In this document: positions 1-64,000 of the stretch, in pieces
How the letters are laid out: the number at the start of each line of letters is the position of its first letter
How positions within the stretch are numbered: the first letter of the stretch is position 1
Source of the DNA: an uncultured bacterium
GTDB taxonomy: Bacteria > Patescibacteriota > Minisyncoccia > Phycocordibacterales > Phycocordibacteraceae
Length of the DNA: 64,000 bases
NCBI GenBank assembly: GCA_937879955.1
Contig: CALFMK010000001.1
Coordinates: 5,461-69,460 of the forward strand
Direction of reading: 5' to 3'
Program-made: the position numbers and the translations under genes
Notes under the pieces: model-generated
What the model saw: the letters and a program-made list of their open reading frames with translations, nothing else
The model's database searches: none
What the model was told of the DNA's origin: nothing

Positions 1-305
1 TTCTTCTGGAACTGCAGGCTGTTGCGGGCCGGCCACAGCGCGAAGCGGGCGATGAGGAAGCCGAAGAGGACGTTGAGGAGCACGAGGCCGAGGAACGAGT
101 ACAGGTACGCCTCGTCCTTCACGGCGTCGATGGTGTCCGGCAGGCTGCTCGTGGTGGTCGCGTTCTCTGCGAGCGCCTGGGCTATCTGCGTCGTGATGGT
201 CTCCACGGTGCGCTCCTGGGCGTAGTGCACGCCCCACACGAACACCACGATCGAGATCAGGGCGAGCACGATCTGCAGCCCGACGACATGGATCGCCGTC
301 TTCAC
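1..305 (-). CDS. Sensor histidine kinase, N-terminal fragment running off the window. It lies immediately downstream of the OmpR-type regulator on the minus strand.
   Basis: The minus-strand translation after the regulator stop reads VKTAIHVVGLQIVLALISIVVFVWGVHYAQ...FLGLVLLNVLFGFLIARFALWPARNSLQFQK. This is two TM helices around an extracytoplasmic loop, typical of a sensor kinase N-terminus. The probable start is a GTG near 303-305. Confidence 0.4.
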   Translation of the reverse strand, partial: MKTAIHVVGLQIVLALISIVVFVWGVHYAQERTVETITTQIAQALAENATTTSSLPDTIDAVKDEAYLYSFLGLVLLNVLFGFLIARFALWPARNSLQFQK

Positions 306-324
306 GAACAGGTTGTACCGGTAC

Positions 325-999
325 TTATCGATTAAGTCGGTAACCCACGCCGCGGACGGTTTCGAAGAGAGGGGCATCTGCATAGGTATCGAGCTTCTTG
401 CGAAGATTCTTCATGTGTACATCAAGCACGTTCGAGAAGCCAGGGAAGTCGAAGCTCCAGACATGGTCGAGGATGCTCTCGCGCGTGAGGGCCTCGTCCG
501 GGTGGCGCATGAAGTACTCGAGGAGCGAGTACTCCTTGAGCGTGAGGGAGAGCGGCTTGCCGCCCTTGGTCACGGTCCGCGCCCCGGAGTCGAGCTCGAT
601 GTCGCGGACGGAGAGCTTCGACGGGAGGCTCTGCTCAGGACGGCGGAGCACCGCGTTGATGCGGGCCACGAGCTCCTCGAACGAGAACGGCTTCGCGAGG
701 TAGTCGTCGGCGCCGGTGTTGAGGAGCTCCACCTTGTACTCGGTCTCGTCGCGGGCCGTGAGGATGATGATCGGGGTCTTCACGCCCTCCTTCCGAGCCT
801 CGCGCGTGATGGTGGCGCCGTCGACGCCCGGGAGCATGAGGTCGAGCAGGATGAGGTCGTACTCGTCCCGGTAGAGGAGGATGCGGGTCTTCGCCTTCTC
901 GCTCTCCGCGATCCAGTCCACGGCGAAGCCCTTCGACTCGAGGCCGCGCTTCAGGCCCTCGGCGAGCTTCGCTTCGTCTTCAACGATGAGTATGCGCAT
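325..999 (-). CDS. OmpR/PhoB-family response regulator (receiver plus winged-helix output).
   Basis: 224 aa. The receiver has the acidic pocket (VEDE...LLDLMLP) and the conserved K (AKPF). The C-terminal Trans_reg_C-like domain ends ...VRGVGYRLNR. Confidence 0.9.
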   Translation of the reverse strand: MRILIVEDEAKLAEGLKRGLESKGFAVDWIAESEKAKTRILLYRDEYDLILLDLMLPGVDGATITREARKEGVKTPIIILTARDETEYKVELLNTGADDYLAKPFSFEELVARINAVLRRPEQSLPSKLSVRDIELDSGARTVTKGGKPLSLTLKEYSLLEYFMRHPDEALTRESILDHVWSFDFPGFSNVLDVHMKNLRKKLDTYADAPLFETVRGVGYRLNR

Positions 1000-1184
1000 G
1001 GGTAGAGGATTTATGGCTAATCGCGTATGGGAAGACTCTATCTATTAGAGCATGAAGCCTTCATGAAGGATGGTTCAGAAAGGAAAAAGACCCGCAGGAG
1101 CGCGGGTCCTCTGAAGGATCAGGAGACGCAGGACGGGATCGCTGGGCGCGACCCCGTCCTGCCGATATTCCTGCGCGGAACGAT

Positions 1185-1600
1185 GCGCACAGGAATCTAT
1201 CGAGGGTGCGAGCCACCTGCCAGAGGCAGACAGCGGTGCCGCTTCCGCTCGGGTGAGGGCACCATACCACATAAAGAAATCCGCCTCACTGATGAGGCGG
1301 ACTGGACAAGGAAAGAGCGGGGAAGCCGGGCGCAGAACGGAAGCTGCTCGCTAGAGGGAGGAACGAGCTTTCTCCATTCTGCGCCGGGCCCGCGCTTGTC
1401 GTCGCTGGCGGGGCTCATTTCGCCGGCGACTGGCGCGTCGTGCCGGAAGATACGAGGGGTACTCCCGGCACGTGCATCCTCCCATAGGCAGGGCGAGCGT
1501 CAAGCGATGCGGGAAGTCGTATCCATTCGCGCACCGCACCACGATTCCCGGGTCCGTCTATGGGTCAAAAAACGGCCTCACGAAAGGCTTTTTCGAAGTT
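1185..1600 (+). promoter_or_regulatory. Candidate structured 5' leader upstream of nrdA, possibly a cobalamin riboswitch, ending in a weak hairpin plus T-run at about 1571-1595.
   Basis: The untranslated region is 770 nt and any ORFs in it are Arg-rich junk. Blocks resembling cobalamin-riboswitch conserved elements appear in the expected order: AGGAATC...GGGTGCGAGCCACCTGCC...GGTGCC...GGCGGACTGG...GGGGAAGCC. I did not fold it or scan it with a covariance model. Confidence 0.3.
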
Positions 1601-1830
1601 GTGTCTTGCCTCTGTCCGGGAACGTTTCGTGCTGGTTTATGCACAAGGAAGATTGGGTGAAGAGCCCGTATCATACGTAGGTCAACGCAGCCGAATGCAG
1701 TCGGAAGGATGCGGCGGGACGCGCTACGGCGCCCCCGAACGCGGTCCGAAGTGGAGCGAAAACCCTGCCAGCGTCCGAAGCCAAGGCTGACTTATAAATG
1801 TGCCGTGTAACCTACGGGATTACCTACCAT

Positions 1831-4719
1831 ATGAAGCAGGTCAAGAAGCGGAACGGGAGCATCGTCGACTTCGAGGCGACGAAGATTACTGACGCATTGC
1901 GAAAATCCTTCGCGTATTGCGAGGTCGCGATAGACGAGGCGGGGCTCGAGACGCTCACCAAGGGCGTCCTTGAGGACCTCTCGGCGAAGTTCGGCGACGA
2001 GGCGACTCCCTCCGTGGAGCATGTACAGGACCTGGTAGAGCTCGCGCTCATGGAGGCGGGCTACCTCACCGTGGCGAAGCACTACATCGTGTACCGCTAC
2101 GAGCATGCGAAGGTCCGCGAGGAGAAGAAGCAGGAGACCCTCGAGAAGATCGAGGAGGAGGGTCTCCTCATCACCACCGCGTCCGGGAAGCAGGAGCGCT
2201 TCAACGAGACCAAGCTCCGCCAGACCCTCGAGCATCTCGCGAAGGAGGACCAGATGGCGGGCATCGACATCGACCACATCCTCTCCCAGCTCAAGTACGA
2301 GCTCTATGAGGGTATGACCACGGCCGAGGTGGGGAAGGCGCTCATCATGGTGGTCCGCTCGATGATCGAGCGCGACCCGGCGTACTCGCGCCTGGCCGCC
2401 CGTCTCCTCCTGAACCGTCTCTACGCCGAGGTCTTCGGCACGGAGTTCGACAGCAAGAACCCGTACGATTCCGTCGAGCGCGTGTTCGAGGCGAACATGA
2501 AGCGGCTTGTGGCGAACGGCGACCTCGACGAGCGCATGGCCGAGTTCGACCTGAAGAAGCTCGCGCGCGCGATGAAGCTCGAGAACGACCAGCTCTTCGA
2601 GTACATGGGCCTCGAGATCATGATCAGCCGCTACTGCATGGAGGACCCGAAGGCCAAGCGCACCCTCGAGATCCCGCAGATGCTCTGGATGCGCGTGGCC
2701 ATGGGCCTCGCCATCGCCGAGAAGCCGGAGGACCGCGAGCGCGTGGCGCTCGAGTTCTACGACGCGCTCTCGAACTTCTACTACACCCCGGGCGGCCGCA
2801 CCCTCTTCCAGGCAGGCGCGAAGAAGGCGCAGCTTTCCAACTGCTTCCTCAACACCGTGCCTGATTCCCTCGAGGGCATCTTCAAGTCCATCTCGGACAA
2901 CGCCCAGTACCTGAAGTGGTCGGGAGGCACCGGCACCGACTGGACCCCGGTCCGCGCGACGGGTTCCTTCATCAAGGGTACCGGCGTGCCTTCCCAGGGC
3001 ATCGTGCCGTTCCTCAAGATCGCGAACGACGTGAACCTCGCCATCAACCGCTCCGGCAAGCGCCGCGGCGCCGGCTGCGTGTACCTCGAGACCTGGCACC
3101 ACGACATCGAGGACTTCCTCGAGCTCCGCAAGAACACCGGAGACGAGCGCCGCCGCACGCACGACATCAACACCGCGAACTGGATCCCGGACCTGTTCAT
3201 GAAGCGGGTGCGCGACAACGGCATGTGGACCCTCTTCAGCCCGAGCGAGGTGCCTGACCTCCACGACCTCTACGGCGCAGCCTTCGAGAAGCGCTACATG
3301 GAGTACGAGGCTATGGCGGACGCGGGCGGCATGGAGCTCTGGAAGCGCATCCCGGCGACCGACCTCTGGAAGAAGATGATCGGCATGCTCTTCGAGACGG
3401 GTCATCCATGGATCACCTGGAAGGACCCGATCAACGTCCGCTCCCCGCAGGATCACGCGGGCGTCGTGCACAACTCGAACCTCTGCACCGAGATCACCCT
3501 CAATACGAACGAGGACGAGACCGCCGTCTGTACGATCGGCTCCCTCAACTTCGCGAAGTTCGTCGTTACCGGCGAGGACGGCGTGGCTCGCTTCGACCAC
3601 GAGCTCGTGGCGCGCTACACGCGCATCGCGATCCGCATGCTCGACAACGTCATCGACCTCAACTTCTATCCGACGGAGGACGCACGTCGCGGCAACACCC
3701 GCCACCGTCCGGTGGGCCTCGGCGTCCGCGGCTACCATGACGCGCTCTACGGCCTGAACATCCAGTTCGACTCGCCTGAGGCGCTCAACTTCGCCGACGA
3801 GAGCATGGAGGTCGTCGCGTACTACGCGATCCTCGGCTCGTCCGAGCTCGCGAAGGAGCGCGGCACCTACTCGACCTACAAGGGATCGAAGTGGGACCGG
3901 GACATCTTCCCGCAGGACACCCTCGACCTCCTCGAGAAGGAGCGCGGCGAGTCCGTGAAGCTGAAGCGCGGCGGCAAGCTCGACTGGACCCCGGTCCGCG
4001 AGCACGTGAAGAAGTACGGCATGCGCAACAGCAACACCATGGCGATCGCGCCGACCGCGTCGACCGCGAACCTCGTCGGCTGCATCCCGTGCGTCGAGCC
4101 GATCTACAAGAACATCTACGTGAAGTCGAACAAGGAAGGGGAGTTCGTCGTCGTGAACAAGTACCTCGTCGAGGACCTCAAGAAGGCGAACCTCTGGAGC
4201 GCCGGCATGCTCAACCGCATCAAGTACGCGGACGGCAGCATCCAGGGCATCATCGAGATTCCGCGCGCGCTCCGCGAGAAGTACAAGGAGGTCTTCGAGA
4301 TCGACGGCAAGTGGCTCGTCGAGGCGGCGGCTCGTCGCGGCAAGTGGATCGACCAGTCCCAATCCCTGAACATCTTCTATAACGGAACCTCCGGAAAGGA
4401 CCTCTCCGACATCTACTTCCTCGCGTGGGAGATGGGCCTCAAGACGACCTATTACCTCCGCACCCTCGGCGCGTCCCAGGTTGAGAAGGCGACCGTCTCG
4501 ACCGTTGAGTACGGCTCGACCCACATCCGCGGAGGATCGACCCTCGCTGAGGTCGCTGCTGCGACCGTCGTAGAGGAGGTGGCCGTCGCGGCCCCGGTTA
4601 TCGAGGAGGTGCCCGCGCTCAGCGTCCCGAGCGGATTCTCGGCTGCGGAATGGCAGGCCAAGATGGCTCGCGTCGCCGCAGGCGAGGAGGCGGGCGTGTG
4701 CGAATCGTGCGAAAGCTAA
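1831..4719 (+). CDS. nrdA: Ribonucleoside-diphosphate reductase alpha subunit (class I, with an N-terminal ATP-cone).
   Basis: The ATP-cone motif VKKRNGSIVDFEATKI is at the N-terminus. The active-site region NLCTEI is present, and the C-terminal Cys pair is present (CESCES). The start was moved to the ATG at 1831 (MKQVKKRNG). The longer ORF in the same frame begins at 1798. Confidence 0.93.
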   Translation: MKQVKKRNGSIVDFEATKITDALRKSFAYCEVAIDEAGLETLTKGVLEDLSAKFGDEATPSVEHVQDLVELALMEAGYLTVAKHYIVYRYEHAKVREEKKQETLEKIEEEGLLITTASGKQERFNETKLRQTLEHLAKEDQMAGIDIDHILSQLKYELYEGMTTAEVGKALIMVVRSMIERDPAYSRLAARLLLNRLYAEVFGTEFDSKNPYDSVERVFEANMKRLVANGDLDERMAEFDLKKLARAMKLENDQLFEYMGLEIMISRYCMEDPKAKRTLEIPQMLWMRVAMGLAIAEKPEDRERVALEFYDALSNFYYTPGGRTLFQAGAKKAQLSNCFLNTVPDSLEGIFKSISDNAQYLKWSGGTGTDWTPVRATGSFIKGTGVPSQGIVPFLKIANDVNLAINRSGKRRGAGCVYLETWHHDIEDFLELRKNTGDERRRTHDINTANWIPDLFMKRVRDNGMWTLFSPSEVPDLHDLYGAAFEKRYMEYEAMADAGGMELWKRIPATDLWKKMIGMLFETGHPWITWKDPINVRSPQDHAGVVHNSNLCTEITLNTNEDETAVCTIGSLNFAKFVVTGEDGVARFDHELVARYTRIAIRMLDNVIDLNFYPTEDARRGNTRHRPVGLGVRGYHDALYGLNIQFDSPEALNFADESMEVVAYYAILGSSELAKERGTYSTYKGSKWDRDIFPQDTLDLLEKERGESVKLKRGGKLDWTPVREHVKKYGMRNSNTMAIAPTASTANLVGCIPCVEPIYKNIYVKSNKEGEFVVVNKYLVEDLKKANLWSAGMLNRIKYADGSIQGIIEIPRALREKYKEVFEIDGKWLVEAAARRGKWIDQSQSLNIFYNGTSGKDLSDIYFLAWEMGLKTTYYLRTLGASQVEKATVSTVEYGSTHIRGGSTLAEVAAATVVEEVAVAAPVIEEVPALSVPSGFSAAEWQAKMARVAAGEEAGVCESCES

Positions 4720-4767
4720 TAGCTGGCACAAAGGCTGACTTACAAGAAGCGTTAACACTCGCGAACT

Positions 4768-5802
4768 ATGCCCATCAACAAAGGTGCTGCTCCCGTGAAC
4801 ATTAACAACCGCAGGATCATCAACGGCGGAGACGCCGACGTGATGCAGCTCTACCCGATGAAGCACACGTTCGCGTGGGACGCGTACATGGCGGGTAACA
4901 GCAACCACTGGCTTCCGACGGAGATCAGCATGCAGCGCGACATCGAGCAGTGGAAGTCGACGACCGTGCTCTCGGACGACGAGCGCAGGGCGTTCGAGAC
5001 CGTGCTCGGATTCTTCACCACGGCCGATTCGATCGCCGCGAACAACATCGTGCTCGCCATCTACAAGCACATCACGAGCCCGGAGTGCCGCATGTACCTC
5101 CTGCGCCAGGGATACGAGGAGGCGATCCATACGCACGCGTACCAGTACATCGTGGAGTCGCTCGGCATGGACGAGTCGAAAATCTTCAACATGTACCGCG
5201 AGGTGGAGGCGATCTACAACAAGGACAACATGGTGCTGCGCCTCAACGAGGGCATCTTCTCGCCGGACTTCAAGACCGGCACGCTCGAGAACGACCAGCT
5301 CTTCGTGGAGAACCTCTGCGTCTTCTCGCTCATCATGGAAGGCATCTTCTTCTACAGCTCGTTCGCCGTCATGTTCGGCTTCCAGCGCCAGAACAAGCTC
5401 ACGGGCGCCGCGGAGCAGATCCAGTACATCATGCGCGACGAGTCCCAGCACCTTAACTTCGGCGTGAACCTGATTAACACGATCAAGGAGGAGCAGCCTG
5501 AGGTGTGGACCCCTGAGTTCCAGGAGCGCATCATCGGCATGGTGAAGCGCGCGGTGCAGCTCGAGTACGAGTTCGCTACCACGGTCTTCCCGAAGGGCAT
5601 CTTCGGCATGAACGCAGCAGGCTTCAAGCAGTACATCGAGCATATCGCCGACCGCCGTCTCGCGTCGGTAGGCCTTCCGGCGCAGTACAACGTCGAGAAC
5701 CCGTTCCCGTGGATGGGCGAGGCGGTGGACCTGAACAAGGAGAAGAATTTCTTCGAGACCCGCGTGACCGAGTACAAGACGGGCGGGCAGTTGAGCTGGT
5801 AA
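4768..5802 (+). CDS. nrdB: Ribonucleotide reductase beta subunit (class I R2, di-metal/tyrosyl radical protein).
   Basis: 344 aa with the R2 ferritin-like fold motifs (EEAIHTHAY...; EGIFFYSSF; DESQHLNFG). It sits directly downstream of nrdA. Confidence 0.93.
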   Translation: MPINKGAAPVNINNRRIINGGDADVMQLYPMKHTFAWDAYMAGNSNHWLPTEISMQRDIEQWKSTTVLSDDERRAFETVLGFFTTADSIAANNIVLAIYKHITSPECRMYLLRQGYEEAIHTHAYQYIVESLGMDESKIFNMYREVEAIYNKDNMVLRLNEGIFSPDFKTGTLENDQLFVENLCVFSLIMEGIFFYSSFAVMFGFQRQNKLTGAAEQIQYIMRDESQHLNFGVNLINTIKEEQPEVWTPEFQERIIGMVKRAVQLEYEFATTVFPKGIFGMNAAGFKQYIEHIADRRLASVGLPAQYNVENPFPWMGEAVDLNKEKNFFETRVTEYKTGGQLSW

Positions 5803-5824
5803 TCCTTCTTCCCGTGTTCAAAAA

Positions 5825-5853
5825 AGCGCTCCTTTACGGGAGTGCTTTGTTAT
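5825..5853 (+). terminator. Rho-independent terminator after nrdB.
   Basis: AGCGCTCC-TTTAC-GGGAGTGCT hairpin followed by TTTGTTAT. Confidence 0.6.
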
Positions 5854-5863
5854 ACTAATTCCG

Positions 5864-8257
5864 ATGAAACACGTGGGAAGGCTTCTGGTACTGCTTTTTG
5901 GTGCTTTTATCTTTCCGGGGATGGTCTCTGCAGCCACCTACTACGTTGATGCGACTCTCGGTAATAATTCGAATAACGGCACTGCCGCTAGTACCTCGTG
6001 GCAGACGCTCGCCAAAGTAAACGGCACTACATTCTTGGCTGGCGATAATATCCTCTTTAAGAAGGGAGAGACGTTTACTGGTGTGCTCGTAGCAGGCCAG
6101 AGTGGCACTAATGGGAATCCAATCACGTACGGCTCATATGGGGAGGGTGCGCGCCCAATTATTAATGCCGCTGGAAATAATCATGGATTCGACATCCGGA
6201 CAGGTAAGTCTTATATCAATGTAGCTGGCCTCGAAGTTCGAAACGCGACCTTGAACCAGTTTCTTCTGTTCGCTAATAGTTCGAATATATCGCACGTGTC
6301 CATCCAGGACTCGATAGCTGTAGGGGGAACGAGCGGATTCAATTTACAGGGACCAGGAACGTTTCTAGACATAACAATAAGTAGCAGTACCGCAAGCGGG
6401 TACGCGGGAGGTTCTGCGGTTGGTGTTCGCCTTGGTTCAGGAACCACTTTTGATGGAATTACTCTCGATGGAGTATCGGCGGCTTCTGGAAGTGGGTATC
6501 AGGGCTTCAGTACTGGATCGGGAACCTATTCAAATATTTCGATACTGAACTCATCGTTCACTGGGCATCCATCAAACGGTATTGCGTTTCTGTCTGCAAC
6601 GACGACTAACGTGGTCATTAGGGATACTGTAGCGAGCTTGAATGGAGGAAGTGGGATTTATTTCTTTGGTGTGAAGAGTGGAGTTGAGATTGATAACGTA
6701 ACAGCAAACTCAAATACCCAAAACGGAATAGGATTTGAAGCTGGTGCCATGAATCACATATCAATCGAAGACTCCGAGTTCAACAATAATGGACTTAATG
6801 GAATCGCACTTCTCGGAAGCGGAACCGGAACGTCAACAATCGTTTCTCGGTCGATTGCGTCTGGTAATGATAATGACGGTTTTAATATCTCTGGAAACTG
6901 GCAGAATGTCGTATTCGAGGAAGCGATCGCAAGTGATAATGGTGTAGATGGTATTGGCTCGAACGGAGACGGCTTCAGCTTTCACAACTCGAGCACCGGT
7001 GTAATTAGGAATAGCCAGGCACATAATAATTGGAAGTCAGCCGTAACAAACGTGAATACATCGAGCACGACGGTATATAACAACCTCTTTTCGCATGACA
7101 CCAACGGAACGAATGCCCTCATCACATTCCTAGACAGCGGAAGCCATGCTGCTTACAACAATGTGCTCTATAGCCCTGCACAGGTGGGGTATGGATTGGT
7201 CGCGAATGGTACAACGACACTCATAGCGAGGAATAATATTATTCAAGGTTTTCAGTACGGCGTATCGAAGGGGACGAATGCCTTCTTGGTAGAAGATTAC
7301 AATGACGTTTATGGAGCCAGTACGGCCTCCTACATTGGGCTTACTGGAGGTGTACATTCTATCTCTGTGAATCCAAAGTTTGTCGACGCTGAGGATGATG
7401 ATTTCCGACTACTTCAGTCCTCTCTTGCTATAAATGCAGGTACTACGACGCCCTATGTAACCGATTACCTCGGAAATCCACGCGTCGGCATTCCGGATAT
7501 GGGTGCATATGAGTATCAGGGAATACCTGATATAACAGCACCTTCTATCTACATAATTGCACCAGTGGATCCGGCTACGATATCTGGAACTGTAATTATT
7601 ACCGCATCAGCGACGGATGCTATCGGCGTAGAAGAAGTCGAATTTTTTCTAGATGGAGTATCGCTCGGGGATGATGCATCTGATCCTTATTCATTTTCAT
7701 GGAACTCATCTGCAGTTCCCGATGGCGTATACTCACTTCTCGCAGTTGCACATGATGCTGAAGGGAATTATGCCACCTCCTCTCCTGTCTCCGTCACGGT
7801 CTCGAATGTAATTCAGGAAGCGAGCCATCGCTCTGGTAAGTCCGGTCAGAGTGTCGTACGCACTATCTCTCCGCTCGCAGATTCTGTATTAAATGAAGGA
7901 GAAGCAAAGATATCATCAATAAATCGGCTCATACTCGATAATCGCGCACTTTTTATGCTTGCGCAGGAAAAGGGAATAGTAGTTCCTGAATTCATACTCA
8001 ATATGCTCGATCTCCCTTCGGGCTCGACCATTTCGATATTCTTTAATCGTCCTCTTGCGCTTGGAGCAACTGGCCCAGATGTCACTGCACTCCAGCAGAT
8101 TCTTAAGGATAAGGGCTTCTATGTTTATCAGGAGATAACCGGCTACTACGGACAAGCCACACTACAAGCTGTTGCTGACTACCAGAAGTCACTTGGGCTC
8201 GAATCTCTCGGGTATGTAGGTCCAGCAACAAGGGAAGCCTTGAATGCTGGGATTTGA
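5864..8257 (+). CDS. Exported right-handed beta-helix (pectate-lyase-like repeat) protein with an Ig-like domain and a C-terminal peptidoglycan-binding (PG_binding_1-like) domain.
   Basis: Signal peptide MKHVGRLLVLLFGAFIFPGMVSA. Many parallel beta-helix repeats (NxxGIxxxG, NNNGLNGIAL, SGNDNDGFNISGN...), then an Ig-like segment. The C-terminus reads ...ALGATGPDVTALQQILKDKGFYVYQEITGYYGQATLQAVADYQKSLGL. The gene is about 45% GC in a 66% GC genome. There is no SD. A TATACT sits 7 nt upstream of the ATG. Confidence 0.8.
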   Translation: MKHVGRLLVLLFGAFIFPGMVSAATYYVDATLGNNSNNGTAASTSWQTLAKVNGTTFLAGDNILFKKGETFTGVLVAGQSGTNGNPITYGSYGEGARPIINAAGNNHGFDIRTGKSYINVAGLEVRNATLNQFLLFANSSNISHVSIQDSIAVGGTSGFNLQGPGTFLDITISSSTASGYAGGSAVGVRLGSGTTFDGITLDGVSAASGSGYQGFSTGSGTYSNISILNSSFTGHPSNGIAFLSATTTNVVIRDTVASLNGGSGIYFFGVKSGVEIDNVTANSNTQNGIGFEAGAMNHISIEDSEFNNNGLNGIALLGSGTGTSTIVSRSIASGNDNDGFNISGNWQNVVFEEAIASDNGVDGIGSNGDGFSFHNSSTGVIRNSQAHNNWKSAVTNVNTSSTTVYNNLFSHDTNGTNALITFLDSGSHAAYNNVLYSPAQVGYGLVANGTTTLIARNNIIQGFQYGVSKGTNAFLVEDYNDVYGASTASYIGLTGGVHSISVNPKFVDAEDDDFRLLQSSLAINAGTTTPYVTDYLGNPRVGIPDMGAYEYQGIPDITAPSIYIIAPVDPATISGTVIITASATDAIGVEEVEFFLDGVSLGDDASDPYSFSWNSSAVPDGVYSLLAVAHDAEGNYATSSPVSVTVSNVIQEASHRSGKSGQSVVRTISPLADSVLNEGEAKISSINRLILDNRALFMLAQEKGIVVPEFILNMLDLPSGSTISIFFNRPLALGATGPDVTALQQILKDKGFYVYQEITGYYGQATLQAVADYQKSLGLESLGYVGPATREALNAGI

Positions 8258-8284
8258 ATTCTTCTAGAGGACGGCGATAATAAA

Positions 8285-8500
8285 CTATATATAACGTTTA
8301 ATTATCTCAACACTGCCCAAGGTCAGTATGTCTCTACCGACCACTCCGTTCTTACGGGTACTAATTACTTTAATAGCTTCTCGTTCGAGAAAGTACATTA
8401 CCGCAGTGTTCAGAATTAAATTCCTATCCCTCTCCTCTGTAACTAGTAAATCAATCGTTTCAAGGACATCCTCTGGAATATCAAGATTAATTTTAGACAC
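8285..8500 (-). CDS. Small ribbon-helix-helix (CopG/antitoxin-like) DNA-binding protein, tentative.
   Basis: 71 aa. The N-terminal strand-helix-helix pattern is INLDIPEDVLETIDLLVTEE...RNLILNTAVMYFLERE. It has a GTG start and no SD, and lies in the low-GC island. Confidence 0.35.
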   Translation of the reverse strand: MSKINLDIPEDVLETIDLLVTEERDRNLILNTAVMYFLEREAIKVISTRKNGVVGRDILTLGSVEIIKRYI

Positions 8501-8523
8501 TGTAAATTCTAAAAATTAAAGCT

Positions 8524-9003
8524 CTAGCTGAACTTCAGCATTTTCGTTTCTAAATTTTCCAGCAATATCTGATAACGCGCATCGAGAGGATTTAACTTGT
8601 AACGTATTTGACGTATAACGATTTTGTATAATTTCCCAACTTGCCCTCGCGTTTCTATACGAATACGGAAGGCTGCTGTCATTCCTGTTGGTATCTTGCA
8701 GTAAACTATCGTGCCTAGGGCAACTTGAGTTATGTTCTCTCCTCGGCATGAAATATCAGTTTTTAATATTGAACTCTGAGCCGTTCCTTCAATCTGATAT
8801 ACAAAACCGGTTGGCTTCTTGCCCGAGGCAACCGAAAGAGGAACGTATAGATCTTTCCGAGGAGCAGTTATGTTAATGATAAATATAAAATTCCCGATTA
8901 CGCGGTCAGGTCCATTAGGAATTCGCGTTCTCCTAAGATTCTCTTCAGTGTCTTTAATATCGACCAAGACATCTTTCTCCGGTGGAATGATTGGTTTATC
9001 CAT
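8524..9003 (-). CDS. Hypothetical protein (159 aa) in the low-GC island.
   Basis: An intact ORF immediately upstream of the RHH ORF on the same strand. It has no recognisable motifs and AT-rich codon usage like the island. Confidence 0.4.
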   Translation of the reverse strand: MDKPIIPPEKDVLVDIKDTEENLRRTRIPNGPDRVIGNFIFIINITAPRKDLYVPLSVASGKKPTGFVYQIEGTAQSSILKTDISCRGENITQVALGTIVYCKIPTGMTAAFRIRIETRGQVGKLYKIVIRQIRYKLNPLDARYQILLENLETKMLKFS

Positions 9004-9111
9004 ATAATCAGATAGCTCTTTGTATAAGATCAGTATGGGTTTAGGAATATGAAAAATATCTCAAAATTGCATAAAGTAATTATGGAGACAGTGGCAGAAA
9101 GCTGATCTAGT

Positions 9112-9148
9112 CACTTCGAAAAGAAGCACCGGACCACATGTCCGGTGC
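9112..9148 (-). terminator. Rho-independent terminator for the 9182..9484 gene.
   Basis: GCACCGGAC-CACAT-GTCCGGTGC hairpin, followed on the minus strand by CTTCTTTTCG. Confidence 0.55.
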
Positions 9149-9181
9149 TAACTAATATGAATCCTATAAGAAAGAGGCAAA

Positions 9182-9484
9182 TTACTTCTTACCCCAGCGC
9201 CATGATGGCTCTTCGCCAAAGCGTAGGCAGATCCGGTAGAGGGAATAGGAAAGAAGGGCGATAACGCCTGTGAACTCTAAGACTCCGAAAATGATGTCCC
9301 GGGCCCCTACATGGCTCTCGACCGCGGCACCGACCCATCCGAAGAATATAAGGAAGGCGAAGGTGAAGAGGAGGGCATAGAAGACCGTCACGGCCCATCC
9401 CTGCCATGAGACAGGGAACCAGCCCCACCCGAATTCCTTCGCCCGGAACCACAGCTTCCGGGCCTTCCTTTTGTGTTCGCTCAT
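9182..9484 (-). CDS. Small membrane protein (two predicted TM helices), function unknown.
   Basis: 100 aa. It has a basic N-terminus, a Trp-rich motif WFRAKEFGWGWFPVSWQGW and two hydrophobic spans. Confidence 0.6.
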   Translation of the reverse strand: MSEHKRKARKLWFRAKEFGWGWFPVSWQGWAVTVFYALLFTFAFLIFFGWVGAAVESHVGARDIIFGVLEFTGVIALLSYSLYRICLRFGEEPSWRWGKK

Positions 9485-9565
9485 GGGCTTATAATACTGT
9501 AAATAGGCCGTTTTATCCAGGCTTGACTCCTAAAAATGAGGGTCTCCTGAACATGAAGAATTGGC

Positions 9566-9594
9566 TTTCCACGTCTTGACAGTGGTTGTCAACC
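9566..9594 (+). promoter_or_regulatory. Sigma70-type promoter for the 3D-domain gene.
   Basis: TTGACA -35 box at about 9566-9571, a 17-nt spacer, then TACTAT at about 9589-9594. This lies about 50 nt upstream of the ATG at 9644. Confidence 0.5.
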
Positions 9595-9643
9595 CTGCTA
9601 CTATGGGCCTTGTCAGGCCGTCCGCAAGGGCGGTCTTTCATTT

Positions 9644-10258
9644 ATGCCAGTTATTGCAGTAGTAGCCCTTATGGGCTTCCTGTTTTTACCGGGTAGCGCA
9701 GGAGCGCCGGCACAAGCGGAGACGATTTCCGCGCCGGTCGCGATAGCGGGGGCGGCTGAAGAGCCTTCCAAACGCCTGGCCACCTCGAAAGAGGCGGCCC
9801 GGACCTACCAGGTAAGTATGACCGCTTACAATGCCGTTCCCGGCCAGACGGATGCCAACCCATTCGTCACCGCGAGCGGCATGGCCTCGAATCACGAGGT
9901 TGTGGCTGCGCGATCGCGCGATATGGCGGCTGAACTCCCGTTCGGCACCGTCATACGCTTCGAGCGCTCGACGAAGGACACGCCTTCGTGCCGTTTCGGC
10001 GAAGTCGAGCACTTGATGGGGTACCGCATCATCGCGGACACCATGCATGAGCGCTGGAGCCACAAGGTGGACGTGCTCTTCGACCAGACCGATACGGTCA
10101 TGGTCGAGGGACGCATCGTCAACCCGGCGCTCGCCCTCGGTATCTGCGACGACGTGACGATCACGGTCGTGGGAACTGTCGATATGACGGATCCGCCGAC
10201 CACGCAGGCCGAGCTCGCGGCGATGTTCGCCACGCCGACCTACGCGATAGCGAAATAA
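9644..10258 (+). CDS. Exported 3D-domain (YuiC/MltA-like double-psi beta-barrel) cell-wall protein.
   Basis: Signal peptide, then the motif YQVSMTAYNAVPGQTDANPFVTASGMASNHEVVAA...LPFGTVIRFE, which is characteristic of 3D-domain proteins. Confidence 0.72.
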   Translation: MPVIAVVALMGFLFLPGSAGAPAQAETISAPVAIAGAAEEPSKRLATSKEAARTYQVSMTAYNAVPGQTDANPFVTASGMASNHEVVAARSRDMAAELPFGTVIRFERSTKDTPSCRFGEVEHLMGYRIIADTMHERWSHKVDVLFDQTDTVMVEGRIVNPALALGICDDVTITVVGTVDMTDPPTTQAELAAMFATPTYAIAK

Positions 10259-10330
10259 ATGAATCTCCTTCATGAAGAGTCCTGCTCGTAAGAGCCGGGC
10301 TCTTCTTACGTTTGGTATACTGAACCCAGT

Positions 10331-11578
10331 ATGAACATCACCCCGAAGATCCTCGTCGCAGCCGCGCTCATGGCGACGTTCGCGGTCGCAGGCGCTATGC
10401 CCGCTACCGCGCTCGCGGCAAGTAGCAGGTCCTCCTCAAAATCCTCGATAGAGATATCGGGATGGATCCCGTACTGGAGGACGGAGCTCGGCACGAAGGA
10501 CGCGAAGGCGCACATCTCGCAGATGGCAGAGGTGAACCCGTTCGGCTACACGGTGACGAGTACCGGGAATCTGAACGACGCCATGAAGATCGGCGGCGCC
10601 GACTGGCAGAGCCTCATCGCAGCCGCGAAGAAGAAGGGCGTGAAGGTCATCCCGACGGTCATGTGGAGCGATACGGCGTCCATCTATAGCGTCCTCTCGA
10701 ACCCGGTCACGCGCGCGTCGCACGTGAAGGCTATCGCGAAGGCCGTTAAGGACAACGGCTTCGACGGCATCGACATCGACTACGAAGGCAAGACCGCGGA
10801 GACCCGCGTCTACTTCTCTGCGTTCCTCGCCGAGCTCAAGGCCGAGCTCGGCCGCAGCAAGCAGCTCGACTGCACCATCGAGGCCCGCATGCCGCTCGAG
10901 GCGCGCTTCTCGGGAACTCCTCCGGCGAACATCGAGTACGCGAACGACCTCCCGGAGATCAACAAGAGCTGCGATCGCGTGCGCATCATGACCTACGACC
11001 AGCAGACCGCAGACCTGCAGCTGAACGCATCGGCACGCCGCGCAGGCGAGATCTATGCGCCTGTGGCGGACGTGAAGTGGGTGGAGAAGGTCGTTGAGTA
11101 CATGGGCAAGGATATCGACAAGAAGAAGATGGTCCTCGGCGTCCCGACGTACGGCTATATCTACCAGATCATGCCGAACTCGGATGGCAGCGGCTACGGC
11201 TACACGAAGCTCGAGGCCTTCAATCCGGCGTACGCGACGCAGCTCGCGAAGGAGCTCGGCATCACGCCGGAGCGCAACCGCGCGGGCGAGATGTCCTTCA
11301 GCTACGTGCCGAAGGACCAGCCGGCCTCGCTCCCGACGCAGAGCGCGCTCTCGCGGCTCGCGCCGCGGAGCACCTCGTCGGCGAGCCTCGCTGCCGCAGG
11401 TGCCCTCGCGCTTGCGAAGAGCAAGAAGCAGCAGGCCCCGTTCGAGTACATCACCTGGAGCGACGCGGGCGCGATCAAGCAGAAGGTGGACCTCGCGAAG
11501 AAGATGAAGCTCGCGGGCGTGGCGGTCTTCAAGATCGACGGAGGATCCGACCCGAAGATGTGGGACGTGCTGAAGTAG
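10331..11578 (+). CDS. Exported glycoside hydrolase family 18 (chitinase-like) protein.
   Basis: Signal peptide. The GH18 catalytic motif is FDGIDIDYEGK (DxxDxDxE), in a (beta/alpha)8-like context (GWIPYW..., VMWSD...). A TATACT sits 9 nt upstream of the ATG. Confidence 0.8.
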   Translation: MNITPKILVAAALMATFAVAGAMPATALAASSRSSSKSSIEISGWIPYWRTELGTKDAKAHISQMAEVNPFGYTVTSTGNLNDAMKIGGADWQSLIAAAKKKGVKVIPTVMWSDTASIYSVLSNPVTRASHVKAIAKAVKDNGFDGIDIDYEGKTAETRVYFSAFLAELKAELGRSKQLDCTIEARMPLEARFSGTPPANIEYANDLPEINKSCDRVRIMTYDQQTADLQLNASARRAGEIYAPVADVKWVEKVVEYMGKDIDKKKMVLGVPTYGYIYQIMPNSDGSGYGYTKLEAFNPAYATQLAKELGITPERNRAGEMSFSYVPKDQPASLPTQSALSRLAPRSTSSASLAAAGALALAKSKKQQAPFEYITWSDAGAIKQKVDLAKKMKLAGVAVFKIDGGSDPKMWDVLK

Positions 11579-11622
11579 AACGTGAGACACGAGAAAAGCC
11601 CCTGCGCGAGCGGGGGCTTTTC

Positions 11623-11970
11623 CTATTCCGTCGTTTGCTGGATGTCCTGCGTCTGTTCGTCGAGCATGTCGATGAGTGCGGCGTAATAGGTCGGACGCGT
11701 AGCAACCTTCTCTTCCGTAGCTGCGTTAATCGCGCGTATCGCGTCCTCGAGCGTGAATCCGGCAATAGCGGCCCGCGTCTCTTCCTTGCGTGCATCGCTC
11801 CAGAGGGACATATCGGCGCCGGGCCCGTACGTCTCGCCGACCATTCGTCGCACGCTCGCTTCCTTCGCCATGTCCAGAGCGCCGGTCTCTGCGGCCGGAC
11901 TCTCGGAGAGGTTGTCATTCGCTGCGGCATTCGGGAACTGCAGGATCTTTCCGAACGGTCTTCCTTCCAT
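11623..11970 (-). CDS. Hypothetical acidic protein.
   Basis: The ORF was trimmed to an internal ATG (MEGRPFGKILQF...). It has no recognisable domains. Confidence 0.45.
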   Translation of the reverse strand: MEGRPFGKILQFPNAAANDNLSESPAAETGALDMAKEASVRRMVGETYGPGADMSLWSDARKEETRAAIAGFTLEDAIRAINAATEEKVATRPTYYAALIDMLDEQTQDIQQTTE

Positions 11971-11992
11971 GGGTATGTAAATCCTAGTAGTG

Positions 11993-12874
11993 CTAATCGA
12001 ACAGCTCCGCAAGGTACTCGTCGATGGTGCGCTGGTCGAGGTCGTAGAACCACGCGTCATCGTCGTGCAGCCGCTCGGCGAGGTCCCTGCCTACGAAGCG
12101 CCAGTGCCACGGCTCGTACTGGTAGTACGTGTTGCCCTTGGGGTAGGAGAGCACAAAGCCGTACTTCCAGGCGTTCTTCGTGAGCCATTCGTACTCCTCG
12201 GTCTTGTCGAAGCCAGCGAACGTTCCGCCCACCGTCGTCGTCGTGAAGTCGACGGCGGTGCCGAGCTGGTGCTCGGAGTAGCCCTGATCTGCGGAGAACG
12301 AATTGGCTCCGGACCCGTACTTCACGGTGTAGCCGGACTTGAGCGACGCCTGGTTCGCGAACGAGCGGTACGAGGACGCCACCTTGAGGTCGAGGCCGTC
12401 CTCCTTCGCGTCGTCGAGCAGGTCCTCGAGGAACGGGTCTACGTCGGCATGTATCTCGTACGCGCGTCCCTCCTGGAACGCGTACGCGGCATCGATAACG
12501 GTCAGTCTCGACGGGACGTAGTTCTCGTTCAGGAAGTAGACCTTCGAGTACTTCGCGAGCAGCTCGGGATCGGTCTTCGCGAGCTTCTCGAGGGTCCCTA
12601 CGGTCCCCGAGAGGTCCTTGAGCTGGCTCTCGAACTTACCGTTCTTCTGCTGCTCGCGCCGGAGCTCCCCGGCGAGGCTGATGCTCTCCTCGGTCTTCTC
12701 GCCGAGCTTTCCGGTAAGCTCGGCCTCCTTCGCCTCGGCCGTCGCACGGGCCTCGGTAAGCGCGCTCTTCGCCGCCGCCAGCTCTGACGAGAGGGAATAG
12801 AGGCCGTACATCGCGAACCCTGCGAGCGCGAGGACGACGAGGCCGATGAGTGCGAGAAGGGTGCTGCGGGACAT
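11993..12874 (-). CDS. Membrane-anchored VanY-type D,D-carboxypeptidase (peptidase M15B) with a coiled-coil linker.
   Basis: N-terminal TM segment. The M15 motifs are SGYSEHQLGTAVD and EPWHWRFVG, with the Zn-ligand pattern of VanY-like D-Ala-D-Ala carboxypeptidases. Confidence 0.85.
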   Translation of the reverse strand: MSRSTLLALIGLVVLALAGFAMYGLYSLSSELAAAKSALTEARATAEAKEAELTGKLGEKTEESISLAGELRREQQKNGKFESQLKDLSGTVGTLEKLAKTDPELLAKYSKVYFLNENYVPSRLTVIDAAYAFQEGRAYEIHADVDPFLEDLLDDAKEDGLDLKVASSYRSFANQASLKSGYTVKYGSGANSFSADQGYSEHQLGTAVDFTTTTVGGTFAGFDKTEEYEWLTKNAWKYGFVLSYPKGNTYYQYEPWHWRFVGRDLAERLHDDDAWFYDLDQRTIDEYLAELFD

Positions 12875-12897
12875 ATGGCTATTCTCTCACAGGTCCC

Positions 12898-14979
12898 CTA
12901 TGCGCGCTCGATAGTAGCGAGAATCTCCTCGATCTCAGCGAGCCCCGCCGGCTTCGTGAGATGGTGGTCGAACCCGGCCTTCCGGGCCTTCTGTATGTCG
13001 GATTCCTGGCCGTAGCCGGTGAGTGCGACGAGCGTCGCGGCGAACCCATCAGCGCGGAGCGCCGTCGCGACCTCGTAGCCCTCCATGTCCGGCAGGCCGA
13101 TGTCGAGCAGGATCACGTCAGGACGGAACGCGGGCGCGCGGGCGATAGCCTCCTCGCCGGTATATGCGGTTTCGGTACGGTTCCCGCGGAGCGTGAGGAG
13201 CTTCGCGAGCGCGTCGGCCGCGGCGCGGTTGTCGTCCACGACGAGGATGCGGAACCCGTCACGCGCCTTTGGCGCTGCTACGGCCCGTGCCCGCACCCCG
13301 ACGGCTCCCTCCTGCGGGAGCGGGATGCGGACGGTGAACCGGCTCCCGTGTCCGGGCCCGTCGCTCTCGGCCTCGATCGTGCCGTCGTGCATCTCCACCA
13401 GGTTCTTGGTAAGCGAGAGGCCGATGCCGAGACCTGCGTGCATCTTGCCGGGCTGCTCGATCTGGAAGAACGGTTCGAAGACGTGCGCAAGGAGCGCGGC
13501 GTCCATGCCGATGCCGGTGTCCGTCACCGTGACGACGGCCTCGGTCCCGTCCGTGCGTGCCACGAGCTCGATACGGCCTCCGGGCTCGGTGTACTTCGCC
13601 GCGTTGTTGAGGAGGTTCACGAACACCTGCTCGAGACGCACGGGATCGGCCTCGAGGCGGATCGCCTCGTCCGGCATGTCGATCGAGAGCTCGTGCTTGA
13701 GGGACGCCATGAGCGGCGCCACGGTACGCTGGCTCCTTGCGAGCACGGTCTGGAGGTCGATGTGCTCCTTCTGGAGGGAGAGCTTCTCGCGGGTGATGCG
13801 CGAGATGTCGAGCAGGTCGTCGAGGAGATGCCGCATGGTCTTCAGGTGGTCGGTCATGCCTTCGGCGAGCTCGCTCGAGCGAGCGGCATCCGGCCGCTCG
13901 AGCTTCATGATCTCGAGCGAGGACATGAGCGGGGCGAGCGGGTTGCGCAGCTCGTGCGCGAGGGTGGCGATGAAGCGGCTCTTCGCCTCGTCCTCACGGC
14001 GGATCCGCTCCACGGCGTCCTCGAGCCTGCGCACGTTGTCGCGCAGGACGTTCGCGGTGTCCTTGCGCTCCTCCGCGATGGAGACGAGCACGAGGAATAT
14101 GAGGGAGAGCACGATCACGAATATCTCGGTCTGCAGGAGGTCGTATCCGAGCGTCCCTGTACCGGACGCGAGGCTGAGGAACGCGGTGCCGCCGAGCGCG
14201 AGCGCGGCGTTCAGGAAGAGCGCGAGCGTCATGAAGCGCGGGCCGATGCGCAGCGCGATCCAGAGGAACGGGATGAGGATAAGGTATACGAGCGGCACCT
14301 GCGCGATCTCGCGGTATGGGGTCCAGTACAGGAGGAGGCCGGTCCCGACGACGGCCGCTATCGCGACCCAGGCCTCGACGAGCTCGCCCTTCGTGCGCTG
14401 GAACCTGAAGCGCGGCAGCCACTTGATGAGGAGCGGCGTCACGACGAGCATGGAGAGGATGTGCCCGATCCACCACGGGATGAAGGTACCCATGAGGCCG
14501 CGGGGCATGGCGCGCTCGGCCAGGGTGAAGGTGAGGGTTCCGAGCGCCGGGATGAGGATGGTGACGAAGAGCGCGACGAACACGAACATGAGGGTGTCGG
14601 GAGCCTTCGAGAAGGTGTTGCGGTATCCGAGCTTCCGGAGGAGCCAGGTGCCCACGCTTGCCTGTATGGCGTTCGCCGCCGCAAGCCCGAGCGCCACGAA
14701 CAGCACGCTCCCGTTCAGGAGCTGGTGCGCGAGAGCTGCCAGGAATACCGCAGGCCAGAGCGCGATGCCGCCGAGGAGGAGTCCGCCGAGCGCGATGCCG
14801 GATGCCGGCCAGATGAGGGCCGGGGCGGTCGGGACGGAGGAATAGATATGCGAGAAGACCTGGGCGCAGAACAGGTACGCGCAGAACAGCAGCGCCATGT
14901 AGAGGAGCGACCGTCCGGAATAGGGGAAGCGAGGCATAGACGGGTGGATGGCGTTCTCCCTAGGATACATTCTTTTCAT
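12898..14979 (-). CDS. Hybrid sensor histidine kinase: N-terminal polytopic MASE1-like membrane domain, then HisKA, HATPase and a C-terminal receiver.
   Basis: About 8 TM helices (IWPASGIALGGLLLGG...). The H-box is ATLAHELRNPLAP. The N, G1 and G2 boxes are present (DTGIGM..., GLGIGLSL). The C-terminal receiver reads ILVVDDN...DVILLDIGLPDMEG. Confidence 0.9.
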   Translation of the reverse strand: MKRMYPRENAIHPSMPRFPYSGRSLLYMALLFCAYLFCAQVFSHIYSSVPTAPALIWPASGIALGGLLLGGIALWPAVFLAALAHQLLNGSVLFVALGLAAANAIQASVGTWLLRKLGYRNTFSKAPDTLMFVFVALFVTILIPALGTLTFTLAERAMPRGLMGTFIPWWIGHILSMLVVTPLLIKWLPRFRFQRTKGELVEAWVAIAAVVGTGLLLYWTPYREIAQVPLVYLILIPFLWIALRIGPRFMTLALFLNAALALGGTAFLSLASGTGTLGYDLLQTEIFVIVLSLIFLVLVSIAEERKDTANVLRDNVRRLEDAVERIRREDEAKSRFIATLAHELRNPLAPLMSSLEIMKLERPDAARSSELAEGMTDHLKTMRHLLDDLLDISRITREKLSLQKEHIDLQTVLARSQRTVAPLMASLKHELSIDMPDEAIRLEADPVRLEQVFVNLLNNAAKYTEPGGRIELVARTDGTEAVVTVTDTGIGMDAALLAHVFEPFFQIEQPGKMHAGLGIGLSLTKNLVEMHDGTIEAESDGPGHGSRFTVRIPLPQEGAVGVRARAVAAPKARDGFRILVVDDNRAAADALAKLLTLRGNRTETAYTGEEAIARAPAFRPDVILLDIGLPDMEGYEVATALRADGFAATLVALTGYGQESDIQKARKAGFDHHLTKPAGLAEIEEILATIERA

Positions 14980-15044
14980 GAAGCCTACATGAAAGGCCCG
15001 CGCCTTGCTACGGAGCCGTGCTTCGCCGTACTATGGGCTCCACT

Positions 15045-15455
15045 ATGACAGCAAAAGGAAAGTACGTACCCGGCGAGTGGACGCTCGCCGTGAAGCGGTC
15101 GAGCGCCGGCCTCGGCCTGTTCGCGGGCGAGCGCATCCCGAAGGGCGCCTGCGTCATCGAGTATGTCGGACGCACGGTATCGAAGGAGGAGAGCGAGACG
15201 AGCAAGAGCAAGTACCTCTTCGAGATCTCGAAGAACAAGACCATCGACGGGAAGCCGAAGATAAACAAGGCGGGGTACATCAACCATGCCTGCAATCCGA
15301 ACTGCGAGACGGAGATAGCGAAAGGCCGCATCTTCGTGATGGCGATCAAGGACATAAAGCCCGGAGACGAACTCACCTACGACTACGGGAAGGAGTACTG
15401 CCTCGAGCACTGCGTCCCGTGCCGCTGCAGCGCGAAGAAGCACCTGTACGGATAG
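15045..15455 (+). CDS. SET-domain protein (putative protein-lysine methyltransferase).
   Basis: The GxG region is SAGLGLFAGERIPKGACVIEYVG. The NHxCxPN motif is INHACNPNC. The ELxxDY motif is DELTYDYG, and a Cys-rich tail follows (CVPCRCSAKKH). The longest ORF begins at 15018. The start was moved to the ATG at 15045, which sits 10 nt downstream of a TACTAT box. Other candidate starts are 15018 and 15033. Confidence 0.78.
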   Translation: MTAKGKYVPGEWTLAVKRSSAGLGLFAGERIPKGACVIEYVGRTVSKEESETSKSKYLFEISKNKTIDGKPKINKAGYINHACNPNCETEIAKGRIFVMAIKDIKPGDELTYDYGKEYCLEHCVPCRCSAKKHLYG

Positions 15456-15516
15456 GTGCCGCGCATGAGGAACCCGCGCTTCGCGTGAAGCGCGGGTTCC
15501 GTGCTAGCGTACTCCC

Positions 15517-15741
15517 ATGTACGTGAAAGCGAGAGTACAGGCCGGTGCGAAGGCCGAGTCCCTCCGGCAGGTCTCTGATACGCATTTCGCGATAGCGGTC
15601 AGGGAGAAGGCGGAGCGGAACGAGGCGAACCTGCGGGTGATCGCGCTTGTCGCCGGCCACTTCGGCGTTCCTGCGGGGAAGGTGCGGATCGTGAACGGGC
15701 ATCGAAGCCCGTCGAAGCTCCTCTCCGTCGATACGGACTAG
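15517..15741 (+). CDS. DUF167/YggU-family small protein.
   Basis: 74 aa. The pattern V.A...EKAERNEANLRVIALVAGHFGVPAGKVRIVNGHRSPSKLL matches the YggU family. Confidence 0.65.
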   Translation: MYVKARVQAGAKAESLRQVSDTHFAIAVREKAERNEANLRVIALVAGHFGVPAGKVRIVNGHRSPSKLLSVDTD

Positions 15742-16346
15742 CGGATGCGGACGTTCTTCGCGATCGCGCGGACGGTCTCCTCGTCTGCCTCGTCCGCCGA
15801 GAGGTTGAGCGGCGCGCCGATAACGAGCATCTTCGTTGCGGAGGCGCCCGTCGAGAGGACGAACGCGTAGTACGGGCCCTTCTCGACCTCCGTGACGCTT
15901 CCGGTGGCGAGGTCCTTGAGTTCGCCCTTCAGGTAGAGCTCGTAGCCGCTCGCGCCCATGTCCGAGACGAAGGGCGACAGCCGGGTCACGCCCGTGCAGG
16001 AGAAGGAGGCGTCAGGACCGTCTGCGGCGCAGAGGTTCGCGAGCTCGCGCACGGCTGCGTCCGTGAAGGACTCGCCCTCCTTTCCTTCGATGACCTGCAC
16101 GCGCACGTCGGCGACGCTATCGATGCCGCCTTCGATGAGGTGTCCGATCGACGCGATGTCATCGGTGTACTCGAGGATGTCGAGGTCTGCCGGATAGGCG
16201 AGGGAGTATCCGTGATCCGCGTTCTCGTACGCGGTCTCAGGCACCTCCTCCGGCGCAGGCGCGTTCGCCTTCAGGTTGAAGATGAAGCCGCCGAGCGCGA
16301 TGACGAATACGATGCAGATGGCGACGGAGAGGATGCGGTTCAGCAT
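15738..16346 (-). CDS. Membrane-anchored hypothetical protein.
   Basis: N-terminal TM anchor (ILSVAICIVFVIALGGFIF) followed by an acidic extracytoplasmic domain. No motifs recognised. Confidence 0.55.
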   Translation of the reverse strand: MLNRILSVAICIVFVIALGGFIFNLKANAPAPEEVPETAYENADHGYSLAYPADLDILEYTDDIASIGHLIEGGIDSVADVRVQVIEGKEGESFTDAAVRELANLCAADGPDASFSCTGVTRLSPFVSDMGASGYELYLKGELKDLATGSVTEVEKGPYYAFVLSTGASATKMLVIGAPLNLSADEADEETVRAIAKNVRIR

Positions 16347-16391
16347 GGATAGGGATTTAGTGCTATGCCGCGAGTATACCGCGGGGCTGTA

Positions 16392-16793
16392 TCAGCGTGC
16401 CACGACGGCGTAGCAGAGCTGCTTGTGCCCGCAGCTTGCCGTCGGCATGATAGAGCCGCTCCTCACGGCATCAGCGAGCTCCGTGCGCGTCGCAGGGATC
16501 GTGAGAGGGATCTGGCACGTGCCATCGTCCGTGCTGGACCAAGTGCCGTTCGCGAGGATGCAGTCGTACTCAGTCTTCGTTTCGCGGCTGAACTCGTAGT
16601 GTCCGGTACCGGACACCTGATCTCCCGTAACATCGAGGGTGCCGGCATAGGTCCGGCCTCCGCCTGAGCTCGTGAGGTCCGCGCTCAGGGTCATGACGAA
16701 CGAGCGGGGAAGGCCGTCGCCCCTGAGGACGACCGCGGCGAGCACGCCGAGCGCGAGGCAGGCGAGGACGATGAGCGGAATGAGTCTCTTCAT
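16392..16793 (-). CDS. Exported hypothetical protein.
   Basis: Signal peptide MKRLIPLIVLACLALGVLAAVV, then a 110-aa domain with 4 Cys. Confidence 0.55.
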   Translation of the reverse strand: MKRLIPLIVLACLALGVLAAVVLRGDGLPRSFVMTLSADLTSSGGGRTYAGTLDVTGDQVSGTGHYEFSRETKTEYDCILANGTWSSTDDGTCQIPLTIPATRTELADAVRSGSIMPTASCGHKQLCYAVVAR

Positions 16794-16817
16794 GGCGACA
16801 ATGGTACCGCGTATACG

Positions 16818-16848
16818 AAGAAAGCGCCCTCTGGGGGGCGCTTTTCCT
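16818..16848. terminator. GC-rich hairpin (bidirectional terminator candidate).
   Basis: AAAGCGCCC-TCTGGG-GGGCGCTTT, with TTTTCC on the plus side and TTTCTTCG on the minus side. Confidence 0.4.
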
Positions 16849-16849
16849 G

Positions 16850-16963
16850 CTAGCGGACCTTCCGGGCGTCCTTCGCTGCCTGCTTGATAGCGAGACGCTT
16901 CTTGGTCTTCGGAGGACTCTTCCTCGGTTTCTTCGGGCTCACCCCGTGACTGTTTGCTGCCAT
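16850..16963 (-). CDS. Very small basic ORF (37 aa), tentative.
   Basis: MAANSHGVSPKKPRKSPPKTKKRLAIKQAAKDARKVR. It sits between two terminator-like hairpins and was not in the ORF track because it is under 60 aa. Confidence 0.25.
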   Translation of the reverse strand: MAANSHGVSPKKPRKSPPKTKKRLAIKQAAKDARKVR

Positions 16964-17067
16964 AGATATGATTTAGGTGTGCTCACACGATACTACGAAA
17001 TAAGGGAAAAAGCTCGGTGGGGGATATGAAAAAGGCGAGGACGTTCTGTCCTCGCCCTCTGCCAGCG

Positions 17068-17451
17068 TCAGGTGCTGGGATACTGAACCACGATGCGGTC
17101 GGCGTAGATGTCGATGACGGTCGCCGCGCAGACATTCACGCCCATCTTGGTGAGCACCTTGCCGCCGTTGAACTCGACCTTGATGTCGTACCGGCAGGCG
17201 CCGGAGCCGTCGTCGATATTGGCGATCTTCTGCCGGCCAGCGAACAGGACCGTACCGCCGAGCATGTCTTCCTGCCAGCTGTCCACGCCGACCCGCGAGG
17301 CATAGAACCTCCAGACCGAGACCTGCGCGTGGTTATGCAGCGCCACCTCACGGTCCCTGGCGCCGTCGGATTGGGCCAGGGCGGGCTGGGCGGACAAGGC
17401 AACGGCCGCCAGGATGGCGGCAGCGGATACGAATCGTTGGAACGCTCGCAT
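17068..17451 (-). CDS. Exported hypothetical protein.
   Basis: Signal peptide (AAILAAVALSAQPALAQS) followed by a 100-aa domain. No motifs recognised. Confidence 0.55.
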   Translation of the reverse strand: MRAFQRFVSAAAILAAVALSAQPALAQSDGARDREVALHNHAQVSVWRFYASRVGVDSWQEDMLGGTVLFAGRQKIANIDDGSGACRYDIKVEFNGGKVLTKMGVNVCAATVIDIYADRIVVQYPST

Positions 17452-17564
17452 GATATTCCCTCCTTGGAATATGAAAGATCAATGAAACAACCGTGGGAAT
17501 GTAACACACGTTATAGTGCCTGTCATCAGAAAACCGCCGGGTCCAGGGACCCGGCGGGGAAGTT

Positions 17565-18164
17565 CTAGAGGGATGGCGGCACGAAGCATCGGCGGCAGCG
17601 CGGCTCGTACTTGTCCGCGTCGCCGATGACGACCGTCGACGTGTCCTTGCTTAGTCGTTGCGAGAACTGTGCTTCGTCACCGCATTCGCAGATAGCCGTG
17701 ACCTTCAGTATGCGGTCCGCGATGGCGCAGAGCCCGGGCATGCCGTTGAACGGCTTCCCGTCCCAGGTCATGTCGAGGCCGGCGATGTAGGCATGCAGGT
17801 CGTCATTCCGTCGTAGGTAGAGGAGCGTTTCGATAGCGCGCCCGAACCAGCCGAGCTGGTCCCCGTCGAGCGGGAAGAACTGGGCTTCGTCGACGATGAG
17901 GACGTCGAAGTCCTCATTGGCGAAGAGCGCGAGAAGTTCTCGCTCGGTCCTGATCTCGTGCGCCGGGAGGAGTCCCGTGCGCGCGGTGGTGCCGTTCTCC
18001 TGGAGCCTTCGCGGCGCGATGCCGTTAGCGATGCGCGTGTCGGTGACCGGCTTCACGGCGAGCACCCTCTTCTTCGCGATGCGCGCGCGTTCCGCCCGCA
18101 GGAGCAGTACCCCGGACTTCCCGGAGAACATGGGCCCCACGATAACCTCGAGCGTTGCTGGCAT
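17565..18164 (-). CDS. tdk: Thymidine kinase.
   Basis: The P-loop is GPMFSGKS. The C-terminal Zn ribbon reads CECGDEAQFSQR...PRCRRC. About 199 aa. An AAGGAGGG SD sits upstream. Confidence 0.9.
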   Translation of the reverse strand: MPATLEVIVGPMFSGKSGVLLLRAERARIAKKRVLAVKPVTDTRIANGIAPRRLQENGTTARTGLLPAHEIRTERELLALFANEDFDVLIVDEAQFFPLDGDQLGWFGRAIETLLYLRRNDDLHAYIAGLDMTWDGKPFNGMPGLCAIADRILKVTAICECGDEAQFSQRLSKDTSTVVIGDADKYEPRCRRCFVPPSL

Positions 18165-18269
18165 GGAGCCCTCCTTGTTGATGAACGTCTGGAGGCAATG
18201 ATACAGCTCGCGCCTGACAAAGGAAAAGACAGGCCGCGAGGGCCTGTCTTTCCGTGTGTGGTCGGGTTG

Positions 18270-18695
18270 CTAGGCAGCCGGTGCCTCTACCATCCACTCG
18301 ATGCCGTACTTGTCGCGGAACATGCCGAAATGCGTGCCCCACGGGCTCTCGCTCATCGGCGCCTCTACCCGTCCTCCTTGCGAGAGGCCGGAGAATATCC
18401 TATCCGCCTCCTCCTTGCTCTCCGCGCTCACCGCTATCTTGCTGCGGTTCTCGCTCTCGCTCACGGTGCCCATGAACGAGGGAACGTCATTCCCCATGAG
18501 CACGTTCCCTGGGCCGATAGGGAGGGCGATGAGGATGATCTTGTCCGCGTCCGCCTCCGATACCGGGAACTCCGGACTCACGAGCTCCTTGAGGCGGAGC
18601 TTCTTGGTGAACTCGCCGCCGAACACCGACTTATAGAACGTGAACGCTTCTTCGGCGTTGCCGTTGAAGTTTATCCAAGGGTTTATGGTTGCCAT
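18270..18695 (-). CDS. VOC/glyoxalase-fold protein (PhnB-like).
   Basis: MATINPWINFNGNAEEAFTFYKSVFGGEF... matches the PhnB/YjdN-type VOC family. The start was trimmed to an internal ATG. Confidence 0.65.
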   Translation of the reverse strand: MATINPWINFNGNAEEAFTFYKSVFGGEFTKKLRLKELVSPEFPVSEADADKIILIALPIGPGNVLMGNDVPSFMGTVSESENRSKIAVSAESKEEADRIFSGLSQGGRVEAPMSESPWGTHFGMFRDKYGIEWMVEAPAA

Positions 18696-18769
18696 GCGAG
18701 GAGTATAGCAGGGAGGATTTCGCTCCTGCATGAAGGAAAAAGGACCCTCATGGATCCTTGCGTCCTATC

Positions 18770-18844
18770 TGGCTCCGCGGGCAGGATTCGAACCTGCGAC
18801 CAATCGATTAACAGTCGACCGCTCTACCACTGAGCTACCGCGGA
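18770..18844 (-). tRNA. tRNA-Asn (anticodon GUU), with an encoded CCA end.
   Basis: The minus-strand sequence is TCCGCGGTAGCTCAGTGGTAGAGCGGTCGACTGTTAATCGATTGGTCGCAGGTTCGAATCCTGCCCGCGGAGCCA. This gives a 7-bp acceptor stem, a 4-bp D stem, the anticodon loop CTGTTAA and a TTCGAAT T-loop. Confidence 0.9.
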
Positions 18845-18851
18845 ATGCTAT

Positions 18852-18878
18852 GAAGCCCTCCTGGGAGGGCTTTTTCCA
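18852..18878 (+). terminator. Plus-strand intrinsic terminator next to tRNA-Asn.
   Basis: GCCCTC-CTGG-GAGGGC followed by TTTTTCC. There is no plus-strand gene upstream, so it may block antisense read-through into the tRNA. Confidence 0.5.
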
Positions 18879-18954
18879 TACTAGCCGAATTCTCGGATTC
18901 GGCAACGGGTAGGGCCTGGTATGCTTGGTATATATCCCGCTAACCCCATACGCC

Positions 18955-19197
18955 ATGCCTATCCTCTACATACGCCTCGGCTGCCACTACTCCGAGAAGG
19001 TGCTCCATGCGGCAGCCGAGCTCGGCGTGGCCTTCGACCTGAAGACCATCGACAATCCGGAGAGCCTCGCCGAGCTCGTGGCTCGAGGCGGGAAGCAGCA
19101 GGTCCCGTACCTCGTGGACGCCGAGCACGGCGTCGAGATGTACGAGTCCGAGGATATCATCGCCCATCTTCACGCTACCTTTACGTCGGCAGCGTAG
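18955..19197 (+). CDS. Glutaredoxin-like protein (thioredoxin fold, CxxS active site).
   Basis: MPILYIRLGCHYSEKVLHAAAELGVAFDLKTID...VPYLV has a glutaredoxin/NrdH-like layout. The start was trimmed to an internal ATG. Confidence 0.65.
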   Translation: MPILYIRLGCHYSEKVLHAAAELGVAFDLKTIDNPESLAELVARGGKQQVPYLVDAEHGVEMYESEDIIAHLHATFTSAA

Positions 19198-19247
19198 GAT
19201 AGGGCGAGGTGCGCCGTCTTATGAGATTCCGTTAAGTACCAGACTCC

Positions 19248-19616
19248 ATGCAGATCCATTTCAAGGGCACGAATTATGAGCTTCCGGCGAACGTAAGCGC
19301 GCTCGCCAAGCGCAAGGTGGACGGCCTCGCGAAGTATCTCGGGAAGGGGAAGGAGAACGCGCGCGCGTACGTCGACCTCGGGAAGGAGACCGAGGCGCAT
19401 CAGAACGGCGCTATCTGGCGCGCGGACATCAACTTCGACATCGATGGCAGCCGCTTCTACGCGAAGGCCGTGGAGGACAGCATCGAGAAGGCCATAGACC
19501 GGTCCGTGAGCGAGCTCGCGAAGGAGCTGCAGACAGCAAGGAAGCGCGAGCAGAGCCTCGCGCGCAAGGGAGGCAGCCTCATCAAGTCACTGATGCGCCG
19601 CGGGCTCACGTCCTAG
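19248..19616 (+). CDS. hpf: Ribosome hibernation promoting factor / ribosome-associated inhibitor (short HPF/RaiA).
   Basis: MQIHFKGTNYELPANVSALAKRKVDGLAKYL...AHQNGAIWRADINFDIDGSRFYAKA is a typical sigma-54 modulation protein/HPF fold. Confidence 0.85.
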   Translation: MQIHFKGTNYELPANVSALAKRKVDGLAKYLGKGKENARAYVDLGKETEAHQNGAIWRADINFDIDGSRFYAKAVEDSIEKAIDRSVSELAKELQTARKREQSLARKGGSLIKSLMRRGLTS

Positions 19617-20470
19617 AGCGCATTCCAGCCGGAGGATACGAGACCGCGGTATGCGGTCTCGCTCTTTCCTTCGGGCACCACGAGCTCGGGCGCGAAGACG
19701 CCGTCCTCGAATCGCGCGGTCCTTATCTTCACGCGCAGGCGCTTCCCGTCCTTCTCCATGAAGAAGTACGTGCCCGGGGACTCCGCGTACGCGCGGTATC
19801 GGTTCCAGTTCTCCGTAGCGTCACCCCTGAGCGAGAGCTCGCCCATCTCCTTCCGGATCTTCTTCGTGACGGTGGCCTTGGAATCGTCCTGCGGTACGGG
19901 CACCAGCGTACCCTCCTCGAAGGCTGGGAGGATGTCGGCGAGGAGCGCGGCGCCGATCTGCACGAGGCGCGGACGGAGCTCGCGCGTGGTCTCGTCGGAT
20001 TCTATGGCTACGGTCTTCGACGCGAGCACGTCGCCTGCGTCGAGCGCGTAGACCATCCGCTGAATGGCGACGCCGGTCTCGGTCTCGCCCGCGAGGAGCG
20101 CGCCCTCGACAGGAGAGGCGCCGCGGTACTTCGGGAGGAGGGAATAATGGATATTGAGGATGCCGAGCGGGAACGAGTCGATGAGCGCCTGCGGCAGGAT
20201 CTTGCCGTACGCGACCACGATCGCGTACTCGCAACCGTATCCCTTGAGCTCTTCGATGAGCGCATCGTCCGCCTTCTCGGGCGTGAGGACGGGAAGGTCG
20301 TGCTCGAGCGCCCAGGCCTTGGTCTCGCAGGGCGTGAGCGTCATGCCGCGCCCTCTCGGCGCGTCAGGCGAGGTGACCACGACCGCGGGCACGTAGCCCC
20401 GCTCGACGAGGATCGCGAGGGTATCGCGCGCGACGTAGGGAGTGCCGAAGAAGGCGAAGGGCTTAGGCAT
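19613..20470 (-). CDS. fmt: Methionyl-tRNA formyltransferase.
   Basis: Formyltransferase motifs LNIHYSLLPKYRGASPV and an N-terminal Rossmann-like region. It overlaps the def stop by 8 nt. Confidence 0.93.
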   Translation of the reverse strand: MPKPFAFFGTPYVARDTLAILVERGYVPAVVVTSPDAPRGRGMTLTPCETKAWALEHDLPVLTPEKADDALIEELKGYGCEYAIVVAYGKILPQALIDSFPLGILNIHYSLLPKYRGASPVEGALLAGETETGVAIQRMVYALDAGDVLASKTVAIESDETTRELRPRLVQIGAALLADILPAFEEGTLVPVPQDDSKATVTKKIRKEMGELSLRGDATENWNRYRAYAESPGTYFFMEKDGKRLRVKIRTARFEDGVFAPELVVPEGKSETAYRGLVSSGWNAL

Positions 20471-20984
20471 GGCGCGCAGGGTCGGTCTCTACTTTATCAG
20501 TGGCATGGTCGATGAAGAGGATGCCGTTCAGGTGGTCGGTCTCGTGCTGGAAGATCTGCGCGAGTAAGCCGCCGCCGCCGCGCTCGAAGGCCGCGCCCTG
20601 CTCGTCGCGGGCTCGTACCGTGGCGCGATTGTGGCGCATGGTCTTGCCGTAGATGCCGCGTACGGAGAGGCAGCCCTCGTCCATCTCGACCCTGCGCTTC
20701 GAGCTCTTCACGAAGACGGGGTTTATGTAGACGCCCACTTCCACCGGATGGTCCGGGTGCCCGTCAGGCGGGGGAGGCACGGTGCGGTCGTAACGCACGA
20801 TGAAGATGCGCAGGCTGATGCCGATCTGAGGCGCCGCGAGCGCGACGCCGTCCTTCTGAGCGTCGAGGGCCTCGGCCATGTCGGCGAGTATGCGGGCGAG
20901 CTCGGGCGTCCCGAAGAGCTCTTCGGGTACGGGTTCGGCTATCTTTCTGAGGACGGGCGCGCCGTCCTGGACGATCTCGGACAT
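20463..20984 (-). CDS. def: Peptide deformylase.
   Basis: The motifs are GIGLAAPQIG, EGCLS and QHETDHLNG (HExxH). A TATAGT sits 6 nt upstream of the ATG, suggesting a leaderless start. Confidence 0.93.
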   Translation of the reverse strand: MSEIVQDGAPVLRKIAEPVPEELFGTPELARILADMAEALDAQKDGVALAAPQIGISLRIFIVRYDRTVPPPPDGHPDHPVEVGVYINPVFVKSSKRRVEMDEGCLSVRGIYGKTMRHNRATVRARDEQGAAFERGGGGLLAQIFQHETDHLNGILFIDHATDKVETDPARHA

Positions 20985-21000
20985 ACGGGGACTATAGCAA

Positions 21001-21033
21001 AAAAGAAAGCACCGGCCACGAGGGTCGGTGCGG
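21001..21033 (-). terminator. Rho-independent terminator between the 21272..21568 gene and def.
   Basis: On the minus strand, GCACCGACC-CTCGT-GGCCGGTGC followed by TTTCTTTTTT. The def -10 box follows immediately. Confidence 0.6.
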
Positions 21034-21271
21034 GAAGGTGCGAAAGGGCAAGGGTGCGTCGTCGGAGGACGGTGCCAGGGTTGGTGCGCCAGGCGGGGAA
21101 GGCGTGCGAATCGTTCCCCAACGGTACGTAGCCTCTTCTGTGCGAGTCGCTACTCTCTGACGGTCGACTCCGACGACGCGATGATAGCCTCACATGAGAG
21201 GCGAGGTCCTTGGCAGGGATTATGTACCAACGACCTTCTGACTATAGCACTAATATGAATCGAGTCAATGG

Positions 21272-21568
21272 CTAGAACGGCTTGTCCAGCGTCTTGTGCT
21301 TCTCCGGGTCTATCTCCCACCAGAACTTCTTGCTGAAGTTCTTCGCTCTCGAACAGACCGTCTTCAGGTAGTAGAGGTCGTCGGTCGGGATGCCTTCGAG
21401 GATCTTTCCCATGCGGCTCATGGTGAGCTTCGGGAGGCCGTCATGCGCGCGGCTGTGGTTCAGGTGCCGGACGAAGAAGCGCATGAGCTCGCCGCGCTCG
21501 GTCTTGGTGCTCGGCTTCTTGCCGTCCTTGCCGAAGTCCTTCGGGAGGAGGTCCGCGATGCTCTTCAT
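21272..21568 (-). CDS. Hypothetical protein (98 aa).
   Basis: Intact ORF, basic, with no recognisable motif. A 240-nt 3' region follows it. Confidence 0.5.
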   Translation of the reverse strand: MKSIADLLPKDFGKDGKKPSTKTERGELMRFFVRHLNHSRAHDGLPKLTMSRMGKILEGIPTDDLYYLKTVCSRAKNFSKKFWWEIDPEKHKTLDKPF

Positions 21569-21595
21569 AAGGGAATTGTACCAATTCCCGGGACG

Positions 21596-22897
21596 CTACG
21601 CGTGCTCGATTTTCGCGCCGATCGACGTGAGCCTATTCACCAAATCCTCGTATCCGCGGTTGATGCTGTAGACGTTGCGGAGCGTGGAGCGGCCTTCTGC
21701 GGCGAGCATGCCGATGAGGAGGATGGTCGCAGGGCGCAGTGCTGGCGGCGCCACGATCTCGGCGCCGCGCAGGTGCACGGGGCCGTGTATCTGGATGCGG
21801 TGCGGGTCCATGAGGAGCGTGTTCGCGCCGAGGCGGTCGAGCTCGGTGTAGTAGATGGCGCGCTTCTCGTAGACCCAGTCGTGGATCATGGTCTCGCCCT
21901 CGGCCTTCAGCGCCATGACGGCGAAGAACGGGAGGTTGTCGATGTTGAGCCCTGGGTACGGACGCGCATGGATCTTCTCGGGGAAGGCCGTGAGGGTCGA
22001 CGGCTCGATATGGATGTCGGCGAGCTTCGTGATGCCGTTCGCAGATATCGCGTGGCTGTCGACGCTGAACTTCAGTCCCATCTTCTCGAGCACCTCGAGC
22101 TCCACCTCGAGGAACTCGATCGGCGCGTTGCGGATGGTGAGCGCGGAGTTCGTGGTAACGGCGCAGGCGATGAAGAACATGGCATCGATCGGGTCCTCGC
22201 CGATCGCGTAGGTGACGTCGGCGCGGATGTCCTTCTTGCCGGTGATGGTGAGGGTCGTGGTGCCGATGCCTTCAACGGAGACGCCGAGCGCCTTGAGGAA
22301 GCCGCAGACCTCCTGGACCTGGTAGTTCGCGGACGCGTACTTGATGACGCTCGTGCCCTCGATACCTGCGGCTGCCAGCATCGCGTTTATGGTCGCGGTG
22401 TCGCTCGACTCGTAGAGCACTACCTCGGCCGCTGAGAGCCCGTCGTTCGTGATCTGGAAGCTGTCGGTGAGCGCCTCGATCGTGATGCCGAACTTCTCGA
22501 GCGCCCAAAGATGCGAGCGCACGCTCCTGAGACCGAGCGTGCAGCCGCCGGACTGCGGGAGCTCGAACGAAGGGAAGTGATGCACGAGGGAGCCGATGAA
22601 CATGAGGATGCTCCGGGTGCGCACGGCCGCGGCACGGTCGATGCTGTCGAGGTCGATCGTCTCGGGCGGCGTGATGGTCACGTCCTTCCCGTTCCACTCG
22701 ACCGAGACGCCGATGGAGCGGAGCACCTCGATGAGGCGGTTCACCTCCTCGATCTTCGGCATGTTGCGGAGCGTCGTCGTGCCCTTGTTAAGGAGCGACG
22801 CGCCGAGCATGGCCACGGCGCCGTTCTTCGAGCTATTGGTAGTGATGGACCCTGAGAGCGGATGGCCTCCCTCGACGACGAAGTTGTTCTCTGACAT
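21596..22897 (-). CDS. murA: UDP-N-acetylglucosamine 1-carboxyvinyltransferase.
   Basis: The full EPSP-synthase-like fold is present (KNGAVAMLGASLLNKGTTTLRNMP...; active-site region ...GGCTLGLRSVRSH...). The start was trimmed to MSENNFVVEGG. A TACAAT sits 7 nt upstream. Confidence 0.93.
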   Translation of the reverse strand: MSENNFVVEGGHPLSGSITTNSSKNGAVAMLGASLLNKGTTTLRNMPKIEEVNRLIEVLRSIGVSVEWNGKDVTITPPETIDLDSIDRAAAVRTRSILMFIGSLVHHFPSFELPQSGGCTLGLRSVRSHLWALEKFGITIEALTDSFQITNDGLSAAEVVLYESSDTATINAMLAAAGIEGTSVIKYASANYQVQEVCGFLKALGVSVEGIGTTTLTITGKKDIRADVTYAIGEDPIDAMFFIACAVTTNSALTIRNAPIEFLEVELEVLEKMGLKFSVDSHAISANGITKLADIHIEPSTLTAFPEKIHARPYPGLNIDNLPFFAVMALKAEGETMIHDWVYEKRAIYYTELDRLGANTLLMDPHRIQIHGPVHLRGAEIVAPPALRPATILLIGMLAAEGRSTLRNVYSINRGYEDLVNRLTSIGAKIEHA

Positions 22898-22986
22898 GGG
22901 TGGCATTGTAGCAGGCCCCGGACGCGTCCAGCCACAGATTCCATCGGTTTTGCGCACCTCGCCTCACCCGCGGTATGATGGCGCCA

Positions 22987-23997
22987 ATGTCCCTCTTCTC
23001 ACCGCGCATCGGCATCGACCTCGGCACTACCAATGTCCTCGTGTTCGTGCCTGGGAAGGGCGTGGTCCTGAACGAGCCGTCGGTCGTGGCGGTCTCCACC
23101 GAGACGAACAAGGTGGTCGCCATCGGGGTGGAGGCCAAGGCGATGGTAGGCCGCACCCCGGACTCCATCCAGGCGTACCGCCCGATGAAGGATGGCGTCA
23201 TCGCGGACTATCGCGTGACCGAGGCGATGCTCCGCTATTTCATAAAGAAGGCACTCGGCCGGAACCTCTTCAAGCCCACCGTCCTCATCTCCGTGCCTGC
23301 GGGCGTTTCCTCCACCGAGAAGCGCGCCGTGATCGAGGCTGCCGTGAAGGCGGGCGCGGCAGACGCGTACGTCGTGAAGGAGCCGATCCTCGCCGCGATC
23401 GGTGCCGGAATCCCGATCCAGGAACCGATGGGGCGCATGGTGGCTGACATCGGCGGCGGCACCATCGACGTGGCCGTGATCTCGCTCGGCGGCATCGTGG
23501 CGTCCACCTCCGTGAAGGTGGCAGGGAACAAGCTCGACCGCGCGATCATCGACCATGTGAAGAAGCAGTACAACCTCTCCATCGGCGACAAGTCGGCCGA
23601 GGACATCAAGATCCAGATCGGCTCGGCCGTCCCGGTCACCGAGGAGCTCACGATGTCGGTGAAGGGACGCGACCTCCTCTCGGGCCTCCCGCGCACCATC
23701 GAGCTCAAGACCAACGAGGTGGTGCAGGCACTGAACCGCGAGCTGCGCGACATGATGAACGCGGTGCGCAAGGTGCTGCAGGACACGCCGCCTGAGCTCG
23801 CAAGCGACATCATCGACAACGGCATCATCCTTACGGGCGGCACGAGCCAGCTCCGCCATCTCCCCGAGCTCGTGTATAGGCGCACCGGCGTGCAGGCGAA
23901 GCTCGCCGACGACGCCTACTACTGCGTCGTGCGCGGCACGGGCATCGCGCTCAAGCATCTCGATACCTATAAGAAGAGCATCATCTCGAAGCGGTAA
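22987..23997 (+). CDS. mreB: Rod-shape-determining protein MreB (actin homolog), copy 1.
   Basis: MSLFSPRIGIDLGTTNVLVFVPGKGVVLNEPSVVAV... has the phosphate 1/2 and adenosine motifs. The start was chosen at the ATG 7 nt downstream of a TATGAT box. The ORF track starts at 22975. Confidence 0.9.
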   Translation: MSLFSPRIGIDLGTTNVLVFVPGKGVVLNEPSVVAVSTETNKVVAIGVEAKAMVGRTPDSIQAYRPMKDGVIADYRVTEAMLRYFIKKALGRNLFKPTVLISVPAGVSSTEKRAVIEAAVKAGAADAYVVKEPILAAIGAGIPIQEPMGRMVADIGGGTIDVAVISLGGIVASTSVKVAGNKLDRAIIDHVKKQYNLSIGDKSAEDIKIQIGSAVPVTEELTMSVKGRDLLSGLPRTIELKTNEVVQALNRELRDMMNAVRKVLQDTPPELASDIIDNGIILTGGTSQLRHLPELVYRRTGVQAKLADDAYYCVVRGTGIALKHLDTYKKSIISKR

Positions 23998-24006
23998 CAG
24001 GGAAGA

Positions 24007-24037
24007 GCAAAAGGCCCCGCGCATGCGCGGGGCCTTT
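24007..24037. terminator. Bidirectional terminator made of a perfect palindrome (repeat copy 1).
   Basis: CAAAA-GGCCCCGCGCATGCGCGGGGCC-TTT. The 22-nt core is perfectly self-complementary and lies between convergent mreB and the 24044..24328 gene. Confidence 0.6.
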
Positions 24038-24043
24038 CCTGAT

Positions 24044-24328
24044 TCAGGCGCCGGTGCCCGTAGCGGCCCGGTACTCCTTCTCGGTCATGACGACGAACCC
24101 GTCCTTCCCGAGCTCGTCCTTCATGCAGCGGACGTAGTAGCGGTCGCGGTCGTCCGGATCGGTCACGGCGGCGAGACAGGTCGCCTTCGCCTTCAGGTAG
24201 GCCGCGGTCGCGACGCTCTGGTCGGTGACGCCGGGCTTCGTGACGTAGACCGCGGGCGGGTCGTACGGCTCGTGCGCGAGCGCGGAGCCGGCCAGAAGGC
24301 AGGCGAGTGTCAAAAGAGCGATGCGCAT
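24044..24328 (-). CDS. Small exported hypothetical protein (94 aa).
   Basis: Signal peptide MRIALLTLACLLAGSALA. A GGGAGG SD sits 7 nt upstream. Confidence 0.55.
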   Translation of the reverse strand: MRIALLTLACLLAGSALAHEPYDPPAVYVTKPGVTDQSVATAAYLKAKATCLAAVTDPDDRDRYYVRCMKDELGKDGFVVMTEKEYRAATGTGA

Positions 24329-24401
24329 TGGTTTCCTCCCTGTGTGCGCGGCCGATCATGTCGGCGTGGGATGCACTATATACCGTTCCGCGCCCGTGGC
24401 C

Positions 24402-24431
24402 ACAAAAGGCCCCGCGCATGCGCGGGGCCTT
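24402..24431. terminator. Second identical palindromic hairpin (repeat copy 2).
   Basis: ACAAAA-GGCCCCGCGCATGCGCGGGGCC-TTCAGTCTTTC. It shares 29 nt with copy 1 and lies downstream of the 24439..24906 gene. Confidence 0.55.
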
Positions 24432-24438
24432 CAGTCTT

Positions 24439-24906
24439 TCATCGCCTCTTCCATGAGGTCTTCCGGGTGATGCTGATCCCGTAGCTCAGGTCCTTCTCCA
24501 TCCGCGGCATGAACCGCTCGGAGTACTTCGTGAGCCAGGCGCCGGCGTAGAGGGTGGTCCGGTCGTCGATGACTCGGGTGGCGTAGACGCCCTCGAACCG
24601 CTGCTTGGTCCCTTCGCGGAGGTAGTAGGACTTGCTGCGGGTCGTGAGGTCGACGTTCAGGACCGGGATGCGGACCGTGAACCGGCCGTCGTCGATGCGG
24701 TCGCGGAGCGAGTGCTCCGCGAAGCGGTCGAGGAAGAGCGGATCGGAGGCCGTGTCCGTATACCTCGCGGCGAACCGGTCAGCGAGGCCGGTGTCGAACG
24801 TCTTGGCGCTATAGGCGCGCGGCTCGGGCGTGAGCTTGAGCTGCGCGTGCGCTATGCCGCCACCGATCGTGGCGAGGGCGATGATGCTGAAAAGAGCTGC
24901 GCGCAT
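24439..24906 (-). CDS. Exported hypothetical protein (155 aa).
   Basis: Signal peptide MRAALFSIIALATIGGGIAHA. No motifs recognised. Confidence 0.55.
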   Translation of the reverse strand: MRAALFSIIALATIGGGIAHAQLKLTPEPRAYSAKTFDTGLADRFAARYTDTASDPLFLDRFAEHSLRDRIDDGRFTVRIPVLNVDLTTRSKSYYLREGTKQRFEGVYATRVIDDRTTLYAGAWLTKYSERFMPRMEKDLSYGISITRKTSWKRR

Positions 24907-25044
24907 TCGAACGTCCTTTCATGCTGGGTGATACGCACTACTTCCATCATAAGACTCCCGAACAGGGTTGGCGTCAATGCGGCCGGGGTGCAAAAGGAGT
25001 AGCCCGTTAATACGGGCTACTCCTTACTTCTTGCGAGGTGGGCG

Positions 25045-25509
25045 CTACTTCACGCGCGTGAACTCGAGCGAGCCGTTGCCCGAGAGGTAGATCATGGAGA
25101 GGTCGGTCTCCGAGAGGTTCGTGAGCGCGAAGTACATGACCTCCTCGGGGAACTGGAGCTTCAGGACCTTCGCGTCCTTCACGACGGGAAGCTCCGCCTG
25201 CTCCTTCGTCGGGTCCGCCACGAAGCTCCAGGTGCCGCTCACGGTCGCGCTGTCATCGCCCTCGTAGCGGTCGGTGACGGTGCCGTCGGCCGTGAAGCTG
25301 CGGACGAAGCGCGCGTCGTCCGTGCTCTTCCAGGTGCCCTCGATCTTCGCGGCCGTCTCCTCGTTCGGCGTCGCGACATCATTCACGCTCCCGGATGCGG
25401 GGACGTCCTCGCCCATGTCGGCAGGCTTCTGCATGAAGAAGTAATACGCGCCGCCGACCACGATGAGCGCGAGCGCGATGACGATCCCTATAACGACGTT
25501 CCTGTTCAT
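25045..25509 (-). CDS. Membrane-anchored hypothetical protein (154 aa).
   Basis: N-terminal TM (VVIGIVIALALIVVGGAYYFF) followed by an acidic extracytoplasmic domain. Confidence 0.55.
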   Translation of the reverse strand: MNRNVVIGIVIALALIVVGGAYYFFMQKPADMGEDVPASGSVNDVATPNEETAAKIEGTWKSTDDARFVRSFTADGTVTDRYEGDDSATVSGTWSFVADPTKEQAELPVVKDAKVLKLQFPEEVMYFALTNLSETDLSMIYLSGNGSLEFTRVK

Positions 25510-25567
25510 ATGCGCGTTCAGGTTAGTTCCTATGGAGACAAGTCTAGCACCGGGGTAGACTGCCTGT

Positions 25568-26260
25568 ATGGCGCACCATGCGTATGTCTACATAGGGGAC
25601 CGCGAGGCAGGGCTCGCTGCCGCGCGCGCGTACGCGGCGGACGCGCTCGGCCTCCATGGGAGCGACAACCCGAACGTCGCCGTGTTCGAGTTCGGGCTCT
25701 TCTCGGTCGACGACGCGAGACGGGTCGCGAGCTTCGCGTCCCAGTCCCAGGCGACCGGCGACCGGAAGCTCATCGTCATCGCGACAGGACGCCTCTTCCA
25801 CGAGGCGCAGAACGCGCTCCTGAAGCTCTTCGAGGAGCCGACCGAGGGTACGACGCTCGTGCTCGTGGTCCCTGCCGAAGGCATCCTCCTGCCGACGCTC
25901 CGCTCGCGGCTCATCAGGCTTCCGGACGCGTCGGGCGGCGCGAACGCGATAGGGGACGTCGCGCAGGAATTCCTCTCCATGGCGAAGGCCGAGCGCGAGA
26001 AGTACGTCGTGAAGCTCGTCGCGCGCTCAAAGTCAGATAAGGACGCGGAGAAGCAGGCGGCCCGCCTCGAGGCGGCGTCCGTGATCGCGGGCGTCATGCG
26101 CGCGGCACATGCGAAGAACATGAAGACGCCCACAAGAGAGCTTGGCCTCCTCCTGCGCGACCTCGACCGGTTCGCACCCATCGTGCACGAGCGCTCCGCT
26201 CCGCTGAAGCTCATCTTCGAGCATCTCGTCCTCGTGATGCCCGAAGGACTGGGGAAGTGA
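25568..26260 (+). CDS. holB: DNA polymerase III delta-prime-like subunit (short, 230 aa).
   Basis: The motifs are NALLKLFEEP, TLRSRLIRL and an AAA+ lid-like region. It lacks a clear Walker A and is shorter than the canonical HolB of about 330 aa. Confidence 0.65.
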   Translation: MAHHAYVYIGDREAGLAAARAYAADALGLHGSDNPNVAVFEFGLFSVDDARRVASFASQSQATGDRKLIVIATGRLFHEAQNALLKLFEEPTEGTTLVLVVPAEGILLPTLRSRLIRLPDASGGANAIGDVAQEFLSMAKAEREKYVVKLVARSKSDKDAEKQAARLEAASVIAGVMRAAHAKNMKTPTRELGLLLRDLDRFAPIVHERSAPLKLIFEHLVLVMPEGLGK

Positions 26261-26274
26261 TACACTCTCCGCAT

Positions 26275-26829
26275 ATGGCCTCATTCGATTTCAAGACCCT
26301 AGACACCAGCATCAAGGAGACCGAGGAGTGGCTCGTCCGCGAGCTCTCGACGGTGCGCACCGGCCGCGCCACCCCGGCGATCCTCGACACGATAAAGCCC
26401 GAGGTGTACGGCAGCCGCACCCCGATCAACCAGGTCGCGGCCGTCACCATCGAGGACGCGCGCACGCTGCGCATCGTCCCGTGGGACAAGTCCCTCACGA
26501 AGGTGATCGAGCGCGCGATCCAGGACGCCGACCTCGGCATGGGCGTGGGCAGCGACGACCAGGGGCTCCGCGTCTCGTTCCCTGAGCTCACGGCGGAGCG
26601 CCGCACCATGCTCCTCAAGGTAGCCAACGACAAGCTCGAGCAGGCGCGCATCACGCTGCGCGGCCATCGCACCGATACGCTCAAGGCGCTCGACGCTGCG
26701 GAGAAGGAGGGCGGCATGGGAAAGGACGAGCTCGCGCGCCTGAAGGACGAGGTCCAGAAGAAGGTGGATGCCGCCACCGAGGCGCTCGGCGCGCTCGCGA
26801 AGAAGAAGGAAGCAGAGATCGCTGCCTAG
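26275..26829 (+). CDS. frr: Ribosome recycling factor.
   Basis: ...TGRATPAILDTIKPEVYGSRTPINQVAAVTIEDARTLRIVPWDKS... is a typical RRF. The start was trimmed to MASFDFKTL. The ORF track starts at 26257. Confidence 0.9.
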   Translation: MASFDFKTLDTSIKETEEWLVRELSTVRTGRATPAILDTIKPEVYGSRTPINQVAAVTIEDARTLRIVPWDKSLTKVIERAIQDADLGMGVGSDDQGLRVSFPELTAERRTMLLKVANDKLEQARITLRGHRTDTLKALDAAEKEGGMGKDELARLKDEVQKKVDAATEALGALAKKKEAEIAA

Positions 26830-26832
26830 GCC

Positions 26833-27915
26833 ATGACGATTCTTATCTTCGTACTCGTTCTCGTCGCGCTCATCGTGGTGCACGAGTTCGGGCATTTCCT
26901 CGTCGCGAAGTGGTCCGGGATGCGCGTGGACGAGTTCGGCCTCGGCTATCCGCCGAAGGCCTGGGGCAAGAAGATCGGCGAGACCGAGTACACCCTCAAC
27001 TGGCTGCCGTTCGGCGGCTTCGTGAAGATATTCGGCGAGGACCCGGAGCCAGGGGAGAAGCCCGCGCCGCGCTCGTTCGGCTCGCGCCCGCGCGTCCTGC
27101 AGGCCGCGGTGCTCGTCGCAGGCATCGCCATGAACCTGTTGTTCGCGTACGTCCTTCTCACGGCGACCCTTTTCGGCGGCACGACCCGCGCGCTCACCGA
27201 CGAGGAGGCGAAGACCGCGCCTGACGCCGTGCTTGCCGTGGCGAGCGTGCTGCCCGAGTCTCCGGCCGCGGACGCTGGCCTCAGGCCTGGCGACTTCATC
27301 CTCTCTGCGACCGCGGGCGAGGACACCTACGAAGGCGCCGACGCGAAGGCGTTCACGTCCTTCGTCGCGGAGCACGGTGCCGAGGAGATCGTCCTCGACG
27401 TGAAGGGAGAGGAGGTCGTCGTGCGTCCTGAGGCGGGCGTCATCGCGGCGGATCCGGAACGCCTCGCGCTCGGCGTCGGGCTCACTGCCGTGGGCACGGC
27501 ATCGATGCCGTGGTATAGGGCGCCTATCGAGGGCGCGGTGCTCACCTGGGAGCTCACGAAGGAGACCGCCGTCGCGCTCGTGCATTTCTTCACCGGCATA
27601 TTCACGCTCTCCGCGGACCTCTCGCAGGTAGCGGGCCCGGTGGGCATCGCGGGTGCGGTCGGCGACGCGTCGAACAACGGCCTCGCGTCCCTCGCCACCA
27701 TCACGGCACTCATCTCCATCAACCTCGCGCTCATCAACCTGCTGCCAATCCCGGCGCTCGACGGCGGACGCCTCCTCTTCGTGATCATCGAGGCGATAAC
27801 CCGCAGGCCTATCAAGCCGTCCTTCGCGAACGCGGTGAACGGCATCGGGTTCTTCCTCCTCGTCGCGCTCATGCTCGTCGTGACCGCGAGCGACATCTTC
27901 AAGATCGTCGGGTAA
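26833..27915 (+). CDS. rseP: RIP metalloprotease RseP (site-2 protease, M50 family, with PDZ domain).
   Basis: The HExxH motif is HEFGHFLVAKWSG. A PDZ segment follows, and the C-terminal motif is NLLPIPALDGG. Confidence 0.9.
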   Translation: MTILIFVLVLVALIVVHEFGHFLVAKWSGMRVDEFGLGYPPKAWGKKIGETEYTLNWLPFGGFVKIFGEDPEPGEKPAPRSFGSRPRVLQAAVLVAGIAMNLLFAYVLLTATLFGGTTRALTDEEAKTAPDAVLAVASVLPESPAADAGLRPGDFILSATAGEDTYEGADAKAFTSFVAEHGAEEIVLDVKGEEVVVRPEAGVIAADPERLALGVGLTAVGTASMPWYRAPIEGAVLTWELTKETAVALVHFFTGIFTLSADLSQVAGPVGIAGAVGDASNNGLASLATITALISINLALINLLPIPALDGGRLLFVIIEAITRRPIKPSFANAVNGIGFFLLVALMLVVTASDIFKIVG

Positions 27916-27931
27916 AGGAAATGGCCGCTGG

Positions 27932-28207
27932 TTAGGCGGCCATGGGGAGTTCGTGATGCGCTTCGTCGATGCGCTCTTCTCCGTCAAAATCTGGGTCCTC
28001 GAACGGGCAGTACGGATTCAGGTGCTTCTTCCGTACGAGCACGTACCCGTAGCGTCCGTTCTTGCGAATCGTTACGGTGCGCTCATACCTATCCAGGGGA
28101 AAGATCGGATGGTTGCAGCGATCGCAGCGGTGCGTCAGTCTGGCGACGTGCGTGCTGCACGTGGGCTTCGGCATGTGAGCTTCCTTTCCGAGGACGTTGT
28201 AGCACAT
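27932..28207 (-). CDS. Small Cys/His-rich hypothetical protein.
   Basis: The C-terminal 91 aa of the ORF is protein-like (MCYNVLGKEAHMPKPTCSTHVARLTHRCDRCNHP...). The upstream part of the ORF is Arg/Pro-rich junk that overlaps another gene. Confidence 0.4.
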   Translation of the reverse strand: MCYNVLGKEAHMPKPTCSTHVARLTHRCDRCNHPIFPLDRYERTVTIRKNGRYGYVLVRKKHLNPYCPFEDPDFDGEERIDEAHHELPMAA

Positions 28208-28213
28208 GGGGAA

Positions 28214-28260
28214 GTAAAAAGAAGGACGCTCTCCTGAAAGGGAGAGCGTCTGTCTTTTTC
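28214..28260. terminator. Bidirectional rho-independent terminator.
   Basis: GACGCTCTCC-TGAAAG-GGAGAGCGTC, with TGTCTTTTTC on the plus side and CTTCTTTTTAC on the minus side. Confidence 0.6.
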
Positions 28261-28263
28261 CGG

Positions 28264-28569
28264 TCACGCGCGCTTCTTCGCTCCCGAGGGAGCGCGGAAC
28301 GGATTCCGGTCGGGGACGAAGAGCAGGACGAGCGCGATGGCGAGGCCTTCGCCGAAGACGATGCCGGCGGTGAACTGGACGAGCTCCGCGAGCGGGAAGT
28401 CGCCGCGGAGCGTCGGGAGGGCCATCCCGACGAACGGGATGAAGAACCCGGCGAGCACGTTCAGGACGAAGGCCGATTTCTTCGCGCGCCGCGGCGTGAC
28501 GGTCGGCGTGCCGAGCGCTGCGCACGAGAGCCCATGCTGCCTTCTGGGCAGCGCTGCATACGAGGTCAT
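28264..28569 (-). CDS. Small membrane protein (101 aa).
   Basis: Two hydrophobic helices (FVLNVLAGFFIPFVGMAL; AGIVFGEGLAIALVLLFV). Confidence 0.5.
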   Translation of the reverse strand: MTSYAALPRRQHGLSCAALGTPTVTPRRAKKSAFVLNVLAGFFIPFVGMALPTLRGDFPLAELVQFTAGIVFGEGLAIALVLLFVPDRNPFRAPSGAKKRA

Positions 28570-28684
28570 AGCTATTTCTCCCTAGGCTGAAGAGGACGGA
28601 CTGGGACCACTATACTCCTGCCCTGTCCAGTAGGGAACAGCCACTTTTGCGGTGCGCGGGACAGGGCCGTATACTGGACGCACT

Positions 28685-29929
28685 ATGCGCCAGAGTCAGC
28701 TATTCACGAGGACCAGGAAAGACAATCCGTCCGACGAGGAATCGAAGAACGCGCAGCTCCTCATCCGTGCCGGATTCGTCTACAAGGAGATGGCGGGCGC
28801 CTACACGTACCTGCCGCTCGGTCTCCGCACGCTCAACAACCTGAACCGCATCATCCGCGAGGAGATGAACGCGATCGGCGGCCAGGAGCTCGCCATGACC
28901 GCGCTCCAGGACAAGTCGTTGTGGGAGAAGACCGACCGCTGGGACGACGCGAAGGTGGACAACTGGTTCAAGACCGAATTCAAGTCGGGCGGCGAGACCG
29001 GCCTCGGCATCACGCACGAGGAGCCGATCACGCGCATCATGACGGAGCACATCGCCTCGTATCGCGACCTGCCGGTGTACGCGTACCAGTTCCAGAACAA
29101 GTTCCGCAACGAGCTGCGCGCGAAGTCCGGCATCATGCGCGGGAAGGAGTTCCTCATGAAGGACCTCTACTCGTTCTCGAAGGACACGGAGGAGCACGAC
29201 GCCTTCTTCGCGAAGGCGCGCGAGGCGTACCTGAACGTCTTCCGTCGCGCCGGCATCGGAGACCGCACCTACGTCACGTTCGCGTCCGGCGGCATCTTCA
29301 GCGAGTTCTCGGAGGAGTTCCAGACCGAGTCCGAGGCGGGCGAGGACCTCATCTACGTGGACGAGGCGAAGGGCATCGCGGTTAACAAGGAGGTGCTCGA
29401 CGACGCGACCCTCGCGAAGCTCGGCCTTTCTAAGGACGCGCTCGTGGAGAAGAAGGCGATAGAGGCGGGCAACATCTTCAATCTCGGCACCCGCTTCTCG
29501 GAGCCGCTCGGCCTTACCTACACGGCCGAGGACGGCAGCAAGCAGCCCGTCGTGATGGGAAGCTACGGCATCGGTCCGACGCGCCTCATGGGCATCATCG
29601 CGGAGACCCTCTCCGACGATAAGGGGCTCGTGTGGCCGGAGGAGGTCGCGCCGTTCACGTACCATCTCGTCTCGCTCGCCGGCAACGATGATGAACTTGC
29701 TGCGGTCGCGGACGAGCTCTATGCGGACATGGAGAAGAAGGGCATGTCCGTCCTCTATGACGACCGCATTGCTCGCGCCGGCGAGAAGTTCGCGGACGCC
29801 GACCTCATCGGCATCCCGTACCGGATCGTGGTCGGGAAGGAGACGAAGGCGTCAGGACGCGTCGAGCTAGTCTCCCGGGCGACCGGCGAGGTCTCGACGC
29901 TCTCGCGCGAGGAATTACTCAACCGATAG
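28685..29929 (+). CDS. proS: Proline--tRNA ligase (short bacterial-type form without the INS editing domain).
   Basis: Class II aaRS motifs are present. The N-terminus MRQSQLFTRTRKDNPSDEESKNAQLLIRAGF... is a typical ProRS. At about 414 aa it lacks the insertion/editing domain. A TATACT sits 9 nt upstream of the ATG. Confidence 0.93.
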   Translation: MRQSQLFTRTRKDNPSDEESKNAQLLIRAGFVYKEMAGAYTYLPLGLRTLNNLNRIIREEMNAIGGQELAMTALQDKSLWEKTDRWDDAKVDNWFKTEFKSGGETGLGITHEEPITRIMTEHIASYRDLPVYAYQFQNKFRNELRAKSGIMRGKEFLMKDLYSFSKDTEEHDAFFAKAREAYLNVFRRAGIGDRTYVTFASGGIFSEFSEEFQTESEAGEDLIYVDEAKGIAVNKEVLDDATLAKLGLSKDALVEKKAIEAGNIFNLGTRFSEPLGLTYTAEDGSKQPVVMGSYGIGPTRLMGIIAETLSDDKGLVWPEEVAPFTYHLVSLAGNDDELAAVADELYADMEKKGMSVLYDDRIARAGEKFADADLIGIPYRIVVGKETKASGRVELVSRATGEVSTLSREELLNR

Positions 29930-29933
29930 ACAT

Positions 29934-30995
29934 ATGGCAAAAGGAAACCGCTTCTCGAAGAGCTCGCTCTTCTCCACCGACATCGGCATCGACCTCGGCA
30001 CCGGCAATACGCTCGTGTACGTGCGCGGCCGCGGCATCGTGATATCGGAGCCGTCGGTGGTGACGCTCAACGAGAAGACCGGCCAGATGGTGGCGGTCGG
30101 GAAGGAGGCGAAGGCCATGCTCGGCAAGACGCCGCCGCACATCCGCGCGGTGCGTCCCTTGTCGCACGGCGTCATCTCCGACTTCGAGGTGACGGAGGAG
30201 CTGCTCGCGTATTTCATAAACAAGGCGCAGGGCGGACGCTCCAGGCTCTTCGGGCCAAGAGTGGTGGTGGGCGTGCCGACCGGCGTGACGAACGTCGAGT
30301 CGAGAGCGGTGCGCGACGCGGCGATGACGGCGGGCGCGCGCGAGGTGTTCATCCTCGAGGAGCCGATGGCGGGCGCGATCGGCGCGAAGCTCCCGGTCAT
30401 GGAGGCGGTGGGCACCATGGTGCTCGACATCGGCGCAGGCACTACCGACATCGCGGTCATCGCGCTCGGCGGATCGGTAGCAGGGAAGAGCTCGCAGGTC
30501 GCGGGCGACCGGTTCAACGAGAACATCATCGATTTCGTGCGCAGCGAGTTCCAGCTCGCCATCGGCGAGAAGACCGCCGAGGACACCAAGATCGCCATCG
30601 GCGCGGTGCTCCCGCTCGCGACGCCGCTCGAGAAGGCGATCCGCGGACGCGACCTCGCCACCGGCCTCCCGCGCGAGATCACCCTCAACGACTCACACAT
30701 GCGCGACGCGCTCGCGCCGTCCATGGAAGCGCTCATGGAGGCGATGAAAGAGGTCATCGAGAAGACGCCGCCCGAGCTCCTCTCGGACGTGCTCGAGCGC
30801 GGCGTCACCGTGTTCGGCGGCGGCGCCTTGCTCCGCGGCCTGCCTGAGCTCCTCGCGAAGATGCTCGGCGTGCCGGTGCACGTGGCCTCTGATCCTCTCA
30901 CGGCCGTGGTGCGTGGCACCGGCGTCGTGACGGAGGACCCGCGCCCGTGGAATGACGCATTCATGCATGAAGAAGCGATTCTCCCGAAGGCATAA
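29934..30995 (+). CDS. mreB: MreB-family actin homolog, copy 2, immediately upstream of mreC.
   Basis: MAKGNRFSKSSLFSTDIGIDLGTGNTLVYVRGRGIVISEPSVVTL... is full length. It is a paralog of the gene at 22987. Confidence 0.9.
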   Translation: MAKGNRFSKSSLFSTDIGIDLGTGNTLVYVRGRGIVISEPSVVTLNEKTGQMVAVGKEAKAMLGKTPPHIRAVRPLSHGVISDFEVTEELLAYFINKAQGGRSRLFGPRVVVGVPTGVTNVESRAVRDAAMTAGAREVFILEEPMAGAIGAKLPVMEAVGTMVLDIGAGTTDIAVIALGGSVAGKSSQVAGDRFNENIIDFVRSEFQLAIGEKTAEDTKIAIGAVLPLATPLEKAIRGRDLATGLPREITLNDSHMRDALAPSMEALMEAMKEVIEKTPPELLSDVLERGVTVFGGGALLRGLPELLAKMLGVPVHVASDPLTAVVRGTGVVTEDPRPWNDAFMHEEAILPKA

Positions 30996-31755
30996 CTCGT
31001 TCGTCGGCGCGTATCCGTGGGTCGGTCCCGCGCTCATAAGCCTCGTGGCGCTCGTGCTCGTCATGGGCCTCTTCCGCTTCCTCCTCCCGGGCGCGCTTGT
31101 CGCGGTGTCGAAGCCGTTCTGGTCCGCAGGCACCTCGCTCTCCGCGGGCGTCGGGAATGTCGGCTCGTTCTTCACGGACAAGACGAAGCTCGCGAACGAG
31201 CGCGATGCGCTCGCAAGCGAGAACGCCGCGCTGAAGGCTGCCGGCGCGACGAGCGCGGCCCGCATCACGGACCTCGAGCGCCTGCTCGGAGACCGCACGG
31301 AGGCGGGTAACGGCGTCCTTGCGGGTGTCCTCGCGCGTCCGCCCGTATCCCCGTACGACGTGCTCGTCATCGACCAGGGAAGCGATGCGGGCATCAAGGA
31401 GGGCAGCCGCGTGCAGGGGCCGGGCGGCATGCCGCTCGGCGTTATCGAGAGCGTGACGAAGTCGTCCGCGCGCGTCCTCCTGTACTCGGCGCCTGCCAAC
31501 GAGACGGAGAGCTGGATCGGCGAGGCGCGCATCCCCGTGACCGTGGTCGGCGAGGGCGCCGGCAGCCTGAGCGCGGAGGTTGCGCGCGAGGCGGGCGTCG
31601 CCGTGGGCGATCTCGTCTACATGATGGGTCCGGGCGCACGGGCGGTGGGCACGGTCATCGAGGTCGGCAACGACCCGTCCTCGCCGCGCTCGAGGGTCGA
31701 CATCCACCCGCTCCAGAACCCGTTCTCCATCACCTGGGTGACCGTGACGCCATGA
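30967..31755 (+). CDS. mreC: Rod-shape-determining protein MreC.
   Basis: N-terminal TM, a coiled coil (ANERDALASENAALKAAG) and a C-terminal beta-barrel region (GVLAGVLARPPVSPYDVLVIDQGSDAGIKEG). It lies between mreB and mreD. Confidence 0.8.
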   Translation: MKKRFSRRHNSFVGAYPWVGPALISLVALVLVMGLFRFLLPGALVAVSKPFWSAGTSLSAGVGNVGSFFTDKTKLANERDALASENAALKAAGATSAARITDLERLLGDRTEAGNGVLAGVLARPPVSPYDVLVIDQGSDAGIKEGSRVQGPGGMPLGVIESVTKSSARVLLYSAPANETESWIGEARIPVTVVGEGAGSLSAEVAREAGVAVGDLVYMMGPGARAVGTVIEVGNDPSSPRSRVDIHPLQNPFSITWVTVTP

Positions 31756-32006
31756 TCCGCTTCGCAGCCGTAGCCGCCGCCTTCGTCTCGCTCTTCGTAT
31801 TCCCATGGCCGGTCTCGGCCGCCTTCATGCTCGCGGCGAGCCTCTTCCTGCCGCCGGCAGGCATCGCGCTCGGCCTCGTCGCCGACCTTTCGTACTTTGT
31901 CCCGGGTGCGGCCCTCTTTCCGTACCTCTCCGTCTGGGGCGTCGCCTGCACGCTCGCGAGCCTGCTCGTGCATCGTTTCGTGAAGACGCGTATCATCAAC
32001 GGATGA
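31752..32006 (+). CDS. mreD: Small polytopic membrane protein in the MreD position.
   Basis: 84 aa, hydrophobic. Its stop overlaps the pbp2 start (ATGA). Confidence 0.55.
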   Translation: MIRFAAVAAAFVSLFVFPWPVSAAFMLAASLFLPPAGIALGLVADLSYFVPGAALFPYLSVWGVACTLASLLVHRFVKTRIING

Positions 32007-33673
32007 TCCTCAGGCGGCGCAGGCGAAGACGGGGGCTCGAGCTCGATCCGGACGAGATCTTCCTCGATTCCTCGAACACCTCGGGCTTCGACAGGAGCCA
32101 GCTGGAAGGGAGGCTCGAGAAGCCCATCGACCGCACCACGTTCGCGGGCATCGGCATCGTGATAGCGCTCATGTTCACGACCCTGCTCACGCAGGCCGCG
32201 AACCTCCAGATACACCAAGGAGACGAGTACGCGGCGCGCTCGGAGCGCAACCGCCTCCGCCCCCAGGTGCTCTTCGCCGAGCGCGGCGCCATCGTGGACC
32301 GCAACGGCGAGCCGCTCGTCTACAACGAGGAAGGCGAGGACGGGTTCGTGAAGCGCGTGTACGCGTACCCGGGATTCTCGCACCTCCTCGGCTACGTGTC
32401 GTACCCGAAGAAGGACTCCTCGGGCAATTTCTACGAGACGAAGATCGAGGGACTGAACGGCGTGGAGGAGGCGTTCGACCTGGCGCTCTCGGGCGAGAAC
32501 GGCACGCTGCTCGTGGAAGAGGATGCGCACGGCGACATCCAGTCGTCAGGCACCGTGAAGCCTGCCACGAAGGGGCAGACCGTGACGCTCTCGATAGACG
32601 CGCGGGCGCAGCGGGCCTTCGCGCACTCCATCAGCGAGCTCGCCGACCGCATCCCGTTCATGGGCGGCTCCGCCATCCTCATGGACGTGAACACGGGCGA
32701 GGTGCGCGCGCTCGTCTCCTATCCCGAGTACGACCCGAACGTGCTCTCGTCCGGCGGGCCGTCGAACGTGATCGCGGGATACCAGACCAACCCGCGCCGC
32801 GTCTATCTCGACCGCGCGGTCTCCGGCATCTATACGCCAGGCTCGATCGTGAAGCCGATGGAGGCGGCGGGCGCGATCAGTGACGGCGTGGTGACGCCTG
32901 AGTGGGGCATCGTCTCGACGGGTTCCATCTCCATCCCGAACCCGTACAACCCGGACAAGCCGAGCATCTTCAAGGACTGGAAGGCGCACGGCTGGGTGGA
33001 CGCGCGCCGCGCCATCGCGGTCTCCTCCGACGTGTACTTCTACGCCGTGGGCGGCGGGTACGGCGACGTGAAGGGCCTCGGCATCGAGCGCCTCAAGTAC
33101 TGGTTCGAGGCATTCGGCTTCACGAGCCCGACGGGCATCGAGCTCTCGGGCGAGGCCTCGGGCTTCGTGCCGGATCCGGCCTGGAAGGAGGCGAAGTACG
33201 ACGAGCCATGGCGCCTCGGCGACACGTACAACACCTCGATCGGGCAGTACGCGATGCAGATAACGCCGCTCGAGGCCGCGCGCGCGGTGGCGGCGGTCGC
33301 CAACGGCGGGAAGCTCGTTAAGCCCACCCTCATCAAGGACGCGCCGCTCCAGGGGCAGACCATTCCGATCAGCCAGGACGCGCTTAAGGTCGCGCGCGAG
33401 GGCATGCGCCTCGGCGCGGTCGAAGGCACGTCGGTGGGCCTCGCGCCGCTCTCGTTCGTGAAGCTCGCCGGAAAGACCGGCACGGCGCAGCTCGGCGTGA
33501 ACAACGAGTTCTACAACTCGTGGGCGGTGGGGTACTTCCCGTACGACAACCCGAAGTACGTGTACGTGGTGGTGATGGAGCGCGGTCCCTCCACCAACGC
33601 GATCGGCGGCATCTACGCGACGTATCAGGCGCTCGCGGAGCTGCATCGGACGGCGCCGGAGTACTTCGAGTAG
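32003..33673 (+). CDS. mrdA: Penicillin-binding protein 2 (elongasome transpeptidase).
   Basis: N-terminal TM. The motifs are SxxK (GSIVKP), SxN and KTG (KTGTAQ). It is in the mreBCD operon. The start was trimmed to MILRRRRRRRG. Confidence 0.9.
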   Translation: MILRRRRRRRGLELDPDEIFLDSSNTSGFDRSQLEGRLEKPIDRTTFAGIGIVIALMFTTLLTQAANLQIHQGDEYAARSERNRLRPQVLFAERGAIVDRNGEPLVYNEEGEDGFVKRVYAYPGFSHLLGYVSYPKKDSSGNFYETKIEGLNGVEEAFDLALSGENGTLLVEEDAHGDIQSSGTVKPATKGQTVTLSIDARAQRAFAHSISELADRIPFMGGSAILMDVNTGEVRALVSYPEYDPNVLSSGGPSNVIAGYQTNPRRVYLDRAVSGIYTPGSIVKPMEAAGAISDGVVTPEWGIVSTGSISIPNPYNPDKPSIFKDWKAHGWVDARRAIAVSSDVYFYAVGGGYGDVKGLGIERLKYWFEAFGFTSPTGIELSGEASGFVPDPAWKEAKYDEPWRLGDTYNTSIGQYAMQITPLEAARAVAAVANGGKLVKPTLIKDAPLQGQTIPISQDALKVAREGMRLGAVEGTSVGLAPLSFVKLAGKTGTAQLGVNNEFYNSWAVGYFPYDNPKYVYVVVMERGPSTNAIGGIYATYQALAELHRTAPEYFE

Positions 33674-33764
33674 CCAATTACGACCCGAAACAGGGAAGAT
33701 TGACGCCAGGGTGGCACCCCGTACAATACTCATACCAAACAGCGTTCATTACTGATTCATACCC

Positions 33765-34235
33765 ATGACCGAACAGGATACTGTCGTAAGCCAGGAGAAA
33801 TTCGACGAGATGATAAAGGAGCTCGAGAACCTCAAGACCGTCCGCCGCACCGAGATCGCGGAGAATCTTGAGTATGCTCGCTCTCTCGGCGACCTGTCGG
33901 AGAACGCGGAGTACCAGGAGGCGCGCGAGCTCCAGGCCGCTACCGAGGAGCGCATCCGCAAGCTCGAGGAGCTCGTGAAGCGCGCGAAGATCGTCACGGA
34001 CGGCAAGAAGAAGGACGTCGTGGGATTCAGCTCCACCGTCACGATAAAGAAGGAGGGAAGCAGCGAGTCGCACGAGTACACCATCGTCGGCAGCGAGGAG
34101 GCGGACATGCGCGTGCACAAGCTCTCGCACGTGTCGCCGCTCGGCGCCGCGCTCATGGGCAAGAAGAAGGGGGACGTCTTCACGTTCGAGACGCCGAACG
34201 GGAAGCAGACGTACTCCGTCGAGAAGGTCTCCTAG
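33765..34235 (+). CDS. greA: Transcription elongation factor GreA.
   Basis: N-terminal coiled coil with the conserved acidic tip (LSENAEYQEARE), followed by a C-terminal FKBP-like domain. Confidence 0.93.
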   Translation: MTEQDTVVSQEKFDEMIKELENLKTVRRTEIAENLEYARSLGDLSENAEYQEARELQAATEERIRKLEELVKRAKIVTDGKKKDVVGFSSTVTIKKEGSSESHEYTIVGSEEADMRVHKLSHVSPLGAALMGKKKGDVFTFETPNGKQTYSVEKVS

Positions 34236-34254
34236 GCATCCTCGGAGATAAGGG

Positions 34255-34285
34255 AAAGGGCGGTCCTTCGGGACCGCCCTTCGAC
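34255..34285. terminator. Hairpin terminator after greA.
   Basis: GGGCGGTCC-TTCG-GGACCGCCC. Confidence 0.5.
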
Positions 34286-34290
34286 GTATC

Positions 34291-34671
34291 TCATGCGACG
34301 TTCTTTTTCGCCGTATCGAACCATGTCAGGACCAGGTTCGCGGCGTGCTTGAAGCGCTCGTCCCGCAGGCGGACCAGCGGACGATCGAGGTTCCTCGCCT
34401 CCTCGAGGTCCCGCACGCAGACGTAGCACGGGGCCTGCGGGCACCAGGGCTTCGGAGCGAGGCCGAGGGCCGGGAGTCCGGCGCGTTCGAGCCGCTGGAA
34501 CGGGTGCTTGAGGCCCTTCTTCGCGTACAGGATGGGAATCTCGCCGTCTCTGGGGCCTGCGGCTTCCTTCGCCGTGAGCACGCGGACCTCTAGCTGCGTA
34601 CGCAGGATGAGCTTCAGGATCTCATCGGGCAGCTCATCCTGGTGAGTGACGAACCTGATACTGGCGCACAT
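34291..34671 (-). CDS. Hypothetical protein with a CxxxxxCxxC motif.
   Basis: 126 aa. It contains KPWCPQAPCYVCVRDL. No confident family assignment. Confidence 0.45.
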   Translation of the reverse strand: MCASIRFVTHQDELPDEILKLILRTQLEVRVLTAKEAAGPRDGEIPILYAKKGLKHPFQRLERAGLPALGLAPKPWCPQAPCYVCVRDLEEARNLDRPLVRLRDERFKHAANLVLTWFDTAKKNVA

Positions 34672-34934
34672 GGCGTCCTCCTTCTGTTTCTGGTTGAAAG
34701 AACAAACGAAATCGAGCCCCTGCCGTTTCCGGTCAGAGGCTCGTTTCAGGTTTCTCTCTGCTAGCTCTTGGCTGGGGAAACCTCAAATGAACCTCCGACC
34801 TTCGTAAGAAGGACGTAGGTAATCGTAAAGAGGATTCCCGCGAGCATGCTTATCATGTAGCCCGAGTATAGCGGGACAGGCATGCCTGTCAAAGGAAGGT
34901 TATACACAACTTTCTGTAGGGCGGATGAACCGAG

Positions 34935-34980
34935 TGGGGCAAAGTGTCATATACTGACCTATACGTGGGATGAAGTGGGA
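34935..34980 (+). promoter_or_regulatory. Putative MraZ operator/promoter: a TGGGR repeat array around a TATACT -10 box.
   Basis: TGGGG at about 34935, then TATACT at about 34950, then TGGGA at 34966 and TGGGA at 34976. The last two are spaced 10 bp apart. All lie 50-90 nt upstream of mraZ. Confidence 0.4.
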
Positions 34981-35025
34981 ACACGTTCCCTTCATCTTTC
35001 TCCCGCCAAAACCCTTCGTATCACT

Positions 35026-35460
35026 ATGTTCATCGGAGAATACCGCCACACTCTGGACGCGAAGAACCGCCTCTCGCTCCCGGCGAAGTTCCGCAAGGAG
35101 CTCGGCTCTTCGGTGATCGTGACGCGTGGTCTCGACCACTGCCTCTTCGTGTACCCGAAGGCGGCATGGAAGAAGGAGGCGCAGAAGTTCGCGGAGCACT
35201 CCTCGGGCGGACAGGCCGGCCGCGCGTTCGCGCGCCTCATGCTCGCGGGCGCGAACGAGGTCGACGTCGATACGGCCGGCCGCGTGCTCGTGCCTGACTA
35301 CCTCAAGACCTACGGCGCCCTCACGGGGAAGTGCGTGGTCGCGGGCGTCTCGGACCGCATCGAGATCTGGGACGAGGCGGCATGGGAGACCTACACGAAG
35401 GAGATCGAGCGCGATGCCGATTCCTTCGCGGAGACCCTCGGGGCCAAGGCGCTCGCATAA
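35026..35460 (+). CDS. mraZ: Transcriptional regulator MraZ.
   Basis: MFIGEYRHTLDAKNRLSLPAKFRKELG... shows the duplicated MraZ fold. The start was trimmed from the ORF track. Confidence 0.9.
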   Translation: MFIGEYRHTLDAKNRLSLPAKFRKELGSSVIVTRGLDHCLFVYPKAAWKKEAQKFAEHSSGGQAGRAFARLMLAGANEVDVDTAGRVLVPDYLKTYGALTGKCVVAGVSDRIEIWDEAAWETYTKEIERDADSFAETLGAKALA

Positions 35461-35464
35461 CGGT

Positions 35465-36427
35465 ATGGATATGGCACCGGTACAGCGTCACGACACCGTC
35501 CTCCTCAAGGAGGCGGTCGACGCGCTCGAGGTCACGGCCGGCGACGTCGTCGTCGACGCGACGCTCGGCGGGGCAGGGCACTTCGGGGCGCTCCTCGCGC
35601 TGCTTGGCAAGGAGGGCACGCTCGTCGGCATCGACGCGGACAAGGATGCGCTCGTGCGCGCCCAGGCGGTCGTGGATGCGGTTCCGGAGGACGTCCGTCC
35701 GACGGTGCACCTCGTGAACGGGAACTTCCGCGACCTCGCGGTGATCCTCGACGAGCTCGAGCTCACGCCGACGAAGGTCCTCTTCGACCTCGGCTGGAGC
35801 GCCTTCCACCTCACGAGCGGGCGCGGCTTCTCGTTCCGTACGGACGAGCCGCTCCTCATGACCTACGGCGATCCTGAGGGCGTAACGACGGCAGCCGACC
35901 TCGTGAATCATCTCTCGGAGTCCTCGCTCGCCGATCTGCTCTGGTCGCTCGGCGAGGAGCGCTTCGCCCGGTCCATCGCGAAGTCCATCGTCGCCGTGCG
36001 CGAGGAGAAGCCGATCGAGACCACCGCGGACCTCGTCGCCGCGATCGGCGAGGGCGCGCCGTCCTGGTACCAGCATCGCAAGATCCATCCCGCCACGAAG
36101 ACCTTCCAGGCGCTCCGCATCGCCGTGAACGACGAGCTCGGCGCGCTGCGCGAGGGCCTTTCGGTGGCGCTAGAGCGGGTGCCTGCGGGCGGCCGCGTCG
36201 CCGTCATAACCTTCCACAGCACCGAGGACCGCATCGTGAAGACGATGCTCCGCGAGGCGGTGGACGAGGGGAGAGGGACGCTCGCGTCCCGGAAGCCGGT
36301 GGCGCCGTCGGCTGCCGAGCTCGAGAAGAACCCTCGGGCCCGCAGCGCGAAGCTCCGGACGTTCGTCGCCGGTGCGCCTGCCGTTAAGAACCGTATCAAC
36401 CTGACCTCATTTCCAGCCTATGCCTAA
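35465..36427 (+). CDS. rsmH: 16S rRNA (cytosine1402-N4)-methyltransferase RsmH (MraW).
   Basis: The SAM-binding region is VDATLGGAGH. The F-box is ITFHSTEDRIVK. Confidence 0.93.
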   Translation: MDMAPVQRHDTVLLKEAVDALEVTAGDVVVDATLGGAGHFGALLALLGKEGTLVGIDADKDALVRAQAVVDAVPEDVRPTVHLVNGNFRDLAVILDELELTPTKVLFDLGWSAFHLTSGRGFSFRTDEPLLMTYGDPEGVTTAADLVNHLSESSLADLLWSLGEERFARSIAKSIVAVREEKPIETTADLVAAIGEGAPSWYQHRKIHPATKTFQALRIAVNDELGALREGLSVALERVPAGGRVAVITFHSTEDRIVKTMLREAVDEGRGTLASRKPVAPSAAELEKNPRARSAKLRTFVAGAPAVKNRINLTSFPAYA

Positions 36428-36698
36428 GCTCGCCATCCCCGTCCTCGGATACTCCATCGCCGCCCTCGTCGCGACGTACCTCGTCCTGATCGTGGCCACG
36501 GTCTCGATGGCGGCATGGCAGACGAACCTCGCCATGGAGGTGCATGAGACCGAGTCGGACATCGCACGCCTCGAGTCCCGCTACTACGACATGGTGGCGC
36601 AGATCGACCGCCGGGACCCGGCGAGCATGGGCTTAGTCGCGCCGAAGGCCGTCTCCTACGCGCCGACGAAGGCCGCGCCGACATTCTCGCTCCGCTAG
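36420..36698 (+). CDS. ftsL: Cell division protein FtsL-like (TM plus coiled coil).
   Basis: 92 aa, with a single TM then a coiled coil. It sits between rsmH and ftsI. Confidence 0.6.
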   Translation: MPKLAIPVLGYSIAALVATYLVLIVATVSMAAWQTNLAMEVHETESDIARLESRYYDMVAQIDRRDPASMGLVAPKAVSYAPTKAAPTFSLR

Positions 36699-36702
36699 TC
36701 CT

Positions 36703-38430
36703 ATGCGCCGGGCGATACGAGGACGGCTCCGCATACTGACCATCGGTCTCGCTGCGGTCGCATTGCTGCTCGTCGTGCGGCTCTATTTCGTACAGGTGGT
36801 GCATGGCAGCGAGTTCGCGCTGCGCGCCGAGCGGCAGTACGTCTCGGCGAGCCAGGAGCTCTACGACCGCGGGACGATCTATTTCACCAGGAAGGACGGG
36901 ACGGTGCTCTCGGCCGCCACGCTCGCGAACGGCTTCACGGTCTCGATGAGCCCGAAGCTCGTGAAGGATCCGGAGGCGGCGTACCTGGCCATCTCCGCGC
37001 TCACGCCGATCGACCGCGACGCGTTCATGGCGTCCGCCGCACGGAAGGAGGATCCGTACGAGGTGGTGGCACGCCGTGTCGACGACGATGCGGGCCGCGC
37101 CATCGAGGCGCTCGAGATTCCAGGCATCTCGGTCTCGCGCGAGCGGTGGCGCTCTTATCCGGGAGAGACGCGCGCCGCGCAGTCCATCGGGTTCGTGGCG
37201 TTCGACGACGACGATACGCTCGCCGGCCGCTTCGGCCTCGAGCGCTACTATAACGACGTCCTGTCCCGGGATTCCGTCGGCGTGTTCGGCAACTTCTTCG
37301 CAGAGCTCTTCGCGAACGTGGACAACGCGACGTCCGAGGCGCGCGAGACCCGCGAAGGCGACCTCATAACCTCCATCGAGCCCGTGGTGCAGGAGAAGCT
37401 CGACCAGGTGCTCGCCTCCGTGAACGCGCAGTACGGCTCCCTCGAGACCGGCGGCATCGTCATGGATCCTGCCACCGGCGAGATCATCGCGCTCGACACG
37501 GCGCCCTCATTCGACGCGAACGACTTCGCGAACGGGGACTCGTCGCATTTCGGAAACCCGCTCGTGGAGCACCGCTACGAGTTCGGGTCGATCGTGAAGG
37601 CGCTCACCATGACCGCGGGGCTCGACTCGGGCGTCGTGACCGCGGACTCGACCTATAACGACACCGGCTGCACGACGCTCAACAACAAGACGTTCTGCAA
37701 CTACGACCTCAAGGCGCGCGGCATAACGCCGATGCAGGAGGTGCTCTCGCAGTCCCTGAACATGGGCGCGTCCTACATCGCGCTCAAGGTCGGGCACGAG
37801 AAGCTGCGGACGTACTTCAAGGACCTCGGCATGGCTACCGAGACCGGCGTCGACCTGCCGAGCGAGATCCGTGGCGACCTCGCGAACATCGAGACGTCCC
37901 CGCGCGACATCGAGTACGCCACGGCCTCCTACGGGCAGGGCATCGCGCAGACCCCGATGCAGATGGTGCGGGCGCTGGGCGCCTTGGCCAACGGCGGACA
38001 GGTGGTGACACCGCACCTCGTCTCGAAGATCCGCCTCGAGTCCGGCATCGAGAAGCAGCTCTCCTGGGGCACGCCCGAGCGCGTCTTCAGCGCGAAGGCT
38101 ACCGAAGAGACCACGCGCATGCTCGTGAAGGTGGTGGACACGAAGCTCGCGAACGGGACCGTGAAGATCCCGGAGATGAGCGTGGCCGCGAAGACCGGCA
38201 CCGCCCAGATCGCGGGCCCGGGCGGCAAGTACGCGGAGGGGAAGTACTTCCACTCCTTCTTCGGGTACTTCCCGGCGTACGACCCGAAGTTCATCATCGT
38301 CCTTTACACGCGCGAGCCGCAGGGCGTACAGTACGCCTCTGAGACGCTGACGCTGCCCTTCATGGATCTGACACACTTCCTCATCAATTATTACGAGATC
38401 CCGCCCGACCGGGCCGACTATCCCGCCTAG
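36703..38430 (+). CDS. ftsI: Division-specific penicillin-binding protein (FtsI/PBP3-like transpeptidase).
   Basis: N-terminal TM. The motifs are SxxK (GSIVKALT) and KTG (KTGTAQ). Confidence 0.9.
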   Translation: MRRAIRGRLRILTIGLAAVALLLVVRLYFVQVVHGSEFALRAERQYVSASQELYDRGTIYFTRKDGTVLSAATLANGFTVSMSPKLVKDPEAAYLAISALTPIDRDAFMASAARKEDPYEVVARRVDDDAGRAIEALEIPGISVSRERWRSYPGETRAAQSIGFVAFDDDDTLAGRFGLERYYNDVLSRDSVGVFGNFFAELFANVDNATSEARETREGDLITSIEPVVQEKLDQVLASVNAQYGSLETGGIVMDPATGEIIALDTAPSFDANDFANGDSSHFGNPLVEHRYEFGSIVKALTMTAGLDSGVVTADSTYNDTGCTTLNNKTFCNYDLKARGITPMQEVLSQSLNMGASYIALKVGHEKLRTYFKDLGMATETGVDLPSEIRGDLANIETSPRDIEYATASYGQGIAQTPMQMVRALGALANGGQVVTPHLVSKIRLESGIEKQLSWGTPERVFSAKATEETTRMLVKVVDTKLANGTVKIPEMSVAAKTGTAQIAGPGGKYAEGKYFHSFFGYFPAYDPKFIIVLYTREPQGVQYASETLTLPFMDLTHFLINYYEIPPDRADYPA

Positions 38431-38433
38431 ACC

Positions 38434-39717
38434 ATGAAAACCTTCCTGAAGTCCGTCGTCGCCATGCTCCTCGCGGTCCTCGCGAAAGCGGTTGTGCGCA
38501 AGTACCGCCCGCTCGTCGTGATGGTGACCGGAAGCGTCGGGAAGACCTCCACGAAGGATGCGCTCGCGTCCGTGCTCGCCGCCCGCTACCACCTGCGCGC
38601 GAGCGAGAAGAGCTATAACAGCGAGTTCGGCGTCCCGCTCACGATCCTCGGCAGCAAGAACCCGTGGGAGAAGCCGGCGGCATGGCTGCGTGTGGTCGAG
38701 GAGGCGTTCGCGCTCCTCCTCCTTCCGAACCATTACCCGAAGCTCCTCGTGCTCGAGGTGGGTGCGGACCGTCCCGGCGATCTCGCGCGCATCCTGCGCA
38801 TCGTGCGCCCTGACGCGGTGGTGGTCACGCGCCTGCCGGACGTGCCGGTGCACGTGGAGGCGTACGCGAGTCCGCAGGCCGTGCGCGACGAGGAGTTCAC
38901 GCCTGCCTATGCGCTCATCGCGGGCAGCCCGCTCGTGGTCTCCGCCGACGATCCGAACGCCATGACCATGGCGAGCCTGCTGCCGCTCTCCATTAGCACC
39001 TTCGGCTTCTCGGACGGCAGCGACGTCAGGCTCGAGGGGTACTCGTTCTTCGAGGACGGGGAGGTCTGCGGCATGGAGGCCACGCTCAACGTGCGCGGCA
39101 CCTCCTGCACGCTGCGGGTGCCGGGCGCGCTCGGGAAGAGCCAGCTGTACGCGCCTGCCGCCGCCATCGCCTGCGCGCTCACCCTCGACCTCACGCTCGA
39201 AGAGGCACTCAAGGGTGCGGAGAGCTACGTGCCGCCGGCCGGCCGCGGCCGCATCCTGGCCGGCAAGAACGGCTCGCTCCTCATAGACGATTCCTATAAC
39301 GCCTCCCCGGCCGCGGTCGAGGAGGCGCTTTCCGCGCTCCAGCTCCTGACGGGCCGCAAGCGCCGCATCGCGGTGCTCGGCGACATGCTCGAGCTCGGCC
39401 GGTACTCGGCGGAAGAGCACGAGCGCGTGGGAGCGCTCGCGGCAGGGAAGGTGGACGTGGTGGCCGCGGTAGGGACCCGCTCCCGCGCTACCGCCGCCGC
39501 CGCGATCAGCGCCGGGATGAAGGAAGAGGCCGTGTTCTCGTTCGATACCGCGAAGGACGCGGCAGACATGCTCGAGGGCTTTCTCGAGGAGGGGGACGCG
39601 GTGCTCGTGAAGGGCTCGCAGGGCATCCGTACGGAGCGGGTCGTGGAGCGCCTCCTCAAGGACCCGGCTGACTTGCCGAAACTGGTGCGTCAGGAGCGGG
39701 AGTGGAAGAGGCGATAG
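38434..39717 (+). CDS. murF: UDP-N-acetylmuramoyl-tripeptide--D-alanyl-D-alanine ligase.
   Basis: The P-loop is VTGSVGKTSTKD. The Mur ligase C-terminus reads DDSYNASPAAVEEAL. There is no murE between ftsI and murF. Confidence 0.9.
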   Translation: MKTFLKSVVAMLLAVLAKAVVRKYRPLVVMVTGSVGKTSTKDALASVLAARYHLRASEKSYNSEFGVPLTILGSKNPWEKPAAWLRVVEEAFALLLLPNHYPKLLVLEVGADRPGDLARILRIVRPDAVVVTRLPDVPVHVEAYASPQAVRDEEFTPAYALIAGSPLVVSADDPNAMTMASLLPLSISTFGFSDGSDVRLEGYSFFEDGEVCGMEATLNVRGTSCTLRVPGALGKSQLYAPAAAIACALTLDLTLEEALKGAESYVPPAGRGRILAGKNGSLLIDDSYNASPAAVEEALSALQLLTGRKRRIAVLGDMLELGRYSAEEHERVGALAAGKVDVVAAVGTRSRATAAAAISAGMKEEAVFSFDTAKDAADMLEGFLEEGDAVLVKGSQGIRTERVVERLLKDPADLPKLVRQEREWKRR

Positions 39718-39771
39718 ATTGACTTTCTATTTTAGATACGTATAGTTCAGGCAGAAGAAAAGGAGCATCAG

Positions 39772-40137
39772 ATGCTTTCAGAAGAAGTGCGCGTACGTCT
39801 GCGCGAGATGGGAGTCTTCCCGACTGACGAGGACATGCATCGGCGAAAGGACGCCAACCCCTTCTTCGAGATCCGGCCTGACAGCGAATCTCCGACCGAG
39901 ACAGAACTGAATCGTCTGACCGCTCTGACCGAGGCCTATCGGGAATGCTTCGGCGACGCCGCGACGATCAGGACGTTCTGGGGCGTGATGGCGAATACCA
40001 TTACGCTTTGGAAGTGTAAGGGTACCTGGCGCATGCGTCGCATGACGTGGACCGACAAGGGAGAGTGGACACCAGCACCGAATGGCGTCAGTATCGAAGA
40101 ACTGTTCCTAAAGGTTGCCCGCGGCACGACCGCCTGA
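39772..40137 (+). CDS. Hypothetical protein (121 aa).
   Basis: It has its own TATAGT box and AAGGAG SD. GC is lower, about 52%. No motifs recognised. Confidence 0.5.
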   Translation: MLSEEVRVRLREMGVFPTDEDMHRRKDANPFFEIRPDSESPTETELNRLTALTEAYRECFGDAATIRTFWGVMANTITLWKCKGTWRMRRMTWTDKGEWTPAPNGVSIEELFLKVARGTTA

Positions 40138-40140
40138 CCA

Positions 40141-40180
40141 GAGAGACCGCACGGCTCTCGGGTCGGGCGGTTTTCTTTTA
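40141..40180 (+). terminator. GC-rich structure plus TTTTCTTTT after the 39772 gene.
   Basis: GAGAGACCGCACGGCTCTCGGGTCGGGCGG followed by TTTTCTTTT. Confidence 0.4.
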
Positions 40181-40189
40181 TGGAAACGA

Positions 40190-40217
40190 GCAAAGCCGCC
40201 CTTTCGGACGGCTTTGC
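40190..40217 (-). terminator. Hairpin downstream of tRNA-Glu.
   Basis: GCAAAGCCG-(ccctttcgga)-CGGCTTTGC. Confidence 0.4.
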
Positions 40218-40221
40218 TGCT

Positions 40222-40296
40222 TGGTGACCTCACGGGGAATCGAACCCCGATTTGATCCGTGAGAGGGATCTGTCCTAGCCGTTAGACGATGAGGCC
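40222..40296 (-). tRNA. tRNA-Glu (anticodon CUC), with an encoded CCA end.
   Basis: The minus-strand sequence is GGCCTCATCGTCTAACGGCTAGGACAGATCCCTCTCACGGATCAAATCGGGGTTCGATTCCCCGTGAGGTCACCA. The D-loop is Glu-type (TCTAACGGCTAGGAC), the anticodon loop is CTCTCAC and the T-loop is TTCGATT. Confidence 0.85.
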
Positions 40297-40409
40297 GTGC
40301 AAGATTTATACCAGATTCCTCTGGGGAATTCAAACCAGTCCAGCACCCTCAGGAGATTGATTTACCCTCGTCGGAGGGTATAGTCCTCGAGGAGAGAGAA
40401 GGAGGAGAG

Positions 40410-40817
40410 ATGCACGATTATTTCGAGATCGTCGTCCCGCGCCAGACGCAGGATCCGATCGCATATATCGAGTTAGCGGAATGGGGAACGGCCACGGTCC
40501 TCTGTGCCCGAAAACGGGTCCGCATCACGTTCGAGATGACCTTCCCGTCGCAGGAGCACATGGACTCGTTCCTCGAAGCGCGTCGCACGCACCGATACGC
40601 GCAGTATGGCGGCCGCATCACGGCGCTCACGCCGACGCACCTGAGCGAGCAAATCCCGTCATCTGAGAGCGAAGATGGGGACAGTCTGGTACTCGGGATA
40701 CGGCAGCTGGCCGAGGTGTTCGGCGTAACGGAGAAGGAGTTCAAGGCGGCGAGGACGCTCGCGGAGTCCGCCATCCTCTCGAAGTACCGTTTCGGAAGAA
40801 GGAGAGCGTCTACCTAA
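40410..40817 (+). CDS. Hypothetical protein (135 aa).
   Basis: Strong SD GGAGGAGAG. No motifs recognised. Confidence 0.55.
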   Translation: MHDYFEIVVPRQTQDPIAYIELAEWGTATVLCARKRVRITFEMTFPSQEHMDSFLEARRTHRYAQYGGRITALTPTHLSEQIPSSESEDGDSLVLGIRQLAEVFGVTEKEFKAARTLAESAILSKYRFGRRRAST

Positions 40818-40855
40818 TCGACCCCTGCCGCATGGCACGGGGTCGATTTCTTCAT
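40815..40855 (+). terminator. Terminator after the 40410 gene.
   Basis: ATCGACCCC-(tgccgcatggcac)-GGGGTCGAT followed by TTCTTC. Confidence 0.5.
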
Positions 40856-40858
40856 GGC

Positions 40859-41686
40859 TCAGCGGTATTCCCGGATCCAGCATCCCATGCCGAGGATCTG
40901 CCGGTAGGTGCCGATCCTCGTCCTCCGGATGGAGAGCGCCATGCCTCGGGTGCCGAGCGCGCGGCCGATGCGCTCGGCAAGCGAGCGCATGTAGGTTCCT
41001 GACGCGCAGGTCACGCGGAGCCGCATGCTAGCGAAGCTGCGATCAGCCATGTCGTCGAACGTGTCCTTCCATGCGGCGCGTATCTCGTCCTGCCTGAAGT
41101 CCCGTCCGAGCGCTTTCGACTCATCGTCGGTGCGTGGTGCCAGATCGAGCATCGCCATGACGCGCTTCTCGAGGTCCTTCGCATCGATCTTCAGGATGTC
41201 GAGATCCGCTATGCGATAGATGGTCTCGGTGTGCGTCGGCATATCGACGGCATCGAGCGTGCCCTCGAGCGCGTGCAGGAAGAGCGGCCTGCCGCCTACG
41301 GTCTTCGACGAGTAGGGCGGGTACGGGATATCCTTCGCGCCCGTTTCCGCCTTGAGCGCCTTCCGGACCGTCCTGCCATCGGGATGGGACGCAGTTCCTG
41401 CGTAGGACGGCATGCCGAGCACGTCCCCCGTGTCAGTCGCCAGATCGAGCAGGACCTCAACCTCGTATTCCTTGTCGAGCCCGAGATATGCCTCCTTGCG
41501 CTTGCACTCGTCGCCGAGCAGCACGAGGAGCGCTCCTTCGGCCATCGGATCGAGCCTGCCGGCGTAGGTGGCCGGGAGGTGCGCGTATCGGGGATTTTCC
41601 CGCTTCCAGTCCTGAAGCGCTTGGAGCGGCGTCTGGCCGATTTTCTTATGGAGTACGATCGGGCCGGTCGGCTGGATGCTCTGCAT
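40859..41686 (-). CDS. truB: tRNA pseudouridine(55) synthase TruB.
   Basis: The catalytic Asp motif is YAGRLDPMAEGALLVLLG, in a TruB-family fold. The start was trimmed to MQSIQPTGPI. Confidence 0.9.
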   Translation of the reverse strand: MQSIQPTGPIVLHKKIGQTPLQALQDWKRENPRYAHLPATYAGRLDPMAEGALLVLLGDECKRKEAYLGLDKEYEVEVLLDLATDTGDVLGMPSYAGTASHPDGRTVRKALKAETGAKDIPYPPYSSKTVGGRPLFLHALEGTLDAVDMPTHTETIYRIADLDILKIDAKDLEKRVMAMLDLAPRTDDESKALGRDFRQDEIRAAWKDTFDDMADRSFASMRLRVTCASGTYMRSLAERIGRALGTRGMALSIRRTRIGTYRQILGMGCWIREYR

Positions 41687-41758
41687 GGTGGGTTGATGAT
41701 ACCGGCAACAGCCAGGAAAAGAAAAAGGCCCCGACATGATGTCGGGGCCAATGCTGCC

Positions 41759-42766
41759 TCATATAGGGGCGGAAAGTGCGTAGTCTCCGGTCCTCGTGGT
41801 GCGAAGCGCGCTGAGGCCGTGGCTGTGATAGAGCGCCCTCCATTCGGCATACTCCGCCGCGCTCAGTCCCGGATACTTTGCCAGGACGTAGGGAAGCGGG
41901 ATGCCGCCCTTCTCGACGAGCAGGACGATCACCGCCTTGCGGCGTATGACCCATCGCGTGTCCTGCGCTTCGGACGGGAGGTCCTCGGCGCAGATCTTCA
42001 TTCCCAGGGGGCCCGTGATCGTCTTCTTCGGGTCGAAGCAGACCGTCGGGTTCGCGCTCGGATCGAGCCTGAGCTCGCCGAAGTAGTAGCCGCGGCCCCA
42101 GACGGTCCTGAGCGGAGGGTTACCCGGGAAGAACGCCCCGAGAGCCTTCCGCATCCTGCACGCATGCACGTCGATTATCTTCGGATCGACATGCGTGCCT
42201 TCCTCGTGCCTCGCATCCAGCAGCATCTGCCGCGTATGGATGATCCCGGACTTCGAGATGAGGGTCGTGAGCAGGCGGGCCTCGTCAGGGGTGATGCGCG
42301 CGCGCTGGCCCCCGATGAAGACCTCGTCGAGCCCGTTGATGACGATCGGAACGCCTTCGTGCACGGACTCGAGCTTGGTCGCGACGGATTGCAGCTCGGC
42401 TCCGTCTTCAAGCGCGAGCATGTAGCCCCTCCTGGGATGCGTGCTGATGACCTGCCTTGCGGCGGGGTGGCACGCGGCGAGCCGCATGCGGATATGGTGG
42501 ATATGGGTGTCGATCACCTTATCGAGCGGAGGATGCTCCTTGTTGCCGTCGATGACGCGCTTGAGGCTCGCCTTCGACTGCAGATGGCCACGCCGATCCA
42601 TCATGTAGAGGAAGAGCTTCTGCTCCGAAGGCGTGAACTTGGCGGAGATCTCGTTTACTGAGACCTGGCCGCTCGAGGCGATCTTGAACACCAGCTCTCC
42701 GTACGTAAGCTGGATAGGGTCTCGCTGGGGAGCCGCGTGGGTTCCCGTACGTTCGACGACGCTCAT
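41759..42766 (-). CDS. Receiver-less transcription regulator with two tandem CtrA/OmpR-type winged-helix DNA-binding domains fused to a C-terminal DUF1153-like HTH domain.
   Basis: Domain 1 contains ...DKVIDTHIHHIRMRL...VISTHPRRGYML. Domain 2 contains ...DPKIIDVHACRMRKALG...LRTVWGRGYYF, which closely matches the CtrA recognition helix/wing ([13 protein letters not shown]...[10 protein letters not shown]). The C-terminus DTRWVIRRKAVIVLLVEKGGIPLPYVLAKYPGLSAAEYAEWRALYHSHGLSALRTTR matches the DUF1153 pattern. The start was set at the ATG with an AGGAG SD 9 nt upstream. The ORF-track TTG at 42820 lies inside the promoter/5'UTR. Confidence 0.75.
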   Translation of the reverse strand: MSVVERTGTHAAPQRDPIQLTYGELVFKIASSGQVSVNEISAKFTPSEQKLFLYMMDRRGHLQSKASLKRVIDGNKEHPPLDKVIDTHIHHIRMRLAACHPAARQVISTHPRRGYMLALEDGAELQSVATKLESVHEGVPIVINGLDEVFIGGQRARITPDEARLLTTLISKSGIIHTRQMLLDARHEEGTHVDPKIIDVHACRMRKALGAFFPGNPPLRTVWGRGYYFGELRLDPSANPTVCFDPKKTITGPLGMKICAEDLPSEAQDTRWVIRRKAVIVLLVEKGGIPLPYVLAKYPGLSAAEYAEWRALYHSHGLSALRTTRTGDYALSAPI

Positions 42767-42808
42767 GTACTTGCTCCTAGATACCTTGGTTTCAACGAAT
42801 CCAGAGCC

Positions 42809-42837
42809 AGTAAATGACAAGAAGGAGGCCGTGTCAA
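42809..42837 (-). promoter_or_regulatory. Sigma70-type promoter of the double-wHTH/DUF1153 gene.
   Basis: On the minus strand, TTGACA, a 17-nt spacer, then TTTACT. This sits about 45 nt upstream of the SD/ATG. Confidence 0.45.
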
Positions 42838-42844
42838 TAAATAG

Positions 42845-42885
42845 GACAATGGAAAGAGCCGCCCTTCATGGAAGGGCGGCTCTGC
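42845..42885 (-). terminator. Terminator after the first ctrA paralog.
   Basis: AGAGCCGCCCTTC-ATG-GAAGGGCGGCTCT, followed on the minus strand by TTTCCATTGTCCTATTTATT. Confidence 0.55.
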
Positions 42886-42912
42886 TTGAAGCACGCACTG
42901 CTGATACTGCTC

Positions 42913-43683
42913 TCAGGCCATCGGCGCCGGACTCGGGGCGCCGGAGCCGTTCGTGAAGGCCGGTCTCGCGGCCTCGGCGATCGGAAGATCTTCTGCCATC
43001 ACGCGCTCGTTCGGGTCGCGCAGCACGTAGCCGCGGCCCCAGACGGTCTCGATGTGGTGCCTGCCGCTGTTACCGGAAGCGAGCTTCCTGCGCAGCTTGC
43101 AGACGAACACGTCCACGATCTTGAGTTCCGGCTCGTCCATGCCGCCGTACAGGTGGTTCAGGAACATCTCCTTGGTGAGGGTGGTGCCCTTGCGCAAGGA
43201 GAGGAGCTCCAGTATCTGGTACTCCTTGCCGGTCAGGTGCACGTGCTTCCCGCCGATCTCGACGGTCTTCGCGTCGAGGTTCACGACGATCTCGCCGGTC
43301 TTGATGACCGACTGGGCATGACCCCGCGAGCGCCGCACGATCGCGTGGATGCGCGCGATCATCTCGTCCTTGTGGAACGGCTTGGTCATGTAGTCGTCGG
43401 CGCCGCCCGCGAAGGTCTTCACCTTCATGTCGATCTCGGCGGATCGCGCCAGGATCATGATCGGCGTGTTGACCTTCGCGACCCTGATGGTGCGAAGCAC
43501 GTCGATCGCTGACATGTCGAGCAGGTCGAGACTGAGTACGATCATGTCGTAGTCATATATCTTTGCCAGATCGACGCCCTCCTCGCCCAGGTCGGTCACG
43601 TAGACGTTGAAGCCTTCCGACTTCAGCATCAGCTCGATCGTCTGGGCGGTAGCGCTGTCGTCTTCGATCAGGAGAATACGCAC
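42913..43683 (-). CDS. CtrA-family response regulator paralog with the phospho-acceptor Asp replaced by Ser, plus a C-terminal extension.
   Basis: 256 aa. [28 protein letters not shown]...[20 protein letters not shown]...[53 protein letters not shown]...[17 protein letters not shown] matches CtrA along its whole length. The receiver position that aligns with CtrA D51 is Ser ([16 protein letters not shown]). It has a GTG start with a GAGGAG SD. Confidence 0.88.
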
Positions 43684-43736
43684 GCTTAGCTCTCCTCTGT
43701 GTCTGTTTGATTATCGGGAACGCATGTCTGGGATTG

Positions 43737-43764
43737 ATGATAGTGATTATCCGGGCATTGTCAA
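43737..43764 (-). promoter_or_regulatory. Sigma70-type promoter of the first ctrA paralog.
   Basis: On the minus strand, TTTTGACAAT, a 16-nt spacer, then TATCAT. A leader of about 60 nt with the SD follows. Confidence 0.5.
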
Positions 43765-43788
43765 AAGTAGCGAATGCTCCTGTCCCTC

Positions 43789-43826
43789 AGGTAAGAAATT
43801 GGCCGCCCTTCGTGAGAAGGACGGCC
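43789..43826 (-). terminator. Terminator after the second ctrA gene.
   Basis: GGCCGTCCTTC-TCACG-AAGGGCGGCC, followed on the minus strand by AATTTCTTACC. Confidence 0.5.
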
Positions 43827-43851
43827 AGGTATCTTCGGATGGGTGATGCTA

Positions 43852-44547
43852 CTACGCCGCGGATACCATCTCGTTCTCGTCGCGCAGCACGTAGCCGCGG
43901 CCCCAGACGGTATCGATGTGATGCTTGCCGCCGTTGCCCGAGCCGAGCTTCTTGCGAAGCTTGCAGATAAAGACGTCCACGATCTTGATCTCGGGAACAT
44001 CGATGCCGCCGTACAGGTGATTCAAGAACATCTCCTTGGAAAGGGCGGTGCCCTTGCGTAGCGACAGGAGCTCGAGCATCTGGTACTCCTTGCCGGTCAG
44101 GTGCACGCGCGTGCCGCCGACCTCGACGGTCTTCATGTCGAGGTTCACGACGATCTCGCCGGTCTTGATGACCGAATGAACGAGACCCTTCGAGCGCCGT
44201 ACGATCGCATAGATGCGAGCCACGAGCTCGTCCTTATGGAACGGCTTGGTCATGTAGTCGTCGGCGCCGAGGTTCAGCGCCTTCACCTTCGTCTCGATGC
44301 GGGTGTCGCCGGTCGAGATCATGACGAGCGTCTCGATCTTCTCGGCGCGGAGCGTCCGGAGAACGTCGAGGCCGTACATGTCAGGCAGGTTAAGGTCGAG
44401 CAGGATCAGGTCGTAGTCGTAGGACCTCGCGAGATCGAGACCCTCCTCGCCCAGGTCGGTCGTCTGGACGCTGAAACCTTCCGACATCAGCATCAGCTCC
44501 ACCGTTTGGGCAGTGGCGCCGTCATCTTCGATCTGGAGAACGCGCAT
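43852..44547 (-). CDS. ctrA: CtrA-family response regulator (canonical receiver with phospho-Asp).
   Basis: 231 aa. [25 protein letters not shown]...[24 protein letters not shown]...[20 protein letters not shown]...[53 protein letters not shown]...[17 protein letters not shown]. The AGGAGG SD sits 8 nt upstream. The start was trimmed from the longer ORF. Confidence 0.88.
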
Positions 44548-44596
44548 TATGAAATCCTCCTGTTTCCGTTGTCTGGATGGAACGTGTCTGATTTTG

Positions 44597-44624
44597 ATAC
44601 TACGACTACTCCATGGATTGTCAA
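44597..44624 (-). promoter_or_regulatory. Sigma70-type promoter of the second ctrA gene.
   Basis: On the minus strand, TTTGACAAT, a 16-nt spacer, then TAGTAT. This is the same architecture and the same -35-extended motif as the ctrA paralog promoter. Confidence 0.5.
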
Positions 44625-44644
44625 ACGAGCGCACGTGAGGAATA

Positions 44645-44675
44645 GGGAAAGGCGGCCATGCGTGGCCGCCTTTGC
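44645..44675 (-). terminator. Hairpin terminator after the 44675..44974 gene.
   Basis: AAAGGCGGCCA-TGCG-TGGCCGCCTTT. Confidence 0.45.
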
Positions 44676-44974
44676 TAGGGAGGTGGGAAGAGCGGCAGCT
44701 GTCGTGCATCCTGCGCCGCTCGCGCTTCGGCGCGCTCACGCTTCTTGCTGTTTCTCGAACGCGTCGCGCCCGCTTTCTTGCCGTACCGCTGACGGAGTCT
44801 CGCGACGAGGCCTTCGGGCGTATCGGCATCGGGCCAGCAGGTGCTGTTCAGGAACTCGTTCGCCTTTTGTACGAGCTCCTTATTCGTGAATCGGTTAAGG
44901 TCCTTCGGGCCGTGCCGCCTCCGGAAGCGCAGGTTCCGCTCGAATGCGTCGAGACGCTCTTCAGGGGACAGCAT
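44675..44974 (-). CDS. Hypothetical basic protein (99 aa).
   Basis: Intact ORF. It overlaps the upstream small ORF by 14 nt. No recognisable motif. Confidence 0.4.
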
Positions 44975-45176
44975 GCCGTCTCCTTTTCGGGGCGCGTATG
45001 ATGCCGCGATTCCGGAGTTCGGCGAGGACTTCCGCCACGCGTCTCCTTATATCGGGAGCATGGCGGATATTCTTCCCTTCGATTGCCTTGATCGCCGCGA
45101 GCGGCCACCCGACGCTCTTGTCGGAACGCTGCTTCACGCGGATAGTCGCCTCGGTAAGCTCTGCAATGCTTAACAT
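44961..45176 (-). CDS. Small hypothetical protein (71 aa), possibly HTH/excisionase-like.
   Basis: MLSIAELTEATIRVKQRSDKSVGWPLAAIKAIEG... loosely resembles an AlpA/Xis-type HTH. This is a weak resemblance. Confidence 0.3.
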   Translation of the reverse strand: MLSIAELTEATIRVKQRSDKSVGWPLAAIKAIEGKNIRHAPDIRRRVAEVLAELRNRGIIRAPKRRRHAVP

Positions 45177-45250
45177 CTGACACCTCTCAAAGATCCAGAT
45201 ATCGTGCTGGAAAAACTATACCGAACGGAGAAAGGGCATGTCAAACCTCT

Positions 45251-45706
45251 CTAGGAAAGGAGGGAATCGATCACCGCCTTCACGGCAGCGCCGTCCGCGC
45301 GTCCCTTAATCTCCTGCATGACGGCGCCCGTGAACTTGCCGGCGTCCTTCTTCTCGGAGATCCCGAGCTCTGCCATCTTCGCCTTCACCACGGCCTCGAT
45401 CTCCTCGGTGCTCATCTGCGCAGGGAGGAACGACTCGATCACGGCGAGCTCCTCCTTCTCGGGCGCGGCGAGCTCGTCACGCCCTGCGGCCGTGAACTGC
45501 TCGATGGAGTCCTTGCGCTGGTTCGCTGCGCGCTTCACAACCGCGAGCGCCTCATCGTCCGTGAGGAACTCGTCAGGCTTGCGCTTCTTCGCGACGACCT
45601 CGTTGGTCATCATGGTAGCGAGCGAACGGAGGGTGCGGAGGCGGATTTCGTCCTTTGCGCGCAGCGCATCAGGGATGCCGGCCTTTATGGTCTGATGTAG
45701 GGTCAT
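45251..45706 (-). CDS. GatB/YqeY-domain protein.
   Basis: 151 aa with a YqeY-like helical domain (…LRSLATMMTNEVV...LAVIESFLP...). Confidence 0.8.
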   Translation of the reverse strand: MTLHQTIKAGIPDALRAKDEIRLRTLRSLATMMTNEVVAKKRKPDEFLTDDEALAVVKRAANQRKDSIEQFTAAGRDELAAPEKEELAVIESFLPAQMSTEEIEAVVKAKMAELGISEKKDAGKFTGAVMQEIKGRADGAAVKAVIDSLLS

Positions 45707-45733
45707 GCGGAAATCGTACCATCCCCGGGCGCG

Positions 45734-46546
45734 TCAGGCACTCCGGTGCGCATAGGACGCGGGTACGCTCGCGTACGCGTCCCTGGTCACGATGACATGG
45801 TCGACGAGCTCGATGCCGAGCAGGCGCCCGGCCTCGATGACCTGTTCCGTGACCCTGAGGTCGGCCACAGAGGGAGCCACTTCTCCGGAGGGATGGTTGT
45901 GGACCAGGATTACGGCTGCGGCCAGGTGTTCAACCGCCGGACGGAACACCTCGCGCGGATGCACGAGGTTCGCGTCGATAGTGCCCATGGAGAGTATCTC
46001 GTCATGGACGACCTTGTAATGCGCGTTCAGGTAGAGGCCGCGCAGGTGCTCCTTCGGCAGCATGCGCATGTCCGCGACATGCTCGAAGACGTCGCGTGCG
46101 GTCCGTACGACCGGCAGCGCCTTGTCGTTGCGCGCGTAGAAGCGGCGCCCGAGCTCGGCGGCAGCGACCACCTGCATGGCCTTGCCGATAGGGAGGCCGA
46201 TCTCCCGTGCGAGGCGCTCCGGATCGGCTTCGTGCATCATGGCGCGCTCGCCATACTCCCGCGTGATGCGGGATGCCATCGAGAGCACATTCTCCTTCTT
46301 GGTGCCGGACGAGAGGAGCACTGCTACGAGCTCGGCGGTGCTGAGCGCCTTGGGCCCGTGCTCGAGCAATCGCTCGCGCGGACGGTCCTCGTCCGGCAGG
46401 TCGTGGATAGTAAGGACATAGGTGCGCTCGGCATCGGACACGAGGGCATCCATCGGCGCGATGGCATAGGGCGTGAGCGTCTCCATGAGGACATCGTACT
46501 GCGCTTCGTGCGGAGCGCCTGAAAAGAAATCCCCAAAAGATTTCAT
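45734..46546 (-). CDS. radC: RadC-family JAB-domain protein (UPF0758).
   Basis: The JAMM motif region is HNHPSGEVAPSVADLRVT. An N-terminal HhH-like region is present. The start was trimmed to MKSFGDFF. Confidence 0.85.
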   Translation of the reverse strand: MKSFGDFFSGAPHEAQYDVLMETLTPYAIAPMDALVSDAERTYVLTIHDLPDEDRPRERLLEHGPKALSTAELVAVLLSSGTKKENVLSMASRITREYGERAMMHEADPERLAREIGLPIGKAMQVVAAAELGRRFYARNDKALPVVRTARDVFEHVADMRMLPKEHLRGLYLNAHYKVVHDEILSMGTIDANLVHPREVFRPAVEHLAAAVILVHNHPSGEVAPSVADLRVTEQVIEAGRLLGIELVDHVIVTRDAYASVPASYAHRSA

Positions 46547-46676
46547 ATTCTCGTTATCTTTTAGACGTCCGATGTCACTGAAATCGGAAACGGACCAACG
46601 GATACAATAAGGAATGCATTCCCGAACGAGGCCCCTGTCCTCAGGGCTCGATTTCTTCGTCGGGTATACTGGCAGC

Positions 46677-49343
46677 ATGAAAGACACGGCAACGTGGCAC
46701 GCCCTTGCGCTATCGGATGCGGCCGAGTACCTGGAGACTGATCATGTGAGAGGGCTCTCGCGTGACGAAGCGGCGAAGCGCCTCCTTCAGGGTGCGAATC
46801 GCATGCCCGAGCCCGAACGGGATGGCTTTCTCATGCGGCTCCTAAAGCAGTTCGCGAGCCCCATAACGCTCGTGCTCGTGGCGGCGAGCATCGCGACCCT
46901 GCTGCTCTCGCACGTGACCGACTCGCTCGTCATCCTCGCTGCGCTCCTCGTGAACGTCGTCATGGGGCTCGTACAGGAGGGGAGGGCCTCCCGCGCGTTC
47001 GAAGCGCTCAAGGAAGGCGAGGCGCGCTTCGCGATGGTGATCCGCGGCGGCGAGCCGCTGCGCATCCCCGCCGAGGAGCTCGTGCCAGGCGATCTCGTCA
47101 TGCTCTCGACCGGGAACGCGGTCCCTGCCGACCTGCGCCTCGTGGAGACGCACGGGCTCTCCGTCAACGAGTCCGCGCTCTCGGGCGAATGGATGGCGGT
47201 CGAGAAGGATACTGAAGGAACGCATGAGGAAGCCCCGCTCGTGGAGCGCACCGGCATGGCGTACGCGGGGACGCTCATCGCAGCGGGCGCGGGTAAGGGC
47301 ATCGTCGTCGCGACCGGAAGCAAGACCGAGCTCGGCAAGATCGCGCTCGAGCTCGGGAAGAAGGACGAGTCCGTCACGCCGCTCATGCGCGACATACGGC
47401 AGGTGGCCCGCCTTATCCTGATCGTCGTCTCCTTCGTTATCGTGGGAATCGTCGCGCTCGGCCTGTTGCGCGGGCTCCCGCTCGACGAGTCCCTGTTCAC
47501 GGCTATCGCGCTCGCGGTGGCGTCCGTCCCCGAGGGGCTCCCGGCCGCGGTGACGGTCGTGCTCGCGCTCGGCATGGAGCGCATCCTCACGTCCGGCGGC
47601 CTCGTCCGCAACCTGCTCGCGGCCGAGACGCTCGGGACGACGAGCATCATCCTCACCGACAAGACCGGTACGCTCACCGAAGGCCGCATGACGCTCGAGC
47701 GGTACGTCGGGAAGTCAGGATCGGCGGGAGCGGCAGACGACACCGAGCCCGCCATGCTCCTCACGGGCGCGGTCCTGGCATCGAACGCGTACGTGGAGGA
47801 GGTCCAGGGCGCCCCGGAGAGCGAGCGGCTCGTGGTGCACGGCAGGCCCATCGAGGCGGCCATCGTCACGGCGGGCCTCGCGTACGGCGTCGAGCAGCAC
47901 GTGCTCCTTTTGGAGCGTCCGCGCATCGACGAGCTGCACTTCGATTCCTCCCGCCGCTTCGGCGGCATGATCGTACGGGAAGGAGGCGTGCCTGTCGCGT
48001 ACGTGACCGGCGCGCCTGAGCTCTTCCTCGCCTCCGTGAAGACGGTGCGGGACGGGGACGGTACGGACCATCCGATCGCGGGCGCGGCCCTTTCGCACTT
48101 CGAGGACGCGCTCTCCGAAGCTGCCGCGAGCGGAAAGCGCGTGATCGCGGTGGCGCGCATCCCTGCGGGAGACGCGTTCCCGTCTGAGGATGCGCTCCCG
48201 GCGTTCCTCGCGACAGGCTCTTTGCTCGGGCTCCTCGTCTTCTCGGACGTCATACGCCCTGAGGCGGCGCGCGCGATACAGGACATGCGCGCGGCAGGCG
48301 CGCGCGTGATCATGCTCACGGGGGACAATCCGGAGACTGCGCTCTCCATCGCGCGCACGGTCGGCATCGCCACGGACGCCGAGGAGCGCGCCTATACGGG
48401 TGCCGAGCTCTCCGGTCTCTCGGATGCCGAGCTCCTCTCTGTGCTGCGCGAGCATGTCGTCTTCGCGCGCGTGGCGCCTGCCGAGAAGCTCCGCATCGCA
48501 ACCGTGCTCAAGGACGCGGGCGAGGTCGTCGCCATGACGGGCGACGGCGTGAACGACGCGCCCGCGCTGCGCTCCGCCGCCATCGGCATCGCGCTCGGCT
48601 CCGGCACCGACGTCGCGAAGGAGGCTTCGGACCTCGTACTCCTCGACAACGGCTTCTCCGTGATAACGGCGGCGATACGCGAAGGGCGCCGCCTGCGTGA
48701 CAATTTCAAGAAGATATTCGCGTACATGCTCTCGACGAACTTCAGCGAGGTCTCGCTCATCGCGTTCTCGCTCATCGTCGGACTGCCGCTCCCGATCCTG
48801 CCGACGCAGATCCTCTGGTCCAACCTCGTGGAGGGCGGGCTCATGAACTTCGCGTTCGCGTTCGAGCCCCTGTATCCGGACGCCATGAAGCGCGGCCCGA
48901 AGGACCCGGAGACCGCGCGCGTGCTCTCGCCGAAGCTCCTCCGGCTCATCGGCGTGGTGGGTACCATAACCTCGGTCACGCTCATCGGCGTCTATACGTA
49001 TCTCATCTATCTCACGGACCTCGCCCTGCCTGAGATCCAGACGCTCATGTTCGTCGCGGTCTCCGTGAACTGCATCTTCATGGCGTTCTCGATGAAGAGC
49101 TTCGGCACGCCGCTCTGGAAGCTCCCGCTCTTCTCGAACATGTTCCTCCTCGTCTCGCTGCTCGGCAGCGCAGCGCTCCTCTTCGCCGCGCTCTACGTCC
49201 CGATGCTCCAGATGCTCGTGCACGTGTCTCCGCCGACCGTGCTTCAGATTCTGATGCTCGTTGGATTCGGCTTCGTGAACCTCGCCACCATCGAGCTCGC
49301 GAAATGGATCGTGTTCATACGCCCGCAGCGGAATCCGGTATAA
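46677..49343 (+). CDS. P-type cation-transporting ATPase (type II, Ca2+/Mg2+-like).
   Basis: The phosphorylation motif is DKTGTLT. The hinge is TGDGVNDAPAL. A Cation_ATPase_N-like N-terminus is present, and there are about 10 TM helices. A TATACT sits 6 nt upstream of the ATG. Confidence 0.9.
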   Translation: MKDTATWHALALSDAAEYLETDHVRGLSRDEAAKRLLQGANRMPEPERDGFLMRLLKQFASPITLVLVAASIATLLLSHVTDSLVILAALLVNVVMGLVQEGRASRAFEALKEGEARFAMVIRGGEPLRIPAEELVPGDLVMLSTGNAVPADLRLVETHGLSVNESALSGEWMAVEKDTEGTHEEAPLVERTGMAYAGTLIAAGAGKGIVVATGSKTELGKIALELGKKDESVTPLMRDIRQVARLILIVVSFVIVGIVALGLLRGLPLDESLFTAIALAVASVPEGLPAAVTVVLALGMERILTSGGLVRNLLAAETLGTTSIILTDKTGTLTEGRMTLERYVGKSGSAGAADDTEPAMLLTGAVLASNAYVEEVQGAPESERLVVHGRPIEAAIVTAGLAYGVEQHVLLLERPRIDELHFDSSRRFGGMIVREGGVPVAYVTGAPELFLASVKTVRDGDGTDHPIAGAALSHFEDALSEAAASGKRVIAVARIPAGDAFPSEDALPAFLATGSLLGLLVFSDVIRPEAARAIQDMRAAGARVIMLTGDNPETALSIARTVGIATDAEERAYTGAELSGLSDAELLSVLREHVVFARVAPAEKLRIATVLKDAGEVVAMTGDGVNDAPALRSAAIGIALGSGTDVAKEASDLVLLDNGFSVITAAIREGRRLRDNFKKIFAYMLSTNFSEVSLIAFSLIVGLPLPILPTQILWSNLVEGGLMNFAFAFEPLYPDAMKRGPKDPETARVLSPKLLRLIGVVGTITSVTLIGVYTYLIYLTDLALPEIQTLMFVAVSVNCIFMAFSMKSFGTPLWKLPLFSNMFLLVSLLGSAALLFAALYVPMLQMLVHVSPPTVLQILMLVGFGFVNLATIELAKWIVFIRPQRNPV

Positions 49344-49350
49344 TCAGGGC

Positions 49351-50427
49351 ATGGACGTCATAACCGTAGTCATCATCGTCGCCGTCGTCATGGTCCTGCA
49401 GGGGGTCGGGCTGTACCTGGTCCTGCGGCGCCGGGAGAACGACGCGCCCAAGGAGGACAACGGCGGCCTGCTTCTGATCCAGAACCAGATGGAGAAGCTC
49501 GAGCGCGCGCTCGACACCCGCATGGCCGAGAGCCAGCGCGCCGCGCACGAAGCGATGCGTTCGCAGAACGAGACGATGCGCAGCGCGAACTCCGAGACCG
49601 CGCAGCTCATCAAGGAGATCACGGCGGAGATCACCTCGGTGAAGGAGATCGGCCGCGAGACGGGAAAGTTCGCCGAGCAGCTAAAGTCCCTCCAGGACAT
49701 CCTGAAGAACCCGAAGCAGCGCGGCATCCTCGGCGAGTACTACCTCGAGACCGTGCTCAAGAACGTGCTGCCGCCTGGCATGTTCCAGATGCAGTACCCG
49801 TTCCCGAACGGGGAGATCGTGGACGCGGCGGTGTTCGTGAACGAGAAGGTGGTGCCGATCGATTCGAAGTTCTCGCTCGACAACTACAACCGGTTCATCC
49901 ATGCGGAGGGCGCCGAGCGCACGGCCCTCGAGAAGGCGTTCGTGAACGACCTCAAGCTCCGCATCACGGAGACGGCGAAGTACATCCGCCCGGAGGAGGG
50001 GACCATGGACTTCGCGTTCATGTTCATCCCGTCCGAGGGCATCTACTACGACCTCCTCACGAATCAGGTGGGCGCGGGCGAGGACGAGAACCTCATCCAG
50101 CGCGCGGCCGGGAAGTACAAGGTGATCATCGTGTCGCCGACCTCCTTCCTCGCGTACCTCCAGACCGTCATGCAGGGCCTGAAGGCCCTCCAGATCGAGA
50201 AGCGGGCCGAGGAGATCCAGAAGCGCGTGGGGGAGCTCGGGAAGCATCTCGGCGCCTACGAGACCTACTATCAGAAGCTCGGCGCTTCGCTCGGGACCGC
50301 CGTCTCCCATTACAACGCCGGCTACAAGGAGCTCGGGAAGGTGGAGAAGGACGTGTACCGCATCGCCGAGGAGAAGATCGGGCTCGAGGTGACCTTGCTC
50401 GACAAGCCGTCCGCGGGGGACGAGTAA
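49351..50427 (+). CDS. rmuC: DNA recombination protein RmuC.
   Basis: N-terminal TM, a coiled coil and the RmuC C-terminal region (KQRGILGEYYLETVLKNVLPPGMFQMQYPFPNGEIVDAAVF...). Confidence 0.9.
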   Translation: MDVITVVIIVAVVMVLQGVGLYLVLRRRENDAPKEDNGGLLLIQNQMEKLERALDTRMAESQRAAHEAMRSQNETMRSANSETAQLIKEITAEITSVKEIGRETGKFAEQLKSLQDILKNPKQRGILGEYYLETVLKNVLPPGMFQMQYPFPNGEIVDAAVFVNEKVVPIDSKFSLDNYNRFIHAEGAERTALEKAFVNDLKLRITETAKYIRPEEGTMDFAFMFIPSEGIYYDLLTNQVGAGEDENLIQRAAGKYKVIIVSPTSFLAYLQTVMQGLKALQIEKRAEEIQKRVGELGKHLGAYETYYQKLGASLGTAVSHYNAGYKELGKVEKDVYRIAEEKIGLEVTLLDKPSAGDE

Positions 50428-50491
50428 TTGACGCTTCTCCGCGCCAGTCGCATAGTGCTCCCGGAATGACCGCTTCGGGGGAGGAATAGCC

Positions 50492-50698
50492 ATGAAGCCC
50501 TTACGTGAGGACAGGCAGGAAGCCATACGGGACAAGGGGATCGCCATAGGCTCGATCGTGAGCTTCGCCGCGGGACCCGGGCTTCCGGCGGGCCGCGGGG
50601 AGGTCCTCGGCATCGACGAGGACGATCTCGGGCTCTATATCGAAGGCCGGAAGGACCCGCTCTGTCCGCTCGAGGTCCAGAAGGTCCTCAGTACCTAG
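50492..50698 (+). CDS. Small hypothetical protein (68 aa).
   Basis: It has a GGAGGAA SD and a terminator at about 50725-50758. Confidence 0.5.
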   Translation: MKPLREDRQEAIRDKGIAIGSIVSFAAGPGLPAGRGEVLGIDEDDLGLYIEGRKDPLCPLEVQKVLST

Positions 50699-50724
50699 GC
50701 GCCTATTCGCCGAGATGCGCCCCA

Positions 50725-50758
50725 CAGGCCGCCGCTAACCCCGGCGGCCTTGCTTTCT
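50725..50758 (+). terminator. Rho-independent terminator.
   Basis: AGGCCGCCG-CTAACCC-CGGCGGCCT followed by TGCTTTCT. Confidence 0.55.
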
Positions 50759-50787
50759 AGGGCCTATTTCGGTACTATACGGGGACT

Positions 50788-51117
50788 ATGGAACTCGCAG
50801 TAATCAAGACCGGAGGCAAGCAGTACGTCGTCTCCCCAGGCGCTCTCGTAACCATCGAGAAGCTCGGCCGCGGCATCAACACCGTGGCGCTCAAGAAGGG
50901 AGATACCGTCACCTTCGACGAGGTGCTCATGAAGGATAACGGCACCCTCAGCCTCGGCACTCCGGTGCTCGCGGGCGCGAAGGTAACCGGTACTGTCCAG
51001 TCGGTAGGCCGCAACAAGAAGGTGGAGGTGGTGAAGTACAAGGCGAAGAGCAACTACCTCAAGCGCCGCGGACACCGCCAGCCGCACATCAAGGTCAAGA
51101 TCGACGCGATCGCGTAA
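50788..51117 (+). CDS. rplU: 50S ribosomal protein L21.
   Basis: MELAVIKTGGKQYVVSPGALVTIEKL...VKYKAKSNYLKRRGHRQPHIKVKI. A TACTAT sits 9 nt upstream of the ATG. Confidence 0.95.
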   Translation: MELAVIKTGGKQYVVSPGALVTIEKLGRGINTVALKKGDTVTFDEVLMKDNGTLSLGTPVLAGAKVTGTVQSVGRNKKVEVVKYKAKSNYLKRRGHRQPHIKVKIDAIA

Positions 51118-51121
51118 GCAC

Positions 51122-51147
51122 GAGCCGCCCGGAAGGGCGGTTTTGCG
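51122..51147 (+). terminator. Terminator after rplU.
   Basis: CCGCCC-GGAA-GGGCGG followed by TTTTG. Confidence 0.7.
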
Positions 51148-51204
51148 TTACGCAGGCCTCGTGGCATATTAGGGAAAGCATTTTGTACAACAGGGAGGAA
51201 TACC

Positions 51205-51447
51205 ATGCGTAGCGAGCGGCTCATGAAAGTCATCGCGATCAGGGGGACCGGGGAGGTGAATATGCCCCTCGGTGAGCACAGCCTGCCGGACGATCTCGTG
51301 CCGGGCGTCACGTTCACGCTCACCGACTATCCCGACGTGCAGTTCACGACCATGAACATCGTTCACGGCGTGGTCCGCGGCCGTGTCGCGGTCGACGTCT
51401 ATGATCGCACATTCGCCGGCAAGGGAGCGCAGGGCGTCGCAGCCTGA
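51205..51447 (+). CDS. Small hypothetical protein (80 aa).
   Basis: GGGAGG SD. It is flanked by terminators on both sides, so it is a stand-alone gene. Confidence 0.5.
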   Translation: MRSERLMKVIAIRGTGEVNMPLGEHSLPDDLVPGVTFTLTDYPDVQFTTMNIVHGVVRGRVAVDVYDRTFAGKGAQGVAA

Positions 51448-51451
51448 CATC

Positions 51452-51489
51452 AAAACCCCGCTCGGACATCTGTCCGGGCGGGGTTTTCT
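51452..51489. terminator. Bidirectional terminator between the 51205 gene and recR.
   Basis: AAAA-CCCCGCTCGGACA-TC-TGTCCGGGCGGGG-TTTTCTC. Confidence 0.7.
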
Positions 51490-52095
51490 CTATGTCTCCT
51501 TCCGGTTCTGGAGCGCCGCCGAGAGGGTAGCGGAATCGGCGTACTCGAGCTCGGAGCCCGTGGCGAGCCCGCGGCCGAGCTCGGAGATGAGGATGGGGCC
51601 GCGCAGGGGCGCGAGCAGCTCGCGGACACGGTCCGCGGTGTGCTCGCCCTCAGAAGTCGCCGAGAGCGCGAGGACGATCTCCGAGAGGCCGTTGCGGGAT
51701 CGCTCCTCCACGACGCGCACGAGGTCGCGCTCGCGGATGGCGCCCTTGCCGGAGAGCGTGAGGACGCCGCCGAGGACGAAGTACCGTCCGCGATAGGTGC
51801 CTGCGCGCTCCACGGCTACCAGGTCCTGGTCCTTCTCGAGGATCATGAGGATAGCGTCTTCCCGGCCCTGGTCCGCGCAGTAGTTGCAGAGGGCGTCCGC
51901 GTTCACGGGCGCAAAGCGCATGCACATGCGGCACTGCGCGACGTCCTGCCCGAGGTTCGCGATGAGGTCGGCGAGGCGGTTCCGGTCGCCCTGCGAGACG
52001 GCGAGAAGGTGATAGACGAAGCGCTTCGCCTGGCGGGGTCCGATGCCCGGGAAGCGGTTGAACGCTGCGGAGAGGTCTTCAATCCGGTCGCGCAT
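51490..52095 (-). CDS. recR: Recombination protein RecR.
   Basis: N-terminal HhH, a C4 zinc finger (CRMCMRFAPVNADALCNYC) and a Toprim domain. Confidence 0.95.
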   Translation of the reverse strand: MRDRIEDLSAAFNRFPGIGPRQAKRFVYHLLAVSQGDRNRLADLIANLGQDVAQCRMCMRFAPVNADALCNYCADQGREDAILMILEKDQDLVAVERAGTYRGRYFVLGGVLTLSGKGAIRERDLVRVVEERSRNGLSEIVLALSATSEGEHTADRVRELLAPLRGPILISELGRGLATGSELEYADSATLSAALQNRKET

Positions 52096-52097
52096 GG

Positions 52098-53468
52098 CTA
52101 GAATTCGTCAGCGAGCTCGCCGTAGCCGGTCTTGTCCATCGGCATGAAGCTCGTGCGCTTCTCGTCGAAGTAGAGCTCCACCGAGCCTGTCGGGCCGTTA
52201 CGGTGCTTCTCGATGAGGATCTCGGCGATGTTCGGGCGGTCGCTGTCCTTGTTTATCTTGTCCTCGCGATGGATGAACATAACCACGTCCGCGTCCTGCT
52301 CGATCGATCCCGAGTCGCGGAGGTCGGAGAGGCGGGGCTTGCCGCCGCGCTGCTCCACGGCGCGCGAGAGCTGCGAGAGCGCGATGACAGGCACCTCGAT
52401 CTCGCGGGCGAGCTGCTTCAGGGAGCGGGAGATCTCCGTGACCTGCTGCACCATGGAATCCGACGCCTTCGTGTTGGTCGGCGCCATGAGCTGGAGGTAG
52501 TCCACGACGATGAGGCCGATGCCGCGCTCGCGCTTCAGGCGGCGCGCCACGGCGCGCATGGAAAGGATGTTCTGGGCCGGCTTGTCGTCGATGTAGATCG
52601 GCGCCTTCGAGAGGGTCTCGAGCGCGTCGCGGATCTTCGCGAAGTCGTCCTCGCTGCTGATGGCGCCCGTGCGCATCTTCCAGGAATTCACGAAGGACTC
52701 CGCGGAGAGCATGCGGTCCACGAGCTGCTCCGAGCTCATCTCGAGCGAGAAGATGCCCACCGGCGTGTCGTGCCGCACGGCGACGTTGCGCGCGATGTCG
52801 AGCGCGAACGACGTCTTACCCATGGACGGACGGGCGGCGAGGATGATGAGGTCGGACTTATGGAGTCCGGACATGAGGTTGTCGAGGTCCGGGAAGCCGG
52901 TCGGCACGCCCCGGACGGCGCCCTTGTTCTTCGAGAGCTGCTCGATGCGGTCCCAGGCGTCGTCCACCTTGTCCTTGATGGCTACGAACTTGTGAACGGC
53001 CGACGAGTTGCCGATGGCATAGATCGCTTTCTCGGCCGCGTCGAGCGCTACCGCCGTGTCCACGGAATCGTCATAGGCGGACTCGGTGATCTCGCTCGCG
53101 GTCTCGATGAGGGAGCGCATGATGTGCTTCCGGACCACGAGCTCCGCGTAGTGGTTGAAGTTGCCCGGAGTAGGCGAGGAGCCCGCGAGCTCGGCGAGGT
53201 ACGCGCGTCCGCCGGCGCGCTCGAGCAGCCCCTTCGCGTTCAGGCGCTCGCCCAAGGAGAGCATGTCGATCGGCTCGCCGCGCTCGACGAGCTCGCGCAT
53301 GGTGTCGAAGATGTGGCGGTGCTTGTCCGCGTAGAAGGACTCCGGACGGATGAGGTCCGAGACGTCGTGGATGGCGTCAGGCTTGAGCAGGAGCGAGCCC
53401 AGGAGCGCGCGTTCAGACTCGAGGCTCTGCGGAGGTACGCGGTGGGTGGGGTCGGTAGGGGTGGCCAT
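52098..53468 (-). CDS. dnaB: Replicative DNA helicase DnaB.
   Basis: The N-terminal domain is ESERALLGSLLLKPDAI. The Walker A is ARPSMGKTSFAL, with RecA-like motifs H2-H4. A TAGAAT sits 5 nt upstream of the ATG. Confidence 0.95.
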   Translation of the reverse strand: MATPTDPTHRVPPQSLESERALLGSLLLKPDAIHDVSDLIRPESFYADKHRHIFDTMRELVERGEPIDMLSLGERLNAKGLLERAGGRAYLAELAGSSPTPGNFNHYAELVVRKHIMRSLIETASEITESAYDDSVDTAVALDAAEKAIYAIGNSSAVHKFVAIKDKVDDAWDRIEQLSKNKGAVRGVPTGFPDLDNLMSGLHKSDLIILAARPSMGKTSFALDIARNVAVRHDTPVGIFSLEMSSEQLVDRMLSAESFVNSWKMRTGAISSEDDFAKIRDALETLSKAPIYIDDKPAQNILSMRAVARRLKRERGIGLIVVDYLQLMAPTNTKASDSMVQQVTEISRSLKQLAREIEVPVIALSQLSRAVEQRGGKPRLSDLRDSGSIEQDADVVMFIHREDKINKDSDRPNIAEILIEKHRNGPTGSVELYFDEKRTSFMPMDKTGYGELADEF

Positions 53469-53480
53469 GCCCCCATTCTA

Positions 53481-54941
53481 TCAACCGCGCCTCCTGGTGA
53501 CTACGGTCCCGGAAGGGCCGTCTTCAACATGATATCCACTCTCCTCTATGTGGATACGGAGCGCGTCTGACTTCGCGAAATCCCGGGAAATGCGCGCGAT
53601 ATCGCGCTCCTTGAGGAGCGCCTCGATATGGGCAGGGATAGCGGCCTCCTTGGCAAGGAGCGAGAGGCCGAACACGGCGTCCGCGGCCTCGATGACGGCG
53701 AGCTGCTCCTCGCGTCCCATGTCCTCGTCCTTCACGGCCTCCCAGAGGAGCGCGAGCGCGGCGGGGGTGGCGAGGTCATCCCGCAGGAGGGCGATAACGC
53801 GGCGGCTCGCGTCGGACTGCCGGGCCACGCCCTTCGCTTCCGCATGGATGGTGCGTGCGATGCGCTGCAGGCGCTCGAGCGCCGCATCCGCGGCCGCGAG
53901 CGACTCCCAGGTGAACGAGAGCGGGGAGCGGTAATGAGCCTGGAGGAACAGGTAGCGGAGCGCGAGGGGGCTGTAGCCGCGCTCGACGACGTCGGAGACG
54001 TAGTAGGTATTCCCGAGGGACTTCGCGATCTTCTCGCCGTCTATCGTGAGGAACCCGCCGTGCATCCAGAAGCGCGCGAGCGGCTTGTCGAAGGCGGCCT
54101 CGGACTGCGCGATCTCGTTGGTGTGATGGACCGGGATGTGATCGATGCCGCCGGTATGGATGTCGAGCGGCTGGCCGAGGAGGCTGCGTGCCATCGCGGA
54201 GCACTCGATGTGCCAGCCCGGGAACCCGACGCCCCACGGACTCTTCCATTCCTGTTCGCGCCGCGCGCCGCGGGGCGAGAACTTCCAGAGCGCGAAGTCC
54301 GCAGGATGCCTCTTCTCGTCGTTGCCGGCGATGCGGCGGCCGATCTCCGCGAACGCCTCTTCGCGCATCTTCGCGCCCGAGTGGTCCAGCACGCCGTAGG
54401 CAGGGAACTGCTTCGTATCGAAATAGATGCCGTCGGAGGTGCGATAGGTATAGCCGCGCTGCTCGAGCCGCTTCACGATGTCGATCTGCTCCTCGATGTA
54501 GTCGGTGGCCTTCGGGAAGCTGATGTCGTCGACGTCCACGCCGAGCATGCGGACGTCGTCGAGGTACATCTTCGTGTAGCGCGCGGCGATGTCCTGCGCG
54601 CGGAGCCCCTCCTTCTTCGCGCCCATCTCCATCTTGTCCTCGCCGTCGTCCGCGTCCGAAACGAGGTGGCCGACGTCCGTGATGTTTATCACGCGGCGCA
54701 CGTGATAGTCCGCGCTCTTGAGCGTGCGGGCGAGGAGGTCGGAGAACACGACGGCCCGCATGTTCCCGATGTGCTGCTTGCTGTAGACGGTGGGTCCGCA
54801 GGAGTAGAGCGTCACGGACCCGGCGCGTATCGGGGAGAAGATCTCCTTCTTCCCGGAAAGGGTATTCGTGAGGAGGACGGGCGCGTCGCTCCGGGCAGGC
54901 TCGCTCGCACGAGGACGGAAGAGGGAGGCGAGCCAGTTCAT
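53481..54941 (-). CDS. cysS: Cysteine--tRNA ligase.
   Basis: Class I motifs HIGN (HIGNMRAVV) and KMSKS-like (KIAKSLGN), in a CysRS layout. A TAGAAT sits 6 nt upstream of the ATG. Confidence 0.95.
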   Translation of the reverse strand: MNWLASLFRPRASEPARSDAPVLLTNTLSGKKEIFSPIRAGSVTLYSCGPTVYSKQHIGNMRAVVFSDLLARTLKSADYHVRRVINITDVGHLVSDADDGEDKMEMGAKKEGLRAQDIAARYTKMYLDDVRMLGVDVDDISFPKATDYIEEQIDIVKRLEQRGYTYRTSDGIYFDTKQFPAYGVLDHSGAKMREEAFAEIGRRIAGNDEKRHPADFALWKFSPRGARREQEWKSPWGVGFPGWHIECSAMARSLLGQPLDIHTGGIDHIPVHHTNEIAQSEAAFDKPLARFWMHGGFLTIDGEKIAKSLGNTYYVSDVVERGYSPLALRYLFLQAHYRSPLSFTWESLAAADAALERLQRIARTIHAEAKGVARQSDASRRVIALLRDDLATPAALALLWEAVKDEDMGREEQLAVIEAADAVFGLSLLAKEAAIPAHIEALLKERDIARISRDFAKSDALRIHIEESGYHVEDGPSGTVVTRRRG

Positions 54942-55043
54942 GCCCGTATTCTACCCTAGAGTCCCTGGCGTTTGACAGGCCTCCTTGGCAGGAGCACTCT
55001 ACGGAAAGCACCTTGTCCTTACGTAGTTTCTGAGGAGGTAGAG

Positions 55044-55589
55044 ATGAATACGCTTGTCGAAGAGCGGCCCGTCGCGGCCGCCGAGCCCATCCAGGTCCTC
55101 GAGCGCGTCGGTCCGGTCGTCACGCTCCCTGAGGTCCAGAACTCTCACATGTCCGGCCTCTTCTCCGTGAGCGGCGTCGAGCCCGTCCCGTTCTCTGAGA
55201 TCTGCAAGGCGTTCAAGAGGTTGATGCCGAGCCAGTCGAGCGCCCCGTCGATAACGGTCAGCGCGCGGCGCCTCACCGGCGGGTGGACCGACGAGGAGGT
55301 CATCGCGGCGCTCAGGAGCGCAGGCTCCTCGCCGTATGTCGCGCTGATTCACGTGTACGAGTACCTGAAGCATGCCGAGCGCCGGCCGGCCGATCTCGAG
55401 GTCGACCGCCGTCCCCACTGGCATATCTTCTACTACAGGACGGACCATCCTGACCCGAAGAAACGGGAAGACTGGGTGATCCGCGCGCTCTGGCAGGAAG
55501 GCGGCTGGTCCATGGCCGCGGGCCGTACGGACGCGGAGAGGCCCTGGGACGAGGACGAGGAGATACTCGTCATCGCTCCTGACTCCTGA
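55044..55589 (+). CDS. Hypothetical protein (181 aa).
   Basis: The start was trimmed to the ATG after a GAGGAGG SD. No motifs recognised. Confidence 0.55.
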   Translation: MNTLVEERPVAAAEPIQVLERVGPVVTLPEVQNSHMSGLFSVSGVEPVPFSEICKAFKRLMPSQSSAPSITVSARRLTGGWTDEEVIAALRSAGSSPYVALIHVYEYLKHAERRPADLEVDRRPHWHIFYYRTDHPDPKKREDWVIRALWQEGGWSMAAGRTDAERPWDEDEEILVIAPDS

Positions 55590-55645
55590 ACGAAAGAAGG
55601 CCCGCATCTCTCCGGAGAGATGCGGGCCTTTTCCTTATTCTTTAG

Positions 55646-56563
55646 CTACAGCCACTTCTTCAGCTTGAAGAACGCGAGGAGCGCGAGGCCCGTGAGCGTC
55701 ATGATGCCGAGGATGATCCAGAAGCCGTTCTGTCCGTGCACGACAGGCATGTACTCCGCGTTCATGCCGAATACGGACGCGATGAGGGTGAGCGGCACCC
55801 CGACGAACGCCATCACCGTGAGGGTCTTGGTCACCTGGTTCTGGCTCGCCGAGAGGAGGGAGTCGTTGGTGATGCGGAGCTCCTGCGCCACGGCGCGATA
55901 CGAGGACACGAGCCCTGCGGCGTGGGTGCGCCTCGCCTCGATATGCGCGGCATGCTCCTCGAAGGCGGTGCCGAAGAAGACCGGCGTTGAGAGCGCCGCG
56001 AGGAAGTCCGCGAGCGGCTCCTTGTGACGCGAGAGGGAGGTCTCGAACCGCAGGAGGATGCGGCCGGTCTCGGAGATCGGACGGACCGTCTCCTGTTCCT
56101 TGCCGGAGAAGATGTCGCGCTCGATGCGCTCGAGCCGGTATCCGGCCTGCTCGATGTCCTCGCTGATGGAGGCGTAGAGGCGGCTCATGACGCGCTCGAG
56201 CAGCTCGCCGGTGCGCAGCAGGCCGCCGCGCAGCTCGAGCATCTCCTCGGCCTCGAGCACCTTATGCAGGTTATGGAGCGACTCGATGCTCTCGTACCTG
56301 GCGGTTATGAGGAAGTGCTTGCCGACGATGAAGTCGATCTCCTGGGAGCGGGTGCCGTCCTCGGAGCCCGCGATCGGGAAGTGCAGGATGAGATAGGTGT
56401 AGCCCGGGAAGGAGATGGAGAGCGGGTAGGCGGTCGGCGTCGAGATCTCCTGGTGGATGCGCTCGTCGATGTCGAACTCCCGCATCACCTCGCTCACTTC
56501 CTCGTCGGTCGGGCACTCAAGGTCGACCCAGACGGTCTTGCCGCGCGTATGCCTGGTTATCAT
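55646..56563 (-). CDS. corA: Magnesium/cobalt transporter CorA.
   Basis: The C-terminal two TM helices carry the GMN motif (VFGMNAEYMP). The cytoplasmic funnel domain is present. Confidence 0.9.
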   Translation of the reverse strand: MITRHTRGKTVWVDLECPTDEEVSEVMREFDIDERIHQEISTPTAYPLSISFPGYTYLILHFPIAGSEDGTRSQEIDFIVGKHFLITARYESIESLHNLHKVLEAEEMLELRGGLLRTGELLERVMSRLYASISEDIEQAGYRLERIERDIFSGKEQETVRPISETGRILLRFETSLSRHKEPLADFLAALSTPVFFGTAFEEHAAHIEARRTHAAGLVSSYRAVAQELRITNDSLLSASQNQVTKTLTVMAFVGVPLTLIASVFGMNAEYMPVVHGQNGFWIILGIMTLTGLALLAFFKLKKWL

Positions 56564-56650
56564 GCCAGTAAGTATACGCGCTCCGCGTACGTCTTAAGCG
56601 GCATAGCCTCTCGCATCAGTGGATATGCGCGGCATGATAGAATTTCTCCC

Positions 56651-57922
56651 ATGAACCCATTCGAAGAATCCGAGGCGCCGATCCGCTCCTCCAGCCCGTT
56701 ACCGAAGATCGCGAAGCTCGGCATCGCGTCCGCGCTCATGCTCGCCGTCGGATTCATCGGCGGCATCTCGGTAGGCGCCGCGAACGCGAGCAACCTGATC
56801 GCGAACGTGCCGCTGCTCGGCGACGGGCTCGACGCGACCCCGGACGCCGATGCCGACCTCACGGACTTCTGGAAGGCATGGAACACGCTCGACTCGCGGT
56901 TCGTCGAGACGCACTCGACCTCGAGCCTTCCGACATCGGAGAACAAGATCTGGGGCGCTATCCAGGGTCTCGCCGCATCGTACGGCGACCCGTACACGAT
57001 ATTCATGCCGCCGTCGGAAGCGAAGCAGTTCCAGGACGATATCCGGGGCGACTTCTCGGGCGTAGGCATGGAGCTCGGCGTGAAGGACGGCGTCCTCACC
57101 GTCATCGCACCCTTGAAGGGTACGCCGGCAGAGCGCGCAGGCCTCCGCTCCGGCGACATGATCATCGCGATCGACAAGGCCTCCACCGACGGCCTCTCGA
57201 CCGACGAGGCGGTGAAGCTCATCCGCGGCGAGAAGGGCACGACCGTCACCTTCACCATCATCCGGGACGGCAAGTCGTCCGAGATACCTGTCGTGCGCGA
57301 CACCATCGTCGTGCCGACCATCGAGACGGAGACCAAGGACGGCGTGTTCGTCATCTCCTTCTACAGCTTCACGGCTAACTCGAGCCAGCTCTTCGCGAAG
57401 GCTATCGCCGAGTTCCGCGCTTCCGGCTCTAAGAAGCTCGTCATCGACCTGCGCAGCAATCCGGGCGGCTACCTCGAGTCCGCGGTGGCTATAGCGGGCC
57501 ACTTCCTCCCGAAGGGAGCTAGCGTCGTCACCGAGGACTATAAGGGGAAGGGGAATCAGGAGAACGTCGTGCATCGCAGCCGCGGCATCGGCGGCTTGCC
57601 TGAGGGCGCGAAGGTCGCGATCCTCATCGATCAGGGCTCCGCGTCAGCGTCCGAGATCCTCGCGGGAGCGCTGCAGGACGCGCACGTAGCGACGCTCATC
57701 GGCACTCGCTCGTTCGGAAAGGGCTCGGTCCAGGAGCTCGTCGATATCAACGGCGGCGCGCTCAAGGTCACGATCGCGCGCTGGCTCACCCCGAGCGGCC
57801 GTTCCATCTCCGACGGCGGCCTCACGCCTGACATCGAGGTCGAGTACACCGCGAAGGACCGCGATGCGGACGCCGATCCGCAGATGGACCGCGCGATACG
57901 GTTCCTGAACACGGGGAAGTAG
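56651..57922 (+). CDS. Carboxyl-terminal processing peptidase (S41 family, with PDZ domain).
   Basis: A TM anchor, a PDZ domain (GVGMELGVKDGVLTVIAPLKGTPAERAGLRSGDMIIAID) and the S41 catalytic region (DLRSNPGGYL...ILIDQGSASASE). The start was trimmed to MNPFEES. Confidence 0.9.
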   Translation: MNPFEESEAPIRSSSPLPKIAKLGIASALMLAVGFIGGISVGAANASNLIANVPLLGDGLDATPDADADLTDFWKAWNTLDSRFVETHSTSSLPTSENKIWGAIQGLAASYGDPYTIFMPPSEAKQFQDDIRGDFSGVGMELGVKDGVLTVIAPLKGTPAERAGLRSGDMIIAIDKASTDGLSTDEAVKLIRGEKGTTVTFTIIRDGKSSEIPVVRDTIVVPTIETETKDGVFVISFYSFTANSSQLFAKAIAEFRASGSKKLVIDLRSNPGGYLESAVAIAGHFLPKGASVVTEDYKGKGNQENVVHRSRGIGGLPEGAKVAILIDQGSASASEILAGALQDAHVATLIGTRSFGKGSVQELVDINGGALKVTIARWLTPSGRSISDGGLTPDIEVEYTAKDRDADADPQMDRAIRFLNTGK

Positions 57923-57937
57923 GTTCTGCATCGCAGT

Positions 57938-57970
57938 AACAGCCCCGCATACGCGGGGCTGTTCTATTGA
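57938..57970 (+). terminator. Terminator after the S41 peptidase gene.
   Basis: CAGCCCCGC-ATAC-GCGGGGCTG followed by TTCTATTG. Confidence 0.6.
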
Positions 57971-58052
57971 CGTTATCTAGATATAGAGGTATAACCATCC
58001 CAGACGTTCTCTCCATGAATGGTCATGAGAGACAGATCGATGGGAGGAATAC

Positions 58053-58412
58053 ATGCTCCGTTCGCTTCAAGACCTGGAAACCGGGATCATCATCCCCGAT
58101 ACGGTCGCGTACCACGTCCGCGCGTTCGACATCGTCGGCCGCTGGACGGGCCGCGACATCGACGGCGCGATGCACGCCCGGTCCCTGATTCGGATCACGG
58201 ATCCGGACATCATCGCGCTGATCCGCGACGACGACCTGCTCGATCGCAGCGGCATGCCGAACCTGATCCCGCAGGACGATATCCTGGCCCTGAGCCTGGT
58301 CTACTCGCGCAACGACCGCGGCATCACGACCGATCGCGCGAGCATGACCTCGCGGATCCCGTGGACGGGCGGCCGCCTGTTCGTGCTCGCCGCCGGCGCC
58401 TGTCCGAACTGA
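58053..58412 (+). CDS. Hypothetical protein (119 aa).
   Basis: GGGAGG SD with a terminator downstream. No motifs recognised. Confidence 0.5.
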   Translation: MLRSLQDLETGIIIPDTVAYHVRAFDIVGRWTGRDIDGAMHARSLIRITDPDIIALIRDDDLLDRSGMPNLIPQDDILALSLVYSRNDRGITTDRASMTSRIPWTGGRLFVLAAGACPN

Positions 58413-58432
58413 CGGCGTCCTGACCCGCATAC

Positions 58433-58467
58433 AAACCCCGGCTACCAAGGTAGCCGGGGTTTTCTCT
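58433..58467 (+). terminator. Rho-independent terminator.
   Basis: CCCCGGCTACC-AAG-GTAGCCGGGG followed by TTTTCTCT. Confidence 0.7.
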
Positions 58468-58508
58468 GTCGTTGCGCGGCCCTATCTTTGCCGGTAGGAT
58501 GGTCCTAT

Positions 58509-58934
58509 ATGAAAGTCGTACTACTCAAAGACGTGAAGAATACGGGCCGTGCGGGAGCGGTCATCGAGTGCTCTGACGGGCACGCGCAGAACTTCCTCAT
58601 ACCGCGCGGCATGGCCGCGCTCGCGACGCCCGCGAACCTCAAGCAGGCCGAGCTCCGCCTCAAGCAGGAAGGCGAGCGCAAGGCGCTCGACGTGAAGCTC
58701 ATCCAGGACCGCCTCGCCGCGCTCGCGGAGGAGCGCATCGTCATCCTGAAGAAGACGAACGAGAAGGGTCACCTCTACGACGCGGTCGACGCGGCGGATA
58801 TCGCGAAGGCGACGCAGCTTCCGGTAGAGGCCATCAAGCTCGAGAAGCCGTTCAAGGAGGTCGGCACGTTCGACGTCCCGGTAGCGCTCGGAGAGAGTTT
58901 CGGGAAGCTCTCCATCACGGTCGAGGCCGAGTAA
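58509..58934 (+). CDS. rplI: 50S ribosomal protein L9.
   Basis: MKVVLLKDVKNTGRAGAVIECSDGHAQNFLIPRGMA... is a typical L9. The start was trimmed from the ORF track. A TAGGAT sits 8 nt upstream. Confidence 0.92.
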   Translation: MKVVLLKDVKNTGRAGAVIECSDGHAQNFLIPRGMAALATPANLKQAELRLKQEGERKALDVKLIQDRLAALAEERIVILKKTNEKGHLYDAVDAADIAKATQLPVEAIKLEKPFKEVGTFDVPVALGESFGKLSITVEAE

Positions 58935-58953
58935 GAGAAGGGAGATAAAAGAT

Positions 58954-58987
58954 AACGGCGTCCCATGCGGGACGCCGTTCTTTTGTG
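58954..58987. terminator. Bidirectional terminator after rplI and the 58997 gene.
   Basis: AACGGCGTCCC-ATGC-GGGACGCCGTT, with CTTTTGT on the plus side and ATCTTTTATC on the minus side. Confidence 0.7.
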
Positions 58988-58996
58988 CCTGCGCGG

Positions 58997-59419
58997 CTAC
59001 CGCCTGCGGCCCATCCTTCCGGCGACGAAGCCGAGAAGCAGGGAGAGCAGGATGACGAACGCGCACCAGCCAACCCACCCGAGATTGTAGTGCCGCTTGA
59101 AGTAGTTCGTGTCGCCGACCCGCAGCTTCAGCTGGTCGACCTCGGCGCTCAGTGCGCTGATCCGGGCCTTCTGGTCCCTGATCATCGCATCCTTCGCGTC
59201 CATGGCCGACTTCGCCTTGTCGGCTTTCGCGCAGATGCTCTGCGCGCTTTCGCCGGGCCTGACGAAGTACTCGGCGTTCTCGAACAGGATCGCCGTGTTC
59301 GCGACGAGTCCCGTCGGCGAGAGCCCCTGCGCGGCGAACCGTTCCTCGCAGGTCTTCGCATTCGCGGCGGATGCCGCGAATGCCATGATCGCTACTGCGA
59401 CCACCATCCTGTACTTCAT
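58997..59419 (-). CDS. Hypothetical protein with an N-terminal signal/anchor and a C-terminal TM helix.
   Basis: MKYRMVVAVAIMAFAASAANA... then a coiled coil, with the C-terminus WVGWCAFVILLSLLLGFVAG. The GGGAGG SD sits 6 nt upstream. Confidence 0.5.
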   Translation of the reverse strand: MKYRMVVAVAIMAFAASAANAKTCEERFAAQGLSPTGLVANTAILFENAEYFVRPGESAQSICAKADKAKSAMDAKDAMIRDQKARISALSAEVDQLKLRVGDTNYFKRHYNLGWVGWCAFVILLSLLLGFVAGRMGRRR

Positions 59420-59514
59420 GGAACCCCTCCCTAGAGAAAACAATGATCCGGTGCAGCCGGATGTCTGGGAGCATTATGCATTAAAATTCAATATGTTCAA
59501 TGCTTGGCATAGAA

Positions 59515-59546
59515 AGAGAAAAACCGCCCAGAGAGGCGGTTTTTCG
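59515..59546. terminator. Terminator downstream of rpmA.
   Basis: AAACCGCC-CAGAGA-GGCGGTTT flanked by A/T runs. Confidence 0.6.
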
Positions 59547-59558
59547 GAGGAGGATGGC

Positions 59559-59837
59559 TTATGCCGGCACGACGTCCACGACCTTCTTCTGGACGACGCG
59601 TCCGTCGAAGTTGGTCTTGCGGCGGCTGCGAAAGAGGACCTTGCCCGCGATCATCGAGTAGAGGGTGTGGTCATGGCCGACCTTCACGTTGTGGCCTGCC
59701 TCGATCTTGGTGCCGCGCTGGCGCACGATAACCATGCCCGGGCGCGCTGCCTGGCCGTCATAGAGCTTAACGCCCAGGAACTTTGGTCCTGAGTCGCGCC
59801 CGTTCTTAGTCGATCCTCCGGCTTTTGTGTGTGCCAT
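59559..59837 (-). CDS. rpmA: 50S ribosomal protein L27.
   Basis: [29 protein letters not shown]...GHDHTLYS. Confidence 0.95.
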
Positions 59838-59860
59838 ACTGCTATACTTTTTAGGTTGCT

Positions 59861-60289
59861 ATGACTATATCAGAGGAGCAGGTACAGGGCAAGGCGTATA
59901 TAGGCCGTATACCCCCGGATATCCTCATCCTCCTGGTGCTCGTGCTCTCCTCGACCCTGGCGTTCGGGCTCGGGATCCTGGCAGGGAAGGATATGGCAAA
60001 GACGGACGGGAAGGACGGATTCTGGATAGAACAGCTCCCGGAACAGCCCGGAAGTGCTGCGGGAGGGCCTGCCGCGGCCATCGAGGCCGTTACGCCCGCG
60101 AAGGCTGCCGAGCCGGCACCGGCTCCTGGGCCCCAGGTCTACATGGCCTCGAAGAACGGCACTAAGTACTACCTGCCGTCCTGCGGGTCCGCGAAGCGCA
60201 TTAAGGAGGAGAACCGGATCTGGTTCGCTACCAAGGACGAGGCGGAGGCGGCAGGGTACGGCCCGGCGGCGAACTGCCCGGGGCTCTAG
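59861..60289 (+). CDS. Membrane-anchored protein with a Pro/Ala-rich linker and a C-terminal Cys-containing domain.
   Basis: TM anchor (ILILLVLVLSSTLAFGLGILAG), then a linker. The C-terminus GTKYYLPSCGSAKRIKEENRIWFATKDEAEAAGYGPAANC resembles small metal/DNA-associated C-terminal domains found on exported bacterial proteins. No family is named with confidence. Confidence 0.5.
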   Translation: MTISEEQVQGKAYIGRIPPDILILLVLVLSSTLAFGLGILAGKDMAKTDGKDGFWIEQLPEQPGSAAGGPAAAIEAVTPAKAAEPAPAPGPQVYMASKNGTKYYLPSCGSAKRIKEENRIWFATKDEAEAAGYGPAANCPGL

Positions 60290-60303
60290 GGTAGAATAGG
60301 CGC

Positions 60304-60909
60304 ATGATAGTCCTCGACGTCGAAGGGACCGGGCTCGACCCGCAGAAGCATTCCATCGTATCCATCGGCGCGCTCGACCTCGACGATCCCACGAACCAGT
60401 TCTACGAGGAGTGCCAGGTGTGGGACGGCGCGGAGATCGAGGATGCGGCGCTCATGGTTAACGGCTTTGCGCGCGAGGAGATAACCGGACAGGGAACCCG
60501 AAAGCAGACCGAGGCTGAGCTCATCGCGTCCTTCGTCACGTGGGCCATGGATCGCCCGAAGGACCGCACGCTCGCGGCGCAGAACGTCACGTTCGACCGG
60601 TTGTTCGTCGAGGCGGCGTGCAGGCGCGCCGGGATCGAGTGCCCGTTCGCGCACCGGACGCTCGACGTGCACAGCCTCGTGTGGCTGCACATGGTCTCGA
60701 ACGGGAAGGTGCCGCCGACGAAGAACGCGCACTCGGGCATCGATCTCGGGTTCGCGCTCAACTACGCCGGGCTCCCTGAAGAGCCCCGGCCGCACAATGC
60801 ACTCACAGGCGCCTTCTGCCATGCCGAAGTGATATCGCGCATAGCGTATACTAAGAAACTACTACCAGACTTCAGCGACTTCGACATTCCATGGGAGACG
60901 AACCGATAA
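60304..60909 (+). CDS. DnaQ-like (DEDD) 3'-5' exonuclease domain protein.
   Basis: Exo I is VLDVEGTGLDP. Exo II is NVTFDRLFV. Exo III is HNALTGAFCHAE (partial). Confidence 0.72.
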   Translation: MIVLDVEGTGLDPQKHSIVSIGALDLDDPTNQFYEECQVWDGAEIEDAALMVNGFAREEITGQGTRKQTEAELIASFVTWAMDRPKDRTLAAQNVTFDRLFVEAACRRAGIECPFAHRTLDVHSLVWLHMVSNGKVPPTKNAHSGIDLGFALNYAGLPEEPRPHNALTGAFCHAEVISRIAYTKKLLPDFSDFDIPWETNR

Positions 60910-61685
60910 TCACGACGCCGACGACGAGCCTCTATACCCCTGACGAAGGGGAGCCGAAGGCCGAGCGCAACCGCGAGATGGGCAACGTGCTCACGCGCGC
61001 CATCGAGGAAGGGAAGCATGTGGTCCCGGAGAATCCGGCGCCCTTGGTGTGCAAGCCGGCGCAGCTCGAGAGCTGGCGGGTGTTCAAGATCATGGCAGAG
61101 TTCGTGGACGGCTTCGAGATCCTCAAGAAGTACGGACTCGCCGCGACCTTCTTCGGCAGCGTCCGCCTCACGCCCGAGGACCGCTACTACCAGGAAGCAT
61201 CCGCGCTCGCGGGCCTCATGGCGAAGGCAGGCTACGCGATCATCACGGGCGGGTCGGCCGGCATCATGGAGGCGGGGAACAAGGGCGCGCACGACGCGGG
61301 CGGCTCCTCGGTCGGCCTCAACATCCGTCTCTCGGACAGCCAGGCGTACAACGGCTACCTCACCGATTCCTTCACCTTCGACCACTTCTTCGTGCGCAAG
61401 GTGATGCTCGCGTTCGCGTCCGAGGTATACGTGTACTTCCCGGGTGGCTTCGGTACGCTCGACGAGTTCTCGGAGATCGTCACGCTCGTACAGACGAAGA
61501 AGATAAAGCCGGTGCCGATCGTCCTCTACGGGAAGGAGTTCTGGGACCCGATCGTCGAGCTCTTCAAGACGCATCTCCTCGGGAAGTACAAGACCATCAG
61601 CGAGGAGGACATGGACCTCTTCCATGTCGTGGACTCGGTGGACGAGGCGTTCGCGTATATCCAGAAGAACGTCACGGCCTGCTAG
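60891..61685 (+). CDS. LOG-family (TIGR00730, lysine-decarboxylase-like) nucleotide-binding protein.
   Basis: The motifs are IITGGSAGIMEAGNKGA and PGGFGTLDEFSEIVT (PGGxGTxxE), in a Rossmann fold. Confidence 0.85.
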   Translation: MGDEPIITTPTTSLYTPDEGEPKAERNREMGNVLTRAIEEGKHVVPENPAPLVCKPAQLESWRVFKIMAEFVDGFEILKKYGLAATFFGSVRLTPEDRYYQEASALAGLMAKAGYAIITGGSAGIMEAGNKGAHDAGGSSVGLNIRLSDSQAYNGYLTDSFTFDHFFVRKVMLAFASEVYVYFPGGFGTLDEFSEIVTLVQTKKIKPVPIVLYGKEFWDPIVELFKTHLLGKYKTISEEDMDLFHVVDSVDEAFAYIQKNVTAC

Positions 61686-61694
61686 CGCATCACC

Positions 61695-61856
61695 ATGGGA
61701 CTCGACTATAGCCAGAAGCGCCTCGTCTCCGCGCCGCTCCATCACCGGGGGCGCGAGAGCGCGCACACCAAGCGCCTTAAGCTCTACGCGTTCCTCACGG
61801 GCCTCATGAGCACCTGCATATCGCTCGCGCAGCTGGTTATCACGGCGATGAAATAG
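61695..61856 (+). CDS. Small tail-anchored hydrophobic peptide (53 aa), paralog A.
   Basis: MGLDYSQKRLVSAPLHHRGRESAHTKRLKLYAFLTGLMSTCISLAQLVITAMK. It was not in the ORF track because it is under 60 aa. It has a clear paralog 30 nt downstream. Confidence 0.4.
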   Translation: MGLDYSQKRLVSAPLHHRGRESAHTKRLKLYAFLTGLMSTCISLAQLVITAMK

Positions 61857-61886
61857 GCGTGCTATCCTAGTACCCATACATTCCTT

Positions 61887-62006
61887 ATGGCACGCCGAGC
61901 AAAGAAACATTCCAAGGGACCGGGGCTCGAGGTCTACGCGTTCTGGACCGGGTTCGCGAGCACTATCATCAGCCTCCTGCACGTGCTCATCGTGGCGAGC
62001 AAGTAG
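61887..62006 (+). CDS. Small tail-anchored hydrophobic peptide (39 aa), paralog B.
   Basis: MARRAKKHSKGPGLEVYAFWTGFASTIISLLHVLIVASK. It aligns with paralog A over the core (K..L.LYAF.TG..ST.ISL..L.I.A.K-stop). Confidence 0.4.
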   Translation: MARRAKKHSKGPGLEVYAFWTGFASTIISLLHVLIVASK

Positions 62007-62010
62007 CGCC

Positions 62011-62130
62011 ATGGCAGAGAATAAGCCTGCACCATCGTTCCGTGACCCGAAGCGCGGCATGAGCGCGTTCTCGAGCAAGGGCGTGAAGAAGCCTGTACGC
62101 GCGTCGTATTTCGGAAAGAAGGCGCGATAG
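62011..62130 (+). CDS. Small basic ORF (39 aa), tentative.
   Basis: MAENKPAPSFRDPKRGMSAFSSKGVKKPVRASYFGKKAR. It is the third in the tandem series, immediately before a terminator. Confidence 0.25.
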   Translation: MAENKPAPSFRDPKRGMSAFSSKGVKKPVRASYFGKKAR

Positions 62131-62136
62131 GGAAGG

Positions 62137-62170
62137 GAAAAGCCGGAGTAGGGATGCTCCGGCTTTTACG
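62137..62170. terminator. Bidirectional terminator.
   Basis: AGCCGGAG-TAGGGATG-CTCCGGCT flanked by AAAA and TTTT. Confidence 0.65.
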
Positions 62171-62182
62171 TAGGTGGATGCG

Positions 62183-62368
62183 TCATCGGGTGCGGCCGCT
62201 GTAGGTGAGCACGCCGGCGATTATGATCGCGACGGTGACAGTCCGTCCGGCGATCTGTACGACAGGGTCCGGATGGAGATTCGCCGCGAGCGAGCAGAGC
62301 AGCATCACGAGAGCGACGGTGTACAGAATGATCGAGATACCCCTACTTTCAGGACTATGACGCGACAT
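62183..62368 (-). CDS. Small membrane protein (61 aa, two TM helices).
   Basis: IILYTVALVMLLCSLAANL...VAIIIAGVLTY. An AGGAAAGG SD sits upstream. Confidence 0.45.
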   Translation of the reverse strand: MSRHSPESRGISIILYTVALVMLLCSLAANLHPDPVVQIAGRTVTVAIIIAGVLTYSGRTR

Positions 62369-62552
62369 GGCACGGACCTTTCCTAAAGAGCGATACCGAG
62401 CTCTTCCGCTAGTATGCGCTCCGCCGGGGATTTGTTAAGCAGAAAGGCACTCGACTTTATCTTTTCTTTATCTCTCGTACATACACTGAGCCGGGTAGTT
62501 CTTTCATCCTGCAAGGTCGCCCGTAGCGACTGCGCATGAATACCCGCATAGG

Positions 62553-62590
62553 GGAGAGCGAACCGTCCGTCAGGGCGGTTCGCTCTTTAG
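62553..62590 (+). terminator. Rho-independent terminator ending a possible small RNA.
   Basis: AGAGCGAACCG-(tccgtcaggg)-CGGTTCGCTCT followed by TTAG. The next gene has its own TATAGT box 10 nt upstream of its ATG. Confidence 0.6.
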
Positions 62591-62648
62591 TGGTGTAATA
62601 TTTTAGCCCTAAACACGGTACGCGCACGGTGCTATAGTCGAGGTATCT

Positions 62649-63014
62649 ATGCCTTGGCCACGAGTGGGGGACTGGTTGGAGAGGATCAGTAAATCGAACG
62701 CGCTCTATCCGCTCCTCATAGCGCTATGCCTCTCCGTCGCGTTCGCCGGTACGGTCATAGCATTCGTACCGAACGTTCTCATCCAGGTCATCGTCTGTAT
62801 ACCAGTGCTGATGATCGTATTCCAGATCGTCCGGAGCTTCGAGTACTTCTCCAAGAACAACCCGGACATGCTCCGGACCGAGACGCATGTGATCCAGCAG
62901 CGCGTCCTCGAGATGATGGGGGACGAGTCCGGCGTCGTGCACGCGACTGCGGCCGACCTGGTAGCCATAACGAATCCTGCGAATACCCAGGATAGAATCG
63001 AAAACCATGGCTAA
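62649..63014 (+). CDS. Membrane protein (121 aa).
   Basis: Two TM helices (LYPLLIALCLSVAFAGTVIAFV; IQVIVCIPVLMIVFQIV). Confidence 0.55.
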   Translation: MPWPRVGDWLERISKSNALYPLLIALCLSVAFAGTVIAFVPNVLIQVIVCIPVLMIVFQIVRSFEYFSKNNPDMLRTETHVIQQRVLEMMGDESGVVHATAADLVAITNPANTQDRIENHG

Positions 63015-63294
63015 CATCTATCTTATCGCCGTAAAGAATGATGATTCCTTCAATGTTAAGGAATTCCATAAATTTGTTAAGGAAAAACTCTATCCTGAGC
63101 ATGTGGGCGGTTGGTGGCATTACGTTTCTGGACCAACCTATCTCGTTAAGTCGGAAACACTTGATGCTAAGGGAATATCCGAAATCATCACCCAGTTCAC
63201 TGGCAAGCAGAGTCATCTTGTTACCAAGATCGATCTAGAAGATATCGAAGGAATGTTGCCGGCTCGCGCATGGGACTGGCTCGGACTCTACTAA
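63007..63294 (+). CDS. Hypothetical protein in the terminal low-GC island (95 aa).
   Basis: Intact ORF at about 40% GC. No motifs recognised. Confidence 0.45.
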   Translation: MANIYLIAVKNDDSFNVKEFHKFVKEKLYPEHVGGWWHYVSGPTYLVKSETLDAKGISEIITQFTGKQSHLVTKIDLEDIEGMLPARAWDWLGLY

Positions 63295-63512
63295 TGGAGC
63301 ACATCACACTTCAAGAGTATGAAGATACTGATGGAACGAGGATGGAGCTCGGTATCCAGTATGACGAAGCTACCTACCAGTTCATCGTTTCCGGAACGCC
63401 AATTAATGGCAATGGGGCGTATGAGGCAGGGAAGACGCCCATTTTCGCATCCTTCCCGACCCTCGAAGAAGCAAGGATGTTCGTAGAAAAGAGTTTCACT
63501 AAGATCTCCTAG
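63295..63512 (+). CDS. Hypothetical protein in the terminal low-GC island (72 aa).
   Basis: Its ATG directly follows the upstream stop (TAATGG). No motifs recognised. Confidence 0.4.
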
Positions 63513-63571
63513 GAATCTTCGGTTTATTTTTTCTCCAGGATTCCTTTATCCGGGGCTGGTAGGGTTCGGAT

Positions 63572-64000
63572 ATGGCAATGGTAGAAGAAAATCTGATACT
63601 TTCCCTCTTGAAGAAAGAGTTTCCGAAGGCGCCCGAACAGGTATTGAGACAATGGCTTGCTCCAGCTGTTAAGAAGGACGGTTGGCCACCGACCGGACTT
63701 CATTGGATCGGTGTATTGGGGAAAAGGGATCTGGATTTCTGGAAAAAGAAGGAATGGTCCCTTAAGGACGTTAACCTCGAAGAAGCTTCCTGGGATTACG
63801 ATACTAGGTACGCGGCAGAAAAGGTGCTCGAAGGGTTTGTTGCATCTCAAGAATCTGAAGTCCTCTTCTCTGATTCTCATGAGAAGCAGAAGGTCATACG
63901 AGCACTTAAGCACCTTTCAGTCGAAGGAAGCTTCTTCGAGCCGATAACCGCATTTCTCGTAGAAAACGAATCTGGTGGCTACTCGCTCGTAGACGGATTC
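63572..64000 (+). CDS. Hypothetical protein, 5' fragment running off the window. Its reading frame stays open to the window end.
   Basis: A 143-codon open frame (MAMVEENLILSLLKKEFPKAPEQVLRQWLAPAVKKDGWPP...) with no stop before 64000. It is low GC. I prefer it over the overlapping minus-strand ORF 63524..63913, which has low-complexity, junk-like composition. Confidence 0.4.
   Translation, partial: MAMVEENLILSLLKKEFPKAPEQVLRQWLAPAVKKDGWPPTGLHWIGVLGKRDLDFWKKKEWSLKDVNLEEASWDYDTRYAAEKVLEGFVASQESEVLFSDSHEKQKVIRALKHLSVEGSFFEPITAFLVENESGGYSLVDGF

Follow-up and report, generated by a model that had tools for sequence, protein, structure and literature searches.

A putative CtrA- and SciP-derived transcription-factor module in a patescibacterial genome

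A cluster of transcription-factor genes derived from alphaproteobacterial ctrA, which encodes the master regulator of the cell cycle, and sciP, which encodes a CtrA inhibitor, was found in the window, the 64-kb stretch of DNA analyzed here, which DnaB and the gene neighborhood assign to a tiny-genome CPR bacterium of the Patescibacteria (Paceibacterota/Parcubacteria). With moderate confidence, we interpret these genes as a domesticated CtrA/SciP-derived transcription circuit that would be mostly phosphorylation independent and in which a receiver-less fusion protein would act as a tethered antagonist. The module is conserved, which sets it apart from a chimeric join or an isolated case. When its co-occurrence across genomes was searched, as the initial annotation had proposed, it recurred between yqeY and truB in further independent assemblies from different samples: L086 and L090 encode one CtrA and the fusion, L087 encodes the full triad (CtrA, CtrA, fusion), and in a fourth, L001, the fusion adjoins truB, and of the gene upstream the contig includes just the 3' end. 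No published description of the module was found in the searchable literature, which agrees with the original suggestion of a regulatory system not described before.

Host and layout of the locus

The nearest relatives of the DnaB encoded in the window all belong to Paceibacterota/Parcubacteria/Kaiserbacteria, and the window also encodes MraW, PBPs, MurF, a short TruB, YqeY, and RadC. The initial annotation had pictured extra copies competing with the single-copy master CtrA of an alphaproteobacterial genome, a setting that does not hold for a patescibacterial one. A CPR host would not be expected to have an alphaproteobacterial CtrA circuit of its own, and the whole module is of foreign origin. 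Five successive ORFs (two small, two encoding response regulators, and one encoding the receiver-less fusion) occupy positions 41759 to 45176 of the minus strand, as first described and as the ORF list confirms, and the regulator module is flanked by yqeY and truB. Two of the listed ORFs begin internally: that at 43852-44829 has its real start at ATG 44547 (231 amino acids [aa]), and that at 41759-42820 has its real start at ATG 42766 (335 aa). The features are as follows:

45244-45215, minus strand: strong sigma-70-like promoter before the 71-aa ORF, TTGACA-N18-TATAGT
44961..45176, minus strand: 71-aa ORF, opening a two-gene unit upstream of the regulators (ORF list)
44675..44974, minus strand: 99-aa ORF, the second small ORF (ORF list)
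3' of the 99-aa ORF, minus strand: hairpin and T-run, read from the sequence
44597..44624, minus strand: promoter-like site before ctrA copy 2, TTGACA-N16-TAGTAT, 10/12 matches
43852..44547, minus strand: ctrA copy 2 (type A), 231 aa, NF045991 score 359.2 bits
43800..43827, minus strand: terminator-like hairpin separating copies 2 and 1, 12-pair stem with 8 G-C pairs, then a T-rich tail
43737..43764, minus strand: promoter-like site before ctrA copy 1, TTGACA-N16-TATCAT, 11/12 matches
42913..43683, minus strand: ctrA copy 1 (type B), 256 aa, Response_reg and Trans_reg_C, NF045991 score 379.9 bits
41759..42766, minus strand: fusion gene (P0001), 335 aa, two winged helices (wHTH1, wHTH2) and a SciP-like domain, no receiver; Pfam two Trans_reg_C and DUF1153
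42416..42715, minus strand: first winged helix (wHTH1) of the fusion, aa 18-117, OmpR family but divergent, secondary structure from the AlphaFold2 model
42080..42379, minus strand: wHTH2 of the fusion, aa 130-229, putatively CtrA-derived DNA-binding domain, best Pfam stretch 171-247
41780..42028, minus strand: SciP-like (DUF1153) domain of the fusion, aa 247-329, PF06627
41727..41749, minus strand: terminator-like hairpin 3' of the fusion gene, 10-pair stem with 8 G-C pairs, then TTTTTCTTTT
40222-40296: tRNA-Glu (CTC), 1.5 kb from the fusion gene, past truB

The 71-aa ORF runs 14 nucleotides (nt) into the 5' end of the 99-aa ORF, and neither had a Pfam or PHROG match. The 99-aa ORF weakly resembles the C terminus of a 181-aa ORF that occupies this position in L082 (33% over 87 aa, E of ~0.006 in a tiny database) and is probably a native, fast-evolving CPR gene that lies outside the acquired module.

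For each module gene, a separate sigma-70-like promoter and a separate terminator are predicted; promoter-like sites numbered five where 0.9 would be expected, and hairpins separate the genes. The ribosome-binding site of copy 2, GGAGGA, lies 8 nt ahead of its ATG. The promoters and leaders of the two ctrA copies are paralogous, with TTTGACAAT and CAGACA elements common to both. The initial annotation had proposed scanning the window and genome for CtrA boxes (TTAA-N7-TTAA). Allowing at most one mismatch, 0 were found against 2 expected in the 64-kb window, and none was found in any CPR locus or ahead of the module genes. Thus, no target site was identified, and Caulobacter-style autoregulation via CtrA boxes is not evident. 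No CckA-like kinase was seen in the window, which represents ~10% of the genome, and the sole histidine kinase there is a MASE1 hybrid kinase of generic type.

The CtrA copies and the fusion protein

The presence of two full-length CtrA paralogs was borne out by profile searches, as both copies scored above the 350-bit cut-off of NF045991, the NCBIfam CtrA equivalog. The next-best response-regulator model reached only ~150 bits for either copy, which places them in the CtrA subfamily rather than among generic OmpR-type regulators; the regulators of L086, L090, and L087 also pass NF045991. The two copies are 72 to 85% identical to Caulobacterales/alphaproteobacterial CtrA: copy 1 is 85% identical to Caulobacter CtrA, and copy 2 is at most 77.8% identical to alphaproteobacterial CtrA and 72% identical to copy 1. 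The CtrA DNA-binding domain is 81 to 84% identical to that of Caulobacter, recognition helix included, and T168/T170 are kept in copy 1. The C terminus ends in -AA in copy 2 and most CPR CtrA copies, and copy 1 has a 25-aa tail that is unique to it.

The nearest CtrA sequences are those of Caulobacter, Phenylobacterium, and Alsobacter. The best 80 matches of copy 1 in species-representative genomes had titles that were alphaproteobacterial, generic ("proteobacterium"), or those of unlabeled metagenomes, and none had a Patescibacteria title. Because copies this similar to Caulobacterales CtrA (72 to 85%) occur in a CPR genome, the module must have been horizontally acquired, and by these comparisons it is foreign to its host, descending from alphaproteobacterial ctrA and sciP with a CtrA part nearest to Caulobacterales. 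The ctrA genes of L086/L090 have a GC3 of 0.80 to 0.82, against 0.50 to 0.66 for neighboring genes. A neighbor-joining tree grouped copy 1 with its CPR orthologues in L086 and L090 (75% bootstrap) and gave no decision on whether the CPR CtrAs are monophyletic. The order of the type A and type B copies in the window differs from that in L087.

The copy adjoining the fusion had been described as a canonical CtrA. Its receiver active site is degenerate (D51S, N53D, P55L, S79A), so that the Asp51 phospho-acceptor is replaced by Ser; the upstream copy 2 retains an intact site (D51, T79, K101). All 147 alphaproteobacterial CtrAs compared have D51, P55, and S/T79, and none has D53; in 4/6 CPR CtrAs residue 51 is N or S, residue 53 is D, and residue 79 is A, D, or G. 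Loss of active-site residues is therefore a property of type B CtrA, which is present in all four loci with readable regulator genes; type A is found in some genomes only. Outside the lost sites, the receiver is 87 to 91% identical to that of Caulobacter in copy 1 and its L086 and L090 orthologues, and the fourth type B copy (L087_up) is far more diverged (57%).

The fusion was initially described as a receiver-less protein with two CtrA-type DNA-binding domains and a DUF1153 domain. The architecture stands, as Trans_reg_C is matched in two stretches (87.7 bits) and the DUF1153 match scores 63.7 bits (gathering score, 23.5), but only wHTH2 is of CtrA type. The AlphaFold2 model (mean pLDDT, 81) shows a pair of wHTH folds and, at the C terminus, a helical domain, and Foldseek matched it only to OmpR/PhoB-type DNA-binding domains. 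The dN/dS ratio of 0.23, measured against the near-identical L001 copy, is close to that of truB (0.20) and indicates a functional gene under purifying selection. The wHTH1 columns are poorly conserved in the family alignment, and in the relative P0128 the models matched by this domain are of the VanR/RpaB/MtrA type and not CtrA. The family consensus of wHTH2 (KIxDVxxCxLRKxL...TVWGRGY) is the CtrA signature, and CtrA is the top response-regulator model for this domain in 8/10 relatives, often by 30 to 50 bits. In the window protein, CtrA and PhoB score about equally (59.9 and 60.5 bits), and a Paracoccus PhoB scores equally well. A CtrA derivation is thus indicated for wHTH2 alone, at the level of the family and not in the window protein itself, whose wHTH2 may have lost CtrA specificity through drift. 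The idea that three proteins share the CtrA recognition helix accordingly applies to both CtrA copies and, roughly, to wHTH2, which has KIIDVHACRMRKAL in place of CtrA's helix; it fails for wHTH1.

The SciP-like domain aligns over the full length of SciP (PF06627/DUF1153; NF051866), and the DUF1153 structures 2jrt and 2oa4 match this region. It keeps the motifs DLP, RWVIRRKA, Y..LS..E..W, and GLRTTR and is ~40% identical to SciP of Hyphomicrobiales, in which sciP lies 1 to 2 kb from ctrA; here, too, the domain is encoded beside ctrA. Unlike SciP, a free-standing protein of 90 aa, it is the C-terminal domain of a 335-aa two-winged-helix protein, scores under the NCBI SciP equivalog cut-off (61 versus 100 bits), carries a YP(D/G)LS insertion, and diverges rapidly between lineages.

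An exhaustive HMMER search of 1.84 billion representatives returned ~15 clusters of double-wHTH plus DUF1153 proteins and dozens of single-wHTH plus DUF1153 clusters, and one wHTH plus DUF1153 cluster carries an NCBI Patescibacteria label. Direct REC-wHTH-SciP fusions (P0278, P0279) exist as well.

Proposed function of the module

The three proteins would constitute a transcription-factor module that several lineages of the clade have kept between yqeY and truB and that has probably been rewired to work largely without the CckA-ChpT phosphorelay. We infer its DNA targets, its phosphorylation independence, and the antagonist role of the fusion. Type B CtrA retains a near-alphaproteobacterial DNA-binding domain and receiver surface; since Asp51 and Ser/Thr79 are gone, its control is probably exerted by abundance or by a partner protein rather than by phosphorylation. 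Type A CtrA, in which the phosphorylation site is kept, may still answer a kinase or a small phosphodonor. SciP binds both CtrA and DNA next to CtrA sites, and promoters activated by CtrA are repressed by it (PMC4287350, PMC6847485). By analogy, the fusion would most likely occupy CtrA-type operators and serve there as a tethered antagonist or co-regulator of both CtrAs. The earlier proposal of a competing or decoy system is reasonable in this respect, as a competitor or antagonist role fits known SciP biology, but not in its assumption of a resident alphaproteobacterial CtrA circuit to compete with.

Like Caulobacter CtrA, the regulators described here combine REC with an OmpR-type wHTH and exceed the equivalog cut-off. 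They differ in their patescibacterial host, in occurring in up to two tandem copies of which the everywhere-present one lacks D51 and S/T79, and in the lack of both a TTAA-N7-TTAA site and a visible CckA-like kinase in the window. Atypical OmpR-family response regulators have degenerate receivers and act independently of phosphorylation. Type B CtrA resembles them in that the receiver fold is kept, the Asp and Ser/Thr are replaced, and the DNA-binding domain is intact; here, however, the pseudo-receiver comes from CtrA after transfer to another phylum, a canonical copy sits alongside in some genomes, and the pair partner is a SciP-domain fusion.

It is possible, although a good deal less probable than a single circuit, that the three proteins are independent, neofunctionalized transcription factors with separate CPR regulons, for example, in division, pili, or competence. 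The fusion would then be a three-headed DNA-binding activator or repressor whose SciP-like HTH touches DNA and not CtrA, in line with the binding of SciP to DNA at motifs of the GCGAC type (PMC4287350). Separate promoters and terminators for each gene would suit such a division of labor, as would recognition helices of wHTH1 and wHTH2 that are unlike that of CtrA, the existence of single-wHTH plus DUF1153 proteins in CPR-like contexts with no ctrA within 8 kb (L171, L172), and a fusion that diverges far faster between lineages than CtrA does (25 to 30% versus 77 to 84% identity). However, the double-wHTH fusion directly adjoins ctrA in 4/4 loci with a readable upstream gene, and the REC-wHTH-SciP fusions are the pattern expected for co-acting proteins.

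We consider it unlikely that the proteins are host-directed mimics by which a CPR epibiont of Caulobacterales-like Alphaproteobacteria disturbs or tracks the host cell cycle with a nonphosphorylatable CtrA look-alike and a CtrA-box/SciP fusion, a scheme in which the proteins or their effects must reach the host. The close resemblance of the type B receiver to that of Caulobacter in 3/4 copies despite the lost phospho-acceptor would fit a dominant-negative protein, but Caulobacter and Rhizobium CtrA are themselves 82 to 88% identical, about the conservation seen in CPR, and intrinsic constraint is enough. The identity of the nearest CtrAs, the rapid evolution of the fusion partner, and the GC3 outlier status of ctrA in lower-GC CPR genomes are likewise consistent with mimicry; the proteins nevertheless have no signal peptide, no secretion gene lies beside the module, and the architecture is that of ordinary cytoplasmic transcription factors with housekeeping-type promoters. 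Also in keeping with mimicry, phages, as other parasites of Alphaproteobacteria, are known to exploit regulation by CtrA and to carry homologues of cell-cycle regulators; what they have is mainly CtrA-binding sites or a GcrA homologue (phiCbK) (PMC9437464). They share with the present case a dependent entity that holds captured parts of the alphaproteobacterial cell-cycle toolkit, but the carrier here is a cellular CPR genome, which encodes a SciP derivative together with CtrA itself and for which any host is putative.

Alternative origins of the locus

The initial annotation had taken the adjacent tRNA-Glu and an Xis-like small ORF as signs of an acquired element, and a recent integration at this tRNA is now very improbable. 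The tRNA lies 1.5 kb from the fusion gene, small unannotated ORFs sit beside the regulators, and the module is absent from L082 and L084, the closest sampled relatives of the window organism. Such a distribution would fit either an early gain followed by losses or lateral transfer between CPR lineages. The tRNA-Glu (CTC), however, is native to the host, as it adjoins truB both in relatives with the module (L087, L090) and in L084, and truB separates it from the module. A search for flanking direct repeats found none, no integrase, Xis, or phage-family match was obtained, and the fusion is on no viral contig. The GC content and GC3 of the module in the window equal those of neighboring genes, and the same site is shared by lineages whose P-type ATPases are only ~53% identical. 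Together, these observations largely refute the mobile-element reading.

An assembly or binning artefact, in which an alphaproteobacterial fragment was joined to a CPR contig, might be suspected from the identity of the CtrA copies to alphaproteobacterial proteins but has next to no probability and is refuted by synteny across samples: in five independent assemblies from different runs the module is joined to CPR genes (at either end in the window, L086, L087, and L090, and with truB at the sole readable end in L001), the paralogues are diverged relative to all sampled alphaproteobacterial sequences, the double-wHTH-SciP fusion was found under no alphaproteobacterial label and in none of the fetched alphaproteobacterial ctrA loci, and the composition of the window runs through the module without a break.

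Gene layout of the module

Five open reading frames (ORFs) follow one another on the minus strand at 41759-45176. On the positions of promoters, ribosome-binding sites and hairpins, the true start of the fusion gene lies at 42766 and that of the second ctrA copy at 44547, and Pfam assigned domains to three of the five genes.

41759-42766, minus strand (ORF 41759-42820): fusion gene, 335 aa, identical to database protein P0001; two Trans_reg_C stretches (winged helix DNA-binding domains wHTH1 and wHTH2) and DUF1153
42913-43683, minus strand: ctrA copy 1; Response_reg and Trans_reg_C
43852-44547, minus strand (ORF 43852-44829): ctrA copy 2, upstream of copy 1, 231 aa; Response_reg and Trans_reg_C
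Within 41759-45176, minus strand: two small ORFs; no Pfam match

A near-consensus TTGACA-N16-18-TAnnnT promoter precedes the small-ORF pair and each ctrA copy, and the fusion gene is preceded by a weaker TTGACA-containing site that falls below the threshold of the promoter scan. Five promoter-like sites were seen in all, against 0.9 expected by chance, and hairpins stand between the module genes. Both ctrA leaders (44548-44600 and 43684-43740) carry CAGACA twice, between the -10 element and the ribosome-binding site, and similar CAGAC(A/G) elements lie upstream of two genes in other candidate phyla radiation (CPR) loci, the L090 fusion gene and the L087 ctrA copy with an intact phosphorylation site. 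These repeats may represent an operator or leader element.

CtrA copies and their receiver site

The whole-protein scores of copy 1 (379.9 bits) and copy 2 (359.2 bits) against the NCBIfam CtrA equivalog NF045991 both exceeded its cut-off of 350, with the next response-regulator model at about 150 bits. Both proteins, which carry the receiver and DNA-binding domains that the initial annotation had ascribed to two CtrA-like regulators, therefore belong to the CtrA subfamily and are not generic OmpR regulators. The regulators of three module-bearing loci in other assemblies (L086, L090, and L087) are 77 to 84% identical to copy 1, and all except one pass the same cut-off; CPR orthologues scored 389.9, 386.4, and 394.9 bits, and the upstream L087 copy just 269.5.

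The regulators do not sit in an alphaproteobacterial genome. Among the genes in the window are those for MraW, MurF, two PBPs, YqeY, a short TruB, RadC, DnaB, and CysS, and among the closest 120 DnaB proteins (77 to 99% identity) every named one belongs to Candidatus Paceibacterota, Parcubacteria, Minisyncoccia, or Kaiserbacteria; these relatives and the synteny place the host in the Patescibacteria. The contig from which the window comes is 591 kb long, a size usual for CPR genomes. Caulobacter CtrA is 85% identical to copy 1, and the best 80 matches of copy 1 among 185,579 species-representative genomes bore alphaproteobacterial, generic "proteobacterium," or unlabelled-metagenome titles, with no Patescibacteria title among them. 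The regulators are therefore foreign to this host and alphaproteobacterial in origin.

Six CPR CtrAs were aligned with 147 non-identical alphaproteobacterial CtrAs and fell into two types: type B, lacking the D51 phospho-acceptor (copy 1, L086, L090, and the upstream L087 copy), and type A, with the phosphorylation site intact (copy 2 and the second L087 copy).

Table. Receiver residues in alphaproteobacterial and CPR CtrAs
Residue; alphaproteobacterial CtrAs; type B; type A
51; D in 147/147; S or N; D
53; D in 0/147; D; N
55; P in 147/147; L in two, P in two; P
79; S or T in 147/147; A, D, D, G; T

Copy 2 keeps D51, T79, and K101, and copy 1 has S51 and A79 and keeps K101; the module therefore holds one canonical and one degenerate CtrA. 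These positions aside, the type B receivers of copy 1, L086, and L090 are 87 to 91% identical to that of Caulobacter, and the upstream L087 copy is 57% identical. Type B was found in all four loci with readable regulator genes and type A only in the two genomes that carry the triad of two ctrA copies and a fusion gene, the order of the two types differing between the window and L087. The common pair D51N/S and N53D argues for common descent of type B within the CPR. Copy 1, L086, and L090 formed a clade in a neighbour-joining tree with 75% bootstrap support; this type B clade was the sole resolved grouping, and the tree did not resolve the donor, the monophyly of the CPR copies, or the emergence of type A. 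Synonymous divergence provided no clock for duplication or transfer, as a GC3 of 0.8 to 0.9 leaves dS unsaturated even between Caulobacter and Rhizobium.

At the DNA level, the two ctrA copies are 87% identical in their DNA-binding halves (43006-43305 versus 43870-44169) and 74% identical in their receiver halves, and a 22-nt stretch for TVWGRGY is identical in the fusion gene and copy 1 (42086-42107 versus 43027-43048). This high identity may reflect gene conversion or plain codon bias. Copy 1 ends in a 25-aa C-terminal tail (42913-42990), the like of which occurs in no alphaproteobacterial CtrA of the compared set. It contains the sequence AEDLP, which also starts the SciP-like domain of the fusion (aa ~259-263), and may be a remnant of an earlier CtrA-SciP fusion or a product of chance. 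Five of the six CPR CtrAs and about 9 of 20 fusion-family proteins end in -AA (often -LAA), an ending absent from copy 1 (-PMA) and the fusion (-API) in the window. Such ends are similar to ssrA tags and to the signal at the C terminus of Caulobacter CtrA that marks it for degradation, which hints at regulated proteolysis.

The double winged helix-SciP fusion and its family

The DUF1153 domain that had been proposed at the C terminus of the fusion, behind two DNA-binding domains, was borne out by Pfam, which found both Trans_reg_C stretches and scored DUF1153 (PF06627) at 63.7 bits against a gathering score of 23.5 (residues 265-347 of the 353-aa ORF). This domain is matched by the PDB DUF1153 structures 2jrt and 2oa4 and aligns with stand-alone SciP across its whole length. 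The NCBIfam SciP equivalog NF051866 scored the fusion at 61 bits, under its cut-off of 100, and relatives of the fusion at 59 to 100 bits, with P0133 alone reaching the cut-off (100.2). SciP is a free-standing protein of about 90 aa, whereas the SciP-like domain in the window is fused to two wHTH domains. An AlphaFold2 model built with the family alignment (mean pLDDT of 81) has winged-helix domains at aa 18-117 and 130-229 and a helical C-terminal domain at aa ~270-332; its pTM of 0.55 makes the relative domain orientation unreliable. A Foldseek search of the PDB with this model returned only generic OmpR/PhoB-type DNA-binding domains. wHTH1 is a divergent OmpR-type winged helix, and the family consensus of wHTH2 is the CtrA signature KIxDVxxCxLRKxL...TVWGRGY. 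The CtrA model was the best match to wHTH2 in 8 of 10 relatives, often by 30 to 50 bits; in the window's own wHTH2 the CtrA signal is eroded, and CtrA and PhoB tie.

When 1.84 billion representative proteins were searched exhaustively with HMMER, 72 were returned at an E value of ≤1e-10. About 15 of these, 305 to 340 aa long, can be aligned with the fusion over the full length (21 to 28% identity; alignment A1), and Pfam upheld the double-wHTH architecture in all eight double-wHTH members scanned. Many more of the proteins found, of 180 to 250 aa, have one wHTH and DUF1153. In a metagenome scan, the TVWGRGY motif, common to all CtrAs, drowned out other signal, and only alphaproteobacterial loci were obtained; these were informative just for stand-alone sciP, which many Hyphomicrobiales loci have 1 to 2 kb upstream of ctrA. 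CtrA also accounted for most of what a word-indexed profile search returned. Searches of phages and plasmids and a scan of viral contigs found single domains only and no fusion.

The single-wHTH proteins form dozens of 50%-identity clusters (e.g., L171 8001-8756, L172 1992-2612, and P0138); no ctrA lies within 8 kb of the L171 and L172 genes, and one such protein carries the NCBI label Patescibacteria. Fusions of a CtrA DNA-binding domain (DBD) to SciP may be much more widespread in the CPR than the triad. Two metagenomic proteins, P0278 and P0279, are full REC-wHTH-SciP fusions (303 to 308 aa) with D51 intact. Two others, P0276 and P0277 (288 to 298 aa), read SciP-(partial REC)-wHTH and may be frameshift joins of neighbouring sciP and ctrA genes.

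The fusion gene is under purifying selection, with a dN/dS of 0.23 against L001, an unrelated run in which the fusion-truB segment recurs at 97% identity (truB, 0.20). Between lineages it diverges much faster than CtrA or truB, being 44% identical between L086 and L090, where truB is 71% identical.

Conservation, origin, and possible role of the module

A search for ctrA beside the fusion gene in other genomes found the pair in each of the three double-wHTH contexts read, with the full triad in L087. All three are syntenic with the window, the fusion gene standing beside ctrA between yqeY and truB.

Table. Gene order in module-bearing loci of other assemblies
L086: RmuC - P-type ATPase - YqeY - 133-aa ORF and MFS transporter (two extra genes) - CtrA - fusion - TruB
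L090: RmuC - P-type ATPase - YqeY - CtrA - fusion - TruB
L087: RadC - YqeY - CtrA - CtrA - fusion - TruB - tRNA-Glu - MurF

Two relatives reached via DnaB (L082 and L084) have YqeY, two small ORFs, and TruB at this site and no regulator. By housekeeping identities, these module-free relatives (ATPase, 72 to 79%) are nearer to the window organism than the module-bearing L086, L090, and L087 are (ATPase, 53 to 54%; MurF, 54%). Either the module is therefore older than the clade and was lost repeatedly, or it was passed between CPR lineages and entered the same position each time. In L086 (6318-8165) and L090 (4986-6807), whose genomes have about 54% GC, GC3 is 0.80 to 0.82 in ctrA, 0.69 to 0.70 in the fusion gene, and 0.50 to 0.66 in neighbour genes, which would be unexpected if the module were as old as the clade.

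CtrA and SciP count as hallmarks of the way in which Alphaproteobacteria control their cell cycle. A full-text literature search for CtrA with Patescibacteria, candidate phyla radiation, Parcubacteria, or related names returned nothing relevant, and "DUF1153" was absent throughout, in keeping with the initial view of the system as undescribed. The component families are already known; what is new is that the host belongs to this phylum, that a CtrA has a pseudo-receiver, and that two wHTH domains are fused to SciP.

Phosphorylated CtrA binds TTAA-N7-TTAA through its C-terminal domain once D51 has been phosphorylated by the CckA phosphorelay (PMC6847485), and SciP, bound to DNA beside CtrA sites and in contact with CtrA, represses promoters that CtrA activates (PMC4287350, PMC6847485). 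With D51 and S/T79 absent, type B would not be open to canonical switching and would presumably be controlled by its own level or by a partner and not by phosphorylation. The fusion, a single receiver-less chain with SciP behind a CtrA-type DNA-binding domain and another winged helix, looks like a CtrA-DBD/SciP complex assembled in advance. The simplest role for it would be to sit on CtrA-type operators and counteract or modulate the CtrA copies, and gene adjacency together with the REC-wHTH-SciP fusions lends indirect support to the possibility that the SciP-like domain binds CtrA and represses the promoters it activates. A serious alternative is that the three proteins are independent regulators, as single-wHTH-SciP proteins exist without an adjacent ctrA.

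It is also conceivable, although we consider it improbable, that the module is directed at a host cell, this ultra-small clade having taken CtrA from presumed alphaproteobacterial (Caulobacterales-like) hosts so that a non-phosphorylatable CtrA look-alike and a CtrA-site/SciP fusion read or subvert the host cell cycle. Such mimicry would fit a phospho-dead receiver that is strongly conserved, a donor resembling Caulobacterales, and a higher GC3 in ctrA than in its neighbours in lower-GC CPR genomes; however, the module proteins bear no export signal. If true, the module would serve to manipulate the host, and its presence in a genome would mark who the host is. A tRNA-linked island with an Xis gene, in line with the suggestion of an acquired element from the tRNA-Glu and an Xis-like ORF, is excluded: no integrase, Xis, or phage signal was found in the module and no flanking (att) repeats around it, and the tRNA-Glu is native, standing beside truB even in module-free L084. 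Synteny in five independent assemblies excludes an assembly chimera.

A CPR genome of ~0.6 Mb is an unexpected place for CtrA and SciP to be kept, doubled, fused, and deprived of the phosphorylation site, and this would amount to a natural experiment on a master regulator outside its phosphorelay. Evolution would also have given, in the CtrA-DBD-SciP fusions, separate evidence for CtrA and SciP working on DNA as a single complex. For uncultivated CPR bacteria, whose gene regulation is seldom open to tests, the module provides a way in, and, should the donor lineage be identifiable, it may also point to the hosts of these bacteria.

No TTAA-N7-TTAA site with 0 or 1 mismatch (0.03 and 2 expected) occurs in the window, which covers ~10% of the genome, and no CtrA box was found in the CPR loci; perfect boxes are rare in alphaproteobacterial control loci too (15 of 170 fetched loci). 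Autoregulation of the window's ctrA promoters through canonical boxes is thus not evident from the sequence. The sole histidine kinase in the 64-kb window (12898-14979, minus strand) is a MASE1-HisKA-HATPase-REC hybrid that matched generic hybrid-kinase models only, with no CckA assignment; it could be a phosphodonor for the D51-bearing CtrA copy.

Elsewhere in the window, two ORFs on the minus strand, 1792-5643 (1283 aa) and 26299-27987 (562 aa), had no Pfam match at an E value of ≤1e-4. GC content falls to 41 to 47% at 6000-9000, against about 64% for the genome, and ORF 5864-8257 (plus strand, 797 aa) has beta-helix, Big_7, and peptidoglycan-binding domains; this region probably represents a surface or cell-wall protein island that was acquired separately. 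GC content is also down, to 46%, in the final kilobase of the window (63001-64000).

What the first reader, a model, noticed from the sequence alone, without database searches (positions are those of the whole stretch)
41759..42766. Receiver-less protein with two tandem CtrA-like winged-helix domains and a DUF1153-like tail
The domain order is wHTH, wHTH, small HTH, with no receiver. The second wHTH is nearly identical to CtrA in the recognition helix and wing (IIDVHACRMRKAL / TVWGRGYYF). I do not know of a described architecture like this. It could bind CtrA boxes constitutively while carrying a domain of the SciP type.
Basis: partly seen in the sequence, partly recalled or inferred. Interest (0 to 1): 0.75.

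Follow-up and report, generated by a model that had tools for sequence, protein, structure and literature searches.

The report
Receiver-less double winged-helix SciP fusion regulator
This is a real, conserved gene in an ultra-small (Patescibacteria/CPR) bacterium that joins two OmpR-type DNA-binding domains to a SciP-like domain and sits directly after two CtrA genes, so a cell-cycle regulatory module known from Alphaproteobacteria appears to have been rebuilt in a phosphorylation-independent form in an unrelated phylum.

Summary
Window 41759..42766 (-) encodes a 335-aa protein with two OmpR/PhoB-type winged helices and a DUF1153/SciP domain and no receiver. Each domain passes its Pfam threshold, and the alignment-based AlphaFold model is confident (pLDDT 87). 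It is not unique and not a pseudogene. An exhaustive HMMER scan found 14 other cluster representatives with the same three-domain order (24-29% identity, aligned end to end). It also found 62 one-wHTH+SciP proteins and about 30 other SciP/CtrA fusions. Three independent contigs share the synteny YqeY-CtrA(x1-2)-X-TruB. The host is a Patescibacteria/Paceibacterota bacterium, and the adjacent CtrA paralogues are 60-73% identical to alphaproteobacterial CtrA. One paralogue has lost its phospho-acceptor Asp (D51S). "Nearly identical to CtrA" is overstated: the wing matches 7/7, the recognition helix 8/14, and domain 2 overall 34-35%. Domain 1 is a diverged family-specific wHTH. The most likely mechanism (inferred) is a single-chain tandem wHTH that binds direct repeats without phosphorylation, with the SciP domain modulating CtrA or RNA polymerase. 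No CtrA boxes occur in the window. No publication on this family or on CtrA in CPR was found. I class it as a new variant of a known kind, of moderate to high interest.

The parts
41759..42766 (-). Coding sequence of protein X (335 aa): wHTH-wHTH-SciP-like, no receiver
   Evidence: ORF list and sequence. The identical protein P0001 is in the public collection on one 591-kb contig. GC3 is 0.81, like neighbouring genes.
42416..42715 (-). Domain 1 (aa 18-117): diverged OmpR/PhoB-type winged helix
   Evidence: Pfam Trans_reg_C 39.8 bits alone. The AF2 model shows beta-sheet, 3 helices and a hairpin. It best matches the family's domain-1 profile (73 bits) and scores only 18.5 bits against CtrA DBDs. 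It is the least conserved domain (22% mean pairwise identity), and R93 is invariant.
42080..42379 (-). Domain 2 (aa 130-229): CtrA-derived winged helix (KIIDVHACRMRKAL ... TVWGRGYYF)
   Evidence: Pfam 53.4 bits. It is 34-35% identical to the local CtrA DBDs. It scores 43 bits against the CtrA-DBD profile and 84 bits against the short-form family wHTH profile. W223, G224 and G226 are invariant, and K196, R206 and R225 are conserved in at least 90% of sequences.
41780..42028 (-). SciP-like (DUF1153) helix-turn-helix domain (aa 247-329), with the family-specific YPGLS/YPDLS variant
42774..42778 (-). Shine-Dalgarno AGGAG, 7 nt before the ATG at 42766
   Evidence: Read from the sequence.
42809..42837 (-). 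Own promoter-like element TTGACA-N17-TTTACT
   Evidence: Read from the sequence. The same TTGACA-N17/18-TTTACT/TTTAAT arrangement lies upstream of the orthologues in L002 and L006. The consensus scanner does not flag it because the -10 hexamer has T at position 2.
41727..41749 (-). Intrinsic terminator directly after the stop codon of X (the gene is monocistronic)
   Evidence: Terminator scan: 10-bp stem, 8 GC pairs, followed by TTTTTCTTTT.
42913..43683 (-). ctrA paralogue 1 (256 aa), directly upstream. Ser replaces the phospho-acceptor Asp51. It has a C-terminal extension containing AEDLP.
   Evidence: NCBIfam CtrA 380 bits, above the cut-off of 350. The alignment to Brucella CtrA 4qpj shows D51S, N53D and P55L. 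It has its own TTGACA-16-TATCAT promoter at 43764..43737.
43852..44547 (-). ctrA paralogue 2 (231 aa), canonical receiver (D51, K105), ends in -SAA
   Evidence: NCBIfam CtrA 359 bits. It is 72% identical to paralogue 1 and 60-68% identical to alphaproteobacterial CtrA. Promoter at 44624..44597 and terminator at 43827..43800.

Best explanation
X is a functional, vertically conserved transcription regulator of a Patescibacteria (Paceibacterota/Minisyncoccota) lineage. It belongs to an undescribed family in which a CtrA-type winged helix is fused to a SciP-like domain. In the long form, that winged helix is preceded by a second, more diverged copy. Proposed mechanism (inferred): OmpR/PhoB regulators bind direct repeats as head-to-tail pairs, and that pairing normally requires receiver phosphorylation. 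Here the two winged helices are joined by a linker of about 12 residues, running from the C-terminal hairpin of domain 1 to the N-terminal sheet of domain 2. This would make a single-chain tandem pair that can occupy a two-half-site operator without any phosphorylation input. The SciP-like domain would then act as free SciP does in Caulobacter: it contacts CtrA (encoded immediately upstream) and/or adjacent DNA, and blocks or modulates RNA polymerase recruitment at CtrA-type promoters. X would therefore be a constitutive, kinase-independent brake or co-regulator of the CtrA regulon. What is shown: the domains, the fold, the family, the synteny and the host lineage. What is inferred: DNA binding, tandem-site geometry, the link to CtrA, and the sign of regulation.
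For: Domains and fold are supported. The family is supported by an exhaustive HMMER search. It gave 15 wHTH-wHTH-SciP representatives including X and 62 wHTH-SciP. It also gave 24 SciP-wHTH, 6 SciP-REC-wHTH, 2 REC-wHTH-SciP and 1 REC-SciP-wHTH. Such repeated independent fusions of SciP with CtrA-type domains argue for a functional partnership. Conserved gene order supports the link to CtrA. L002 has RadC-..-YqeY-RR-RR-X-TruB-..-MurF, L006 has RmuC-ATPase-YqeY-RR-X-..-TruB, and L007 has a CtrA 3' end, X and TruB. This order holds although the X orthologues are only 24-29% identical. The neighbouring RRs are true CtrA orthologues: 359-380 bits against a cut-off of 350 and 60-73% identity to alphaproteobacterial CtrA. 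Both recognition helices keep an Arg (R93 invariant, R206 in at least 90% of sequences) at the position of PhoB R203, which I recall from the PhoB-DNA structure 1GXP. The CtrA wing WGRGY is kept in domain 2. X has its own promoter and terminator. [quoted passage not shown] A pTM of 0.68 for a three-domain chain suggests a defined inter-domain arrangement.
Against: There is no experimental or motif evidence for the DNA target. The window has no TTAA-N7-TTAA, even with 1 mismatch, where about 2.0 are expected. Domain 2 is only 34-35% identical to CtrA DBDs, and the residue at the PhoB-R201 base-contact position varies across the family (K/R/N/Y/Q/T). In four relatives the domain-1 wing has lost the GY motif, so domain 1 may not bind DNA in all members. 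Two long-form contigs (L008, L020) and the short-form loci examined (L001, L005; also L021-L024) show no adjacent CtrA. The SciP domain scores below the NCBIfam equivalog cut-off (61 versus 100 bits). I could not inspect inter-domain contacts in the model.
Confidence: 0.55

Rival explanations
1. X is an autonomous DNA-binding regulator that only descends from CtrA and SciP. Its winged helices have acquired a new specificity. The SciP-like HTH serves as a third DNA-reading head or an oligomerisation module. X controls its own regulon, for example the neighbouring envelope and division genes, without touching CtrA.
For: Identity to CtrA DBDs is only moderate. Residues at base-contact positions differ. 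There are no CtrA boxes in 64 kb. The short-form loci L001 and L005 and the long-form loci L008 and L020 lack an adjacent CtrA. Direct sequence-specific DNA binding by SciP has been reported (PMC4287350). X has an independent promoter and terminator.
Against: X is tightly and repeatedly placed next to ctrA in diverged genomes. SciP has fused with CtrA-type domains many times and in every order. The CtrA-specific wing and Cys-containing recognition helix are retained across the family.
Confidence: 0.27
2. X is a competitive decoy or anti-activator that works through its winged helices only. It occupies CtrA half-sites as a non-activating CtrA-DBD mimic. The SciP domain mainly sets protein stability (protease targeting) rather than contacting CtrA.
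For: There is no receiver and so no phosphorylation-dependent activation surface. In the family, 7 of 15 long forms and 13 of 62 short forms end in -AA or -LAA, resembling the ClpXP signal at the C-terminus of CtrA as I recall it. SciP is described as an unstable Lon substrate (PMC6847485).
Against: X itself ends in ...LSAPI, without -AA. The SciP domain is the most conserved part of the family (39% mean identity versus 22-30% for the wHTHs), which suggests a specific interaction surface rather than a degron carrier.
Confidence: 0.13
3. X is a decaying remnant: a truncated or rearranged third ctrA copy fused by accident to sciP, or an assembly chimera, with no function.
For: It lies in a tandem array of ctrA-like units, each with a hairpin and a TTGACA promoter. 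One neighbouring paralogue has already lost its phospho-acceptor.
Against: The ORF is intact and has a Shine-Dalgarno sequence. Fourteen diverged full-length relatives show the same domain order. Synteny is conserved. The AF2 model is confident for all three domains. The identical protein was recovered in independent Logan assemblies.
Confidence: 0.03

Closest known systems
SciP (CtrA inhibitor, Caulobacter crescentus; Pfam DUF1153 PF06627; NCBIfam NF051866; structures 2jrt, 2oa4)
   Same: The C-terminal 85 residues match DUF1153 at 64-68 bits and 2jrt by both sequence and fold. The RWVxRRKA and GLxALRTTR motifs are kept. The gene lies next to ctrA.
   Different: SciP is a free protein of about 90 aa, whereas here the domain is the tail of a 335-aa protein. 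It scores below the equivalog cut-off (61 versus 100 bits). It carries a family-specific YPGLS/YPDLS motif where canonical SciP has RYxLS. The host is not an alphaproteobacterium.
CtrA (OmpR-family cell-cycle response regulator; NCBIfam NF045991)
   Same: Domain 2 keeps the CtrA wing TVWGRGY, the Cys-containing recognition helix and the K-I-I-D-V start. Two true CtrA genes are adjacent.
   Different: X has no receiver domain and so no phospho-acceptor. Its CtrA model score is 59 bits against a cut-off of 350. DBD identity is only 34-35%. H201, A202 and R204 replace CtrA's F, I and K.
Other SciP/CtrA fusions in metagenomes (SciP-wHTH, SciP-REC-wHTH such as P0008 in an LpxI/BamA-type Gram-negative context, REC-wHTH-SciP such as P0006 and P0007)
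   Same: They use the same two building blocks, which shows that the partnership is fused recurrently.
   Different: The domain order differs. Most keep a canonical SciP sequence and, in several cases, a receiver. None has two winged helices ahead of the SciP domain.
Receiver-less OmpR-type winged-helix regulators (ToxR, TcpP, CadC; SARP/AfsR, EmbR)
   Different: Those proteins have a single wHTH joined to membrane/periplasmic sensor domains or to BTAD/NB-ARC domains. None has a tandem wHTH or a SciP domain.
PhoB effector domains bound head-to-tail on the pho box (PDB 1GXP)
   Same: This is a model for how two OmpR-type domains occupy successive direct repeats. X's domains superpose on PhoB-DBD chains at Foldseek TM 0.76-0.81, normalised to the target.
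   Different: In PhoB the two domains belong to separate chains brought together by receiver phosphorylation. In X they are covalently linked.

Membership tests
OmpR/PhoB winged-helix DNA-binding domain (Pfam PF00486 Trans_reg_C) | Sequence match above the Pfam gathering score for each copy | tested here: met
   Domain 1 scores 39.8 bits and domain 2 scores 53.4 bits against a cut-off of 26.2.
OmpR/PhoB winged-helix DNA-binding domain (Pfam PF00486 Trans_reg_C) | Fold: N-terminal beta-sheet, three helices, C-terminal beta-hairpin wing | tested here: met
OmpR/PhoB winged-helix DNA-binding domain (Pfam PF00486 Trans_reg_C) | Binds DNA direct repeats | not testable with these tools
   Only conservation of the recognition-helix Arg (R93, R206) could be shown.
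CtrA (NCBIfam NF045991 equivalog) | Receiver domain with phospho-acceptor Asp51 | tested here: not met
   There is no Response_reg match in X. The N-terminus is a second wHTH.
CtrA (NCBIfam NF045991 equivalog) | Whole-protein score at or above the curated cut-off (350 bits) | tested here: not met
   X scores 59.2 bits, while the two neighbours score 380 and 359 bits.
CtrA (NCBIfam NF045991 equivalog) | CtrA-type recognition helix and wing | tested here: inconclusive
   The wing is 7/7 identical and the helix 8/14 identical. Overall DBD identity is 34-35%. The CtrA-DBD profile gives 43 bits for domain 2 and 18.5 bits for domain 1.
CtrA (NCBIfam NF045991 equivalog) | Recognises TTAA-N7-TTAA boxes | not testable with these tools
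   No such box exists in the 64-kb window, even with 1 mismatch. Binding itself needs experiment.
SciP (Pfam PF06627 DUF1153 / NCBIfam NF051866) | DUF1153 match above the gathering score | tested here: met
   63.8 bits in the whole protein and 67.6 bits for the domain alone, against a cut-off of 23.5.
SciP (Pfam PF06627 DUF1153 / NCBIfam NF051866) | NCBIfam equivalog cut-off (100 bits) | tested here: not met
   61 bits.
SciP (Pfam PF06627 DUF1153 / NCBIfam NF051866) | Stand-alone small protein of about 90 aa | tested here: not met
   The domain is the C-terminal part of a 335-aa protein.
SciP (Pfam PF06627 DUF1153 / NCBIfam NF051866) | Fold of the solved DUF1153 proteins | tested here: met
SciP (Pfam PF06627 DUF1153 / NCBIfam NF051866) | Binds CtrA and inhibits CtrA-dependent transcription | not testable with these tools
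   Only adjacency to ctrA and the recurrent fusions are available as evidence.
Unnamed wHTH-wHTH-SciP family (this work) | End-to-end alignment with the same domain order and no receiver | tested here: met
   Fourteen other 50%-identity cluster representatives have the same order (307-338 aa). Most match as a single HMMER stretch spanning most of X. See also the alignment A1 and the architecture census.
Unnamed wHTH-wHTH-SciP family (this work) | Position directly downstream of ctrA and upstream of truB | tested here: met
   This holds for the window, L002 (identical to L003/L004), L006 and L007. It does not hold in L008 and L020.

The most novel reading that the evidence does not exclude
A CtrA-SciP regulatory module was acquired by a Patescibacteria (CPR) lineage from Alphaproteobacteria and rewired to work without kinases. 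The rewired parts are a single-chain tandem winged-helix/SciP protein (X) and CtrA paralogues with dead phospho-acceptors (D51S here, D51N/K105L in L002). Together with one canonical CtrA, they would form a new cell-cycle or division control circuit in ultra-small episymbiotic bacteria, where almost nothing is known about cell-cycle regulation.
Probability: 0.3. Interest if true: 0.8.

Novelty: new variant of a known kind. Interest (0 to 1): 0.62.

Why it matters
CtrA and SciP are textbook components of alphaproteobacterial cell-cycle control. Whether SciP works through CtrA contact or through its own DNA binding is still debated in the literature. A natural covalent fusion of a CtrA-type DNA-binding domain with SciP, fused repeatedly and in several orders, is a Rosetta-stone argument that the two act on the same DNA-bound complex. 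It also offers a fixed-stoichiometry object for structural work. In addition, true CtrA orthologues (60-73% identical to alphaproteobacterial ones) lie in conserved synteny in Patescibacteria genomes, next to pseudo-receiver paralogues and this receiver-less protein. This points to horizontal acquisition and rewiring of a master regulator in organisms whose division control is unknown and which cannot easily be cultured. The tandem wHTH design also suggests a general way to make OmpR-type binding independent of phosphorylation.

Tried and rejected
(1) AlphaFold2 on the single sequence failed (pLDDT 38). Only the family alignment gave a usable model.

(2) The word-index homology search made X look like an orphan: the only hit above 37% identity was itself. 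Domain 1 alone found nothing. This impression was wrong, because the exhaustive HMMER scan found the family.

(3) A profile search with alignment A2 in the word-indexed database was swamped by ordinary CtrA proteins and returned only P0001 and P0166 from the family.

(4) An exact look-up of P0001's contig found nothing on record. The first genome-contig scan with X alone found nothing. Alignment A1 was too diverse for pattern scans.

(5) The afdb50 fold library was unavailable.

(6) I tested the idea that the family is phage-borne. The viral-contig scan returned only generic wHTH matches, and none extended into the SciP domain. I rejected this on the available evidence.

(7) The search for CtrA boxes found zero hits at 0 and at 1 mismatch.

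(8) I checked whether the MASE1 hybrid kinase at 12898..14979 is CckA-like. No CckA-specific match appeared.

(9) The pseudogene or truncation reading was rejected, as explained under the rival explanations.

(10) Literature searches for DUF1153, and for CtrA together with Patescibacteria, CPR or Parcubacteria, found nothing relevant.

Full report
**The object.** Window 41759..42766 (minus strand) is an intact ORF of 335 codons. Its ATG at 42766 is preceded by AGGAG 7 nt upstream. Further upstream lie a TTGACA-N17-TTTACT element (42837..42809) and the hairpin that ends the preceding gene. A strong intrinsic terminator (41749..41727) follows the stop codon. The gene is therefore a monocistronic unit. 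Its third-position GC (0.81) matches the surrounding genes.

**Domains.** Pfam finds two Trans_reg_C stretches and one DUF1153 in the whole protein and no receiver. Scanned separately, each piece passes its gathering score: 39.8 and 53.4 bits against 26.2, and 67.6 bits against 23.5. NCBIfam's best match to the tail is "CtrA inhibitor SciP" at 61 bits, below the equivalog cut-off of 100. The CtrA model scores 59 bits against a cut-off of 350. PDB sequence search links the tail to the DUF1153 NMR structures 2jrt and 2oa4, and both N-terminal domains to OmpR-family DNA-binding domains.

**Structure.**
- A single-sequence AlphaFold run was useless.
- With a 27-sequence family alignment, the model reached pLDDT 87.4 and pTM 0.68.
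- It shows two complete winged-helix units (aa 18-117 and 130-229) and a helical C-terminal domain.

**How CtrA-like are the winged helices?**
- Domain 2 is 34-35% identical to the DNA-binding domains of the two neighbouring CtrA proteins.
- Its wing TVWGRGY is identical to CtrA's.
- Its recognition helix shares 8 of 14 residues, including the CtrA-typical Cys.
- H201, A202 and R204 replace CtrA's F, I and K.
- Profile tests place domain 2 closest to the family's own wHTH (63-84 bits), then to CtrA (43 bits).
- Domain 1 matches the family's domain-1 profile (73 bits, X excluded from the profile) and barely matches CtrA (18.5 bits).
- "Two CtrA-like domains, nearly identical" is thus an overstatement. 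It is one CtrA-derived domain plus an older, diverged duplicate.

**Not an orphan.** The word-indexed search suggested that X had no relatives above 37% identity other than itself. It did reveal other SciP/CtrA fusions. The exhaustive HMMER scan of 1.84 billion cluster representatives found 1221 hits. I classified the best 150 together with P0001-P0008 using local profiles:

| Architecture | Representatives |
|---|---|
| wHTH-wHTH-SciP (including X) | 15 |
| wHTH-SciP | 62 |
| SciP-wHTH | 24 |
| SciP-REC-wHTH | 6 |
| REC-wHTH-SciP | 2 |
| REC-SciP-wHTH | 1 |
| Free SciP | 25 |

The 14 long-form relatives align with X end to end at 24-29% identity (21% for P0166). Conservation rises from domain 1 (22%) to domain 2 (30%) to the SciP domain (39%). 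Across the alignment, R93, V200, W223, G224, G226, W272 and K277 are invariant, and R206 and R225 are conserved in at least 90% of sequences. This rules out a pseudogene or truncation.

**Genomic context and host.**
- Directly upstream, on the same strand, lie two genes that pass NCBIfam's CtrA equivalog threshold (380 and 359 bits).
- They are 60-73% identical to CtrA of Rhodobacterales, Azospirillum and other Alphaproteobacteria.
- Downstream is a divergent TruB. Further out are YqeY, RadC, a P-type ATPase and RmuC on one side, and MurF, FtsI and RsmH on the other.
- The same order occurs on three independent metagenomic contigs carrying X orthologues. L002 has RadC-..-YqeY-RR-RR-X-TruB-..-MurF. 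L006 has RmuC-ATPase-YqeY-RR-X-..-TruB. L007 has a CtrA 3' end, then X, then TruB.
- Two other long-form contigs (L008, L020) lack it.
- The organism is a Patescibacteria bacterium. The OmpR-type regulator at 325..999 falls in a 90%-identity cluster with NCBI MAG proteins labelled Patescibacteria group and Candidatus Paceibacterota (now Minisyncoccota).
- The only representative-genome hit for the family is a Candidatus Kaiserbacteria MAG carrying a 191-aa short form.
- The window otherwise holds housekeeping genes, many divergent or without Pfam matches, on a 591-kb contig.
- No phage copies of the fusion were found.

**The neighbouring CtrA genes.** Paralogue 1 (42913..43683) has Ser at the phospho-acceptor position. 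This was verified against the solved Brucella CtrA receiver (D51S, N53D, P55L). Paralogue 2 is canonical and ends in -SAA. In L002 it is the first copy that is degenerate (D51N, K105L) and the second that is canonical. In two lineages the locus thus combines one phosphorylatable CtrA, one pseudo-receiver CtrA and the receiver-less X.

**Mechanism.**
- Established knowledge: OmpR/PhoB effector domains bind direct repeats head to tail (PhoB-pho box, PDB 1GXP, from my own knowledge).
[quoted passage not shown] Other work reports that it binds DNA itself next to CtrA sites, with cooperative stabilisation of both proteins (PMC4083442, PMC4287350).
- Proposal for the DNA-binding part: X is a single-chain tandem wHTH that occupies a two-half-site operator without phosphorylation.
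- Proposal for the SciP-like domain: it contacts CtrA and/or flanking DNA to restrain CtrA-dependent promoters.
- Support is indirect. It consists of recurrent fusion, adjacency to ctrA, conserved recognition-helix arginines and the CtrA wing, a short inter-domain linker, and a fairly high pTM.
- Evidence against a simple "binds CtrA boxes" reading:
  - There are no TTAA-N7-TTAA sites in 64 kb, even with one mismatch.
  - Residues at base-contact positions vary.
  - Domain-1 wings are degenerate in four relatives.
- I give the combined explanation 0.55, an autonomous-regulator rival 0.27, a decoy/stability variant 0.13, and a remnant or artefact 0.03.

**Novelty.** The parts are known, but the combination, the family and above all the host are not described in any paper I could find. 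I class it as a new variant of a known kind. Interest is moderate to high, mainly because it reveals a CtrA/SciP-derived, partly kinase-independent module in CPR bacteria and provides a natural CtrA-DBD/SciP fusion relevant to the open question of how SciP works.

Noticed in passing
window 42913..43683 (-): CtrA paralogue 1 has Ser instead of the phospho-acceptor Asp51 (also N53D and P55L) relative to solved Brucella CtrA. It is otherwise 62-68% identical to alphaproteobacterial CtrA, so it is a pseudo-receiver CtrA. In the related contig L002 the other tandem copy is the degenerate one (D51N, K105L).
   Followed up: partly
window 42913..43005 (-), C-terminal tail of CtrA paralogue 1: The tail is a roughly 30-aa extension, ...[30 protein letters not shown]. 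It contains AEDLP, the same five residues that open the SciP-like domain of X (KICAEDLPSEA). It could be a relic of an older CtrA-SciP fusion, or it could be chance. This copy also lacks the -AA end that paralogue 2 (-SAA) and many family members have.
   Followed up: no
whole window; 325..999 (-), 42913..44547 (-): The window comes from a Patescibacteria/Paceibacterota (CPR) genome yet encodes bona fide CtrA orthologues (NCBIfam 359-380 bits; 60-73% identity to alphaproteobacterial CtrA). This suggests horizontal acquisition. No paper linking CtrA to CPR was found.
   Followed up: partly
window 44550..44600 and 43690..43740 (-); L002 about 3420-3440; L006 about 5795-5805; L008 about 310-325: The hexamer CAGACA(C) recurs in the leaders of ctrA-2 (two copies 15 nt apart) and ctrA-1 (two copies 25 nt apart). 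It also recurs upstream of orthologous genes in other contigs. It may be a regulatory site.
   Followed up: no
window 42809..42837 (-); L002 about 4270-4305; L006 about 5745-5780: X orthologues share a promoter-like TTGACA-N17/18-TTTACT/TTTAAT with an unusual T at position 2 of the -10 element. This is conserved across orthologues that are less than 30% identical.
   Followed up: partly
window about 44672..45176 (-): Two small, very basic ORFs lie between YqeY and ctrA-2, with their own strong promoter-like site (TTGACA-18-TATAGT at 45244..45215). I did not scan them against any protein-family library.
   Followed up: no
window 6000..10000 and 62000..64000: These are low-GC islands (47% and 51%, against about 64% elsewhere). 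Their ORFs have low GC3, and the one ORF I scanned had no Pfam hit. They may be foreign DNA.
   Followed up: no
window 12898..14979 (-) and 325..999 (-): There is a MASE1-HisKA-HATPase-REC hybrid histidine kinase and a separate OmpR-type response regulator. The kinase showed no CckA-specific match. Whether it feeds the CtrA paralogues is unknown.
   Followed up: partly
window 22975..23997 (+), 29934..30995 (+), 30952..33673 (+), 15018..15455 (+): Two MreB paralogues plus MreC and a PBP2-type transpeptidase are present, along with a SET-domain protein, in a genome of a supposedly tiny bacterium.
   Followed up: no
family-wide (P0138, P0143, P0144, P0148, P0150, P0167, P0170 and 13 short forms): Many X-family proteins end in -AA or -LAA, resembling the ClpXP recognition signal of CtrA and ssrA tags. 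X itself does not.
   Followed up: partly
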